Source: Thalia democratica
Lineage: Eukaryota
Assembly: GCA_965202585.1 (NCBI GenBank)
Contig: OZ241827.1
Span: forward strand, 45,632,001-45,696,000
Direction of reading: 5' to 3'
DNA: 64,000 bases
Every line of letters starts with the position of its first letter. Positions within the stretch are counted from its first letter, which is position 1. Positions 1 through 64,000 of this stretch are shown one piece after another. Made by a program: the position numbers and the translations under genes. A model generated the notes under the pieces. It saw only the letters and a list, made by a program, of their open reading frames with translations. It had not been told where the DNA came from and searched no databases.

Positions 1-111
1 TTATATTTAAACAACTTTTAACTTTTTTGGCTAATTTGGCTAGTAACTTTTATTAAGTTACACTACTTAGTGGTTTATTACCTAAATTACATATTATATG
101 TTTTGGTTGAA

Positions 112-177
112 TAAGCACTGACAAAGTCTTTGACCAAAACTTAGCTTGTAAAATAAATTCTTGAAGGAATAAATCCA
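112..177. repeat. Half copy of the 6477-6645 foldback element
   Basis: TAAGCACTGACAAAGTCTTTGACCAAAACTTAGCTTGTAAAATAAA matches the right arm of that element. Confidence 0.8.
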
Positions 178-2473
178 AATTACATATGATATGTTTTGAG
201 AAAAGTTTTGTTTATATAGATACCAAGAATAATATGTACTTTCTCGAAAATGAGAAGACAGTAGTAGACAAACAATATAAATTATCTTTTCAAAAACTAA
301 CTGAAGTATTTTAATCTAAAAAAGTGCTTTTTTAAAAAGTTAAGAAAAGTGTTTACTTTTCGTAACTAATTTATTTTTACAAAAATACACTAAAAGCTAA
401 GGCTTTAAAACTTTTTGTACTTGTTTTTGCTTTATATGCCATGTTTTGTTGATCAGCTTTTAAGCATCTCAAGTAGCACGCACAAAGCTGAACCAAACTA
501 ATAATAAAAATGTTTTTAAGAGAGTAATTGTGTGTTTTTGTTTTTGAAGTATGTTTAAAAATGTTGTTTATTGAAACTTTAAGTTAAAGTTTATTGCATT
601 AATTATAACTTTAAATTAAAACACTTAGATACAAAACTTTTAAAATAAAACATTAAAGTTGATACATTAAGTTTAAAGCTTGTCATAGTCAAGTATTTTT
701 TCAATTTTTGTCAACTAAATTTTGCCAATAATATAAAAGTAGTTTTTATAATTTATCAAAAAAATATAAACCAATACTTAAAAATCTGCGATCCGTGACA
801 TTTTTTTTGTGTAAAACGTCTTTAAAAACAACATAAAAAAGTTTATGTGGTAAAATTGTACATCTAGGCTTTTAACTTATTACTTTTTTTAGTTTTTCAG
901 TAATTGACAACTGCTTGTTTTTATATTTTTTGTTTTTGAATAATAACCTTATGGAAATTCAGATTACTACAAATATTTTATTACAACTGAGGAGTGGACC
1001 GCGAGTAACGTTGCTTTTAAGAAAACTGGCCCATTATGTATAAAAAACTACCAACATCTGATTTAACACACCGATTGAAATTAAGTATACGAAGTTTTTT
1101 ACAATTTTGATGTACTTGTCATCAATCTTACAGCGATCTATAATGTTCTTTATATTTACTCTGTAAATTTAGCACAAAAAAAACCATCTCAGTGCTGGAA
1201 TATTGAAATATAAATTCACAACGTCCTAAAGTCCTAAAATTTTTCGGCTAACTAAGTTTACGAATTCAAATGCGTTGCCTGTTATACCGTGCAGCAGGCA
1301 CGTAGCTTGGTACGTTTCTACAAGTCTGCAGAAACGTATTTGCTTTTATCTCAGCTTGAAAAGACTCTGCTTTCTTAGCTTTTGGTATTCATTTATATGA
1401 AAGATAGTTTTGAAATATATGTACTCTTTAGCACTTTTATTGTCGTAAAAACTAAACGAGTTAAAAACATCTAAATTGTATTCATTTAGCGCATTAAAGA
1501 TTTACTTTGTCAAAAAGCTGCATTGCAAAATTGATTCTAATGAAAGCTGTAGCTTTTTCTTCAAAATCATACATTTATGTTTCAAAAATTTGCGTAATTT
1601 AATGTTGTATCTATTGACTACATTAAATATTCGATTTTGAAAACGATATAAATGTTTTTGATTTGAATTGTAATTTTTTTATACTTATATTAAATGAATA
1701 TTTTATGGGTTTACACAAAGAGTCATAGCGGTGTGGAGTAAAATAAATTGCCTTGGTACAGTTATCACTCATACTTCAACATTCCATTTTTGAAGTATTT
1801 ACATAAATACATGTTTTCATAGTAAACTCAATAACATTAGAGGTAGTTTAAATTGCTGTGTTCCCGCCAGGACGTTATCTCGCGTCATTTCAGATGTTTA
1901 AATTTTTGCAGAGTCATAACTTTTTTTGAGCTAGCTACGTCCCTGCAGTGCAGGAATACTCTTCGGTTTTAAGCACACGTGTTCTTATTAGTAAAACTTT
2001 CCAATAATTTAATAAACTGTTATAAAATTGGCAAGTTGACAAAGTTGCACTTTTTTAGTAACATAGGTTTCCGGAAATACAGAGATGCACGTTATCAAAA
2101 CCGAGATATTCTACTATATTTATAGCTAGAATAAATATTGCCTCTTTTTTTTTTAGCTTTTTCAGCTGAAGGCCCCTTAACACGTTTACATGGACTTCTT
2201 TAAACGATGTAATTGCTAAAAAGCTAACCAGCAATTGTTCAAATCAAAAATTTTTTTATTATGTAAGATCCTCTAAAGAAGACATGAGTGGTGTGGTAAC
2301 GATCTAGAAAGGTCTGGTACAACCGTTTTGAACAAACAAATTATAAAAATAATTAATTACACAAAATATTGACGCGTGAAATAATTTTAAAAGGTGCTAG
2401 TCGTTTTTAATCTGTTTACCGAAACAATCAGACAAGGAGCTATATAATCTTGATTAGTTCAGAACGCATTAAA

Positions 2474-2550
2474 CGATAACCGAAAGGTTTTTTCGGGCAC
2501 CAGGTATTGGACCAAATATTTTGCGCTTCTTTTTTTGTTGTTCAAAAAAC
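2474..2550 (+). repeat. Dispersed ~75-bp repeat, copy 1 (copies 2 and 3 at 21835-21909 and 22812-22888)
   Basis: The core CGATAACC(G/A)AAAG...GCAC(C/T)(A/G)GGT...CAAATATTTTG...TTTTTGT(C/T)GTTCAA is shared by three loci, all in the same orientation. Confidence 0.8.
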
Positions 2551-4081
2551 AAAAATAATAGAAAACTCAACTTTTGCTTTGAAATATATTCATATTAGGT
2601 TCATAAAATATCTAAATGAAAATGCAAACACTAACAAAAGTTTTAAATTACAAAATTAAGAATTTTATAAGTTAAACAGTTTTTAATGTAAATATTCTTT
2701 TTTTTTTAATCTAAAAAAAAATTATATGGAAGAAAAATTAAATAAAATTTGAATTTTCATTGGTTGTTTATTAAGTATATGTTATATTTCTGCAAAGCAA
2801 CTCAGCAATTTAAATAAGATTTTTTTTCTTTTTCTAAACTTGATTTTTCTTTTTTAAAGTTTAAAAGTTTAATGTTTTGGTTTCGAATTTATATATTTTA
2901 ATTCAGAAAATAAGACTGATGTTTTATGCCTAATGATAATAAATAAGACAAATAGTTTTTTTGTAGGAGTACCTAAACTTTTTTGTTACAGTAGTTTTTA
3001 ATTAATTTTTTTTAATATTTGTTAAATATTTATTAATATAAAAGAATACTTTAGTTTTTTATCTTGGTACAGCATTTAAAATAAAACGGAATATTATTTT
3101 TCTAAGATTGCAAACAAAAAATGCGTGTTTTTACAAGGTTTTCAAAGACAATACAATTCTTCTACAAAACAGTTGATTAAAAGTATTAGTTAACAAGTAT
3201 ACAATAATCCTAAATTAAACTGTAAAAATTATTTAGAATTGTTAAAACAAGATCACAGCATTTGTTAGATCGTCAATAGTAAACTTTTTCAAATGTTTCT
3301 GTAACAAATTAAAAAAAATAATATATTTAATAGCAAATTAATAAGTAAATTACATATACCGAAAAACTTGATTTGTTTTATATAAGCATATTTTTATAAG
3401 ATGCTTGATTGGCAGGGTTGACCGAATTCTACAAACTTAGAATTTTGAATACTAAACTAAGTGTTTTTATTATAATGTTATTCAAGAGAAATTTAATGGC
3501 GATTTCATTTTAGAAATATGGTAACTATATTAGTTCAAACTGTATTAGACAATAAATAAATAAGTATATTGAATACGGAAACGAAAACGCTCAAATAAGT
3601 TTTTGTTTATAGCCTAAAATACCTCTCGGTCATCCAGTCATACGTCACAATGACATAGATTAATTATAAATAGCAAAAAAAAAAAAACTTTTTTACTTTT
3701 AATTATTAACCTCTGAAGAAATAGAATTACAGTTAGTATTTGATAAAAACGTGACAAAATAGGTAAAATAAAATAAACTAAATGAGACAATTTAGTTAAC
3801 CATAAATATAATAATTAAAAAATAATTAAAAAATAAAACAAAAAGTCATGTAGACTATCAATACTTTTTGGAAATATGTCAAAATGTAGACTGTAACAAT
3901 TGAAAATTATATAGTTTTAGATGTTTTGCTCTGGTACAGATTTTTAACATAATTCTTTTGAATTTTAATATTTTGTGCGTATTGAAGCATGTAATAACTA
4001 AGGTTTATGATTATTTCAGCAGTTGAAAATTTGCAGAGCTCAATTTACTAACTAAGTTAAATAATTTCTTTTTAAAGCTGT

Positions 4082-4480
4082 ATGGCTGATGAAAAATTAA
4101 CTGAAGCTTTAGAAAAACTAATCCAAAACACAAGCAGTTTGTCTAAAATAGTTTGCAATTTTGAATCATCTTCACAACCAGTGCTAAATTCTACTATAAA
4201 CAACATTGTGCTTGGCCTAAAAGAGGTTGATGAATTAAAATCTCACTTTTCTGAACCAAAACACCAACTACCTAACGAAGTTTTCAACTACATTGACCAA
4301 GGCAAGAACCCATCTTTATACACTAAAGACTGTGTAAAAAACTCATTGCAGAAAAACGAAGAAGGAAAAGGTAAGATAGAACTGTTCAAGCAGTTTAGTG
4401 ATAGTCTTCTGAATCAAGCAGAAAGTGTTTACCCACAAGAAGTAGCAGAATACAAAAAATCAAGAAACAATGGATACTAA
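4082..4480 (+). CDS. MED10: Mediator of RNA polymerase II transcription subunit 10 (132 aa, intronless)
   Basis: The ORF aligns by eye over its full length with the Med10/Nut2 family (VFNYIDQGKNPSLYTKDC...KNEEGKGKIE vs human VFEYIDQGRNPQLYTKEC...KNEQVKGKID). Length is typical of the family. Confidence 0.95.
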   Translation: MADEKLTEALEKLIQNTSSLSKIVCNFESSSQPVLNSTINNIVLGLKEVDELKSHFSEPKHQLPNEVFNYIDQGKNPSLYTKDCVKNSLQKNEEGKGKIELFKQFSDSLLNQAESVYPQEVAEYKKSRNNGY

Positions 4481-7400
4481 TAATGAAAACAGTATGTCCA
4501 ATACTAACCATACTACATCTAAGGAGTTGGTTAATAAAAGTGAAGATTTAAAAAGTACTTCTGGAACAAAAATTAAGTTTGGGTTGAAAAAGAAAGAAGT
4601 ATCAAAAGTTGACCAAAACAAAGTTATACAAATTGAAGAAGAACCTAATACTAATGATGGACAAGCATCAAGTGAAGAAAAGGAGATTAAACCTATACCA
4701 ATGATAAATAGAAACAGGTAAGTAAGAAGAATTTATACTATATATAGTTATTGAACCTAAACTATATGTAATATAATAATTGTTTATTTATAGTATTCTA
4801 AAGTATAGTAAGGTCATCAAGGTTTAATGACCATAAGGTATTTCTCTACGCAAGTCCATTGATCATATTTGTTAGAGTTAACATTTGACAGTATCTGTTT
4901 ACAATATTCAAACTGTTTTAATAATAAAAAAATGCTGAGTTATTTAGAAGTAGATTACCTCACACTTGTCAGTATTTTATTTTCTAAAGATTGTAAAAAA
5001 TTATCAAGTTCTTATTCTTAAGTTATAACCTAACAATTGATTGATCACGTAATTTCAATTATTACAGTTTTATTTACCATAACATTACAATAATGGGGTT
5101 TTAATTTATTTTAAAAGAGTTAAAAGATCATAGTGCAGGCTGTTATTTATTTTTTTACAAATATTACAACTTACATTAAATCTTAACAAGGTTGTCACTT
5201 TACCTGGAAACCTTAAAAAACCTGGAATTTGAAAATTTAGGCAAAAAAAAACCTTGAATATTGAACAAAAATCACTAAAAAACCTGACAAAACCTGGAAC
5301 TTTAACAATTTTAACATGTTCAGTAGTAAAATTTCAATTTGACTCATAAAATCTATCATAAAAAAAAATTTCATCATCAAACATTTTTTCTGTTAAAAAA
5401 CACATTTAAGTATATTAAGCTTTACAATATATTTTTAATTTTTTAAACTATTGAACTTAGTTTCCTTACCTTTAACTTAACTTTAAACTAAATAGACCCA
5501 AAAATGTGTAGTTTTAAAAACCTGGAGGAAATTTAGAAAACCTGGAAAATTTTTTGAAAAAACAATTGGCAACCCTGTCTTGAAATATTGAATAAACACA
5601 GGGTTTCCACACGCTCAAGATCTTTTGAAACTTATGAAAATTACAGGATGACTCAGGATATTATATATTTTTTAAAAACTCAGGATGGCTCATGCCAGTT
5701 TATTTATTTTTTAATCAGAAAAGTTTAAAAATTTTTTGAAATCTCATGAATTTTTTTTATATATTTTATATGAGATTAAGATGATTTATTTTCAATGTTT
5801 TGTTATTTTATAACAAATTTTGTGGAAGAATCTGATTTTTATTGATTTTGTTGAGTTAAAAAATATTTTAAAGGATTTGAAAAAAATTAGGATGACTCGG
5901 ACTGTTTTTTGGCTCAAAAATGATATCCCTGTGAATAAGATTGTTTAAGGGTATAGGTATGGTCCACCTTGTTTTTTACAAGTTGATCTTATTTTGTAGA
6001 ATTATTTTAGCTACCAAAAAATTTTAATCACAGGGTTGCCTCACACTCAGGTTACTCATGACATTTTGTAGTTTTTGAAAATTTTGGGACAACTCAGGAT
6101 ATTTTGGATTTATTAAAAATTCAGGCTAACTCAAGATTTTTTTTTGTTGAAAAACTCAGAATAGTTTTTGGTTTTTTCTCAGGAAAGATGTTTTTCAAAA
6201 AATAAACAAGTACCTCCTCATAACTTTCAATGACGCACAATGTATTTTTGTCATAATTGCCGCATGTAATAAAATCTAGCCTCTAAGGTTGCATTTTTTG
6301 GGTCTACATTGGGGTGGTTTTCAGAAAATCAAAGTCTTAAAATCATCTTAATATGTACAGGGTGTTTTTGTGATAATTGCAAAGTGTACAAAAATTTCCA
6401 GCTGAAAATTTAAAGGTCTACTGTATTTTTAAGTAACCTAATGTTTATATATCAAAAGCTAATAAACTTTTATCTATGAATTTATTCTTTCAAGACTTTA
6501 TTTTACAAACTAAGTTTTGGTCAAAGACTTCGTCAGTGCTTAAATAAATGTTATTCAAAAGAATATTCAAATATTTATTTAAGCACTTACGAGGTCTTTG
6601 ACCAAAACTTAGTTTGTAAAATAAAGTCTTGGAAGATTAAATTCATTATTTCTCCTCTAGTAGTTTAGATCACTTTATTTGTTTTATAAAATCATAAGTT
6701 ATAAAACTTTTATCTATTTTAAATATTAGAAAAACTGACTCTTATAATTTATATTTAAAGTTTTAATATAAGATCTAATGTTAAACTTTAAAAAAATGTT
6801 CTTACTCCCCTATGTCCTGAAAAAGTTATTAAAACTACAATAATATTGTGATATTTTAGCACTACTAGAACAATCTTTAATTTAACAATATTTTCCTTCA
6901 TAACTTTTCATACAAAAATAAAACAAAACGCATTTAATTATTATTATTTCTAATCACCTATGACCAAGACCTATGAAAAATTGTATTTTAGTTAATTAAA
7001 CTGACATAAAATTATACTGTAGTCAGAATATTTAAAGTTTATGAAATATAAAATAACATAATAATCTAGTGTAGTATTAGACTTAAAAATTTACAAAGTG
7101 CTGAAGCTAAAAAACCCATTACTGTTTACTATTAAAACTTGTTAGATTTAAAATCAAATCAAATTGGTTAATTATTACTGTAAGTGTACACTGTTGGTTA
7201 ATTTTAGTTTTATTTAAAATCTAACAAGTTTTAAAAGAGTTAAAAATAGATAAAATTAAGTATTATATACTAACTATTTATTTCCTCTTATATTTTATTA
7301 GCATTTTTAAATAAGTTTTCTCCTTCTAATTAATATAAAACTTAATATATTCTGTATAAAAGAAAGTTTTAAAGCTTTAAATTGAAATATATTTGCTTTT

Positions 7401-10400
7401 TTTTCTTTTGTTTTTGTCATTAATATTTTTTCAACTTACAAAATATATGTTCTAATTGGTTTTTTAAGTATTGCAAAATATATATTTTAAAATTTAAAGT
7501 CTAGCTTAAAAATAAATTACAAAGTAGATAAGTTTGTGTAAGATATTAATTTTATAAGATAGTTAGCAATGAAAAGTTGTAGTCAATAAAATTTGTTTCC
7601 AAAACTTTTACAAAGACTACTTTATCTCAAAAGGTCATTGAAATTATTTTATTATATAAAATCTAACTTATAATTCATACTCAAGCTTTCAATAAATTTA
7701 AAAGCAAATCTTAGTTTTTGTAAAAAAAATCTGGACATATCTATGTCAATAAATAAAGTTACATAATATATATTGCAGGGTTCTGTTTTATTGAAACTCA
7801 GTATTTTTGTGTTTTTTACTTCAATTGGTCAATTTTTATTTTTACAGTTTTACAAAAGGCACATCCTTCGTAGTTTTGCTTAAAAAGTTTTACTAAAATG
7901 TGTCCAATAATGAAAAGAAAAGCTTATAAAATTATATTTTTAAATAATTCTCAGCTGTAAATATAAGAAAATCTACTTGCTTTCTTAAATTTTAATTTAG
8001 TTTTTGATTTTTAAATATTTTACGTAAACTAAGGCTAGTTCAGGCCACTTGTCGGTTACTTCTGCAATTTTTATGTTGTTATGAATTTGAATTTATATAC
8101 ATATTTTTATTGATCCAATTAAGAAAACATTTGCCAATAAGGTACAAATTAAAAATTTATCTTTGCTTCTTTCCTTATTTTTTCTATAGTAGTTAGAGAT
8201 TGTTTATAAAAGGTTGTAAAACTTTAAAAACAGTAATAGTGCTAATTGTGATAGTTAGTAAACTTCTTGACTTTGCTGATGATAGCAAAATGATTTTCAT
8301 TAAGTTAGTAGCTGATAAAGTCATGTATTAACTACAGTCTTTTATTGAAACCAACAATGTCAACAAATATGATGAGTTATAATGTTGCATCAACTTTTCT
8401 TAAAAAGTGGTTGCTTAATTGGTTAAGTAAGTGCCAGTCTAACCCGCTTGGTTAGACTGACACAATGGTTCATTTTGAAAATGCCTTTTTGATGAGTCTA
8501 ATGGGGAATACCAGGTCACATATGTTGCATGGATCTTTGTTATACTGAAATTCAGTTTAGTGCTAAACCTTTATGATATAGGCTAATTAATTTTTGTAAA
8601 AGTTCTAGTATTATAGATTTGTTGGAGCTTGATAGCATCTTTAGAGATTGTCTTTTATCAGAGGACTTTTTGTTATAAATTTTGCGTAATATTTTTAATG
8701 AATGTTTATGAAAATTTAGTTTCTTTAAAAAATAACTTAAATCATACTTTTTCTTTTTAATTTGAATCTGTATCTGTTCTGATTTTAGAAAAAGTCAAGA
8801 TCTGGCTAATTCCTTGGTCTTAGCAAAAAAGGCCTGTAGTTCTTTTAACTTATGTAAAAATTTCAAATTGTTTGTTTAGTATAAATTTTATTTTGTAAGT
8901 CTAGAACTATTTAAAAGTGTAATTATTGTAGTTTATTAATAAAAACGCATTTTTGTTGTTTTATATCTATTTAAAAATATATTGACAAAATATAGAGTAA
9001 ACTTCTTAAGATTTTTTTAAGTTGCATTGCAAATTTTGGTTTCATTGCACAAAATTTTTTTGACTTAATGACATTGTTTTACTACTTCCAATCACCACTA
9101 ACAGTTAAATTTTTATAAACAATTTATTTTGTTTTGTTTATAGCAAGCCAAAATGTTGACAATTCATAGTTACCTTGACCCCAACATACAAACTTTTATA
9201 TTAGTATACAAAAGTACTTTTGAAAAAAATATAAGAAAATAAATAAAAAGATTTTCATGTTTCTTACTATGAGTCTAGTTTTACATTAATACTATAAAAC
9301 TTTAAAAAAACAAACTTGTTGTATGTTTGGTTTAGAGTTTTGTGTACATTGTGTAAATACATTCTTTTTAATGTTTAAAGATATAAAATTATTATATAAT
9401 TATAAAAACAATAAATTAATTTAATTGTTATTAAGGCCATAGGGGGGGGGGGGGTCCAACTTTTTTTTTTTACAAAAAATAACTTTGGCTTTTATATGAA
9501 AACTTTAAATACAAACTACAAGCCTGTTTTTATAGAATTTAAAAATATCATTTAACTTTTGAGATATTTTATTTTTTGTAAAAAGTTTCCGATGCAAAAG
9601 TATAGACCGCAAATTTTTCGTGGTCAATTTTCTCGGAAATTTTAAAACTTACTAAAAATCTATCTCCTCCTTCATTTTTTGACCTAGAGACTTCAAATTT
9701 TCAGGAATTGTTCCTTTTAATATTTTGAAGAATCTGAATGTTGGAATTTTTGAAATTTTGAAAAATAAAAATTTTATCCACAAAAAACTAAAAAAAAGGG
9801 TAGTTTTTTGACAATAATTTTTTTTTTACTCAAAATTAAAAATTCCTACAATAGATCTCTTTAAAGTTTAATGATACACATTCTGTAAAAATTTGAGAAA
9901 GATTACTCAAAACATGAAGGAGGAGATAGATTTTTAGTGAAATAGTCTTTTTTCCCATTTTTAGTTTTCGCCTTCCATAAGGAACCTATTGAACGCCCTT
10001 TCTTTGATCGCTTATATCTCAAAAGTTACTTTGAGTTTTTTTAAGCGGTTAAAAGTGTCTGATAGCTCAGATTAAATTCTACAAAATAAGATCAAGTTGT
10101 AAAAAACAAAGTGGACCCCCCCCTAAACTAAATAATTAGTTTTTATAAGAACTTTTAAGGTTTACTATAGTGTAAAATTCTTATTTATCACACGTTTGCC
10201 ACACACTCAGACTACTCAAGGTTACTTATAACTAGTTCAAACTTTTTTGAAAAACTCAAGCTGACTCCAGCTTGTTTGTGTTTTTTTTTGCAAAGCTCAG
10301 AATAGTTTTGATAATTTTTGTAAACTTTATGCTAGTATATTATATTTATATAAAAGATTTATTAAAAAAAGTTTTAAATGAATATTTTTAACAGGTACAA

Positions 10401-13400
10401 AACAACAGTTGAAGATTCCTTAACCGATGAATTGTCAGCTGAAGCAGCAGCTGAAATAAAAGCTGAAGCAAAGAAACGCTTAGAAGCTCCTACTGAAGAT
10501 GAGGTGTTTAAACAATTGTTTAAAATCTTAAAGAACAATTGAAAACCATTTTTGACTATTGACTAATGACTATTTTTTCAATAAACAATTTTCTAAGATA
10601 TTGTCACAAATTACATTTTTTTTAAATGTGTTGGAGTTATTAGTAAATAGTTGACACTGACTTTTAAATGTTTACATAAAATCTTTATAAGACTTGTTTA
10701 CAGGCTTCATTTTTTATTCTTTTAATAGTACACCATTAGTTAAGGCTTAATATAAGACACAAGCATATATAAAACTTATTGTGCTTTTTAATGAGTTTAT
10801 TTATTACCAAATTGTTCCTGCTTTTATTGCTATATCCTCTATAACAGTGGTATTAATTATTTTTCAAAGTTGTCAAAGTAAATTACTAAAAATTAAATAG
10901 TGTGCACACAAGACTAAACAATCCCTAAAAATTACGTTTTTTGCTTGGTGATTGAAATTTGAAAGCCAAAACAGCGAAACCATTTTTTTTTAATTAAAGT
11001 ATTTGTAATCTCAGTACAAAAATATGAGTCTGTTGCCCAAGTAGCAGATAAAAATTTTCCCTATCTATATTAAATACAATTTATCTGAAGTTTGCTTATT
11101 TAACTAAAACTAGAGATTAAAAACTCTCGGACTTCTTTATTATTTATCTTTTGTAAACCTCTTATTAAGATGTGCTTATAAACGTTTAATGACATATTTT
11201 ATCTATGTACCTTAAAAATATGCTCGTAACGTTTAAAATTTATTGTATTTTTTGATAATTTCCCTATAAATTTGCTTTATTTTATGGATTTCCCTATATA
11301 TATTTTTAAAGTTTTAGTGGGAACCCTGTTTAAACTTAATTAAATAAAAATCTAGTTGTAAATTTTTTAGTTTCATTTATAGTTGTATAAATAAGTTGAT
11401 ATAAGGCCAAGGGGGTATTGTCATTAAGTTAAGGGAAATAGAGCTTTTTCACAATTTAGTCTTATTTTATTGAGTTTTAAATAAGTTGATTTTTACAGAT
11501 TTTTAAAACTCAAAATAACTTTCAGAGATATTGCCAGTCAAAGTCGGAGATTACAATATGTTCCTTGTGGGAGGCGCAAACTAAAACGGCAAATAACTAG
11601 ATGTAAAGAATTTAAAATTAAACATTTTATGACAAAAAAAAACTTTTTTTGTTTGCTTTTTTAATAACAATATTATTTTTTATTTAAAAAAATTGTTCTG
11701 ACAGAATTTTCTATAAAGTGCAATAAGCATTTCTCAAAAGTTTGAGGTATTTATCTCAAGAAGATATATTTTTAGTGAAATAGTCTTTATTCCGTTTTAG
11801 TTTGTGCCTCCCATAAGGAACCTATTGTTGCCTCCGACTTTGACCTACTATACCTCAAAAATTATTTTGAACTTTTAAAGTTTTTAAAAAGCATCTTGTA
11901 GCTTAGTTAAAACTCTATAAAGTACAATCAAATTGTACAAAAAGTGATTTACTCCTATATTCCCTTAAAAAGGCTATATGGGGTATATATATAAAGTATG
12001 TTGTATTTTGTTTTTAAAGCTTCAAATAGTAATTAAACGTAAAAAACTACGTAAAAACGTTTACATCCACATAAGGCTTTTGTTATTAATAAATATTCTG
12101 AAACTTTTAAAAATAAATGTAAAAGCCCTGTAGCTATATTATTAGAAGAAAAAGTCCAAGGTAACATTTTAATAATTCACCTGTAAATTAAGTTTTAATC
12201 AAAACTTTTGTGTTATTAAGGCTATTTTTTCTCAAAGATCAGTAATACAATAGTTACTATTTTAATTTCTTTAAATTTTTGTCTATCACTACTTCGCTTA
12301 GTTAATACTTTGTAATTTTTACTTACAGTTATTAGTTTTTTTGAAGAAAATACAATACTCTTTATAATTTTAAAACTAAGTTTCATTAGGATAATATTTT
12401 ATCTCTGTTCTTTATTTTACATATAAAGCTTAAAATATTGGAAAACATGCAGTCAATATAAATTTTTTTTTAGGAATTAGATTTAACTGTTCCAATACTG
12501 CAAAGAAACAAAGTTCCTGAAGGCTTTGAAAATGGACGACTCCTTGATGTTTCAATAAGGCCTGATAATGTAAGTTTAAGTTGGTTTTATTGTTTAAACT
12601 TTAAACCATAGTATGTACTTGAAATAAAAAAAATCAAACAGTTTTTATAGCTATAATTCTAAACATCTATTGCAACTTATTACTATACTTCTAGAGAGCA
12701 TAAACTAAGGGCTAAATTTTGTAGCTTGACCCAAGTTAATAGTTATAATCATACTGATCATTATAAAAAATATATTTAAAGCTTAAATCTTAAATAATTT
12801 AATTTTCAAAGTTTCATAAAATGGTAGACTAATGGGTCAAGTATAACTCTTTAATTGATTTACATTGCTAAACTTACGACAAAAAACCTTATTAGCAAAT
12901 TATGTTGAAACTTTGACTGTTTTATAGTTTTAGTTTGTCCAAATAAAACAGTAATTTATAATTTTATGAATGTGTACTTTTTGCTTCTCATTCTAAATCA
13001 AGCAGTTGAAAAACTTGACAGTTTCAGCTAAAAATAAATTTGGTTTAAAACTAAATAAGTCTAGTGAAAGAAGCAACTTTTGTGTATAATTATCTTCTGA
13101 AATTATTTGTTTAGTTTAAATTAGTACTACAAAGTTTTGTCTAAGAGCAAAAGTTGTCATTTGTTTTATAACACTTTATTTTTAAATTAAGCTTTTCATC
13201 TTCGCTAAAAAGAGTTTAGAATAGAGTAGAATAAAAAATTATTTGTAAATTTGAAATAACTGCCTTTAAACTTTTTATTATATTGAAGAGCACTGGTTAT
13301 TTAATTTATAATCATATAATTAGTAAATTTAAAGTATAATGTATTGTAAACCTGGTTTAAGGTAAAAAAAAAACTTTTAAATATTTAGTTATGGCTGACA

Positions 13401-15338
13401 AAAACTTTATTTTCTTGAAAAATTTGTAAACATGTAAAACAAATCTATCTAGCACAATAAGCAAATTCAGAAATACATAGAGGGGTTGTTTGCTAACACT
13501 TTTTAGTTAAAATCTATAAATAAAACTGTTATAATTTTCACTTTATCCTGAAGCTTAACCTATTTAAAGTTGGTAATACAATATTTAAACATTTTTTATT
13601 TTGCATTAAATACACAATAACAATCATATGTCGTAACTGTAGCCCGACGAAAACGATTACAACCAAGTCAAAATAGAAAACTTCGGTACTGCGCTGCTGC
13701 TTGGCATGGGCATGACCAAAGACAAGAAGATCGGGAAATCGTTCCAAGAGCGAGTCGTACCTGTGGACGTTCGCAAGAGGCCCGCGGGACTCGGACTCGG
13801 CGCCAACGCTGCGATGAACCCCGATTCGAAAGGCAAGTTGCGGAAAGAAGACAAGTTGAACGTGGGAGACTTCGTTCAAGTGGTGTACGGGATAAACAAG
13901 GCGAGTTTCGGGGAGGTGACGGGGTACGATGCCGACCTGGGAAGACACGACGTCCTCCTACTGCCCCACCCTCGCAAGTCCGCTACCGTGAACGAATTTT
14001 CGTTGAAAAAAGTCTCCAAAGCCGACTACTCGAACGAAGAAAGAAGGATAGAGGAAGAGGGCAAGCCTAAAGTGGGCGAGAAAGCTGCCAAGAAGCGCAA
14101 AGACAACGGCCACGCTCACCCTGTTTCGTCGAAGAAAATTAAGAAGGAGCGGAAGTGGGTTGAAGCTGAACTGAGAGTGAGGATAGTCGACAAGAAGCAC
14201 GACTATTACAAGGAGAAAGCTGCTGTTGTCGATGTTCAGTACGATGGCAGTTGCACTTGCAAAACTAAAAACGGCCGCTTGATCGATCTTCACGAGTCCC
14301 AGCTGGAAACTGTCATTCCAAAGTTAGTTTGAAATAATTGTTTTTGACTTTTCAATAAATACTTCGTGATTTTATTAAGCATAACCAATTAGTTATATTG
14401 TTTATTAGTACTATTTTAATTGATCTTGATAACTTATTATAAATCGAAATTGATACGTGTTTTATAAACAAGTATGAAATAATGCCAGGTTTCATACATT
14501 AAATAATTACTTGAAAATAATTTTTTTTTGTTTTTATAAAAATAGATTTTAAGCAGTTTATGAACTTTATATGAGTTTTTATCTATAAAATAATTTAAAT
14601 ACTAAAATCGTTAAGCAGAAGCTCTATAAAAATTACTTAAATAAACAAGTCACGAGCTTTTTTGTACTAAATTTTCATTATTAAAAGTTTTTATTGTTTT
14701 CTTAGTTAAATTAATATTATAATAGAAATTAGATTAACCTTTTTTAACCAATAATAGTTTAATCAATTTAAAAAAATTTAAACTTTGCAAGTTTTATAGC
14801 ACTAATTGAATGTTTAAGTTGATCTATTTTTTACTGACAATAGTTTTTTTGATGTACATAGAGTTAGTTTCACGTTTCTAAATTCTTTATATATTTTAGT
14901 AATTTTTTATATTAAAAAAAATGTATCAAAGTTTTTCCTATAAAAAAATTATATTTTATAAAGTAAGCTATCACTGAAAATTTTATTGAAATTATTGAAC
15001 TACTTATTGAAAAAAATTATTGAACTACTATGAAAATTAAAATTAAGATGTACTGCTCAAAATGTGTACTAAATGAAGATTTTTCTTATTTTGTATATAA
15101 CTTGAAATTTTATGCTGATAAAACTTAATTTTTTAGATCATCTGACAAAGATGTGTATGTCAAAATAACCGGAGGCAGCCGATCTTCTAGAGGACGTTTA
15201 GGAAAAATTTTAAGCAAAGACAAAAGAAAAGAGAAGGTAAATGTTCAGTTATTGGAAGACAGAGATCAAGTGTTAACAATTAGTTTTGATGATGTTTGTG
15301 AATATCTTGGTAGTGTTGAAGACCATCATGACTATTAA
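4470..15338 (+). CDS. GPKOW: G-patch domain and KOW motifs-containing protein (Spp2/MOS2 family splicing factor), 5 exons, 444 aa from ATG 4470
   Basis: Exons 4470(or 4494)-4717, 10395-10503, 12474-12569, 13643-14322 and 15137-15338 join in one frame (1335 nt, all GT-AG). Family motifs seen: IKFGLKK N-terminus, IPMINRN, G-patch FGTALLLGMGM...RPAGLGLGA, KOW regions WVEAELRVRIVDK and KITGGSRSSRGRLGKILSKDK, C-terminus FDDVCEYLG. Confidence 0.92.
5187..5577. mobile_element. CAGGGTTGCCA-type MITE (hAT-like termini) with internal ACCTGG repeats
   Basis: Ends CAAGGTTGTCAC and TGGCAACCCTG, many AAACCTGG subterminal repeats, near-identical flanks TCTTAA and TCTTGA. Confidence 0.7.
5599..5931. mobile_element. 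CAGGGTT-terminal MITE with ACTCAGG repeats; related partial copies at ~6030-6190 and ~10195-10320
   Basis: Starts CAGGGTTTCCAC and ends ATCCCTG. Repeated ACTCAGG/ACTCAAG motifs are shared among the three loci. Confidence 0.6.
5949..6003. mobile_element. Terminal fragment of the same TTAA/GG family
   Basis: TTAA|GGGTATAGGTATGGTCCACC...TTGATCTTATTTTGTAGAATT is the reverse complement of 10075-10116. Confidence 0.7.
6477..6645. mobile_element. Foldback MITE with 73-bp arms
   Basis: Arms 6477-6549 and 6573-6645 are reverse complements with 4 mismatches. A second, half copy sits at 112-177. Confidence 0.85.
8040..8700 (+). mobile_element. Highly degraded CR1-like reverse transcriptase fragment in GPKOW intron 1
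   Basis: Frameshifted remnants appear in the expected RT order: FRPL/SVTSA near 8040, a KTFANKV segment resembling KAFDKV near 8125, and FADDSKMI at 8271. Confidence 0.45.
9435..10127. mobile_element. TTAA-site, GG-terminal non-autonomous DNA transposon (Kolobok-like)
   Basis: Starts TTAA|GGCCATAGGGG...GGTCCAAC and ends GTGGACCCCCCCC. Has an internal inverted segment (ATCTATCTCCTCCTTCAT / ATGAAGGAGGAGATAGAT) and shares sequence with 11433-11964 and 5949-6003. Confidence 0.7.
11433..11964. mobile_element. TTAA-flanked non-autonomous DNA transposon (Kolobok-like), same family as 9435-10127
   Basis: TTAA on both sides, GGGAA...TTCCC termini, and a shared internal segment TTTTTAGTGAAATAGTC...CCATAAGGAACCTATTG. 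Confidence 0.7.
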
Positions 15339-18300
15339 GTTTCTTTTTTTTTTACTTGTGTGTTTTGTTTTATCCGTACCAACTTTATTAAAATTGTACA
15401 TAGTTTTTTGAGTTTAGTAAAATTGTAATTTTCATGTCAGTTGATGTAAATATACATTTTGTTTATAATAATAATATTTGATATATCTCAAATTATTCTA
15501 GTTTTGAAATGTTTTTTTTTAGCTAAGTTTCTTTTTCAAAAATCTTATTAAACTAATTTTATACTAAACTACATGTTGAATTTTTTTCATGTTCTTTACA
15601 ACTGTTTCCTCAGAATTATAGTAATTTAAGTAGATAAAAAGTTTTCAAAGAATTTTTAAGCACATGTCTATGTGTTCATTAGTTTTCATAAAAAATTTAT
15701 TTAAAGTGTTGAATGGATTTAAAGTTATTTTCACACTATTATAATAAAAAAGTAGAATGATGTCTAAAATAGATATTTCCTTTTAAACACACTAGTAGAT
15801 AAATTCTCAATTATGAGGTGTTATAGTCCAAAAAAGCACAGGAATTAGTAATAGAAAATATGGGACTTTATTTTTTATTTTCAAGGAATGACTTCAAACT
15901 TATATTCTTATCATTAAATTTTTGTTTTTACTAAAAAAATTACAGCTAGTTATTCACAAATTTCAACGATAGCTTAGATATAAATGCAAAGTGAACTATT
16001 TAAAAATTATTGGCTATAAGTTAAATAAAAAAATAACGTTTAACAAATTTTTAGTTTTATAGTTTTAACTCAAATTTAAAAAAAAAACGTCGGCCTTCGG
16101 CATTAACGCAGGCATATCTCGTGTTATTTTTGTATTGGTAAAAAGTAGCAATTATTTTGCGTAAAATATACCCTTGCTACATTATTTAGTAATCTTGCCC
16201 TCCATACCATGTTTGTCTATAGTATTAATATTTAAAAATTACTAGCTAATAGTAAGTACAGTTCCTAACGAAACCAGCTCGTTGGAATATACAATAATAA
16301 CAACAATTTTTCTTTATTTAACCAATGTACGTTTCTCCTAGTTAATTGAACTTTTGACAGCTCTGTGAAACTGTGTTAACTGTTTTACACAGAGAAAATT
16401 ACATCAGTTGAATAAAGAAAAGTACTGTGCAATATTTGTTATTTTTATCTATAGTACTGTTAAAGTATTGTTTTCAAATTATATAAGTAAGAACACGTTA
16501 CTTAAGAGATAGTTATGTGCATTAAAAATTGTTAATAGTAGTTTCGTGTTAAATTATTTTTATTATGTTTAAAAGTTTTTATTACCTAAAAAACTATTAA
16601 GAAGTTTGAAATAAAAGAATTTTACATGTTAATCTATATATTGTTAACAATATTTGGTAAAAAATAAAAGTATTCTACCGCCAGTATTCAACTAACATGC
16701 GTAAACTTTCAAAATAATTGTTGTTAAAAATGTATATAAAGTTTACCAGCAAATTATAACGTAACAAGGCGTTAAATTCCAGAGATCAAAAAAATCAGAG
16801 TAATTAAAAATCAAAACAACTGTATGCATTTATTATATTGTCTAACGCGTTTCTCTGCTTTGGAAATATAAACTGCTCTACGGAGTCTATAAAAGATTAA
16901 CGTACATTTAAATAAGCATGTGAAAATATGTGTTGAAAATGTACTCTATTAACATATTTTTAGTAAAAAAGCAGGCTGTAATATTTGTCTATACTGTTTT
17001 ATCCTATTTATTTTATTAAGGAAAAATAAAAAGATCAAACTAGACTATGGTGCTATTAATAGTGATGCTCATACGAACACAATTAAAATAAGTTAATGTT
17101 CGTTTTTCCACATTTTTTATCTTACGACTTTTTTTTACTCCCAGATGAATGTTTATAATATACATACTTGATAAATAAGCATATAACTTTCATGCTTTTT
17201 TAATATATAAACTTTTACCGACTCCGTTGAGCTCTTAATATTTTATGAGCTTTGATCTATAAACGCTGTTTTTATTCTTTCCAAATGTATATTATTTTTG
17301 GTATATGGCCTCTTCAACACTTTTTAAGATTTTGAATTCTCGGAACTTGAACTGTCATGAAAACATTTAGTTATTCTAATTATGTCTTAGAGTTGTCTGG
17401 AGCTATTGTTCCAAGTTGTCAAAAATAAGAAGATAAATTAAAGTTTTTGATTAGTTGACTTTTTATGTTGAAATTATTTGGTAAGCTCGTTTATTAACAT
17501 ATACTAAAATAGATCTTCAAATCTGTGTCAGCTGCATTTTAAACAGATAAAAATTTTCAATACAAAAAAGTTGTAAAAAAGCATAGTTCTGGAGCTGCAT
17601 CAAATTTCAGCACCATATAAATTATAAAAGAAGTTTCCGAATTTATACATTGAAAAATGTACTGGATGTAACGTTTACCCTCTGTGTTGAACTTTGTAAG
17701 ATCAACCCAGTGGTCAACACATATACAAAGAAACTTTCGAAGCCAAAAGTTTTAAAGGGCATTACTTTAAAAAAATGCAAAATCTTATATGCGATTTATT
17801 GACAATTCTTTTAGTAATTATTCATTAAAAATTTAAACATCTTTTTTACATATGATTGTTTATTTATTTCAGGATACCTTAAAGTATCTAAAGAAAATGA
17901 AAGCTACCTATCTTATCTACATATTACACTAGAATTTTTTTTTAAGAATTAATTAACTTTGTTTTTTGATGTTATTACTATGTAAATAAATAAAAATGTG
18001 CAAATTATTTTTTTTATTTACTACCAGGTTTCAGTGGCAAAAAAAACGACCTTTTCAAGTGTAATAGAATATTTAATTTGCACATATTTTATTTGAATAA
18101 GCTCTTTACATTTCAGTAAATTGGGCAATACTTTTTAGCTAAGACAAATAATTATATACTATTTAAATAAGAAAATATGTAGCTAACAAGTTACATGCAA
18201 GATTTAGATTTACTGATAGCATAAACTGTGTAAAAACTTTTTATAACTGAAAAACACTCATTATAGATAAATTTAGCATTCACTTAGTAAGTCAAATTTT

Positions 18301-19799
18301 ACGCAAAAAAATTTGATACGTGTAAAAATTAAAACTAAGGTGAGATCATCTTTTATAAATTAAGGTCATGGTAGATGAGTTTTTAGAATTTATTTTGTAA
18401 ATCTTTAACCATGCTACAAGTTCGTTTTTATGATTTAAAAATCTAAACTAACTTTTTATATAAGGCCAGTGAAAGTAAGAGACTACCATAGGTCTCTTAT
18501 TGGAATAAAAAACACAACAAAAAACTAAAAAAAATCACTAAAACTTATCTCTTTTTTAATTTATTTAATCTATTAACCTAAAAGCTTCAGGAAGCGTTCC
18601 TAAAATTATTGAAAAAGTTGTAACAAAAATTTTTTTTGAAACTAAAGTTTTATACTCAAAAACTAAAAATTTGTTTCTAAAAAATCTTTAAAACTTCATA
18701 TGCTTTGCTGAAAAAATTTTGTAAACATTTGCTTAAAAATGAGGGAAATTATAGGACTTTGGTAAAAGAGTTTTGTTGTTCAACACCTTCTATAAGGAAC
18801 CCGTTGTACTCTTCAACTTTGACACAGCTTAAATTTTGTTTAAGTTTTAATTGTTAAAAGCAATTTGTAGCCTTGTTGAAACTCTAACAATATACATGTC
18901 ATAAAGTAAAACGCCATCTGCAGCAATCCTTAACAAAAAGACCACGCGACGCCACTGTATAATACTTGAAATGTTTTTTTCAACAGTTAATTTATTAAAT
19001 TAGTTAATATTAAAAATAATAATTTAAGGTATATAATTATTTAGTTAGGAATTGAAAAGTTTAGAAGTATCTTTTTTTTAACACCTAGGCAAAAAACTGG
19101 TGCAAAAGTACAAAAGTCTTCAACTTACAGATTATAATATTATAAGATTAAATATTAAAAACGGTTTTTTGAAATCATTTTATCAATTTTTTTTACTTAA
19201 AGTATACTTTAAAACTAATAATGTAAGACATTCATGATAATTTTTATAATATACATAAACTAAAAGATGATTAAGTAGTTGTTTTTGGATACGCCATATA
19301 TTGACATAGTTTATCAATCTCACCATTATATGGTTAATAGCCCATGTCACCGAGTAGAGGTAAGCAATCATGACATGGTTTACCATTTTTAGTGGGGGCT
19401 CACATAGGCTCATGTTATTAGTATGCGCCTATGTAATAAAAACCACTTATCAGTGTGACCTCTTAATTTAAAAAAAATATTTCAGTTAATTTTTAAGCAC
19501 AGTTATTTTGTTTTTATTTTTAGTAGAGGTTAAATTTTTGATAGAGTTTTTTTAACAAAAAAAATACTTACAACAACTGTATACCGATAAAAATACTAAA
19601 AATGCTAAAAAACAAAAAAAAATGTTAGAAATTATGAAACAAATTTAAAGAAAAGTAACAAAAAAAATCAAATTAGGTATGTTTTTATTAAACTGTATTT
19701 AAATTTTTATGACTAAATAAATATAAACTATATTAATAATTTTAACAACTAAAAAAAAGTTAAAAACCTGTTTTAATTAATTTTTCTGAACCAGATCCT

Positions 19800-21060
19800 A
19801 GACTCAAATTTTTGCTTGCGAAAATTAGTCAGAGGAATGAATCCGATTAATTCTGTCGAGGATTTCTATTCTTTGACCAAACTCGCTTTAGTGTTATCCA
19901 TAAACCTTTTCAAACTATTTTTGTATTTTGCATTGATCGGTTTTGTAAGAGCTTGTTTGACATTTTCTTGTGAATTGAACTTAGTTTCAACGTAACGTTT
20001 TTTACAAGTTCTTTATTTTTATCGTTCATATTTTCGTTTTCTTGGGTTAAAACAGCTTGGCCTCGTTTTTTTCCGGCAAGTAAAATCGGGCTGGCTTGAG
20101 TTTTGGTCGCTCGAATATTTCGTCATATGCTTGTTCAGCTTATTAAGTTATATGACGAAACGACGTTGTTTGTAAGCTCTTTGCCGCTCTTCTTGCTCGG
20201 AACTTTGTTTGTTAGATGGTAACTGAAAGTGTTTAAAAGCCAGCTGCCTTTTCACTGTAGTAGAAACTTTTAATTTGTTGCAAACTTTGATTATGTTGGT
20301 CTTAAACTTCCTAAACCCAGCTGGCAACAAAATCCCGAGTTTGCTCTTAATAATAGCTCTTTTTGTTACTATTAAAACCGCAAATTTTACACTTTGCTGC
20401 AATCGGAATTTTTGAAAAAAACACTTTTTTTTTTGCACAGCACTCTTATTCCCAAAACTTTAATCTTTACTTCCTCGGGTTTGAAGTACTTTGAGATCCG
20501 CTTATCTGCGTGGTGCTCGCGCACGGCTTAAAGAGTTCCGCGTCTGAAAGAAACTTACTCTGCTCTGTCTTCATCTCCGGGTCGCATACGTAATCCGGTC
20601 TGCACAGCTGCAACACCTCCGTCTGCTCTCTTTCCTTCATCATTCGCATCTTCTCCATGCTCGCCTTCAACCACGGCTTTAAAATTTCGTCCATGGTAAA
20701 CATAATCTCATCAGAATTTATTTTTTCGTTTTCGATGTTTTCCTTGGCTTCATCGTTTTGAGGAGCTTAAGGGATCGTTACCTTCCACTTGCATCTAGCT
20801 TCTCTTCATTCGCGCAGTTGGTAATTGGGGCTTAAAGTGATTCCGAGAGAACCTAAGAATCAGCTTTTCTTGGTTCTTTAGAGGAAGCACTTCCATTTTA
20901 GGATTTTTTTAGTTGCCAAATCGACCCATTCGTTTCATGATTTGATCCATATAAATTTGAAGGCTTTGGACCACTTGACATGTTCATTTCAATGCATTGT
21001 AATGAACATGTTTTTCTTTTTAAAATATGTTTTGGTTAAACTAAATTTGCTCAAACGTCA
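19800..21060 (-). pseudogene. Unidentified degenerate coding relic (multiple stops and frameshifts)
   Basis: Island of higher GC with consecutive minus-strand protein-like fragments (MEVLPLKNQEKLILRFSRNHF; ...FTMDEILKPWLKASMEKMRMMKERE...; ...QKKKCFFQKFRLQQSVK...). No introns and no family recognised. Confidence 0.35.
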
Positions 21061-21187
21061 TACAGAAACTTAATATACTTTTTAAATGCTTAGTTACAAG
21101 TTTAAGCAATAACAAGTTTTTGCATGATTTTTTGCATGGTTGATACATCAGAGGTATGGATCTCTTATCAAAGGATAGTTGACCATA

Positions 21188-21460
21188 AAGTTCGTGTGAC
21201 GAAGTCACACGAAGTATGGAGATGAAAATTCGTACACTTACTAATGACGACCAAAATCTATACATTAAAATTTTTTAAGGCGATCCGTTAAGTAATTATG
21301 ACGTCACGACGAAGTTGACTTTTTAAGCAGTATGAAGTTCGTGTGACGAAGTTACTGCATGTATGGAAATGAAAATTTGTACACTTACTAATGACGACCA
21401 AAATCTATAAATTAAAATTTTTTAAGGCGATCCGTTGAGTAATTATGACGTCACAACGAA
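21188..21460. repeat. Two-unit tandem repeat with a 147-bp period
   Basis: Units start at 21188 and 21335 (AAGTTCGTGTGACGAAGT...CACTTACTAATGACGACCAAAATCTAT...AATTATGACGTCAC) and are highly similar. Confidence 0.9.
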
Positions 21461-21659
21461 ATATTATTATTAGTTTAAAATAATTGTAGTAATCAAAATA
21501 AAACTACTCTTTTTAATCAAAAATGAGGTAAAACAAGCAGTAATAAAACACTAGTAATCAATAATTATAAAACTAACTTTTAATTATTAAATAAATAAAT
21601 AATAAATTAAGTATGTTTCTAGCTGTAAAGCACTTGGTTGCTTCCAGGTTTATGCTTGA

Positions 21660-21695
21660 GTTTGGTCCGCGGGCAGTAGTTTGCCGACCCCCTGG
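21660..21695. mobile_element. hAT-Charlie-like MITE terminus; related pieces at ~23205-23250 and ~47982-48245
   Basis: GGTCCGCGGGCAGTAGTTTGCCGACCCCTG resembles the widespread Charlie-type end motif GGCCCGCGGGCCGTAGTTTGCCGACCCCTG. The reverse-orientation start TAGGGGTCGCAAACTGCGG is at 47982. Confidence 0.6.
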
Positions 21696-23819
21696 TTTAG
21701 AAACTTGTTTTTAATGATTAGAGTTAGTGTTTGTATAAAATATTAAGTGGTAGGTTTATTGTAAACTTCAATTTAAAAGATACATCTAAAAAGTATGTTT
21801 AAAATAGTCCAGAGTCTTTAAAGTAATTGCGACTCGATAACCGAAAGTTTTTTTGTGCACCAGGTCCTAGCACCAAATATTTTGAGCGTATTTTTTTGTC
21901 GTTCAATAAAGTATGTATTCAAAGGTTAAAAATAAAAAATTTTTAAAGAATAAAAATGAAATGTAAATGATAAAATCTAATTTTATTTGCATTTATACAT
22001 ATATATATTACCCACAGCTGTCCGCAATTGGAAATTGAAAAAAAAGCTGTTATTTAATAAAACTATGAAAAACTAAGTATGTATAAAAATAATTTTGTTT
22101 CTTTTTAATTAGTTAACATCAAAGTGTGTCTTTAACATTTTTTTATTTTGTTTTATTACTTTATTTTTATACAACAGTATACAAAAAGACACTACTCATT
22201 ACAGTAAAACTAGAGAAGTTTTACTCAATTTTCATCAGTAGTTACATAGCAATAAATATAAAAACAAGTTTCATCTTATAAAGCCTAATCGAAAAAATCA
22301 AACCTTAACATATAAAAACTTCGAGCGTACTTGGTAAATTTTATGAAAAAAAAATTGTACCAACATTAAGTTATACTAAACTGTACATAATCCTTCCCTA
22401 TAGAGTAAGATTATAGTTTTAATTTTCTAAATGCATTATTACAGTTAAGTTTGCTAATTTATAAAAAATCTTAAGCACAAAGATACTTTAAAGTTTTAGC
22501 ATTAATAAACTACTAAAATCTGATTAATTAAAAATTTTAAGCTTGACATTATAACAAAAAGGATAAAAAAAAGTTTTTATAGTTTAATATTTTATAACAA
22601 AATAGAAAGTTAGCTGATATATGTACATTTGATACATGTCAAACCTTAATTAGAAATTTTAATTAACTATTCAAATATTTTACCCACTGTATCATATTTT
22701 ATTAAGGACTATTAAACACAGGAAGGGGAAGAAAAAATTAGGCGAGTGTTTTTACTTTTATAACGACTGTCCTGGACATGACGTTAAAAGGCATCCAAGT
22801 GGTGTACAACTCGATAACCAAAAGTTTTTTTAGTGCACTGGTCCTGGGAGCAAATATTTTGAGCGCTCTTTTTTTGTCGTTCAATAAACAATATATATAT
22901 ATATAATAATTCACAATGTTTCAGGTGTTTAAAATAAATGTATTTTTATAACAAATATAATTACTAATTAAACAGATATTAATATTTATCATAAAAGAAG
23001 TTTGATCAAGTAAGAAGTGCTTACTTATTTATAAAAGTGCTTGAGTTCACATTAAAATAATCTTTGGAAAAAAATTGTTTTATAAATTTACAAAAAAAAA
23101 TTGAACGATAGTTTTATAATGAATCACAACAATTAGTTCATTTAGGTAAAACAAGAGACAAAACAAACATTTTATAAACTCTCAATTTAAATTGTTTAAT
23201 TACTCGCGGGCCGGACTGTATAAAAAAGTTCTTCCGAGAGCCGTAGTTGTTTCAAGTTATTTGAAATAATCAACAAAATAAAAACTATTTTAGACTGAAA
23301 ATGTAAAAAAATAAGCAAAAATCGAACATTAGTAATAAGAAATTATTGATTTAAAAGACTAGTTTTAAGCTATTAGCAGAAAAAATTAACTTAAAACTGA
23401 CCGAAAAACATTCTGACCTTGTCAAACATATAAAAAAAGAGTGAAACCCTAGTTTTTTGTTTATGTTTTTACGCATGATAATTTTAGTTTTTAATGTATA
23501 AACAACATTGATACATTGCAGTCACTATTTTGTTATATATTTGACTAGGTCAGAATGTTTTTCTCACCGAAACCGGTAATAAAAACAAGGCTGATTAGCA
23601 AATTTATTATTTATTATTATTAAAATAAAAGTTAACCAATCTATTTCAAAACTAAGTTTAACAATTAAATTTTAGTATGTCAGTTAGCAAATCATCTTTT
23701 TTGGTATGGCTTCTAGTGCTTATCTAAGAGTTCAAAATATTTATAAATTATTTAAAACATTGCACATCATCTAAAAAACTTGATATAAATACATCATTTC
23801 GTTTCTTATATTAAGGGCA

Positions 23820-23880
23820 AGATGAAATGATAAGGCGTTTGTTCTCATAACGAATGTGATAGAACCGGAAGTTTTTCTAT
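23820..23880 (+). promoter_or_regulatory. Likely promoter of the multicopper oxidase with an ETS-type site
   Basis: ACCGGAAGT (ETS/GABP consensus) lies about 200 bp upstream of the oxidase ATG in a locally less AT-rich patch. Confidence 0.4.
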
Positions 23881-24066
23881 GTATTACTCTTTGAATCCTT
23901 TTTCAAAGCATATTGCATTTGTAAATGTAAACTAAAAATAAAATTAATTGTTTATCCACTTTGTTTAAGAAATTGTATTTTTAACTTGAAGTAGTACTGT
24001 AAGTTATGTTAGAAAGAGATGGTGTTTATAAAAGTAATAAAACTTATTTTGTTTAAATTTTTTAGC

Positions 24067-27000
24067 ATGTTACTAGAAATTATTATATTTTTGATAAATA
24101 TATTGTTTTCAAAATATGAAGAGAAGAAAGTTATCTGTTGTAGCAACTATAGACCATGCAATTTTAGAGGTAATATTTTAAGCTATTTGTTTTTTTATTA
24201 AACTACGATTGAATTTTCATAAAACTAAAATAAACAAAACTTTAAAGCTTTAAAATATATTTATAATGGGTGGGTGTCACAGTTGCACGAGGGGACACTT
24301 TTTCACAAAGTAAGCACTTAAAGAGGTACGCATCAGCGTAAAGTACGGTGCGCAGTTAACGCGGGTGCGTAGCTCTTTAAGTGTGTACTTTGTGAAAAAG
24401 TGTCCCCTCGACTTAGTTAATCTTTTTATTCTATTTATACTTATCTAAAGTAAAAACTATCTATGTTATTGAAAATAAAATTAAAATTTAGAATTAATTA
24501 TAGGTTTTGAAGATTTTGAGCAGCCAAATATATTGCGGTCTACAAATGGAGTTTTGAGAGTAGAACTGAATGTGCAAGTAGCTGAAATAGAAATAGATTG
24601 GATGAAAACAATGCGAAGAACTTACAATGGAAAACTAAACTCTGATGTTTGGCTCGTTCACCGTAATGATACTATTCTATTAAAAATTGTTAGTATAAAA
24701 ATATACTTTTGTATAAAGTTTTTAAAACTTTGCATTAACTAAATCTTTTTCTGCCTTCAGTACTAGATATTTAAAAGTTTGAAATACTGACAGTCGAGCA
24801 TTGTAACAGGTGAACCAGCTGGGACTACCTGACCCAGCAGCTCCTTTGAACTCATACAGATTTCCAAACACGACAAATATTCATACTCACGGTTTACACA
24901 TCGATTCACAGGTAGATTATCAATTTCTTATTATATTTCATCTATAAGAAAAGATTAAAAATGTTTTTAACTAATGTTTTATTCTAAAAAAATTAAAAAA
25001 ATGTGCTGTATTAGAAGTTTGAAATGAGCGTAATTTAATGCAAGTATAACACAAAAAAATAGAAACTAAAAAATTCTTTTTAAGGACCCACAAGACAACG
25101 TGTTCCGCCAGGTGCCGCCGGAGAGTATAGCTAAGTATGAGTACAAAATAAATGCTTTACAACCATCAGGAACTTACTGGTACCACCCACACTTTCATGG
25201 CGCGACTGCATTGCAAGTACTTATTTTGTAAAAATGAGCCGCATGTTACATACAATGAAGTATACTAAGAATTGGCAGCCTTTAATATGTAATGGACATA
25301 ATAGAAACTCGTAAAATCTTGATATTTCGCTCATTAAATAACTTGTTAAAAACAGTATTTCGCAGTCTGCGGAATTTAATGAGCTTACATTAAAAATATG
25401 CTCTAAAGTAATGTAAAAAATATACAATTATAAAATAAACTATATAACTTACTACTAATTTTATTAGCGATAGACCAATAAGTCTTTATAAAGGTATTAA
25501 TTAATCATCAAAAATGTTTTTCACAACTTTTAATAATAAAACATGTTTCTGACTGAATCTCGCCAAACACTGTTAGCCTTACTTATTTTTAAGTATTTAT
25601 AAACTATAAAAAGTTTAAAAAGTAGATTATTACAGTTTAAAAGCATCTTCTTTTAATTTCAACTATCAAAAAACTTTATTTTTTTCCTTAAAAGATTTGC
25701 GATTAATAAAAGTTTTTTTGTGAATTAAAAATGTATAAAGTTTAGATTTAACAGCTCTATGTAGAAAACTAGCTCACAACTTATCTACTTAAAGAGCAAC
25801 GGAGGTATGGGTGGGGCAATCGTGATATCGGACGAGAAAGAAGAAACTCCGGTCTACTTATGGGAGGTTTCATGTCCGACCAGTTGCCAACATGATATTA
25901 TTCTTATGCTGCAGCCAGTCCTAGTGTATGCGGATAAGAATGGTAGAGGCTATTCACAGATGCAGAAAAAAATTAACGACTCTTTACTTTTTAGGTATAA
26001 ACGTTTTTTGACTTAAGTACATAAAACTTGTTTTTAAACTGTTACAAAACAGTTTTTCAAGAAAAGTAAAAGAATTTCAATCAACAAAAAAATATGCGAA
26101 AGTCTACGGAGCAGAAGCCTGCACTTTCGTATACCGTGAGACAAGCTCAAGTTTAACAAAAGGGTTGCTCATACCAATTCGATCATCAGACCACAAGCTT
26201 TGGTAGACTGAAACCGGTTTCGTTCTCTCGGTCTCAGTCTACCGAACCTAATGTAATTAAAAAAAATATATTAATCTAGTTTTTTTTAACTTATTTAATA
26301 CATGTTTAAAGGGTTAAAAAACACTATAAAAATGTTTAAAGACAATCGTTTTAATTCACAGGTTAAGTCAATACATAATTTCAAAAGAAGAAACCTTTGA
26401 AGATTATGCTGAAAAGAACATTAGACACTACACGACTAATGGGAAATTATGGCCGAAGCTAATTATCACAACAAATCAAAGGAAGCGTTTTCGGTAAAAC
26501 TTTTTTTTATTTTATATTTATTTTTTATTTATTTAATCTGTAAATTATTAGGCAGTTTATTTCTAAGTATAAGAGGTGTACATAATTTTTTTAATATATA
26601 GAAACGTTGCTATAAAAACTTAAATAAGTGCAACTTTATTCGCTTAAAATGGTATTTTTATTAAATCTAAATTGAAATTAACAACTTTAAGTATTTAAAA
26701 GTTGAATATGTTTTCAATATTTCCTAAATTAAATTGAATAAAAATGTTTAATCCGTCTATCATAACAAATAATAATACATTTGTAATAAAGTTTTTTACA
26801 TTAGGTTTATAAACGGTGGTGGAGTTGACGTCTTAATATTGCAATTGTTTCGATTACGTTCCGGTCACTTGAGTCCAAGTACGAACTGCGCTTTGTACGA
26901 AATAGCAAATGATGGAATCTACTTTGACTATCCAGCAAAATTGCGTTTTAACAAAACAGTTTTGCCTCCAGGAAGTAGGGCTGACTGGTTAATTTCTTGT

Positions 27001-30000
27001 AAAAACCCAGGAGTGTATGAAGTTTGTTTAGATAGTTGGATTTTTTAATAATTGAACTTGTAATTAAATATAGTCCGACGTAGACAAAAATAAAATTTAT
27101 GCAAAGTCTCTAAAAATTTCTCAAATGATCTTATTTATTAAAAATAACGATTGATTAGTAAGTAAAAAAAAAGTGCAGTAAACAATAAGTACGTGAACCA
27201 ACAATTGTCAAAAACAATATTAATTACATTAAAATATAGTTTTTACCTATAACAAATCTAATTAATCTCAGTTTTTGTGTTAGTTTATATAAAAACGTGA
27301 AATAGTTTTATATTTTCTTGCTTAAGTACACATAAAACTTAATTTTAATTGTTTTTAATTGAAGGTTTACCAAAACTTTCTAATCTAGACATATAAGCAT
27401 ACATAAGCTATTTTGTTTTTGATTGTAACTTAACCTTAATTCCATTAGTTTTAACTAAATAAAAAACTAGTACAAAATATATTTTGAGGTTAAATAATAA
27501 AAAACTATTTTTAAGAATTTTTCTGCAGTAAGTTTATAATACTTTGTATTTAATGTAAGCAAAAGTTGCCTTAAAAAAGTTTCAGTAACTTTGAAAGTAA
27601 TAAATTTTAAACAGTATTATACCGGATAAAGTTATCTATTTTGGATCTAGCCCTAACTTAATTTAAATTAATTTTCATCTAAAGTCAATATAAAACAGCA
27701 TATTATAGTAACACTCCCTCAAAATTTACTATATTTAAATATCTACTTATTTTAAACATATTTAATACGCATGGACATCATTAAATATATATTCAAATTT
27801 TATGTCTCTTACATTAACAGCACATCTCATTTAATGACAACCAAACAAAAGTAGTGATAATTCTTCAGAAAAAAAAGTGTTATATGTAAATATTTAGCCG
27901 GATGTCCTATGTTTTTACATTTTAGTTAGTTAGCACTTTGCTCTTAAAGTTTTTATTTTTAAAAACAAATATAAGTTTTGTTTTTAATTTTTAACTGATT
28001 TTGAAACTTAAAAACTGATAAACTCCAAAAAAATCTTTACAGAGTTGCTTATACTGTTTATTAAATATCTAAACTAATGTTTTAAAATGTCTTTTTAGCT
28101 CAAAACCGATCCCTATACATCTTGTCAAACCAAATTTAAATTGTTTTCGTTACTAACTTGTAAGTTATAAAACAACGTTTTACTCTGCAGTCATTTAAAA
28201 ACCTATTTTTAGTTGTTTTAAATCAACTTTATTTCACTCCATCTTGTTATATAGATTCATGCAGTAAAACAGACTGAGCAAGAAGACTACTCGTTAGGAG
28301 GAATTTCAGCGTATCAAGGTAGGATTCTCAGGCTTCTTGTAAAACACAACTACGAAAAAACGGATCTTACCAAAATAAATGGAAGCTTACCATTACGACC
28401 GAAATTCTTACGTGATCTATCAAAAGATGAAGTTAATTCTCAATTCATTGTTGAGCTGAGTTCCAATCTGAGACTCAACCGTGAACAATTTGTAGATGCA
28501 GTTAACTATAAGTAGGATTGTTTGGAGTCCTTAAAACTTAATTTCCTTTTTAATTATAATTAATTAAACTCAAAAGTTTTTGTGATTACGTAGTAATTAC
28601 GTGAAGAAATATTCTAATAAATTTTTACTGATTTATAAAATAACTATAAAGCTTCTACTAACTAGCTTTTAAAAGCTTAAAAGTATAAACAAACTTAAAG
28701 TTTTTACTTATTTAAAACATTAAAAAATATATATTTAGACGCTAATATTAACAATAAATAACATAAAAAAGTTAGCTAAATTCGCTACTAAACTTCACAA
28801 GTTATAGATGTATATGTTTTTAATTTAATTACTCAATTAGTGTTTGTGGTTGCTTTGTTATTGTGAAAACAAACAAATAGCTAATTAAATAGGTTCGCAT
28901 GCGAAGAAGGGAGTGTCCAGGAATGGTTTCTGGTAAATTCTGCCACTGATGCTGTTCACCCCTTGCATATGCATGTCAACAGTTTTCAAGTTTATATTTT
29001 TATTCTTTTAAAAAAATTGTTATTATCTACTTTGTAATAATAAGATTAATAAACATCCTCCAATGCATTTTTGATGTTTAAAATACTTCTTTATGATAAT
29101 AACGTTTATAGATAATCGGTTACAACAAATTTAATGGACCAATCAACAGCAAGAAATCAAACGCCTTTTTTGATTTACAAAGTCAAAGAATGTGTGAAAC
29201 CCAATATACTGGATTTGAAAAAAGTCTGTTTTGTTAAACACTATTCTAATTTTTTAAAACTAAATTGTTTCAATTAACTGAAAGTTTATTTACTACCAAA
29301 TAAACTTATTTATGTATATAATTCTAAAACTAAATCAATATTTTTAAGTCAGTAATTTATTTATTTTCAAAACTAGTAGCTAAGGTTTTTCTAAAAAGAT
29401 AAAACTAAAAGCCTGATTTTCGGTTGTAACATCTTAAAATTAAACTAAATATGATTTCTGTTACAAATAAGAAATTAGTGCATATAAAATAAAATTATTT
29501 TCCAGTTAAATTTTATTAAGGCCCAGCATAAAAAGCTAATTTATCGGGACATATAGACATATTTTTTTTACTAACTACAAATAATTGCGTTTCAAATAAG
29601 ATATTAAAGTTTTAATTGTGCTTATTACTCAAGATGCCTCTTACGCGTATCCAAGCTCTGAAGACCTAAAGTATCTTGGCCATGAAACAAGGTTCAAAAG
29701 TGCTAAAGAGGACTCCATTGGATATGTATATGGCAAGCGTTTTCGAGATGTTATTGTAGTACCTCCTTTGTCAAACATTACAGTAAGACATGTCTGTATA
29801 AAACATTATACTTTGAACGAACAAATCATTGTCAAAATTATTGCGTTTGATACCTCATTAGACCACATATCTAGCTTACACCATTACGATTTCAGGTAAG
29901 ATTCGTTGCCGACAAGTACATAGGAGGTGTTGTGGTTCATTGTCATATTTCCCAGCACGAAGATGTCGGTATGCTTTTCACATACAATGTCGTATCTCCA

Positions 30001-31663
30001 GGTTGATGATACAATTTTTTTATAAAACTAAGTGAAAACATAAGTTATGTACATGTTACAAAACCTTAGATAGCTTATTTAAAGTAAATCCTTTACTTCG
30101 AGCGAATACTTTTATACTAATTTTTTATGCTAAACTTAGCTGACTTAGCTTATGCCAATAAATAATCAAAAGTGTTGAACAATTAAAGTTAATTGTTTCT
30201 TTGAAATTAAAAAACTTTTGTTCAGATCTCTATATAGATATTTATATAACATTACTGAATACGACTTAAGAAAACTACTTTCAGTTACTCAGCTATAGAG
30301 TTGTTTTGATAGAGTGTTTTTCAACTTTTCAGAATAGTATTTATTTTTATTTTGTGTTAATAACGAGCTTGTAGTAAAATTTTATAATTTATTATAATTA
30401 ATTTATTTCATAGTACAGTAGACTACCGCTTAAGTACGCACTTTTTTTGGTACGCACCTCGCCTTAAGTACGCACTTACCTAGAAAGACAAAAAAAATTC
30501 TAAATTTTCTTAGACTTAGATTTTTTCTAAAGATTTGTTCCATAGAGTCATTTTCTGACACTTTCCATCCATTTTTCTAAATTTCTCTAAACTTTTCTAA
30601 AATTTATAAATCTTTTTTATTCAAAAACTTTCAGAATATCTGCAAAAGAAAGGCTAATTTTAATGTGACATAATACAAAACTAGTTAACCACAAAAACTA
30701 GTTACAATTTTTATAAAGTCAAAATAAACATATAAAAAAAAGAAACAACAACAAAAAACTAAGTTTAAAAAAAGTTAATGAGCACCTTATCATTGTGCAC
30801 TTATACTATAAATGTTTCTACTCATATAATTTTTTTTTACAAAAACAGTCCTGAAACGTTTTTCTTTCAAATAAAATAAAATCAAGCACTTTTTAGCTAA
30901 CGGAAAATTATAATAAATGTATTAAGTAAACTAAACTTAGCTTGACTAGCATTATGTAGAAACTTTTTATAGAAAAAATAAATCATTTTAAAAAATAATC
31001 TAATAAAAAAATTTTCAGATTAGAGTTATGTATCAAATGCTATTTAAAATAAAAAGACTTAATTATTTGGCTTAATTATTTGGTGGCTAGTTGTAAGAAA
31101 GAAAACAAACAACTAAATTTCATATTATACTATGTCGTCAAAAAGTACGCACTACCCGTGCTAAGTACGCACTTTTTGGTCGGGTTCAATTTGCGTACTT
31201 AAGCGGTAGTCTACTGTAAACTATTTAAGCTGTATCTTTTTACTTTTTTATTTTTTAAAAACACTTAAGGTATTTTGGTATATTTCAAAAGCTAGCTAAG
31301 ATGATTAAGTTTTTAAATTTTTTTTTTTTTTATAATTATTCAACGAAACAAGTTCATTTAAGTAAGTACTGCAAGTATCAATTTTCAAATACCACTATCA
31401 AACTTTTTATCATTTTAAAGTACTTGTAAACTCTCTTGTTATAAAAACAAAAGTAAATATAAAGCTCTCTTGTTATAAAAACAGTTGTAATTTCGATTTG
31501 AATATACGTTGAATTTATAAGTTTTAATAAATGAAAAATGGTTTTAATAATATTTTTATTAGGTGATGAATTAGCAGCAAACATTGCGGACAAACATGGA
31601 GTTTACCCAAGTCAATGTTGGAAAAACACCACTTACCCTTTCACGACTATGAACGCTCTGTGA
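24067..31663 (+). CDS. Secreted three-domain multicopper oxidase (laccase-like), 13 exons, about 630 aa
   Basis: Exons 24067-24169, 24504-24688, 24810-24911, 25085-25216, 25795-25994, 26362-26493, 26805-27021, 28255-28511, 28893-28989, 29112-29223, 29634-29782 (alternative acceptor at 29601 is also in frame), 29896-30001 and 31563-31663 splice in frame (1893 nt). All four Cu motifs are present: TNIHTHGLH, YWYHPHFHG, HPLHMH, HCHISQHEDVGM. The hydrophobic N-terminus MLLEIIIFLINILFS looks like a signal peptide. Confidence 0.9.
24288..24410. mobile_element. 123-bp palindromic MITE with mariner-like CGAGGG termini
   Basis: The left end CGAGGGGACACTTTTTCACAAAGTA and its exact reverse complement at the right end, with further internal pairing. 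No clean TA duplication. Lies in oxidase intron 1. Confidence 0.75.
30416..31216. mobile_element. Non-autonomous Tc1/mariner (pogo/Tigger-like) element, 801 bp
   Basis: Perfect 25-bp TIR CAGTAGACTACCGCTTAAGTACGCA, TA on both flanks, subterminal AAGTACGCAC repeats and no coding capacity. Lies in the last intron of the oxidase gene. Confidence 0.9.
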
Positions 31664-33219
31664 ATGACACTTCTTACAAAAAAGAAATTACCAAAGTTCT
31701 ATTGTGATTTTAACAAAAGCGTAATTTCTTCTTAACGTTTTTTGTCTAAATTTGCTCAGATATCACAAGAAAAAAGATAAAAATAAACCATTGTGAATTT
31801 TAACAAACAACAATTTATAATAAGAGCTTATTACTAAGATTATTTTTTACAAATTAGTATATTCTTTTAGATTAAAAGCACTTTTGAAACTTTCCTTTCA
31901 ATAAAAAAAACCTATCCTTTATATTTACATTGTTATGAATAAACAAACAAAGCAATTTAAACAAATAAAGTCTTTTTGTTACCAATTTCAACTGCGCTTA
32001 CTTTAAAAATTTTAACTTTGTTTTTTTATTGATCTTAAACATCGTCTTATTATTGTCAACCACAGCCTCAGACTACGTGTCAAAACAAAGCAGTTAATGA
32101 CGCAATTTCTACAATTTTGTGTCATTACTTCGAAGCAAAAATTAGAGTTTACTCCCTACATTAAAAAGTGCACACGTGCAAATTAGTTTCATAAAATTAA
32201 AATTTTATGGTGTTATTGTTGCAATAAACTTAGAATACAATCGAGTTCTCAAATTAGTTCTTCTCAAGGTTATAAATCAAAATAAGCTTTAATTTTGCGT
32301 TTAGTAAAGTCAAAAATCAAAAGACTAAAAAAAAAAATACTTTCAACAACAACTGTATGAAAAAAATTAAAATAGCTAAATTTATTTTTCATGTAAGACT
32401 TAAATCAAAGACAAAAATATATTTTAAGTCTCACCAAAAAATTATTAAAATAACATTTTTTCCAATGAAAAACTATAAATTAACAACTGCATTCGTATAG
32501 ACTTATAAACTTTGTGATTAGAATTTCAAATAGTTTTATAAAAACTCTTTAGGAAAATTTGCACTGACATTAAGAAGCTTATTTTATAAGATTTTTAAAA
32601 TAAAACTTCAGTTTTAGTAGCTAGTTTTGTAATTTTTTTTTTAGTCTGTTCATTTTTGAGTACAACTTTTTAAAATATTTTTTCCAAAAAAAATCTTATC
32701 TTAGGAAACTATAATGAGTAGTATTGTCTTCATAATGCACTAAACTTGTTTAATAAATCAAAGATGATAAAATAGAATATTAAAAGATGATAATGCACTT
32801 AAAGATTATATATTAAAAAAACGAATAATAAAAACTAATGAAGTTAAAATATATTGTCTTTATACATTTTAGTATAAAAAATAAGCTGCTATACAGTAAG
32901 CAGAAAAAACAGTCAAATACAAACACTTTTGTACGTATCTTATAAGTTTTAAAAATATAAAGGATTACATTTTTATAAAATTGAAAGTTTTTACAGTTAT
33001 AAAAGTTAAAAACTTTAGATAACAAACTTTTATGTAAAAATTATAAAATAATAACGATTACAAAAACTTTGAAACAAATCACTTAAACATTAGTTGAATT
33101 AATTAAACATGCATAATGACTTGGTGTACAATTTAATCTTAAAGTACTTTAAATGAAAATTAACCTTTAGATTTTAATTTAACCAAAATCAGGCTGGATT
33201 TTTTTTGTATTTTCAACAC

Positions 33220-33560
33220 TTTTGGGCGTGCGAGAGACCGTCCGAGCGACGAGACGTAGAAAAAGCTTTATTATAGCTGCGACTGCTCGGTCTTTTGCCG
33301 TATAATTTTATTTCGTTTTTATTTTGTAGCAGTTCGCTTCAAGGCCGTAGCAGATTTAACCGCGCGCATGTGCTTATTGGTAGGTTATAAATTAGGGTGG
33401 CTTTAGCAAAAAAGGCATTGTCATTTTGTGAGTGAGAGAAAGTTGTTAGCATAGTGGTCAGTGCTGACTACCGGCAGACCACTTAATAAGTTGTTAGCTA
33501 GCCTTTCTTTAACTCGTAGTTACTTTTACGTGCTACTCAGAGATTTTGTGTGTCTCAAAA
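33220..33560 (+). promoter_or_regulatory. Likely promoter / non-coding first exon region of the RhoGEF gene
   Basis: CpG-rich island about 0.7-1 kb upstream of the ATG with an NRF1-like CGCGCGCATGTG. A downstream acceptor TTTTGTTGCAG near 34190 implies a 5' UTR intron or outron. Confidence 0.4.
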
Positions 33561-34281
33561 GTCAAAGAAAGCGATGTTTCTAATACTGTATGAATGTTAT
33601 TATAAGTTCTCATTTTTGACTATAAAGTTTGTTGTAGAAAGTAAGAATTTTAATAGCTTAATTATTATTAAAGTTGTATTGTTAAATATACACCTTATGA
33701 AAAGACAACATACAAACAGTTGCATGTTTAGACAACATTAGTTTTAAGTTATTAAAATAGTTATTATTTTACTTCGCTATTAATTATCTTACAAAATTAG
33801 AGAAAAAAAAGTTTTTTTGAAATAAGTACTGCATGTAAATGGTATTTAAAATTTTTTTATGCTTTTGCTATTGTTTTTATTTATGAAAAACCTAAGTTTT
33901 ATTGATTTCGAAATGAAATAGTTCTACCGAATAATCACTAATTGCGCTATTTGATAAATCAAATTGTTTAATATACGATAATTTTTATTAAATATTTTTG
34001 CTGGTAGAATTTTTTAAATTCTGAACAGTTTTATAATTTTTTGCAACATATTAAAGCTTTTATGACTTTTGTATGTAAAATTAAATTCCTACGCTAAGTA
34101 TAGAACTTAAACTATTTGATAAAAATGTTAAACGGAAAGCAGCATACTTAGGAAATTTTTACTGTTTTAACTATTTGTTATTTTGTTGCAGAATCTATAC
34201 AACAATAGTTTTAGCTATCGAACCACCTTACCATACTAATTGCACTGCCTTTATTTTATTTCAACTGCCACAAAGAAACGA

Positions 34282-37200
34282 ATGGAAAACGATGAAACGA
34301 GAATTTTGTGCGTTAAGTCTGTGCTGGAGTCGATCATCGCAAAGGTCTGTTTAGATTCCAACGAAGAAGAAGAATCAAGCAACCGCCTTAAAATTATCAG
34401 TCAAGAATACAGTAAAAAACTCAGTCCAGAGAAAAGTCAGGAGAGTTGTTACAAAAAGCAGCAGTGTGATGAAGATGCAAGATCGATCGAGGAGTCGCAG
34501 ATGACGATCAGAAACCTGCTGAAATCTCTCGAATTTCAGGAAGAAGAGTGCGACAACGAAGAGGAGGAGCAAGCTCTCAACTTGTCGTTCAACTCCACGT
34601 TCAGCTCGATGTTCGGCAGGTCGGACAAGGCCATGCCACACAGAAGAAGGTTTTATTCGTACGACCACCTTCCGAGGCTCGGCGAAAGCTGCAGCAGACA
34701 GTGTCTTTCGAGAGACAGCAGGAAGTTTTCCACGAGAACGCTGAACGAAGAAATAACTGTTAGCTCGTTGCAGGTAAACGAAGAAGACCAAAAATGCGCA
34801 TTTAATGTTGGAACGTTCCCTCGAAAAGACAAAACTACAAACGGTTAGTTTTGAGTATCTGTAAATACGTTTGTAAGTTTGATGGAGTTAAATTATTTGT
34901 TTTAAATATGACTAAAGGAGTTTAAAAGAATTTAAAAATATTTTTTATATTGAAATTTAGTGATAAAACTAGAAAACTAGTAATGTGAAAAAGTTGTTTA
35001 GTTTTATATCTTGAAACATTAAAATTTTCAATGCCAAACAAACAAGATAAAATATACAATTTATAAAGTTCTAAGATATGTTATGAAACGTTTGATCTTA
35101 AGTTTTTAAGTTAGATATTATAAAACAAATTTCTTAACAACATTTTTTCCTAACGCTCAACTAAGTTGAAATATTTTTTTTTCGTTTCATAAACAAAGTA
35201 AATGTCATTAGTGCTTTCACCTGTAATATGTCATTAAGAATAATACAAACTAAATTATAATACACCCTAAAACGTAGTTGCTCTGCCTTAAAATCAATTA
35301 AGCTTTTACTATTGTCAGATTAAACTTGTTTCATGTGTTCAATTAAAATTAGCTTAATTTTGGTTCGATATATATAAAGCCATTTAGGCAATGATTTTTT
35401 TTTTCACAAAATTAATTGAGATTTTACTTATACTTTGTAAATTATTTTTTACTAGTCTTAAAACTAGATATTAGTTTACAAAATATTTCCTTTTTTATCT
35501 AAGGATGTATCGAAGACTAAGAAAACTATCGAAACTATGCTATTGATATTTGATTTTATTAGCTTAAAGTAGTATTCGTTGCAGACTATTTTTTATGTGT
35601 AAGATAGTATATTTTTGTTAAACTACATAAAAATTACTCAAATTTATAACAGCTGATGTAAATAAATCAAGTTCATTGACAGCAATGTCTACTTTGTTCA
35701 AGGAGTTTTCAATAAATCAATCAGAGCTTGTTACTCCACGACAAATCAAAGAAATTCCAATTGATCTACTTCATTCTGGAATTGCAATATTATCAGGTTA
35801 AAAAATTTAATAAAAAAAAGAAAAATATACAATGGCGTTTAATTTTTTTTTATAAGTCATTTTAAAACTTAAAAATCTTTGATCAGACCTGAAAAAAAAA
35901 ATTAAAACAAAATTTAAAAATACTAGTTAAATAGTTAAAAATATTGGTTATAAGTAAAGTAGTGAGATTGACTTTATAATTCCTAGAAACAATAAAAAAT
36001 GTTAAAAGTTAATTTCTAAGCTGACAATAAGCTTTAAATCATTATTAATAAATAATCTATTTAAATTTACCTATGGTATTATTGTGTTTATTTTATAACT
36101 TAGCGTCATTGAATAAACAAAAGCATTTTACAGAATATTTATAAATCGTTACTTATAACCTTTTAACTAGTCTAAACAAAAAACAAACAAACATTTAGAA
36201 AAATAAATGTTTAAAACTAACATTAAGTGTACATATTGTTTGTAAAAAAATAAGTTTTTATCAAAACAAATCTTAAATACAAGTTTTTTTTTAACATTTA
36301 AAAACTGGCATTAAAAAAAGGTATTTTTGAGTAAAAATAATTTAGTATCCTTTAATCACTTTTTAGGTGACCAATTTTTTAAAAATCGCAACAACATTTA
36401 TTAAATTGTCATAGAAAAAGGAATAATTCCTGCTGTAATGTTTTATAATTTTCTTGATACCTTAAACTGCATTGAAATCAATTTTAGTAACTCTACTGTT
36501 TATATACCTTTAAGATACTGTGTAATACAGCATCATATAAAAACTGTAAATGTTGATACAATTAAATTTGTTTGGAAATTTTCAAGGTTTAAAGTGTTTT
36601 ATTTATAATAATTAGTCTAAGTTAGTTATTTTGGTAGAACTTAGTTTAAAAATTAAATAGTTTAAATCAAAATACAACAATTTTTTTTTAGATGTATTTA
36701 CTCAAGTACATTAATTTAAAAACATTCCCTAGATATATGGGTGCTTGTAAATTTATTTATAAACTTTTTGATCTGTACTAATGAAAACTTGTAACCTATT
36801 TTTATAAAAAGTAATTGGTTGAAGATAAAAGTAAAAACATAAAATAAATGTACAAACATTTTTCCAAAAAAAAAATAAACAAAAAGTGAAAATCTAGTTA
36901 TATGATTATTTTTTAAATGCTAAAAAAAGCTTATTATAGTGTTTTTAATATGACTGCTAATATCTATTGTTCTCTACATGTATTAGAAAAAATGTATATT
37001 CTGATACCTTTTACAGTTGTCAACTACTTGAAATTTATACTAAACTTATTTACACTTATAGAAAACTGTTTTTAGACTTTTAATTAACAAGCTTTCCATA
37101 TGTTATTGAAATGACTTAAAGTATAAGTTATTTTAAAAGCGATGTGATAAACCTGTTTAAAACACACAATAGTTAGCTTGTCAAACAAATCGGTTTGTCT

Positions 37201-40200
37201 TATAAAAAATAATATGTTTTTGTTACTTGCTGCTATATAGAAGCTACTCTAATTTAAATGGAATTTCTTTGAAGTCCGTCTTACACTCATTATGAAGAAA
37301 GTCGTGAGACCTTTGCAAATATTAATGCATTGAATACTGCGCTGTTTAATATTTTTCTAGAACATAATGTCTTGTTTTTTATTAAATTGGTTAAAAAAAC
37401 GTATTAAAAGAAAATTGCTCTGTGATGATTAATTACAACTTCATTGTTTTTAAACATATATTTATACAACTATTCAAACATTTCTTGTAAAACTCGAAAA
37501 AAAAAAACTTGCAAAGCAAAGTCTAGGTCGTGCAATACACAGCGCACGCGGCTTTTCCAAACCTACTGCTGCGGTTGCACTTTTAAGCATTGTTTAAACA
37601 TTGAAAAGTTTTGAACAGGAACACTCGACAGAAGAGGCAGACAAGTCCTCGTCATACGCATTGATGAGCTGACATGGAATAAAGTGGATATTGAACGGGA
37701 CTTGCTGGCCGTTTATCTCATGTACCTTACGTGAGTGTAAAGGCTATTTGTGTATTTTTTTAAATTTTGTTTGTATTCAAAGTGTTTTATAATATTTAAA
37801 AATTTTGAATAAATGTTGTGCAACAATAAGTTTCATACAATTTGAAATTGTGTAAACAGTCGAAATGTTTACACTGCTGATTTTAGTTTCGACAAAAAAC
37901 TAATGATTCTAAAAAAATTCTGAAACAAAAAGTTAAAATAAGGATTGAAAAACCAAAAAATATATAAAACTCGTTTTGAACAATTCAAAATAGATTAAAT
38001 ATACTAAAGTTTTTCTAGCTTAATTTTTACTTATATTAAAAAATCCTTTAAATTAATTATTTTTAAGATTCAAGACCGGCGTAAATGTTATTTGTGACTA
38101 GGTGAATTACAAGTACATTTTTTGAAAGCTTTGTATTGAAATTTTGTATAAATCAAATAAAACGCTCAAAAAACTGTTTTCTTATAAATTATAGCTCAAT
38201 ATGTAAGACTTTAAACTTTTTTTTTCTTTTATAAATGAAAACGTTAAAAAAGCTAATGGTTTATTATATGATCAAAAGAGTTTTTTCGACTTGTATTGTG
38301 AATTACGTAAATTGAAAAAAAAAGTAAATAAAAGATTTGGAAAAATTAATACTTTAAAAAACTATATATATATGTATATGTATTAGTTTAAACAATCACC
38401 TTGTTTTCTTTTTATATATGTATGTATATATAATTCCAAATTGTATTTATTGTAGTTGTCGTCTAACATCTTCATACGTCGTGTTAATAGATGCAAGGAG
38501 CTCAAACATATCACAGTTTACTGACACTGCGATCGAATCATTGGGCTTGTTGCAGGTCAATTTGTTAAAAAAAATTATTTTCTTATATATTAACAAGTTC
38601 AGATATTTTACAAGTTAAAAATATTGTATACGTTTTGAAGCATTTATTATAAACTAAACGCAAATTTTAAAGGTCTAAAAGTTTGGTAATAATTTTAGAC
38701 AGCCGTATATAACTACAGTAAAAAAATGCATTAGAATGCTTTTTGAGTAACTCATTTTTCTGACATTGTTTTGTTTCTAATAGGAACGTAACTAAACAAT
38801 AGGTGTGAAAGTTGTAATTTTCACAAAATGCGAGAACTTGATGACTAAGTAAATAAATTTCAAACTTTAAGTTTACTTATAAAGTTTTCTTTAAACTGAC
38901 AATCACTTATATATTTTAAGGATAAAAACTTTTAGTTTGTAGTAAAAAGTGTTTATTATTGTTTGTTAAAGATATAAAATACATAAATAATCAAGAGTAA
39001 TGTAGTAAACGAAAAAAGCATATACAGTCTATGTTAGTGTAAACAAAACCATAACTATTTGAAAGTTATACACGCATGACATAAAAAAGGTTTTGAAAAA
39101 CTTTTTACAACTTTCTTTTATAAAACAGCTTTTAAGACTTCAAAATATACAAAAAGTTTTAACTATTTTTCTTCAAAAGTATTTAAGTTGGCAGTTTTAT
39201 AAGCTGGTATACTTAAAAATATATTTAAAGTATTTTTTCAATAATTTTTAAATTAGAATAAGTTTTAGCCAAGTAGTTTTTGTGTATGTACTGTTTTAAA
39301 ATAAAAGTATTAATACTAGTTTGTTGATTCATTTACGTTAAAACTAAAACAACAGTTTTAACATTAAGAGTATAAACATATATAATTCGTATTTAAACTT
39401 ATATAATAAATCACCATAGTGATATAAAACGTATTAAATTTCCTCTATAAAGCAAATTAAGTAAATAGTCCTAAACATTTTATTAAAAACTTCTAGGTAT
39501 TGATTTTAAACAATTTCCAAAACGTTTATTATTGTAGATTTTTTCTCGAGTTGATTTGAAAGTACTAGTTTTTGTAGTAGATATTGTTACTTAATTTTAG
39601 TGAAATTTTTTTTTTTTTTTTGGAAAACGACCTAACTTTTATTTTAGATAGTATTTAACAGTTATAAACAATTTATTTTATAATACTTTTGCTAATAATT
39701 TAAACATCGGATTTTTTTATAAAAAAACTTTAATGGTAGATAACATATAAGATAAAATAAAATTAGTTAATAAACGGTTTTAGTTATCTTGTACTATGAT
39801 AATGTTTTTAAAATATATTTTTATCGATCGTTTTATTAATACTACTTAAAAAAAAAAAGAGGATTTTATACAAAGAAAAATCTTAGTAACTAAGTAAACT
39901 AATCCTACATCTAAACAACTAGCTTCACAACACAATGACGTGCATAATACTAGAATAAGAATAATTGAGTAAACTTTGAATAAAAAAACCTTTAGTAAAG
40001 TAAATACTCATTTGTTTAATCTCACACTAACCACCCACCGAGTTACAATCAAAATATGTAGTACATTATGACATCATTTCAAAGTCCAAAGGTCAATCTA
40101 GCGACTAGCTGTGAATCTTCGCTTAAATTTACTTAGTCGATTTGATTAAAATTTTCAGTTTCTTGTAGCCGATTTCAAACAGATAAACAGCCAAAAAGTC

Positions 40201-43200
40201 CACTGATACGGGAGGTCGCTGAATGCTGCAATTACTGAGACTTGTTATTGCAGAAACAAAAACACCGGTCGGTTTCCCGAGTTTCGTACGTTTACGCTCG
40301 ACTGATTTTCAAATCTTTCACCTCTCATGAACGGCCGAGGCCGGACAACGCTCACATCCTGTAATGAGCCGGCTTGATTATGACGTCATAGCCACTGTGT
40401 TTATATCGGCCTCGTTAAAAGCTGTAAAAAAAACACAATAGTTATTCTAACCGTGCTGTGAATTCAGAGATTATTTAAACAAAGAGACAACTTAATCTTT
40501 TCGAAAAATAGTTACATTTATGGTTTATACTGAACTTTTCAGTACAACAAAAAACTACTGCATTGAAATATAAACACCTTTTTGAAAAACTATTTAGAAA
40601 GTTATCAACTATATAACTTACAATAATTAGGTCAGCTAATCTTTTAAACTATTCAAATTTATATACACTTAATAAAATATCCGTAAAATAGAATTAGTTA
40701 ATCATAATTTGTTACTTAAAAAACACATAATTAATTGCACATCAATCAAAAATAAAATATTATATACTTTGTACATGTCGCTTCTGTTAAGTATTTTATT
40801 ATAAAGCTAAAAGTAAACCCGCTGAGGTTTTGCTAAACACCGCTTTTGTTTTTGTTTTGTAATACAGCATTGTCACCACATCAACAAAGTAATTATGTCC
40901 TTGACCTTGCCTGAGGCAATTAAAATTTTCTTAAGTTTAACAAACTGCAATTTTTAATTGAAAGTTAATATCGGTTGCATTTTCAAAAAAAAAAAGGGTC
41001 TGCCGTGCTATCAGTTTCATAATTTGGATTTTTCATAGCACAAACGGGTGTTTAGAAGCATTTATTTATAAGTTACCTCAAATTTTTTATACATATTTAA
41101 TATATCATTGTAATAAAACTTTTTTTTTGATTGTAAATATTAAAAGTAAGGAACAGTTCCGATGCTATAAAAATACTTACTTCCACTGTTTAGTAGTTTA
41201 ATGGATCTAATTACTAATAACTGCACGACATTACATCGTTGCATACTGCAGCTACCCAATTTTAAGTATCTATTTCAGTACTTAAGGCGAAAAATAAATT
41301 CTGAGAAATTGTTTGAAAAATAAGAATTTTTAAATAAGCTTAAAGTATTTAAAATTGTTAAGGTAACAATTCACAACTACAATTGCTTAATTAGCGACTA
41401 TTTGAAAAACCTTAAAGCATATCTTGAAACATTGAAAAATATAATTACGTAAAACCATTCAGTTCTCGACGTCATAAAACTAACAAACGGCTGTAGCGGC
41501 AATAAAAAGGTTTAAATGTGAACTTGGCATAGACTCTTTGAAGTTGTGCTGCTCACTTCAGCCAACTTAAGAAAGCTTAGCGTTGTTCGACTCTAAATAA
41601 GTGGCCTGTATTTGAAATTATTAAATCGCGAAACGCGCTGAGAAACATGTGAGCATTTACAATCGAAACAGCGACGACAATTAGTAATGGGAGAAACTTT
41701 GAAAGCATATTTTTAAGGTGATGAGATATTTAAGATGATATTCGTGTTTAAAAAAAAGTTTAAATTTAGTGTTCAACCTCTAAGTTTATTTTAAAGTGTA
41801 TTCTATGATTTTTGACTATTTAAAGAATAATAAAGACGCAATTACTTGATTATTATTGAAAAATTGGCACCTGTTACAATATTAGCTTTTGCGCTTGTCA
41901 GTTATTATAACTATTCTGTTTGACTTGTTCTATCTGCAGTTTAATATTTAATGTTTTCAGCAAATATTGATATAGTACGGTTTATTTCAATATGTATCAA
42001 AAGTATGTATATACTTGATTTTTTTTTGTAAAACACAATAGCTGTAGAATTAAATTTATATAATAGTCTTAATTATTTGTTTAATCATATAACGTAAACA
42101 AAAATCTCAAGTAGTTGATTTAAATTAATAGTGAACGTTATAAAGTTTACAATCTTAAAGTACACAAAAAATCATTTAAATTTTGTAGTGAATTGTGAAA
42201 TTGTTAGGCATAGACGAATTACTGGAAAGAATTTTTGGTAGTTTTGTAAAATACTAACATAAAAATACAGGAATATGGTAAAGACTATGCAGCACAATTC
42301 GAAGTTCTTTTTCTTACTGAGGAGTCGCATTTACAAACTGAAAATCTTAAACCTTATATTGAAGGCAGACTTCGCACAAGCGTTAGTTTTTACATAGTGT
42401 TAAATGTGAGACTTAAAGTTTAAACGTTGTACAATTAAAAAGTATTGTTTAAAAATCTTTCTTATGTTGTTACAATTTTGCTTTGTTTTTTTTAATATAA
42501 CGTGCTTGTAAAATGTTTTTATTTGTCACCGTTAAAAAGAGTTGTATAAACTTTTGTGATGTGAATAAAGTATTAAAAGATGTTCAAATGCTTAAATTTC
42601 TAATGAAAATTAAATTATTGTCATACGGTAATTCAGCATATTTTATCGGTGACAGTTTACACTTAGTTGAAAAACAATCCCTAGATATTACGTAACCGGC
42701 TTTGAACAAAAACTTTTATTTTTGTAAATAATTTGTCAACTTTATTTAGACCTTAAAAATTTGGTAAATAATAGTGTTTGGAAATTATTTTCGATTATTC
42801 TGAGTTTAAAATGAAAATTATTTTGACAGTGTGAAGTTTTGACAAGTTTAGAAGAGTTACACTTGTTTGTTACAGTTAATGAACTTCCACAGCAACTTTC
42901 TGGTAGCAAAAAGTTTTCTCAATCTGAATGGATTCAATCAAGACTGGTATGTATATATTTAATTAAACCAAATTTTTAGTGGATGAAAAAGGTTGATTGT
43001 ATATATCCATAGTTTTTAAAAATACAATAACTTCTTTTTTTTAAAAGACTTTTATAAAATATCTGACTACAAAAACAAATTAACTTAAAGAAGGGAAAAA
43101 TGACTTTTTTAACTTTTGAAAAAATAAAATAGATAAAGTATCCACGGCTGGATAGCTGTGAATAAAAAGATAAGTTAAATGTTACTTTTATGTTCGAGTC

Positions 43201-46200
43201 ACATCATAACAACAGTTTGAGTTTTCTTTTGTTAGTTTGGTTACGGTAACGTATAATGTTTACACTGCATTGATATACGATTGGTCATCTCTGTAATAAA
43301 ACTTTAAAAAAACTTTAAACAAACATCACGTACTTCTTAACAACGTTAAATTTTTTATGTATATTTTGTTCAAAAAATTCCGTAACTATGTTTATATAGC
43401 TAGATTAAACTTAATTTTTTTTAAACTTTTTATAAAAATAAAGCTAGTCAGACTTTTACAAGAAACGAAAAAGGACAGAGTTAGAATTTTAAATTGCTCT
43501 ATTAGAGATACAAACTGCAATACCCTTGAGCTATAAAATCCTATTCGATTTCTCTAATAAGGAGAGTAAACAAATCTTGCATGCTTGATAAACAAAAATA
43601 CACCATGAAAAGCTTATCATATCTATAACAATTATTATTTAAAGCCTAATCGTTCGTTTACGCTTCAAATATCTAAGAGCATTATCTAATTGCATTATTG
43701 AAATGAATTAATTACAAGTACAATCACCAGTATACTAACAAAATTTTTTAATTGTAGGTAGTTGACTCCTACGTCGTTTTGTGTGAGAATACATGCGAGA
43801 AGTTTGATGAAAAAACAGCGTTTATTACGTCACAAAATGCACCCGAAAGCATTACTGAAACTAAAAAAATGTTGATAAAACACCGTGGTCAGATGAAAGA
43901 GATGATGTCCGGTGAACTGGAGTTGAAAAATTTGAGGAACAAGGGCATTCGTGTATTGGAACAAGTACAACAGTGTAATTGTCATGATAAAAAGTTGGTT
44001 TAGTAAAAAAAAAACTCTATAGGTTTCCTAATTTTTTTTTTGAAAGAATTAAAATGGTACTATCATTTTCAAAATAATATAATTTTTCAGTATATGTATA
44101 TACAATTTTTCAGTGTCTCACTATAAGTAAAAGTTTAGTAAATCTTGGGTATGTTATATTTATCTAGGGCATTTTAAATTTGTTTTAAAACAATAAACAA
44201 CAAACTTGTTTATTTATTATACCTTAAACAACTAATTTTCATTTTCATAAATGTATTTTTAAAATAACTAACAAATTATAAAATAAATTAAAATAAATGC
44301 TCATTGAACAAAGTATTTTAAAATTTATACTTATAAAACCTTAATATAAGCATATAAAAGTCTTTTAAAGTAAAACAAAAACATATTAACCTTCAAAGAG
44401 TTTTAAATAATAACTTTAGAAAATGTTTTGCTATTCAAATAAAGATTTAGTTTCATTAACATAAATTAATTAGTTTTAGTAAGAAATTTCTAATTTCATG
44501 CTTTTGAATGCAGTAACAAAAGGCTATAAAACTAATATTTACTCAAGGTCTTAGCTGTTAAGTGCTAATATGTCAATTCTCGTTGCTTAAGAAATAAAAG
44601 TTATAGTTTCGTGTATCAAATATAGTTTAGTAAAAGAGTTTCTTTTAGACGTAAACTTAGATATTACTTTTAAACAAGGTTTTATAATCGTAAAAATGTT
44701 GTGTTTTTTTTACCTAAAGTGTTTTATAAACTAGAAACCTTATTTTTGTTATTTTTCATTATTTACTTATGATTTAAAAGCAAAGCTGCATACATTTCTT
44801 ATACTTATATAAAAGTTTTAGAACATTTAAATACTAAATATTAAAGTTTTGTACTCAAAAGTTTCAAAAATTATGTTGATAGTCAGACTTTGAAAAATAC
44901 TTCCTAGTTGTAATTACGACTTTTCATTATTTTAAATTACGACTAAAGTTTGAAAATATACAAAAAACAAACATTAGTGAAATTGAAACTGTTTAACCTA
45001 ACACTACTCATACTAGTTTTTTGTATAAGTTTAAAAAAATTAAAAGTTCAAAAATACTCTGAATATGACCCAAAAAAAAAAAGTATACTTTTTCTAAAGT
45101 GATATAACTAAATGTCGAATGTAATATTAATTACTGTCATATCTAAATTTTTTAGTATTAACTCTTGGTGTGGAGAGTTTCAATTAGTAAATCTGTTTTT
45201 AGTTGTAAAATCGCCTAACAAAAAAATTTGAGAATTGAGTTTAACTTACTAAATTAAAAGGTATATTACTAGAGCACCTTAGGCCCGTTTAAAGCATTGT
45301 TCCATGGCTTTAAATTGCGAACTGAAGGTTTCTATTTTTGTAAACGGTTATTTTATACCTTTTAAATTGCAGGAAGTGCATTGATATCATCCATGAAAAA
45401 TCACGTGAAGCATCGAAGGCAGTCGCTCGCTACACTTCAACTTCGGACAATTGGCTTATTGAACTCGAACGACACCTTCTGGTTAAAAAATTTCAACACT
45501 CTTATGAACACGTTAGTAAAAGTTTTACTAAATATCACATTTTAATATTGAAAGGACGGATCAATTGTTTAACTTTTATTCAGGAAGTTTCTAATTTTTT
45601 TTATTTGGAGCTTTAAGTTACCAAATGGTTAACATAATTTATTTATCTTTAGAATTTTAATATTGTATAAAAGTTAACAGTCTTATGTTAAAAGTTGTTC
45701 ATCAAATAAAATGATTGACTTGAAAGTACTATATATAAAATAAATCACAGCTTAATTCTACAAAAGTTATATTTAGTTTTTCTGCATGTTATTGATTACA
45801 AAGAACTTGCACTAAAACGTATTTTGTTTTAAATGCAACAGGTTAAAAATTTTGAAAATCTGTATATTATAAAATATGCTTAAGGGAAATATTTTTAAAC
45901 TAGATTATGCTAAATTAGTTATTAGTAATTAATATTATTTTAGCTCTATAACTAACAAAAAAGTTTAGTGGATTACATTTTCTATGTATTTATAGTCAGT
46001 AGGTGAAAATTCTAATGCAATTAATATTATTAATTTCCACCTGTATAAGTTAACGTTTTTTAGTACTTTATAAACATTAATTAATTGTAAATTACTTTTT
46101 TTTGACATCGTATCATCAAAACTATATTTAGTCTTTTTAAATGTTAAAAAGCATGTGAACAAAATAAGCCTACATTAGTAAAACTAAAAAATAATAAAAT

Positions 46201-49200
46201 ATGTTTTCAGCTAGTGCAATTATATATTTAATTTAAATAAATTTAATGTACATCTATGGTATTAAGTTTTCCAATTAAACATTTTTAATTATTTGATTTT
46301 CGTTTCTAAATATGATTTTTGTATGGTTATATATAGTTCATAAATAACTTCTAACTACTAAATTTTATAATATATATATCATTATATACAATAAATATAC
46401 CTAAACTAAAAATTTTAAAGACATTATTATCTAAAATGTATTAAACAACTATTATGTGTGTTTTGTTACTATACAAAATATTAAAGATTAAGTTTAAGTT
46501 TAAAATAAACAAATTTAAACTTACTTAGAACTATTTAATGTTTTTATTAAATAGTAGGTGTAAAAAAAAAGGTTAAATATTTGATATTTTATCGATATAA
46601 TTTTTTATAAAATAAAAATTATCACATAAAAGATTTACTAGAAGCCTTAAATTTTATAAATCAACTACACTACATTTGGTCTCATAACATAATTAAAAGT
46701 TTTTATATTTTTATTAATTCGATGTAACTGAATGAATAAAAATTATTTTTTAAGAAATTAAGATTTATGTTTTATACATTACTTATAAGTATTTATTTCT
46801 AATTTCAGTATTGTACAGTATTGTTTTTCTTTTTTTTACTTATGTCTTGTTAAAACCCACACATTTACACAAAAGTTTAATCTAGTTCTTATTACAAAAG
46901 TTCAACTGAATTTCTTCGTAGACTACAAAAACTAATTTGCTTAACCGCAACGTAGTTAATTCAATGTTTCGAAATAAAACAAAAACATGCTAACGATAAA
47001 ACCTTGGTGTAATAACCTACACTTTCACTACCTATTAAAATAGTTTAAGTAACTATAAAAACTAACCTTGTTTAAAATATTGAGCGTTACCACTAAAAAA
47101 GCATATAATTGCTAAAAGTTATAGCTTAAAAGTTTACTTATTTTAGATATATTCTTATCTTAATAAATAAGTTCAAATTAGGCTTTTTTTTTTCTTTTTA
47201 AATAACTTTAAAAAGTTTCAAGTTGAACCATTTGTAAAATTATTTTCGTACATTTTTGTTTTGTTTATAATTTTTTTAATTTTGGGCTTGATTAACTTTC
47301 TTTAATGTTTAATCAATGTCTTATTGTAGTTTATTATTTGATTTTGTTATTTTTTTTTAACGTAAATTTTCACCTATTAACAATTATATAGTACTTAAAA
47401 AGATTAAAAAAACTTTGAAACTTAACTTGCTTTATACTTAAATTTCTGTGTAATTACGACTTTAAAACGATAAAAACTTTATGAATAAAATATATTTAAT
47501 TGTGATTAACATAACATAAATTGTATAAATAGCATTCAGTTTTAAAAATAAAGAGTAACATGCTCAGGCGTGTTTTCTTACTTTAAATAAGAAAAATTAG
47601 ATAAAATTGTAAAAGTTACAATCAATGTCCTTTCATTAAAAAAATGTTGGTTACCTATTTCGAGGTATTAAGGTTTTACAGTTTTATTATATATCTATTT
47701 TTACAAGTTTACTGTAATGAGATAAAATATATCAACAGACACAAAAAAAGCAACTAAAAATACACCTTAGTAATTAATCAAAATAACTATATAAGTTAGT
47801 TAAGATACTAAATATTTTAACTTTATATTCTAACAGTAGGTTGTTTAACTTTTCTGAAGATAAACATGTTAAGGCCTTAGTAGATATAATTACAAAAAAG
47901 AAGTATTAGCTATTTAAATGATTTTTTACTAAAAGTGCGTAACAAAACTGAAACATAGTAGCAACTGCTTCTTTTTAGACTAGGGGTCGCAAACTGCGGC
48001 TTACAAAGCAAAAATCTACGGTCTACGGTGCACTTTTAGATATAGACGTACTTTAAAAAAAATATTTATAAAAAATATGGTGAAAGTCACAACTAAGCTC
48101 TAAATTGGAGGTTTTCTTTTTTTTTTATTATGTCTTGTTTTATTACTTTTTTGCTTTAGAATAGTATTGTTTATTTATTACTAAACTTGTTTAAAATAAC
48201 TATGGCCCGCTGAAGACCTTTTTCTATAAAATGTGGCTCACGAGCTACTTCTATTACAAAAATGTTTTCGTTACTTGTAAAAGACTGCTTAAACCTGATC
48301 TAAACTAACCTATTATCTTAGAACCTAATTAGCATACTGAGTAAGAACTACCTTTATATACAAAGTAGTCTGCTGCTATCCTAAAACATGTGAAGATTAT
48401 AGCCTGTGCTACCTATACTAATTTAGTACTAGTTTTCCACTTTAATTTATTATTATTATTATCAAGTTTATTGTCCAACAAAGGACCTAGGCATTAAAAC
48501 CTAGGCCACTTAAACTGAAAGACACTAAAAAGAAAAAAACAAATTACAGTGATTAAATAAACATAAACATAAAACTTATACAAAGTACAAACTGAATAAA
48601 TTAAAACTTTCACAATTCAACGATTCCAAAGTCACCAATCTCCAATTATACGTTCCAAAGCAACAAATACCTGTGACAAGCATTTCTGTCAAATCTTCAG
48701 AACCTGTCTTCATCACGCAGAACACTGATCTGAGCTACTATTTGCCACTCGTTATGACGGCAAATTCAGTCAAAAATCACTTCAAAAAAGTGGAAGCAAC
48801 AGTTCACAAATCTAGCTTAGGAATCAACTGAGTATCCAACAATTTCAAAATCTAAAGCCCAAAGCACATTAACAACAGCCCTTCCGAAAAAATCAAAGTT
48901 GAAAAGTACCTAAAATCTATAAGGGGAAGGTGTAGCTTACAGATTAAACTACCAATAAACTACATACCACACACCAAATCAATGGCTAAAGAGATGAACA
49001 AAATTAATCACTTATAAATTTTACTAGTAAATATTTTATTTAAATCAAATCTTTTTAAGTTTAATCGAAAATCTTTAAGATTTTTGCACGATACTAGTTC
49101 ATTTGGAAGTTTGTTCCACATTTTTACCGAACGATAGAAAAAAGATTCGTGCCAACCAACATAGTTGAAATGATATTTGCATGTATATTTTCTATTATTA

Positions 49201-52200
49201 CCTCTGAGTGAGTAATTATTTTCATAAGGTTTAAAGAAAGTTTGAGAATCAATAGTAGTTTCATTGTTAATCAGTTTAAAAAAAGTAATTAGATCAAATT
49301 CAAGTCTTCTGTATTCTAAAGTTTTTATATTAAGCTGTGTTAGTCTGTCTATGTAAGACGTATATGAAATATTGCACCGATTAAAGATTAATCTCGTAAA
49401 TTTTCTTTGAATAGATTCTAGTTGGTTGATGTCTTTTATAGAATCTGGAGACCATAAAGGTGTGTTGTATTCCATCTTAGGACGGATGTAAACTAGGTAC
49501 AATTTTTTAAGAATTACCAAATCCGTAGATATAAAGCTTTTAAGAACTTGAAAAGATAAAATTGATGCAGTACGGTAAATATAGTTAATATGATGGTTCC
49601 ATTTTAAATTATCTGAAATAAAAATTCCAAGGTCTTTGAATACCTCAGTTTTAGGTAAGATTGCATTGTTTATTTTAAAATCAAACGTTGGAATAGGTGT
49701 ACTTTTGTGAATATTCAAAACATGACATTTGCTGGGATTTAGGTTTAATCTCCTTTCTTTTAACCAATGGTAGATTTTATCTAAAGATTTTTGTAAAACT
49801 AAGTTAGATTGGCTAAATATTTTTGTGTCGTCTGCAAAAAGCTTAATGTTGCTATTAGAATCAACCTCTAAGGTTATATCATTTATATAGATTATAAATA
49901 ACAGTGGACCTATAACCCCTCCTTGCGGAACTCCACTAAAAATTGGTAAGGATTCTGAGAACGTGTTACCGATAACTACTCTTTGTGTTCTTTCCTGAAG
50001 AAATTCTTTGAACCATTCAACTAGATTTCTATTAATTTTGTATTGAGATAAAGTTTTAATTAACTTAAAATGAGAGACAGAGTCAAACGCTTTCTGAATG
50101 TCTGTATAAATTACATTGATAGATTTATTGGTAAAAAAAGATACTAACCATGAATGAAGGCAATCCAATAATTGAATACATGAAGTTCGTTTAGGAAGAA
50201 AACCAAATTGTTTCGGAGAAATAAGATTATTTAAGAAAAGATGATTAAGTATTTTTAAGGAAATTATATGTTCAAAAGATCTGCAAAAGCTACTAGTTAG
50301 TGAAATTGGTCTATAGTTTAATGGATTATTTTTGTTTCCTTTTTTGAATATTGGTATAATATAAGATATTTTCCATTGCCTTGGTATGAAAGATGTCGCT
50401 AAAGAGCAATTAAAAATTAAATTAAATTAAAAGAGCAAAAAAAAAAAATTTGAAATAGCCTAAGCTGCTTTTTTGTTATTTTAAACTCATTACTTTTTAC
50501 AACTAGTAATAAAATAAAGTAAAGATGTGTATAACTTTATTCACAGATAAAGAATTGGTATAATAATATCATGCCAATTATTGAGAAAAAATTTTCGAAA
50601 CCAGCAGAAAATTCTGACTCACTTCGGAGCCAGATAAAAGAGTTTGATATCTCTTATTTACAAGTTACAGTAAGTTATTTTTCAATATTTGATAACCTAA
50701 AAAAAAATTCTATACCATACTTTACTTTATTAAAATAAAAGCTTTAGTCTGCTTTACTAAGAATGAATCATTTTTAATCAAAAAAAAAAAAACAGAATAA
50801 TAAACTGCATTAAATTCCAATTTTTTGTTGTTTGTATAATAATTTTAAACAATTTGCAAAAAAAATTAAAAGTCAATAAAGCTACTTTTTTTTCATAATT
50901 GTAATGAAATATTGATTTTTTGTTTTTAAGACGTCTTTATTGTCTTTATTTTTTAATTTATATTGAAATTAGTTTTATTAATGCTGACTACTTATAGAAA
51001 GTATCAATTAGTTAGATTTGCATAAAAATCACTAACTCAACATTGAAAATCACTAACTATTTAATTTGAATTAAAAAATCAGAACAAAAAAAATCATTAC
51101 AAGATTTTATCTTAAATATCGTTTATAAAACACTAAAAAAAATAAGTTTTTACAAAAAAAATATTGTTTGGTTTTATGTTACTATTGATAAAAGATTTTT
51201 ATTTTCGAAACAACAATATGATATGTTTTTCTATAACACTTTATAGTTTCGGTCTATATTCTTACTTTTTTTATTGTTAAGTTTTAAAACTTAATTTACA
51301 GCTTTGTTTAGTTCATGGTTTCCAAAAATCATTTTAATAAACACCCCCTTGGCACAAATCTATAAAATAAACGCTCTCGTTCCTTAAATGTTGCCTTTTC
51401 ACTAGCTAATTTCCAATTTACTTGTTCACCACCTCAATACTTTTTCTCTGATAGCCTAAAAGTACCCCTAAAGGAACGATAGTGCCTGCTTTGGGAAACT
51501 AAGCTTAATTGAGCTGCGATATTTGCCTTATTAGTTTTGCAATCTTAACAGTTTTTGTTTAACTCTTAATCAAAACAACTACACAACTACTTGATATTTT
51601 TACACATACTACTTATTTACACTTTTATAAACATACGTGTTTAATGTGTTTAATTTGACGTGGAGTTTCTTAAAGTTTGCTATAACATAAATTTAAAAAA
51701 ATAAAACATCCTTAACAAGACCTACATTAATAGCTTTTTTTCAGGTATTAAATATACTAAAGCACAGTAGAAATTATTATTACTTAATTGCAGTTATTTT
51801 AGGTCTTAAACAATTGTTTAGCTGTAAGTATCGCAGGTTAATTTCTTTCCGCAAGTTGGAACTAACAAGCAGATAAAATCCGTTTAATAGCCGTACAACT
51901 CTTATAAACTTCTATCTACTCTAGAAAAGCTTTTAACCTTTATATTTATCATGATAAAAAACTTTAACTTTTTAATTCTATTTTATTAAATTTATATATA
52001 TAGTGTGAGAGTACAAGTACATAAGCCTTTTGTCTACTGATTTACTATGAGTTACTAACAAAATCAAACAAGGAGAATACAATGCCGTAGGTCAAAAAAA
52101 AACAAGGTATTTAGTTTAATAACAATACAAAAAAACTTAATATGTAATACTACTAAAACTTAAAAGTAAAGATGAGGATGAAAGCTCTTTAAAGTAAAAC

Positions 52201-55200
52201 TATTTTATTAAAGTTATAGTTTGCAATTTTGAACCTTTTAAGCATTAAACAGGCTTATCGTTAACAAGCCCTACACTTAGTAAGTCCTGCATGCGCAAGT
52301 TTTTTTAAACTTATCAAGTTGATATATATATATATATACCGTTTTTAGAAAAAAAACAGTGGTGTAAATTTTGTTTAACGTAAACTAATATCTTAAAAGT
52401 TCGAACATTTTTTGCATTTAATTACAGTAATGCCTGCTTTGTTGTTATACTAATAGATTAATTCTTTAATTTAAACGTCTTCTCAATTGTAGTTTAATAA
52501 GTGCTTATGTGTTAAAGAACTTTACTTTTAGTAGTTACATTATTCTGGAAAAAAATATGTAAAGTGTAGAAGAACTTCTGTTGTTTAGAGCTTCTAACAA
52601 GATAAAACATGTTCTAATAACTTTTCAACTAACAAATATTTATACATGTTAACAATATAAGATTGGTAAATTCTCACATAGTCTCAAAGAATATATTTTT
52701 TTTTGTGTTAATAAGTACTTTCTAAACAGAAATAGTATGGTATTTGATAAGTAGCTTCATATAAATTCAATTAGAATAATTCATAATTACTTCGACTAGC
52801 TTTAACTGCAGAAGCTTTTTTAGGGTAAAAGTTAGTCGAAGTAATTATGAATTTTTCTAATTGAAATTACATGAAGCTACTTATCAAATACCATACTATT
52901 TCTATTAAGAAAGTACTTATTAACACAACAAACATATTCTTTGAGACTATGTAAGAATTTAATAATTTTATACTTTATTTTTGCCTGTACTATAAGACTT
53001 GTTCTAAACTTAATTAGACTTTTGTCCTTTGAGTAAACTATAAAATTTAAATAGCTGCTACACGATCGAGGTTTTTAACATCTTCAAACAAAATGCTGGT
53101 AAAAAAAACGTCGAAAAATATGTTATTTTTAATCAAAAAAATATTTATCGTAAAATTTGCTTTGTTTCTTAATTCTAAAGTTGTATAACAAATTACTGGA
53201 ATATAAATTTTTAACTTGACAAGGTCGTAATTTTTTTGCCACCGAAACCTGATAGTGAATAAAATAACCAACTTGCACTTGTATTACTATCTAATTTTAA
53301 AGTTTCTAAATTTAATAACTATAAATCTATAAAAAAAAAGTTTTGATAAGTTATATGTTAGTAAAAATCTAAGTATGTGCAAATGTAAAATGATTAGCGG
53401 ATAGAAAAAAGAAGCATATATAAAATTAACTTACTTGTTAAATAATATCCTTGAAATCAACGAATAATATTTTTTATATTCAAAACATTACAAATAAACA
53501 TTAAATGTTAAGATCAAATTGACACTATATAAATTAAAGGATACATACAGTGTCCGTGATTAGCACAAGCTTTATCACCTTTGTTGTATCTTTAATGCTA
53601 GATCAAAGCTTTATAGCCGCCAGCATTTCTTTGTGACGTGATGTACAGTAAAAATACGTTTTTATGCATGTTCTTTTGTAATTAAATTTAAAGTTCTTTT
53701 CAAGCTTAACAATCAACCTTGTATGTTTCTTATTACAAAAAGTTTTTTTCTTTATTCGGTTTTATACTTATCAATCCCGATTAAATTACTTTTAAACGAA
53801 AAATCTTGTTCACTTATAATAAGTAAATCACTTTCATAAAAACACTGAACTGTACATTTTTGTAATGATATAATTTTACAAAATTAAAGTTAATACGCGA
53901 AACCAACTGATAAAGAAAATTGTCTGAGATTGAATAATACTTTTTCGAAAATTTTACTTCCAATTACATAGCTTTCTCCCTTTATTTCAAGTACTTAAAT
54001 TATACACAACTAGAAAAATTATGTTTTTAAGTTATAACAACAAATTAAAGTAATTCATACCTATAGTTTAGTCAGTGCCAATTCTTTTAAAATTAGAAAC
54101 TGTCAAAGTTTAATTTTTATATTATTTTTAATTCCATGTATCTAACTAAAACTCGCTGATCTTGCGTGAGAGGCAGCAGTTTTTAATCTTAAAGTAAATA
54201 AACTTTAGTGAACTAGTTTTGACATTTAAAATTGATTATTTGGCTAGGGAAAAAAGAAGTCACAATTTCTACTCCCTCTATTGTTTGTCAAGTTGTAAAA
54301 CTGAATTTTTTAGCGGCTTACTTCGATAATTGTTCAAGTAAATTTATATGTGTATATTGAAACACATTAAAAAAGCATAATTTATGTTTGTAGTAGAATT
54401 ATTATAGAAAAGAGAGTCTTATTAACTGTAGTTGTTTTAGATAAAAATAGTTATCTTTTTTTTTTGCTTCTTAGAGTTGTACAATCATTTGTTTTCAAAG
54501 TTAAAAAAGTTTTACACGGAATTTTATAATAGATTTTATATTGCGCAGAATAATTTACAAGTTTTTAAGCTGTTAGGTAAAAGCCTTAGGCTGTATAAAT
54601 AAAAATGTTTTCAGTTTAATGTAAACAACATTCACTTTAAGTAAAATTAAAAGGCAATACTCTGTACTGTAGTTTTTCTTATCATAACTGTATGCTAAAA
54701 AATAAAAGCTTAATTTAGTATGATTCATGCTTTAAAACGACGTAAACTTTGAAATAATAATGTCTGGTGGACACCAAGTAGTTGAAATTAACTTCTTATG
54801 TAGTCATAGATGCTATTTGTTCTAAATAATTTGTCATCTAAACTTTAATTCAAAAACTGTTAATAATAACGTAAATTTAAGTGTTCAAATAAAAACGCTG
54901 TACAACAAACTAGGTAGATAGAAAAAATAAATTAATATTTAAAACTTTTAAAGGCTGCTCGTAATAAATTTCATTAAGACTTTTTGAAAAAAATAAAATT
55001 ATTTCTATTTAAAGAAACATACACAACATTAAAGATTAATCTGTTTTCTTTATATTTATGTTTAAGTTCAATTTATACAAGAGGTTATTTTCTATATAGA
55101 AAATGTTAAACTGCGAACTGTTTATCTTATACTTGCATAACAATATATTTAATTGACTACAATGTCTATAGAAGTGAAAGCAACAGTAAAAGTTGCTTGT

Positions 55201-58200
55201 AAGTGCTGTAGACTTTCTTAGCTGTGCAGTTTACTTGTAAGACACTCTGACAACTTAAATAAAATATTTATGGAAACTGTCTGCATAAGTATCAAGAACT
55301 TGATTAGAGAGAAACTTGTCATCAATTTTTTATTAGTGTAAAATTTAAAGTTAGTTAGATTAAAAGAATAAAGTTTAGTTAGTCTGTTTGTGAGAAAAAC
55401 ATTTAGCTAAGTAATTAATAAACAGCAGCTTTTTGGAAACTTAATTGTAACAGACAATATTTATAACTTTAAATCTTCAATCTTTAGATATCGAACATAA
55501 TTCATAGCAAAAGTTTTTATCTGATGTTTATTAACGTTAGTTTGTAGATACCTTAGTTTAAATTTTAACTTAACTTAAAAATAACTAATACCTTTATTTT
55601 TTAGATTAAAAAAACAATGCAGTTGGTAGAGCTGTACAAAACTTGTTTTGTACAAATGATCTATGTTTTTTTGTGTTACTTTTAGTTTTATTTTTAAGTA
55701 AAATATACTTTTTATTGACTAAAATTGTATATACTTTGTTAAAGTTTATTTTAATTTAGTTTTTACTTATATTACACCTTCGAACCAAGTTAGGTTTTTT
55801 ATGCTGCTTGAAAAATGGAAATTAAACAACAATAACAATTTTTTAAGTTGAAAACTTAGTTACTATAGTATATTTTGAAAACCTTTTACAATGTTGAATA
55901 AGTATTATACATCTTTTCATTATCTTTTTTTTTTACACAAATTTAAAAATGTTTGCTGTGTTCATTATACTTAATCTTTTTGTTTGATAGCTTAAATGAA
56001 AAAAAAATTGCTAATCCAATACCTTTTTTCGAAATTTCCTATTGAAAGTTTGATTTACAAAAAAGGTTTTTCAAAGAGTTATACAAAAATTTCTAGTTAA
56101 ATTTTTCCTACGAATCAAACTAAGCTTGTAAGTATTAATGTTAAGAAAATTAGAGACAAACAAGTGTTTAATTTAAACTTTATAAATGTATCTCTATAGT
56201 TTAGTTTATTAAAACGACTTAATATAGTTTTGCTTTGAAATTTACGTAATCAATTAAAAAGCGACATCTTGTTTATAAACAGTTACTTTAAAGTTTACGT
56301 TTTTTTTTTTTAACTTAATTTTTTCTGATCAATATTTTTAAGTTTTATCTTTATTTAATATGCCTTTTTAGATTAGTTTTATTTATTTTAATTTGTTCCA
56401 AAGATTGATTTAACTTATATATTTGAAAACAATACCTTATACCTTTTAATACGGTTGATTGCGCACAACAAATACTTTTTCTCAGCGAAAAATCACAAAC
56501 AGTGAATAATGAAAGAAGAGCTGCGTGCCATAGCATAAGCGAAACGCTCAAGTGCAAAAGCCTACATTTAAAAGCTGCCTTCCTGTTTGACTAAAAAATT
56601 GTTGGCGGCAACTTTTTTTTATTGTTTTTAGAAAACGTAAATTTATTTTATTCTTTCTAAAACTTAGCTAAAAAGGTTTTTATTTTAGAAAGTCATTTAA
56701 ATATGTTAAAAACTTTAAACAGACTATTGTTTGTCTTAGATATTTATTAGAAAAATGTTATTACATTTTTTTAAGTATTTAAAGAGGTAAACAAACAGTT
56801 TCTCTCACTTAAACAATGATTGCATTTTTTGGTGAGTAAAAATAAATAGGCAAGAATGAGAAAAATGTATTTTACTATCAGTTTGTAAATTTTTGAACTA
56901 TAATTTAGTTCAAGTTTGTTTTTTATAACTAACAATAGTTTTTACTTAGAGCTATTTTTATAAAACACAACATAGAAGATAAAGTTTTGTAACTTTTTTT
57001 TGTTTAACGATATATTTGTTTTACTATTGTTTTGTTTCTTATTTACGTACACAACAAAAAGCAGTTGTTTTTTTAGTTTCATACATTACGTTTAGAACAA
57101 AACAGTAATTGGAAGTTTTTAAACTTTTTCAAAATATAATTTTTTAACGTTAGTACTTGTTTCACATTATAAGATACTGTGTTTAACATTTTTTTCACTA
57201 CTTAAAGAAAGTTAAAAAACCCACCTTCTCGTTTAAACTGTAAAAAAATACCTACTAATAATAGTAGTATCCACAAGTTTTATATAAGGTACTCAATATT
57301 AGTTTGATGCATACTTTAGAAACTTACTGTGTATAAATGTTTTTTTACGAACTAGTGCAACTGTTATGAATTGTGTTTACAATCCAAAATAAATCGTAAC
57401 TAATCGCAACTTGTGCGAGAGCCACTCGACAACTGACAAGTTGTTCTTTTTTATGACGTCATTATCCAGATTATCTTGTTGCAAATTTATCACTGAAGTG
57501 ACGTGATTGTGTGTGGTATAGATTTTAGTACCTTTCTGTTGATTTTATTTTAATCTCTTATAATAGCCAGTATTTTTAAGGAAATTATATTAAATGTTAA
57601 TAAAAGTTTGCTTCTTGATTTAAAAACAAGAATTATTAAACCTGTAATATTTTTTTAAATATACACAACAATTTATCTTTTAAATGTAACTTTTTTCTTT
57701 GTTAATAACAAACAAAAATTGTTAATAAGAATATAGTCTGAACCAGATGTTCCAAAATTTAGCGACTAAATTGCCCAATTTTCACGTTAAAAAGTAATAT
57801 TTTCCCTTCTGAACGAATGTACTTTTAGAGAAATATTTTTAATTTTTGAATGTTGTAAAAATATTCTACTATGGTTTTCAATAGTAAAAATGTACTTTAA
57901 TACATAGTTCAAACACATTGGTCAATGTAAAACAGACTAATTATAAATTATCAAATTTTTTTAATTATTAGGACTTTTCTACTTTTTATTAATTTGCATG
58001 AGAGCTTTTATTGCTCAACTAATTTTTTCAAGAAAAACAACTACAATTTAAATTATCAAATTAATTACAGAACTTATCTATTTAAAAAGGTTTAGAGCAG
58101 TACTGCAACTAAATGTTTAATTTAATTGAAGTTTTAAGAAAAGTCATTGCTCTAAATATGCAATTAAGACTAGTTGTTTATTCGGTTACAGCATGAGCTT

Positions 58201-61200
58201 ATATTTTGAGTAAAAAAAAACACTCAATTTTTTTCCTTAGCTATTGCAAGCTTTGTAAACTTTACCCCAGGAAAAAGTATCAAGTATTAAACTAAGCATT
58301 TTACAAAACTAATGCCAAAATAATTACCCTGCTAACTTAAATTTCGTCTCCTATCGTTTCTGTTTACTATTTCCGAACTGTTCGACTAAAACCGCCTAAA
58401 AGGGGCGATATCGCTAACTTTTGAAATCCTGGTCTAAACTGATTAAAATTTTACTAAAACTAGTATCAAGAAGACGTTGTGTTGAAATAATTTAGTTGTA
58501 TCAACTTTTTTCGACTGACCCACAAACTGAAGCTCCAGGACAAAAGTATCTAGACCTTATTATCTAAAAGTATCTAGACCTATTTAGACTTATGACAGTT
58601 TATCGTGACTATGTCTGCCTGGTAAATCATAATGAGAACGCAACAAGTTGCAGAATGTCGTTTGGACTGTTTTAGTTTCTTTTAGTTATTTTTCCTAAAA
58701 GTCAGTACTTTTTGCTATCAGGGGACAACAACAAGTGAGGGGTAAAAAGTAAATGAGTAATTGACTAAAAAATAGGCCGATTCCTTCTCTATATTTCTGT
58801 CAAGTCGGCAGTTTGAAATTTAATCTTGAAAACATTGATTTAGTTCTAGAAAAAACTTTAGACACTGTAGTAAAAAGTTACAAGTGTCAACAAAACATTT
58901 TAGTATAATTATGTAACATTTTTAATGCTTATTTTTTTAAGTGACAATGTTAATTGATACAGAAACAGCTGTCTAAAAGTAAAGAAATTGTAAAAGAAGC
59001 AGAAGAATACGACAAGCTTGGTTACATCACAGTAGAATTGTCGAAAGTACAAAGTTTGGAACGTGTCATCTCAAAGTTAATGGTTGTTATGGATCAGAGA
59101 AAAAATGAAGTTGACGCGGCAGCAGAAATGTACAGATTTGTTGATCAGGTGAAGTTTTAAATAAAGTAACTTATAATTTATATAGTTTTTAAATGTTACT
59201 ATATGCCACTTAATGGCTTGAATAGTACGTAAGAAAAGTTCAAACTCAAAGAAACGTTATATTCAATATTTAGTATTTATAAGATTTTTAAGCAGTGATA
59301 GTATATAATTAATACTGAAGTTATTGATTTAATATAAAATTAAAAACAACTTTTGTTTTATAATAAAAGAAAACTGTCATTTTGTAAATTTACTTGTATT
59401 TTTTAGAACAAATATTTTCAAATCAAAAATATAAAAACGTGTGAACACTTATATAAAACAATTATTAAAACATTTATTTTATGGTGACAAAACCAACCAA
59501 TAAAATAATCGTACTGCGTAGATATTAAGTTAGTATAAAATTAACAACTCTTAGCAGGTTTAAGCTAAAAATACAGCACTAGTAGTTAGTGTAAATTTCT
59601 CAATTGTTTTGTTAGCAAATAACTTTAACGATCTTGTTTAAAAAAAAGTTTAAATTAATATTGTTTTATAAATATGCTTTGTACCTATTACTAATTATGG
59701 TTAAACAGATTTTAAAAAGCTTTCATGATAATAAAAACATGATCAAGAAAAATAAATCTGAAACATATTGATAAACTTACTTTTTTATGCTTCTTAAACT
59801 ATGAAAATGAGTTATAGTATTAATAAATATTAGTTGGACGTTAATTTTTTATTTGAAACGTACAGCATAAAGATCACTCAAGATTTGTTGTAAGGGTATA
59901 TTTTTCACATGTTTTTTTTTCTGACAGACCTATTTCTAAACTTTAATAAGATCTTTAAACCCGAAGTACTTAATTATAACACAAAACTATGACAACTATA
60001 ATATGTTTTGATTTGCTCAGTTTCACATGAAAAATAACACATGTTACTTCATGGTTGCAGGCGTATTCATGGGCACTTAATGGCATGAAGTTTGTAGTAA
60101 TGTTGAGTGTTGATGAGTGTGTCAACATTGATAAGTGCCAAGAAATGATCAACAAGTTTGATAATTACATGACACAACATCCCCCCATAACCGAAGTACG
60201 TTTTGTTATTAAAAAAAGGTTATAAGTCAAACTTTAAAGCTAAAGTTAAACGCTAGAGCCTAAAAATACCAACAAAATCTTATTTTATTTTTAATTATAA
60301 CAAGTGAGCACATAACACTTTTTTTATTGAAAATCTCTTATTAAATTTTTTTTGATAAATAGCTCATAAAAACTAAATAGATATTCTTATAAAACATAAT
60401 GATAAACTTTTTGTTAGGAAACTTTTAAGGAAATATTCACACTAGCTCGTCGCTACGGAAACAGAAATTGTATTCGGCAATGTGATTTCGCAGAACAGAA
60501 ATGCAAAGAAACACTGGAGCTGTTCAAGAAAAGAAGAGAACTGCTCGTAAAGGTAATGCTTAGTAAAAACATTATCTATACTAATATAACTTTACTTTTT
60601 TTTTTCTTCTACAGTTTTCAAAATTTTTATATTATTTAATGAGCGAAATCTTGACTTAACGGTTTGTCTGATATAGTTATTTTGTTTTTCAATGATCTTT
60701 TTTTTTGTCAGGCAAAACTGCAGCTTGTAAAGGCCAAAAAGCGAAGTCTGTCGTCTTCATTCAGAATGCGGAACCGAGACAGCTTGGATGCAAAAAGTAA
60801 AATAAGCTCTCCAAGTCTTAAACCGCAGGAACACGAAACAACAAAAGAAGAAAAAGAAAAGAACACATCAGCAACCATATCTCCTCCAAAAATAAAACCG
60901 ATGCTCCTCACTGAGGCAGGAAGGCGGAGGATCAGCATGCAGTCCGTGGAGAGCAAAAACTCATCGACCAGCGAAGACACCTCATCAGCAGGCGACTTGT
61001 CTGCGAACGGAACGCTGCGGTCGATGCGCGGGATTGAAAAAAAGCCAGAGTTTTGCTATGGGGGATTCCGCAACAGCTCTCTGCGCAAGTCGCAAAGCAT
61101 GAAGCTGTCGAAGAAGCCGGCCTTCGTCGCCAACAACCTGAACGCGAACCGGGCGTCTCAGGCGAACAGAAGGAGCATCGGGTCCATCGGAGTTTTGGTC

Positions 61201-63641
61201 AAATCGCCGCTTCACTCGCCGTCGGGTTCGTTGGATCATCGGCCTCCCATAGCGTCTTCGAACTCCTTCGCCAGATTGGAAAAAGCCCCGTCGTCAGAGC
61301 TGGATCAGGACGACGACCAAGAAAATGAAGCGTGAGTAAAATAAAATTTAGGATAAAATCTTTGTAAACTTTATAACTCTAATATTTCCGTGTTGCAGTA
61401 AAGTGAAATTAACAATCGACGAGCTAATAAGCACAGAAAAGGACTACGTCAAGTCGCTTAATTACGTCATTCAGGTATTAACGGTTTTATTTTGACTAAA
61501 GATTAAAATACACTGACTTTTTTTTAGTTATACTTTTTTATAGAAGTATATTATTTTAAAATGTATATTTGTTTCTTCTTAAATACTAAAAAACTCAAAT
61601 AAAGTTTTAAAAGTAATTTAGTGTTAGTAAACTTTTTAACTTAAGTACTTCAGAGAAAAGTTACTAATCAACAATAAGTTAACTTCCGCATTTAAAAATG
61701 CATATACTTTTTAACTTTCTTTACATTCAATCGTACTTACATAGTTTAATGACAAAACATACTAATACTTATTTTTTAAACTGCTGCAGAACTATGTACC
61801 GGAAATGAGTCGGTTAGATTTACCGCACGCCTTGAGGTGCAAAAGAAATGTTATATTCGGAAATTTAGAAAATATCGCCGAGTTTCATTCCAACCGTTTT
61901 CTTCAGCAGTTGCAGGAGTGCAAAGATAAACCACAATCGGTTGCCAAAGTATTTAAAAACCATGTTAGTTCTAAAACAAACTTTTGCAGCACTTATTTAT
62001 GAACACTTATTTATGAACTTATTTTTAATCCTAAATACTTGTAGTTCTGTAAAGCTCTTTATTATCTATTGCTTGTTTTTTTATATCCAACAGGTTTTGT
62101 GATTTAGTAATAAAGTGGTTGTATAGAAATAAAGTTAACTTTATCTTTTCTTTCTTCTTTTAAAATTTACGTAAACTTGCGTTTTTTTCAATTAAAATAC
62201 CTTATTGCTTATTAATTGTTTAGCTGAAAAAGTTAAAAGCTAATCATACAAAAATTGTTTCTTACATTTTATCTTTTAAAATACTTTGTACAGAAAGACA
62301 GCTTCAGTTTATACGCACTGTACAGTAAAAACAAACCACAATCGGACTTGTTGCTAGCTGAGCATGGTAATGAGTTTTTTAAATCAAAACAAATTGAACT
62401 GGGTGACAAAATGAATCTTGCTTCATACCTGCTCAAACCAGTTCAACGAATGGGTTAGGTTCAAATTTGAACACTTTTATCTTTTTGATTTTTTAACATA
62501 CTGCATGTACGTAATAATAAATTTTTACAGTCTTTTTTCTTAAAAAGAACCATATACAAGTTATTTTTTTTTAACAGCAAGTATTTAGTTTCAGTTTAAA
62601 GCTCAAACTTTGAGTCTAAATACATAAACAAAGTATTACGATCTACCTATCTCAAACAATTTATTCTTTTACATTTTTTGCCACTAATAAAGAAAAGCTT
62701 AATTAAGATTTAGTTTATAACTTTGTATAACTTTTGTTTTTTTATAACTTCAATCTTTGTTCTAAGCTATTAATAACAACTTAACATTGTTTTGTCTACA
62801 TGGATTACTAAAAAAAGTACTAATTAATTTTTAACAAAAAGTTTTGATCAATAAATACTTGGACCATAAGATCACAACCTTTTTGTAAACTGATACCAAT
62901 TTGTGTTCTTATTGTAACTTACTTATCAGTCGTAACTGAAGAAACTTGTGTAAACGATTTACAAAAACTATCTATTTTTTACTATGAAGCTACCGTTTGT
63001 TGCTATGATAAGCAACATCATCTTGTCTAATCACTGTTCAACGTATAACACATTGTCCACTAGTAGGATTGCCGTATGCTCGATTGTATGTCATGAGACA
63101 ATACTCAAAGTTCACTTGTAATATTTATTTTAATCAATTATGACTTGTTGTTAAAACAAACTTTTAGCATTGTCTTTAGCAAATAAAAGTCCTGAAATAT
63201 AAGTTTCTGCTGTGAAGACTAATGACAAATTTCTCTTGATTTTATCACCAATTGGCATGCAGCAGCTGTTTTGTGAGCGGACAATGTGTTATACGATGCA
63301 CGGTAATCTAACATAATGATGTCATTTATCATACCTGAAATCAGTATCTTACCAGTAAAATACAAAAACTTTTATGGTATACAATTTTATTCGGCCCAGA
63401 AATTTACAGCTGCTTTTTCTTAAACGATGATAAGGTATATACATAAAATTTATTTTTAGCAAAATACGCATTGTTGCTTCATCGTATGGCAAAGCGTTCT
63501 CATGGTGACACTGAAAAATACCTCAAGGAAGCAGAAAGTTTAGTGAAATTTCAGCTGAGGCACGGCAACGATCTGCTGACGATGGACTCCATTCGCGGTT
63601 GTGATGTTAATTTAAAAGAACAAGGAAATTTATTGCGACAA
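34282..63641 (+). CDS. PLEKHG4: Puratrophin-1/PLEKHG4-family Rho guanine nucleotide exchange factor (Sec14-like, spectrin repeats, DH; PH continues beyond window), 3'-partial
   Basis: Exons 34282-34843, 35653-35796, 37619-37730, 38456-38555, 42271-42381, 42830-42946, 43758-43993, 45373-45481, 50547-50669, 58963-59148, 60061-60195, 60418-60552, 60712-61331, 61399-61474, 61790-61963, 62294-62453 and 63460-63641 join in frame. Family motifs: LLHSGIAILSGTLDRRGR, LTSLEELHLFV, IDELISTEKDYVKSL, NVIFGNLENIAEFH, LASYLLKPVQRM, RHGNDLLTMDSIRGCDVNLKEQGNLLRQ. Paralog assignment (PLEKHG4, PLEKHG4B or ARHGEF40) cannot be resolved by eye. Extra exons in the 8 kb intron are possible. Confidence 0.88.
48442..50420 (-). 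mobile_element. 5'-truncated CR1-type non-LTR retrotransposon in RhoGEF intron 8
   Basis: An open RT frame runs from about 50420 to the stop at 49008 (IFNCSL, NYRPISLTS, YTDIQKAFDSV, GVPQGGVIGPLLFIIYINDI, FADDTKIF, KDLGIF, FFYRSVKMWNKLP). It is followed by a ~550 bp 3' UTR, a stem-loop at 48482-48506, AATAAA and a (TAA)n tail near 48445-48462. Confidence 0.92.
52667..52961. mobile_element. Foldback MITE with ~135-bp arms
   Basis: Arms of about 52667-52803 and 52828-52961 are near-perfect reverse complements around a ~24-nt spacer. Confidence 0.85.
63004..63333. mobile_element. Older MITE with ~57-bp imperfect terminal inverted repeats
   Basis: TATGATAAGCAACATC...GTATAACACATTGTCC at the left end pairs with GGACAATGTGTTATAC...GATGTCATTTATCATA at the right end. 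Confidence 0.6.
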
Positions 63642-64000
63642 GTTCGTACTGAGTAGTCTTTATTTATAAAAAAAATTGATCTTTTTTTTTTAATGAATAA
63701 GCTTTGAAGAATTATTATCCTATCTTTTTTAAAGGAACTTTGTAAAATCTTTTAAGTAGAATTATTTTTGAGTCGTTTTTTTTTTTTACTGCATAAAAAG
63801 ACTTACAACTTTAGTTTAACATTTAGTTAATTTAAGGAGAAAATATAGGGGTTCAGTTTTAGATTTTAAACTTCCTTTTAATTTTTTTGGGTCTTAATTC
63901 TAAATAGGTTTAACAGATTCTCGCTTTTTAAAACTATTTTAATGAAAGTTAGATAAACTTATTGTTTTTAAAATTATAAAATACTGTGTTATCCAAATTA

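Follow-up and report, generated by a model that had tools for sequence, protein, structure and literature searches.

A MED10-GPKOW gene pair with overlapping reading frames in Thalia democratica, a probable tunicate operon

The MED10-GPKOW locus

The window, a stretch of 64,000 nucleotides of the Thalia democratica genome (contig OZ241827.1), carries on its forward strand an intronless MED10 gene followed by a five-exon GPKOW gene, and the two coding sequences overlap. The features of the locus, in window coordinates, are:

4034..4081, + strand: MED10 5' UTR, minimum extent; genomic sequence, not a spliced leader
4082..4480, + strand: MED10 CDS, intronless, 132 aa; Pfam Med10 5.3e-31; sole MED10 copy in the genome
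4380..4469, + strand: last ~30 codons of MED10, with suppressed synonymous variation; putative leader or processing signals for GPKOW
4470..4480, + strand: MED10/GPKOW overlap, 11 nt, from the GPKOW ATG (4470-4472) to the MED10 TAA (4478-4480)
4470..4717, + strand: GPKOW exon 1, 83 codons, phase-2 donor AG/GTAAGT at 4717/4718
4491..4496, + strand: AG (4491-4492), then T and a second ATG (4494-4496), in frame; candidate trans-splice acceptor of the Ciona type, and likewise a candidate poly(A) site
4718..10394, + strand: GPKOW intron 1, length 5.7 kb, in which a AAACCTGGAA motif recurs; boundaries by exon mapping
10395..10503, + strand: GPKOW exon 2, by exon mapping
12474..12569, + strand: GPKOW exon 3, by exon mapping
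13643..14322, + strand: GPKOW exon 4; Pfam G-patch_2, and GPKOW_C begins here
15137..15338, + strand: GPKOW exon 5, coding part; remaining GPKOW_C (Pfam), stop TAA at 15336-15338
15339..15527, + strand: GPKOW 3' UTR, minimum extent; the L012 alignment extends to 15527

The Med10 profile (Pfam PF09748) is matched over its full length at residues 8-125, with 107.4 bits against a gathering cut-off of 23.3, and the frame ends in AAC AAT GGA TAC TAA. Upstream of the start codon, the alignment of L012, an RNA contig of a relative (93% identical), begins at 4034, and another contig, L010, which reaches 115 nt 5' of its ATG, is by eye apparently colinear with the window there. Among the variable MED10 codons of four species, 32 are synonymous and 14 non-synonymous. 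The genome was searched for retrocopies of either gene, in which the junction with a spliced leader (SL) or a poly(A) site might have survived; none was found, and each gene is single copy. The possibility that this MED10 is an untranscribed pseudogene was ruled out, since it is the only copy, its synonymous change far exceeds the non-synonymous, and it is present in RNA.

The spliced GPKOW model encodes 444 aa and is the only GPKOW copy in the genome. It contains the G-patch_2 (1.3e-14) and GPKOW_C domains in exons 4 and 5 (Pfam), its best homologue among named proteins is the GPKOW of Ciona, and it has in common with the Ciona and Oikopleura-like proteins the N-terminal motif I/KxFGxKKK. A metatranscriptome protein of 444 aa, P0188, assigned to the species of the window, is identical to the model at 440 of 444 positions (99%) and begins at the equivalent of the overlapping ATG at 4470; this comparison was made with the protein record only and not with its contigs. 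In a GPKOW tree the branches were long and the species were placed without resolution.

When the sequence and the list of open reading frames were read again, the overlapping frames of the preliminary description were recovered, with the MED10 stop at 4478-4480 and GPKOW ATGs at 4470 and 4494. The first of these ATGs (4470-4472, context AACAATGG) sits 8 bases ahead of the MED10 stop, in the +1 frame with respect to MED10, and opens a frame of 83 codons up to the donor; the second is in the same frame, immediately 3' of AACAG/T. Judged from the alignments, the overlap is more than a product of chance, because the junction AATGGATWYTAA is invariant across the window, L012, L013 and L010/L002, every indel in exon 1 among the relatives is a multiple of 3, and in two related species there is no other in-frame ATG ahead of the conserved KIKFGLKKK motif.

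The 3' end of MED10 also shows a distinct pattern of variation. Synonymously varying codons amount to 3/32 there against 29/100 upstream (Fisher P 0.03), and the ratio of synonymous to non-synonymous changes is 3:7 in the last ~30 codons against 29:7 upstream (P 0.005). This constraint possibly reflects leader or processing signals for GPKOW, and was counted for a trans-splicing model. A core promoter or leader of an independent GPKOW transcript could also explain conservation in these last ~100 nt, and the position just 5' of a restart site resembles the placement of elements that promote reinitiation. Near the junction no conserved RNA structure was found (fold of -8.5 kcal/mol, without covariation), the alignment of relatives contained no conserved AATAAA in exon 1, and an Rfam search of the window gave zero matches.

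One transcription unit and its conservation among tunicates

RNA contigs from five ocean metatranscriptomes, belonging to four related species (L002, L010, L011, L012 and L013), hold MED10 together with spliced GPKOW, these contigs being assemblies and not single molecules. From the species of the window itself, the RNA-like run X6 contains 96% of the words in 4000-4720 and none of those in intron 1. For full-length GPKOW proteins the recorded contigs (those fetched and the longest for each protein) measure ~1.8-2.5 kb, which is the bicistronic size; MED10 was present on every full-length GPKOW contig fetched, and the other recorded lengths suffice to hold it. An exact 18-mer scan of metagenome contigs, in a collection that excludes JGI metatranscriptome contigs, returned chance matches only. 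As to the earlier proposal that one promoter drives both genes, the spliced bicistronic contigs, P0188 and X6 support a single transcription unit, from which we infer the shared promoter itself.

The adjacency of the two genes in related species, raised in the preliminary description, was confirmed in Ciona, in two pelagic lineages and in Oikopleura-like species, which are appendicularians. In Ciona, MED10 lies 87 nt 5' of GPKOW, with the canonical acceptor TTATTTTTTAAG/TTTCAATCATGG. The genes are adjacent in the Oikopleura-like species, either with a TAATG overlap or 11 nt apart, and in another pelagic tunicate the distance is 5 nt. Furthermore, an Oikopleura RNA contig has at its start the 3'-terminal 21 nt of the SL known from O. 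dioica (SL sequence from 10.1101/353979), followed by MED10 and then GPKOW. The adjacency was absent in one annelid and in one lamprey. In our reading, the pair is ancestral to tunicates, and MED10 and GPKOW are very probably co-transcribed as a deeply conserved tunicate operon.

The same distribution bears on an alternative in which the genes are independent overlapping units, with an internal promoter, located within the 3' end of MED10 or 5' of it, that gives rise to capped GPKOW transcripts. Such a promoter could account for the constraint described above. However, adjacency and orientation persist across tunicate classes, and the fetched full-length GPKOW contigs all carry MED10, so that we regard this arrangement as improbable.

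The pair had been presented initially as an oddity among animals. The data do not support this premise: the host is a tunicate, operons are common in this group, and Ciona has the identical gene pair. About 20% of tunicate genes are in operons, often without any intercistronic DNA (PMC1488885, PMC4122922). Most tunicate operons are not conserved. Among the cryptic species of O. dioica, conservation of operons is rare (10.1101/2023.05.09.539028). Because order and orientation persist across tunicate classes in spite of this, the data suggest that GPKOW depends on the promoter of MED10, and because operon conservation is reportedly poor even between such closely related cryptic species, MED10-GPKOW may be an operon that selection holds together. 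We found no paper describing a MED10-GPKOW operon in the literature; it belongs to a known type of animal operon but is unusually tight and unusually old. The partners of tunicate operons are usually unrelated in function, and the functional coupling of Mediator and spliceosome that had been suggested for this pair is speculation.

Expression of the downstream gene

The coding sequences overlap, and therefore no single cut can give both mRNAs in complete form. Either the processing must be mutually exclusive or a bicistronic mRNA must be translated, and the unit thus offers a clean case for testing.

The preliminary description had also considered a +1 frameshift at TAC-TAA, which would give a fusion protein, and an alternative choice of 3' splice site; both were rejected. 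A programmed frameshift at the MED10 stop would be in keeping with the +1 frame of GPKOW in the window, and UUU UAA in L010 is a conceivable slippery site. However, UAC UAA (window, L012 and L013) cannot re-pair at +1, the site is not conserved, and the frame of GPKOW varies between lineages, being +2 in L070, L003 and L005, while in Ciona GPKOW is 87 nt away. In the case of alternative cis-splicing, the internal donor GGTAAG (4369/4370) is in phase 0 and does not fit exon 2, which requires phase 2; the joint is seen in none of the contigs. A MED10-GPKOW fusion is thus highly improbable by either route.

Another option is resolution by SL trans-splicing. The Ciona 16-nt spliced leader followed by the donor dinucleotide (ATTCTATTTGAATAAG+GT) occurs ~1,048 times in the genome, against 22 for a control, and there are candidate SL RNA genes, in tandem copies spaced by 15 kb, with a conserved upstream block, a GTAAGT donor and a hairpin. 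The literature confirms ATTCTATTTGAATAAG as the Ciona SL sequence (PMC7986045, PMC1488885). The 40-nt Oikopleura SL is absent from this genome. Because the genome carries a Ciona-type spliced leader, trans-splicing is a realistic option for this unit; this part of the earlier proposal stands, although no contig shows an SL-GPKOW joint.

The reading that we prefer, with somewhat less than even confidence, is that GPKOW is expressed through SL trans-splicing, with a weak acceptor located either at the 3' end of MED10 or slightly inside it. A promoter 5' of 4034, presumably shared, would yield one primary transcript containing the intronless MED10 and then the five-exon GPKOW. In the clade of the window, the spacer has shrunk to minus 11 nt, placing the GPKOW ATG 4470 inside the last MED10 codons. 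Resolution would then be Ciona-like, with CAG 4446-4448 or AAG 4462-4464 as candidate acceptors 5' of ATG 4470; the species of the window has an additional candidate, CAG/T at 4492/4493, ahead of ATG 4494. An SL joined at 4449, 4465 or 4493 would leave GPKOW 5' ends reading ...TTTGAATAAG. Each transcript would give either the MED10 mRNA, not trans-spliced and probably a long bicistronic RNA, or the SL-GPKOW mRNA, never both, since the two mature mRNAs would necessarily share sequence. In Ciona, whose operons are mostly without intercistronic DNA, polyadenylation takes place at the G of the AG acceptor (PMC1488885, section 14), and mutual exclusivity has been proposed for such operons (PMC1488885, sections 14 and 17).

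Several observations argue against trans-splicing at this junction. Use of an acceptor 5' of ATG 4470 would in every case truncate MED10 ahead of the stop codon. Past the stop, the acceptor at 4492 is followed by an in-frame ATG only in the window and L012; the AG-T-ATG arrangement of 4491-4496 is absent in L013 and L010. The T fraction 5' of AG 4491-4492 is 0.23, and the candidate acceptors of the junction span 0.14-0.23, against 0.32-0.50 for the gene's own cis acceptors. None of the RNA contigs examined showed an SL joined to GPKOW. An SL-derived N-terminal extension was seen in 0/21 members of the GPKOW cluster, a count that is blind to acceptors which put the TAA of the SL in frame. The bicistronic size of the recorded GPKOW contigs likewise speaks against it.

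Alternatively, the mature mRNA could be bicistronic, with MED10 translated from the cap-proximal AUG and GPKOW by leaky scanning past a weak MED10 AUG or by termination-reinitiation at the AUG located 8 nt ahead of the stop, without trans-splicing; we consider this a possible though rather doubtful explanation. All contigs are spliced and bicistronic, but assembly programs join mRNAs that overlap and lose SL tips, and these contigs are not proof of a mature bicistronic mRNA. In the clade of the window the AUG contexts follow the expected pattern, with T at -3 for MED10 (window, L012 and L010) and a purine at -3 plus G at +4 for GPKOW (4/4 species); however, the MED10 AUGs of the Oikopleura-like species are in strong context. 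The distance from stop to start stays between -11 and +11 nt across four pelagic lineages, and no AG lies between the stop and the ATG in L003, L070 and L005. Reinitiation after an ORF of 132 codons is normally inefficient, and the UGGGA (TURBS-type) motif was not found, there being no TGGGA in 4380-4480 and no conserved upstream structure either.

The MED10 of the window has no internal Met and only two out-of-frame ATGs, each with a stop within 2-3 codons, and in the Oikopleura-like MED10 CDSs the start is the only ATG in any frame (codon-order shuffle P 0.001-0.002). In the clade of the window such depletion is not distinctive (shuffle P 0.5-0.8), and the Ciona MED10, in spite of its canonical acceptor, is also ATG-poor, with 10 ATGs per kb where GPKOW has 31. 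ATG depletion was for this reason downgraded as proof of leaky scanning in this clade. A broader proposal, that an SL-bearing chordate lineage makes GPKOW from a mature capped bicistronic mRNA, by leaky scanning or reinitiation at an AUG within the MED10 stop region, and that translational coupling keeps the pair fused across the sampled tunicate lineages, seems to us unlikely.

Comparison with known polycistronic systems

Bicistronic mRNAs that use leaky scanning or reinitiation are known from viral UAAUG systems and from polycistronic genes of green algae and fungi. They resemble the window in a stop and a start only a few nucleotides apart and in the AUG contexts, of which the first is weak and the second strong. 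An AUG-poor upstream ORF may be a further resemblance, the depletion being significant in the Oikopleura-like species only. They differ in that no TURBS-like motif is found in the window, and an SL system makes such a mechanism unnecessary.

To our knowledge, an overlap of coding sequences has not been described for the SL1-type operons of C. elegans. These are likewise without intercistronic space, and upstream 3'-end formation competes with downstream trans-splicing (discussed in PMC1488885); they belong to a nematode system with canonical AAUAAA signals, unlike the window.

The SL-resolved operons of Ciona intestinalis (Satou et al. 2006, PMC1488885; 2008, PMC2760879) share with the window an identical 16-nt SL, same-strand spacer-free pairs, dicistronic RNAs and the identical MED10-GPKOW pair. 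Nevertheless, in Ciona the UTRs abut and the CDSs are 87 nt apart, whereas in the window the CDSs overlap by 11 nt and the T-rich acceptor is not visible. Spacer-less tunicate operons have been described in Ciona, and whether one transcript yields both mRNAs was left open (PMC1488885).

The operons of Oikopleura dioica (Ganot et al. 2004; Denoeud et al. 2010, as cited in PMC4122922 and PMC7986045) have short or absent spacers, as in the window. RNA and genomic contigs of Oikopleura-like species carry the MED10-GPKOW pair, with an SL on MED10. In contrast, Oikopleura has a different SL of 40 nt, and its compact genomes differ from the 802 Mb of the present one, where an intron of 5.7 kb comes after the overlap.

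Structure of the MED10-GPKOW overlap

The two genes occupy the following positions in the window.

4082-4480: MED10, intronless open reading frame (Pfam Med10, 5.3e-31)
4470-4717, 10395-10503, 12474-12569, 13643-14322, 15137-15338: five exons of GPKOW, obtained by mapping related transcripts and testing the splice boundaries

The 3' end of MED10 reads AAC AAT GGA TAC TAA, and its AAT GGA codons create a GPKOW ATG at 4470-4472 (context AACAATGG), which opens a +1-frame ORF of 83 codons up to the consensus donor AG|GTAAGT (4717/4718). A second in-frame ATG, at 4494, stands right behind AACAG|T. The window sequence and the ORF list thus agree exactly with the overlap of MED10 stop and GPKOW ATG in the preliminary description. 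The GPKOW product is 444 aa long, contains the G-patch_2 and GPKOW_C domains and is identical to metatranscriptome protein P0188 at 440 of 444 positions; its closest named homologue in an exhaustive search of named proteins is that of Ciona intestinalis. Each gene is present once in the 802-Mb genome, where no retrocopies of either were found; this MED10 is therefore the working gene of the organism, and as the sole genome copy it is ruled out as a pseudogene.

The G+C content of the window is 21-36% in segments of 2 kb, mostly about 25%, and coding exons markedly richer in G+C than their surroundings, with several frames open, were observed at 13621-14067, 34240-34887 and 60655-61332 (no Pfam match for the ORFs at 34240-34845 and 60655-61332). 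GPKOW intron 1 carries many copies of a AAAACCTGGAA-like motif at 5190-5560, and a 472-aa open frame on the minus strand (49011-50426; RVT_1 domain, 6.9e-35) is a LINE-like retroelement fragment.

The gene pair in close relatives and other tunicates

In five contigs from as many metatranscriptome samples (L002, L010, L011, L012 and L013), MED10 is followed by a GPKOW that lacks its introns. These contigs represent three species in addition to that of the window, and their GPKOW sequences are 78-99% identical among one another. All five share an overlap of 11 nt, and the junction AATGGATWYTAA shows no variation, unlike the flanking codons (N/S before, Y/F after). In all species compared, the reading frame that begins at the overlapping ATG stays open, and GPKOW exon 1 has indels only of lengths divisible by three (3, 27 and 3 nt). 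The ATG at 4494 is found only in the window and in L012, from a close relative. Ahead of the conserved KIKFGLKKK motif (ISFGFKKK in Ciona, ISFSFKKK or LSFGFKK in Oikopleura-like species), neither L013 nor L010 has a further in-frame ATG. Given the open frame, the invariant junction and the lack of an alternative ATG in L013 and L010, sequence comparison identifies ATG 4470 as the predicted ancestral GPKOW initiator of this clade.

Several metatranscriptome contigs differ near the junction by one A in homopolymers (L002 at about 541-575; proteins P0197/P0200 and P0204/P0194). One such difference frameshifts the GPKOW N-terminus, so that the remaining ORF has 367 aa and begins at the PIPM methionine, and another frameshifts the MED10 tail to a 152-aa product; at the L002 frameshift, L002 and L010, which are from the same species, differ by a single base in a run of A. 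These differences may be real or may have arisen in assembly.

Arrangement of the pair in other tunicates

Ciona intestinalis: intronless MED10 of 131 aa, separated by 87 nt from the downstream GPKOW, with a canonical acceptor TTATTTTTTAAG followed by TTTCAATC ahead of the ATG
Oikopleura RNA contig L003: opens with the final 21 nt of the O. dioica spliced leader (SL; sequence from 10.1101/353979), followed by MED10, 11 nt without AG, and GPKOW
Related appendicularian (L004-L009, RNA and genomic contigs): TAATG overlap
Another pelagic tunicate (L070): 5-nt spacer

The adjacency, whose conservation the preliminary description had proposed to check, is present in the Ciona, Oikopleura-like and L070 lineages, and no MED10 lies within 10 kb of GPKOW in Owenia (annelid) or lamprey. 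Operon conservation is reported to be low even between cryptic species of O. dioica (10.1101/2023.05.09.539028), so a pair kept in every sampled tunicate lineage is unusual. MED10-GPKOW is a member of the known tunicate operon class, closest to the spacer-less Ciona type, and differs from known tunicate operons in its conservation across tunicate classes. It also differs in that the overlap extends beyond the UTRs to the coding sequences, so that standard single-cut resolution cannot work. Our literature search turned up no description of a MED10-GPKOW operon; the unit is chiefly of value as a natural test case for the resolution of spacer-less operons. In Oikopleura-like genomic contigs (L006-L009), MED10, GPKOW, a PTE-domain gene, SPT5 and a kinesin are tightly packed on one strand, possibly as a longer operon; in Ciona (L069) a polybromo-like gene begins 336 nt past GPKOW on the same strand.

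Probable shared transcription and the expression of GPKOW

Sequencing run X6, from the window's own species (47 M letters of contigs), contains 0.96 of the sampled 31-mers of 4000-4720 and only 0.48 of those of 4000-5440, that is, the exonic half and essentially no intron 1, while the DNA-like runs X5 and X7 contain both halves. X6 is therefore RNA-derived, and transcript sequence crosses the junction, although X6 and the contigs are assemblies, in which overlapping mRNAs would merge identically. Near-identical RNA is present in open-ocean metatranscriptomes. The two genes are very probably co-transcribed from a promoter upstream of MED10; of the single promoter proposed earlier for both, shared transcription is well supported, and the mode of GPKOW expression stays at the level of models.

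SL trans-splicing of GPKOW, the tunicate default, is quite possible, if slightly short of an even chance, and the orthologous Ciona pair looks built for it. In operons of Ciona, polyadenylation takes place at the G of the acceptor AG downstream, and Satou et al. suggested that a single transcript may yield one cistron or the other as its product, each excluding the other (PMC1488885, sections 14 and 17). The candidate acceptor CAG|T-ATG at 4492/4493 is an exact fit to the Ciona rule; its use would leave MED10 with its stop and a 3' UTR of 12 nt, and GPKOW would begin at Met9. Being common to the window and L012 only, this arrangement is derived. The conserved ATG 4470 would need an acceptor inside MED10 (CAG 4446-4448 or AAG 4462-4464), where trans-splicing would destroy the MED10 message. 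The candidate acceptors have a T fraction of 0.14-0.23, against 0.32-0.50 in the GPKOW cis acceptors, and no T-rich tract.

Translation of GPKOW from a bicistronic mRNA is a somewhat less likely alternative. In its favour, every recovered contig has bicistronic size, and no SL-extended variant was found among 21 protein-cluster members. Position -3 is T at the MED10 AUG and a purine at the GPKOW AUG, which is followed by G at +4; MED10 lacks an internal Met and, in the window, contains just two out-of-frame AUGs, each with a stop 2-3 codons later. Oikopleura-like MED10 ORFs have no ATG but the start (P about 0.001). However, Ciona MED10 is also ATG-poor (10 per kb vs 31 per kb in GPKOW), the depletion in the window's clade is non-significant in codon-preserving shuffles, and there is neither a TURBS-like motif nor a conserved structure.

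Synonymous variation drops sharply towards the 3' end of MED10: over the last ~30 codons, with a cut-off picked after seeing the data, it affects only 3 of 32 codons compared with 29 of 100 upstream (P 0.03), and the synonymous to nonsynonymous ratio is 3:7 versus 29:7 (P 0.005). This indicates a putative nucleotide-level function directly upstream of the GPKOW start, consistent with trans-splicing, bicistronic translation or an internal promoter driving GPKOW. Such a promoter is improbable, and other explanations of GPKOW expression are equally so.

Two earlier suggestions were rejected. A +1 frameshift fusion at the MED10 stop fails because UAC UAA cannot re-pair at +1; UUU UAA occurs only in L010, GPKOW lies in the +1 frame of MED10 here and in the +2 frame in L070, L003 and L005 (tunicate contigs), and the ORFs lie 87 nt apart in Ciona. 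As for alternative splicing within MED10, no contig uses the candidate donor GGTAAG (4369|4370), which is in phase 0, while exon 2 requires phase 2.

Contig L002 begins (1-7) with ACATGGG, which we take to resemble the 3' end of a template-switch oligo; if so, the transcript of that species would be capped ~55 nt ahead of the MED10 start codon, and its MED10 would carry no SL.

Spliced leader copies in the genome

Allowing one mismatch, the genome contains 1,048 matches to the 16-nt Ciona SL ATTCTATTTGAATAAG (sequence confirmed in PMC7986045 and PMC1488885) followed by GT, compared with 22 matches to the reversed control, and it lacks the 40-nt Oikopleura SL. Together with the Ciona GPKOW as best named homologue and the near-identical RNA in open-ocean samples, this assigns the genome to a non-appendicularian tunicate, probably a pelagic one; a GPKOW tree gave no firm placement. 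Copies 15 kb apart (15,085-nt spacing) on genome contig C26 and at the starts of C9 and C10 have a conserved G+C-rich upstream block, and in these copies (L054-L056, L061 and L062) the SL is followed by a GTAAGT donor and then the hairpin AAGGAAgcaaTTCCTT. These candidates, which sit in a 15-kb tandem repeat and in which the Ciona Sm motif AGCTTTGG was not found, are, judging from their sequence, probably genuine SL RNA genes. In the window, two SL matches with up to two mismatches were found against 0.35 expected by chance, which is probably insignificant; an SL-like 16-mer with one mismatch (ATTTTATTTGAATAAG) lies at 18086-18101.

About 1,000 exact Ciona-type SL + GT copies are dispersed with unrelated flanks (for example L046-L053, L057-L060 and L063-L068). 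In L050, L053 and L068 the SL precedes a short leader and an ATG-initiated ORF, like retrocopies of trans-spliced mRNAs; in L051, L057-L060 and L066 it precedes CTGATGA...GAAAC hammerhead-like cores, and L051 and L066 carry the copies as head-to-head inverted pairs.

What the first reader, a model, noticed from the sequence alone, without database searches (positions are those of the whole stretch)
24067..31663. Bacterial-type multicopper oxidase in an animal genome, domesticated with 12 introns
Seen: motifs PNTTNIHTHGLH, GTYWYHPHFHGATALQ..GGMGGAIVI, an N-terminal PNILRSTNGVLRVELNV segment, and HCHISQHEDVGM with a Met axial ligand. Known, from my recall of the families: this motif style resembles bacterial CueO/McoA/McoC-like oxidases and their relatives in microbial eukaryotes, rather than insect laccases (TIHWHG, HFWHSH) or six-domain ceruloplasmin/hephaestin. 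Inference: an old horizontal acquisition, now secreted, with an intact four-copper site and a possible role in metal oxidation, cuticle/tunic hardening or defence.
Basis: partly seen in the sequence, partly recalled or inferred. Interest (0 to 1): 0.7.

Follow-up and report, generated by a model that had tools for sequence, protein, structure and literature searches.

The report
Chordate copper oxidase of microbial type
This is a real, intact, 13-exon gene for a secreted four-copper oxidase of the bacterial and algal type; it belongs to an old gene family that sea squirts, salp-like tunicates and amphioxus share, so it is not a recent bacterial import, and that family's odd distribution among animals is the interesting part.

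Summary
Window 24067-31663 (+) carries a 13-exon, 12-intron gene. All introns are GT-AG. It encodes a 633-aa three-domain multicopper oxidase with all 12 copper ligands.

It is not a recent or lineage-specific bacterial import.
- **Family:** it belongs to a multigene family in ascidians (Ciona, Clavelina, Styela), pelagic tunicates and amphioxus.
- **Introns:** it shares all 12 intron positions with Clavelina and 5 exact position-and-phase matches with Branchiostoma. The gene therefore already had introns in the last common chordate ancestor.
- **Trees:** chordates are monophyletic (100/100) and sister (100/99) to a large clade of marine protist oxidases. That clade includes diatoms, haptophytes, dinoflagellates, diplonemids, euglenids and prasinophytes. 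Both sit inside bacterial oxidases.
- **Other animals:** no other animal phylum appeared in three database searches.
- **Closest structures:** Thermus laccase, McoC and CueO. It fails the CueO family test.
- **Constraint:** an orthologous exon from a related species gives dN/dS 0.14, with diverged introns.

The bacterial-type label, the intact copper site and the intron count are right. An old horizontal acquisition, before the chordate ancestor and more likely from a protist-like donor, is plausible but unproven. Ancient eukaryotic descent with many losses is the live rival. I found no paper on this family. The scan had noted this stretch only once, as this same finding.

The parts
24067..24169 (+). 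Exon 1 (residues 1-35): start codon, hydrophobic signal-like N-terminus, conserved C..PC motif
   Evidence: Aligns with the signal peptide and CS..PC.F.GG start of ascidian and amphioxus proteins. Donor GTAATA, phase 1, shared with Clavelina, Ciona and Branchiostoma. An in-frame ATG at 24019 is an alternative start.
24504..24688 (+). Exon 2 (residues 35-96), first cupredoxin domain
   Evidence: tblastn with P0010, P0012 and P0016. The phase-0 intron after it is shared with amphioxus.
24810..24911 (+). Exon 3 (residues 97-130) with HTHGLH; His121 (24882-24884) and His123 (24888-24890)
   Evidence: 53-62% identical to ascidian proteins. The ligands align to CueO H101 and H103.
25085..25216 (+). 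Exon 4 (residues 131-174) with WYHPH; His164 and His166 (25184-25192)
   Evidence: Pfam Cu-oxidase_3 E=3e-6. Best PDB match is Thermus laccase. The ligands align to CueO H141 and H143.
25795..25994 (+). Exon 5 (residues 175-241), end of domain 1 with the SCP..C cysteine pair
   Evidence: Aligned to P0012 residues 169-242. The phase-2 donor is shared with Clavelina and Branchiostoma.
26362..26493 (+). Exon 6 (residues 241-285), start of domain 2 (TTNGKLWP ... KRFR)
   Evidence: Found only through homologs.
26805..27021 (+). Exon 7 (residues 285-357), domain 2, with Cys313 and Cys350
   Evidence: Four diverged paralogous copies of this exon exist in the same genome. The two cysteines are kept in 22 of 22 chordate rows and in protists. 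The phase-0 intron after it is shared with amphioxus.
28255..28511 (+). Exon 8 (residues 358-443), the domain 2-3 linker region
   Evidence: An orthologous exon lies on Tara metagenome contig L033. The exon is 81% identical with no gaps and both splice sites are kept, while the introns are 61-62% identical with gaps; dN/dS is 0.14.
28893..28989 (+). Exon 9 (residues 443-475) with HPLHMH; His465, His468 and His470 (28957-28974)
   Evidence: Pfam Cu-oxidase_2 E=7e-6. Paralogs end this exon at the same ..HVN.FQ.
29112..29232 (+). Exon 10 (residues 476-516), the chordate-only insert (IIGYNKFNGP ... C503 ...)
   Evidence: Aligns to VISYN.YTGP ... C..Q of ascidian and amphioxus proteins. The segment is absent from CueO, bacterial and protist relatives (109 residues against 46-50 between the two motifs). 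An alternative donor lies at 29223.
29634..29782 (+). Exon 11 (residues 516-565), end of the insert and a domain 3 strand (LKYLGHE ... VVPPLSNIT)
   Evidence: 47-51% identical to P0010, P0012 and P0016 and conserved in paralogs.
29896..30001 (+). Exon 12 (residues 566-601) with HCHISQHEDVGM; His580, Cys581, His582, His586, Glu587 and Met591 (29938-29973)
   Evidence: Pfam Cu-oxidase_2 E=9e-6. The residues align to CueO H499, C500, H501, H505, E506 and M510.
31563..31663 (+). Exon 13 (residues 601-633 plus the TGA stop), a C-terminal tail with conserved YP.QC (Cys619) and no hydrophobic anchor
   Evidence: Aligns to the ..AYPG.C.. tail of ascidian proteins. AATAAA lies at 31782.

Best explanation
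The locus is a functional nuclear gene of a pelagic tunicate. It encodes a secreted, soluble, three-cupredoxin-domain multicopper oxidase of 633 aa.

Mechanism, inferred from family chemistry. A type-1 copper is held by His465, Cys581 and His586 with Met591 as axial ligand. It takes single electrons from a substrate and passes them through the His-Cys-His triad to a trinuclear copper cluster held by eight histidines. There O2 is reduced to water, with Glu587 as the proton relay.

The substrate is unknown. I lean to a metal ion such as Fe(II) or Cu(I) (about 45%), then phenolic or matrix cross-linking substrates (about 35%), then something else (about 20%).

Evolution. The gene is one of at least five copies in this genome. 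It belongs to a family restricted, among animals seen here, to tunicates and amphioxus. That family has been inherited vertically with its introns since the chordate ancestor. It is marked by a roughly 58-aa insert in domain 3 and four probable disulfides. Its nearest relatives are oxidases of marine protists, then bacteria. I put the family's origin at about 55% ancient horizontal transfer into the chordate or deuterostome stem from a microbial donor, and about 40% old eukaryotic gene lost from other animals.
For: Gene model: 13 exons, all introns GT-AG, exon GC 38.8% against intron GC 23.5%, and an end-to-end alignment with Ciona P0012. All 12 ligand positions and the CueO E506 equivalent are present.

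Constraint: exon 8 against a related species gives dN/dS 0.14 with diverged introns and kept splice sites. Two marine metatranscriptome runs hold 11% and 5% of the locus's words, below the 25% that exons make up.

Vertical descent: 12 of 12 intron positions are shared with Clavelina, 9 exactly with Ciona plus 2 that sit two columns off in the same phase, and 5 exact position-and-phase matches with Branchiostoma.

Careful ML tree: chordates 100/100, tunicates 100/96, amphioxus 100/93, chordates plus protist clade 100/99. The larger tree shows the same.

Distribution: searches with Clavelina, Branchiostoma and Eutreptiella queries returned no other animals.

Fold and type: Thermus laccase is the top match by sequence (128 bits). 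It is also the top match by structure for the modelled Ciona ortholog (pLDDT 90, TM 0.81-0.84 by target).

Secretion: hydrophobic N-terminus, eight conserved cysteines outside the copper site and seven N-glycosylation sequons.
Against: No full-length transcript-derived protein of this copy turned up in the searches. The window protein sits on a long branch (1.0 changes per column) and has a biased composition. The fold model is of the Ciona ortholog, not of the window protein. The substrate cannot be read from sequence; the Met-rich segment that CueO and Thermus laccase use for Cu(I) is absent (10 Met in 633 residues). Absence from other animals rests on word-seeded searches that list only 120 hits each. 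Chordates are sister to the protist clade, not nested in it, so no donor is identified.
Confidence: 0.85

Rival explanations
1. The family is an ancient eukaryotic gene, itself of bacterial ancestry. It was inherited vertically into animals and lost independently in vertebrates, ambulacrarians, protostomes, cnidarians, sponges, fungi and choanoflagellates. No transfer into animals occurred.
For: Chordates are sister to the eukaryote-rich protist clade, not nested within it (97/96 for the protist clade). Amphioxus is as similar to a euglenid protein (38% identity, 286 bits) as protists are to each other. The Cys313-Cys350 pair is shared by chordates and protists but not by CueO. Five introns predate the chordate ancestor.
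Against: It needs many independent losses across opisthokonts. No other opisthokont appeared in three searches. Relationships inside the protist clade do not follow species phylogeny: diatom, cryptophyte and dinoflagellate rows are interleaved, and two bacteria are nested among them. Transfer is therefore common in this family. The protist genes I inspected have no introns.
Confidence: 0.4
2. A recent, lineage-specific transfer brought a bacterial oxidase into this tunicate, where it was domesticated with introns afterwards.
For: The copper motifs and the best PDB and ESM Atlas matches are bacterial.
Against: Orthologs and paralogs exist in ascidians and amphioxus with shared intron positions. 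The tree mirrors the chordate phylogeny. Bacterial proteins are only 25-30% identical, against 39-40% for ascidian ones.
Confidence: 0.02
3. The locus is a decaying pseudogene or an assembly contaminant rather than a working host gene.
For: The terminal branch is long. One paralog in the genome, on C4 at 53.42 Mb, is clearly a pseudogene. There is no read-level RNA evidence.
Against: The 633-codon frame is open across 13 exons, all splice sites are canonical and all ligands are kept. dN/dS is 0.14. The gene lies mid-scaffold among host genes, and its AT-rich introns carry a host dispersed repeat.
Confidence: 0.03
4. It is an ordinary member of the classical animal laccase or ferroxidase lineage (insect MCO/laccase2-like or hephaestin-like).
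For: It shares the Pfam domains of all multicopper oxidases.
Against: The genome's classical copies carry TIHWHG...WMDGVPMVTQCP and score 68-85 bits on Cu-oxidase_3. This gene has NIHTHGLH and scores 27.7 bits. No insect, plant or ceruloplasmin-type structure is among the 60 best PDB sequence matches listed or the 50 best fold matches listed, which are almost all bacterial plus the fungal bilirubin oxidase.
Confidence: 0.01

Closest known systems
Chordate 'multicopper oxidase mco-like / CueO-like' proteins annotated in Ciona intestinalis, Clavelina lepadiformis, Styela clava and Branchiostoma species
   Same: Same clade (100/100), with 31-40% identity over the full length. Same intron positions, same domain-3 insert, same conserved cysteines, and a signal peptide.
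   Different: The window protein lacks the C-terminal hydrophobic tail seen in several ascidian copies. It sits on a long branch. Its sister is another copy 5 Mb away on the same chromosome, so it is one half of a duplication found so far only in this genome and in marine metatranscriptomes.
Thermus thermophilus HB27 laccase (Tth-MCO, PDB 2xu9)
   Same: Best solved match by sequence and by fold. It shares the three cupredoxin domains, the WYHPH.HG motif style, and Met as axial ligand.
   Different: Only about 24% identity. Tth-MCO has a Met-rich beta-hairpin over the type-1 site and is a bacterial periplasmic metallo-oxidase. The chordate protein has no Met-rich segment but has an extra 58-aa insert, disulfides and glycosylation sequons.
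Escherichia coli CueO (cuprous oxidase)
   Same: All 12 copper ligands and the Glu506 proton relay align, and the HCH...HED.GM motif is shared. CueO is the best NCBIfam model.
   Different: The score is 89-112 bits against a cut-off of 525, so the chordate protein is not an equivalog. It has no Met-rich helix and no Tat signal. The CueO Asp112 column holds Pro in the alignment.
Multicopper oxidases of marine protists (Seminavis, Prymnesium, Symbiodinium, Polarella, Eutreptiella, Diplonema, Cymbomonas)
   Same: Sister clade (100/99), with 36-40% identity to amphioxus. They share the Cys313-Cys350 pair.
   Different: They lack the chordate domain-3 insert and the N-terminal cysteine pairs. The genes I inspected have no introns.
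Plant LPR1-type 'bacterial-type ferroxidase' (PMC9168544, title and abstract only)
   Same: A precedent for a bacterial-type multicopper oxidase working in a multicellular eukaryote.
   Different: I did not test any relationship. From my own knowledge LPR1 is CotA-like, which is a different bacterial subgroup.

Membership tests
Three-domain multicopper oxidases (laccase-like, Pfam Cu-oxidase_3 / Cu-oxidase / Cu-oxidase_2) | Four copper-binding motifs HxHG, HxH, HxxHxH and HCHxxxHxxxxM, giving 10 His, 1 Cys and 1 Met | tested here: met
   His121, 123, 164, 166, 465, 468, 470, 580, 582 and 586, Cys581 and Met591 align to the CueO ligands.
Three-domain multicopper oxidases (laccase-like, Pfam Cu-oxidase_3 / Cu-oxidase / Cu-oxidase_2) | N- and C-terminal cupredoxin domains recognised by the Pfam models above their cut-offs | tested here: met
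   Single exons score 27.7 bits (cut-off 21) on PF07732 and 26.3 and 25.9 bits (cut-off 20.4) on PF07731.
Three-domain multicopper oxidases (laccase-like, Pfam Cu-oxidase_3 / Cu-oxidase / Cu-oxidase_2) | A middle cupredoxin domain, making three domains in all | tested here: inconclusive
   PF00394 does not hit the window exons, although it hits the amphioxus homologs. The modelled Ciona ortholog (39.5% identical over the full length) superposes on three-domain bacterial oxidases at TM 0.8 by target. The window protein could not be folded because the spliced product has no reference.
CueO (NCBIfam NF008205 equivalog, cuprous oxidase) | Score at or above the curated cut-off of 525 bits | tested here: not met
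   Ciona, Clavelina and Branchiostoma relatives score 89-112 bits; E. coli CueO scores 983 bits.
CueO (NCBIfam NF008205 equivalog, cuprous oxidase) | Met-rich segment covering the type-1 site | tested here: not met
   Only 10 Met in 633 residues, and none clustered in the translated model.
Chordate mco-like clade (tunicates plus amphioxus) | Falls inside the clade in a maximum-likelihood tree | tested here: met
   Chordates 100/100. The window groups with the Ciona P0012-14 and Clavelina P0010-11 subfamily at 100/96.
Chordate mco-like clade (tunicates plus amphioxus) | Shared intron positions and phases | tested here: met
   12 of 12 with Clavelina and 5 exact with Branchiostoma; I estimate well under one coincidence by chance.
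Chordate mco-like clade (tunicates plus amphioxus) | An insert of about 58 aa between the HxxHxH and HCH motifs, and the conserved cysteine set | tested here: met
   109 residues against 46-50 in CueO, bacteria and protists. Cys25, 31, 201, 205, 313, 350, 503 and 619 are kept in 19-22 of 22 chordate rows.
Classical animal laccase / MCO1-laccase2 type | TIHWHG ... DGVP..TQCPI motif block in domain 1 | tested here: not met
   The window has NIHTHGLHIDSQDPQDN. At least seven other loci in the same genome carry the classical block.
Horizontally acquired gene | The recipient clade is nested within a donor clade | tested here: inconclusive
   Chordates are sister to the protist-rich clade, not nested in it, and both lie inside bacterial oxidases when rooted on CueO.
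Horizontally acquired gene | Restricted distribution in the recipient kingdom | tested here: met
   Only tunicates and amphioxus among the named animal hits in three searches. The searches are word-seeded and list 120 hits each, so this is not exhaustive.
Horizontally acquired gene | Integrated in the host genome, not a contaminant | tested here: met
   12 spliceosomal introns, a position in the middle of a 108 Mb scaffold, host genes and a host repeat nearby.

The most novel reading that the evidence does not exclude
A single ancient transfer put a marine-protist or bacterial Thermus/CueO-type oxidase into the stem of chordates or deuterostomes. There it gained introns, a 58-aa domain-3 insert and disulfides. 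It expanded in filter-feeding invertebrate chordates and was lost in vertebrates. One expressed pelagic-tunicate subfamily has replaced a type-1 copper histidine with aspartate, which points to new chemistry.
Probability: 0.5. Interest if true: 0.6.

Novelty: new member of a known kind. Interest (0 to 1): 0.45.

Why it matters
Well-supported foreign genes that have persisted in chordates are rare; tunicate cellulose synthase is the classic case (my own knowledge). A copper oxidase family shared only by tunicates and amphioxus among animals would be a second candidate of comparable age. Its nearest relatives are in marine plankton, and its introns were fixed before the chordate ancestor. It also gives a concrete, testable enzyme for extracellular metal or phenol oxidation in tunicates. 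For this particular locus the result is sobering. It is one ordinary, conserved member of a family that is already annotated, though apparently not described in papers, and it is not a fresh bacterial import.

Tried and rejected
- **Read laying.** Pfam had seen 28885-28995 earlier. Two local scripts used a draft translation whose last exon 9 codon includes base 28989. From then on, that stretch was masked with N in local BLAST and the codon was written X in the stored model.
- **First draft model.** The splice-site-only model (565 aa) was wrong in two places. It had a false exon at 26067-26202 and lacked exon 10. Alignment to homologs corrected it.
- **Exon-only database search.** Exon 8 against 1.84 billion representatives gave only 9 hits, though one of them led to the family.
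- **Literature.** Six searches found no paper on a tunicate or amphioxus oxidase of this type. The ascidian 'Tuphoxin' paper concerns a tyrosinase. The algae-to-animals transfer paper and the Styela genome paper do not mention this gene.
- **ESM Atlas.** It returned only bacterial clusters.
- **Contigs and naming.** P0045, the nearest non-chordate NCBI protein, lies on an 8 kb contig with no name, so I could not place it.
- **Folding.** The window protein could not be folded because a spliced product has no reference. I folded the Ciona ortholog instead.
- **Complex prediction.** Not attempted; no binding claim is made.


Full report
**Setting.** The window is G000:C2:45632001-45696000, from an 802 Mb assembly on a 108 Mb scaffold at about 25% GC. 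Earlier notes on the same window call the organism a pelagic tunicate. My results fit that. A GPKOW exon lies at 13706-14329, and the nearest relatives of the gene are ascidian proteins.

**Observation.** Single exons hit Pfam Cu-oxidase_3 and Cu-oxidase_2 above their curated cut-offs. The WYHPH exon matches Thermus thermophilus laccase best, and CueO further down the list, among solved structures.

**Gene model.** My first model used splice sites only. Alignment to full-length relatives showed it was wrong in two places. Those relatives came from an exon 8 search of 1.84 billion representatives, which returned Clavelina P0006, and a follow-up search with P0006.

The corrected model:
- It has 13 exons: 24067-24169, 24504-24688, 24810-24911, 25085-25216, 25795-25994, 26362-26493, 26805-27021, 28255-28511, 28893-28989, 29112-29232, 29634-29782, 29896-30001 and 31563-31663.
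- All 12 introns are GT-AG.
- Exon GC is 38.8% and intron GC is 23.5%.
- The product is 633 aa and aligns over residues 1-632 with Ciona P0012 at 39.5% identity.

The exon 10 donor (29232 or 29223, both phase 1) and the start codon (24067, or the in-frame 24019) stay open. A T-rich tract ending in AG at 24064-24065, one base before the ATG, could be a spliced-leader acceptor. That is inference only.

**Is the gene working?** Several lines say yes.
- All 12 copper ligand positions of CueO are occupied by the same residues, and the Glu506 proton relay is present as Glu587.
- A 538-base Tara Oceans metagenome contig from a related species carries the orthologous exon 8. The exon is 81% identical with no gaps, and both splice sites sit where I predicted. 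The flanking introns are 61-62% identical with many gaps, and dN/dS is 0.14.
- Two marine metatranscriptome runs hold 11% and 5% of the locus's sampled words, below the 25% of the locus that is exon.

I could not verify the last point at read level. I kept that stretch out of all later searches.

**Family in this genome.** Exon 7 finds four diverged paralogous loci, and their exon structure matches.
- The copy at C2:50.79 Mb is 92-100% identical to a JGI metatranscriptome protein, P0025. It is the window gene's sister in the tree (95/94).
- The copy at C2:51.14 Mb is 80-97% identical to P0028.
- The copy on C5 belongs to the same subfamily as the C2:51.14 Mb copy.
- The copy on C4 has stop codons and lost ligands, so it is a pseudogene.

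Separately, the genome has at least 14 strong Cu-oxidase_3 loci of the classical animal kind, with the motif TIHWHG...WMDGVPMVTQCPI. The two oxidase types therefore coexist.

**Distribution.** A search with Clavelina P0006 returned three tiers.
- Ciona, Clavelina and Branchiostoma proteins scored 230-630 bits.
- About twenty unnamed proteins from roughly 2 kb marine metatranscriptome contigs scored 315-441 bits.
- Scores then dropped to about 190 bits for Cymbomonas, Eutreptiella and bacteria.

A search with Branchiostoma P0021 gave the same animals plus Styela, then a gap from 360 to 220 bits. No echinoderm, hemichordate, vertebrate, protostome, cnidarian or sponge protein appeared in either search.

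A third search, with Eutreptiella P0047, showed that the sister group is large. It spans diatoms, haptophytes, dinoflagellates, a cryptophyte and prasinophytes, plus one bacterium, Endozoicomonas. Diplonemids, a pelagophyte and further dinoflagellates were named by later look-ups. Branchiostoma P0031 scored 286 bits at 38% identity, which is as close as the protists are to each other.

Genomic context shows that two unnamed members lie on eukaryotic contigs, next to eIF2D, a nucleoporin and CAF1A. One lies on a bacterial contig.

**Phylogeny.** I ran a careful IQ-TREE search (66 rows, 535 columns, LG+C20 PMSF) rooted on E. coli CueO.

| Grouping | Support (UFBoot/SH-aLRT) |
|---|---|
| Chordates | 100/100 |
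| Tunicates | 100/96 |
| Amphioxus | 100/93 |
| Protist-rich clade | 97/96 |
| Chordates plus protist-rich clade | 100/99 |
| Window's subfamily with Ciona P0012-14 and Clavelina P0010-11 | 100/96 |

The chordate-plus-protist group sits on a 0.41 stem inside bacterial oxidases. Quick trees of 107 and 80 rows agree. All the metatranscriptome proteins fall inside tunicates. The window protein has a long terminal branch (1.0) and a biased composition, but its placement is stable across the three trees.

**Introns.** I mapped exact exon structures of Branchiostoma P0021, Ciona P0013 and Clavelina P0010 on their genomic loci and projected them on an alignment.
- The window gene shares all 12 introns with Clavelina. 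Eleven match exactly and one is shifted by three columns in a variable stretch.
- It shares nine exactly with Ciona, plus two that sit two columns off in the same phase.
- It shares five exactly, in position and phase, with amphioxus.

With 12 introns each over about 1900 possible sites, chance predicts about 0.1 coincidence (my arithmetic). The gene was therefore already split by introns in the last common chordate ancestor.

**What kind of oxidase is it?**
- By sequence, the Ciona ortholog matches Thermus laccase (128 bits), then CueO (71), McoC, bilirubin oxidase and CotA. No insect, plant or ceruloplasmin-type entry is among the 60 best listed.
- The best NCBIfam model is CueO, but at 89-112 bits against a cut-off of 525. 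It is not a CueO equivalog.
- ESM Atlas neighbours of the amphioxus protein are all bacterial clusters.
- An AlphaFold model of the Ciona ortholog (pLDDT 90.3, pTM 0.87) superposes best on Thermus laccase, with TM 0.81-0.84 by target. Next come McoC, Sulfurimonas and Pediococcus oxidases, phenoxazinone synthase, bilirubin oxidase, CotA and CueO.

Compared with all of these, chordate proteins carry about 58 extra residues between the HxxHxH and HCH motifs: 109 against 46-50. In the window these are encoded by exon 10 and the start of exon 11. The stretch is modelled with high confidence in the ortholog.

Eight cysteines outside the copper site are conserved. The Cys313-Cys350 pair is shared with protists, and the others are found only in chordates. 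There is no Met-rich segment. There are seven N-glycosylation sequons and a hydrophobic N-terminus. Unlike several ascidian copies, the window protein has no C-terminal hydrophobic tail.

**Mechanism.** The intact ligand set, the fold of the ortholog and evolutionary constraint are shown. From established multicopper oxidase chemistry I infer the following. The type-1 copper takes one electron at a time from a substrate. The Cys-His pathway carries it to the trinuclear cluster, where O2 is reduced to water. The Met axial ligand suggests a low to middle redox potential.

Secretion is inferred from the N-terminus, the cysteines and the sequons. The substrate is not determined. The nearest characterised enzymes are metallo-oxidases, which tilts me to Fe(II) or Cu(I) at about 45%. 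The missing Met-rich element and the tunicate setting keep phenolic or matrix substrates at about 35%.

**Origin.** Three readings can be set aside.
- Contamination is excluded by the introns, the scaffold position and the host repeat in intron 1.
- A recent bacterial transfer is excluded by the shared introns and the clade structure.
- Membership of the classical animal laccases is contradicted by motifs and rankings.

Two readings remain. One is an ancient transfer into the chordate or deuterostome stem from a marine microbe, followed by loss in vertebrates. The other is an old eukaryotic gene lost from all other sampled opisthokonts.

Three things favour transfer. The restriction to two chordate subphyla is striking. 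The protist clade shows much non-vertical history, including nested bacteria. The protist genes I inspected have no introns. Against it, chordates are sister to that clade rather than nested in it, so no donor can be named. I put the odds at about 55 to 40.

**Novelty.** The family is annotated in NCBI and UniProt under automatic names such as 'mco-like', 'CueO-like' and 'ferroxidase'. I found no paper that describes it or its distribution in six literature searches. The window gene is a new member of a known kind. The family-level pattern deserves a proper phylogenomic study.

Noticed in passing
window 24288-24410 (intron 1): A 123-nt foldback with 60-nt arms, 87% complementary, and a 3-nt loop; it is richer in GC than its surroundings. 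It is a dispersed repeat with at least 50 matches across the chromosomes, so it is probably a MITE-like element.
   Followed up: partly
G000:C2:51136940-51144142 and G000:C5:33782463-33792052 (loci L016+L020, L017+L021): Two paralogs carry HCHLTGDEDQGM, in which the second type-1 copper histidine is replaced by aspartate. The same change marks a clade of abundant marine metatranscriptome proteins (P0016, P0017, P0028). This is therefore an expressed pelagic-tunicate subfamily with an altered type-1 site.
   Followed up: partly
G000:C4:53417428-53421133 (L018+L022): This paralog has several in-frame stop codons and has lost copper ligands (YYPHTNES, and LPIHMHAN in place of HPIHMH). It is a pseudogene of the P0028-like subfamily.
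   Followed up: partly
G000:C2:50791649-50796809 (L019+L023): The window gene's sister paralog lies 5.1 Mb away on the same chromosome. It is 92-100% identical, exon by exon, to protein P0025 from JGI metatranscriptome 3300019144. This species or a very close relative was therefore sampled there and expresses that copy.
   Followed up: partly
G000 C6:15.10-15.17 Mb, C6:62.90-62.92 Mb, C8:35.13-35.18 Mb, C154 and others (L001-L010): There are at least 14 loci of classical TIHWHG-type laccase-like oxidases, several of them in tandem clusters. This family is distinct from the one studied here. Another note of the scan (s1-311495) mentions a laccase with a shortened type-1 loop elsewhere in this genome.
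   Followed up: no
proteins P0114 (L031) and P0361 (Endozoicomonas arenosclerae): Two bacterial oxidases form a long-branched pair (100) nested inside the protist-rich clade. P0114 has a clearly bacterial gene neighbourhood. This suggests transfer between marine eukaryotes and bacteria in this family. From my own knowledge, Endozoicomonas species are symbionts of marine invertebrates.
   Followed up: no
window 49008-50165 (-): A 385-aa open frame with a reverse-transcriptase domain (RVT_1, E=3.6e-26), a retroelement fragment about 17 kb downstream of the gene.
   Followed up: no
window 24050-24069: A run of T ending in AG at 24064-24065 sits one base before the ATG at 24067. It has the look of a spliced-leader trans-splice acceptor, which from my own knowledge is common in tunicates. 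An in-frame ATG at 24019 would add 16 hydrophobic residues if that site is not used.
   Followed up: no
window 31658-31668: A GT at 31660-31661 (GTGAAT) overlaps the TGA stop codon. A splice from there could skip the stop and add a tail such as the hydrophobic C-terminus seen in ascidian copies. I did not look for a downstream exon.
   Followed up: no
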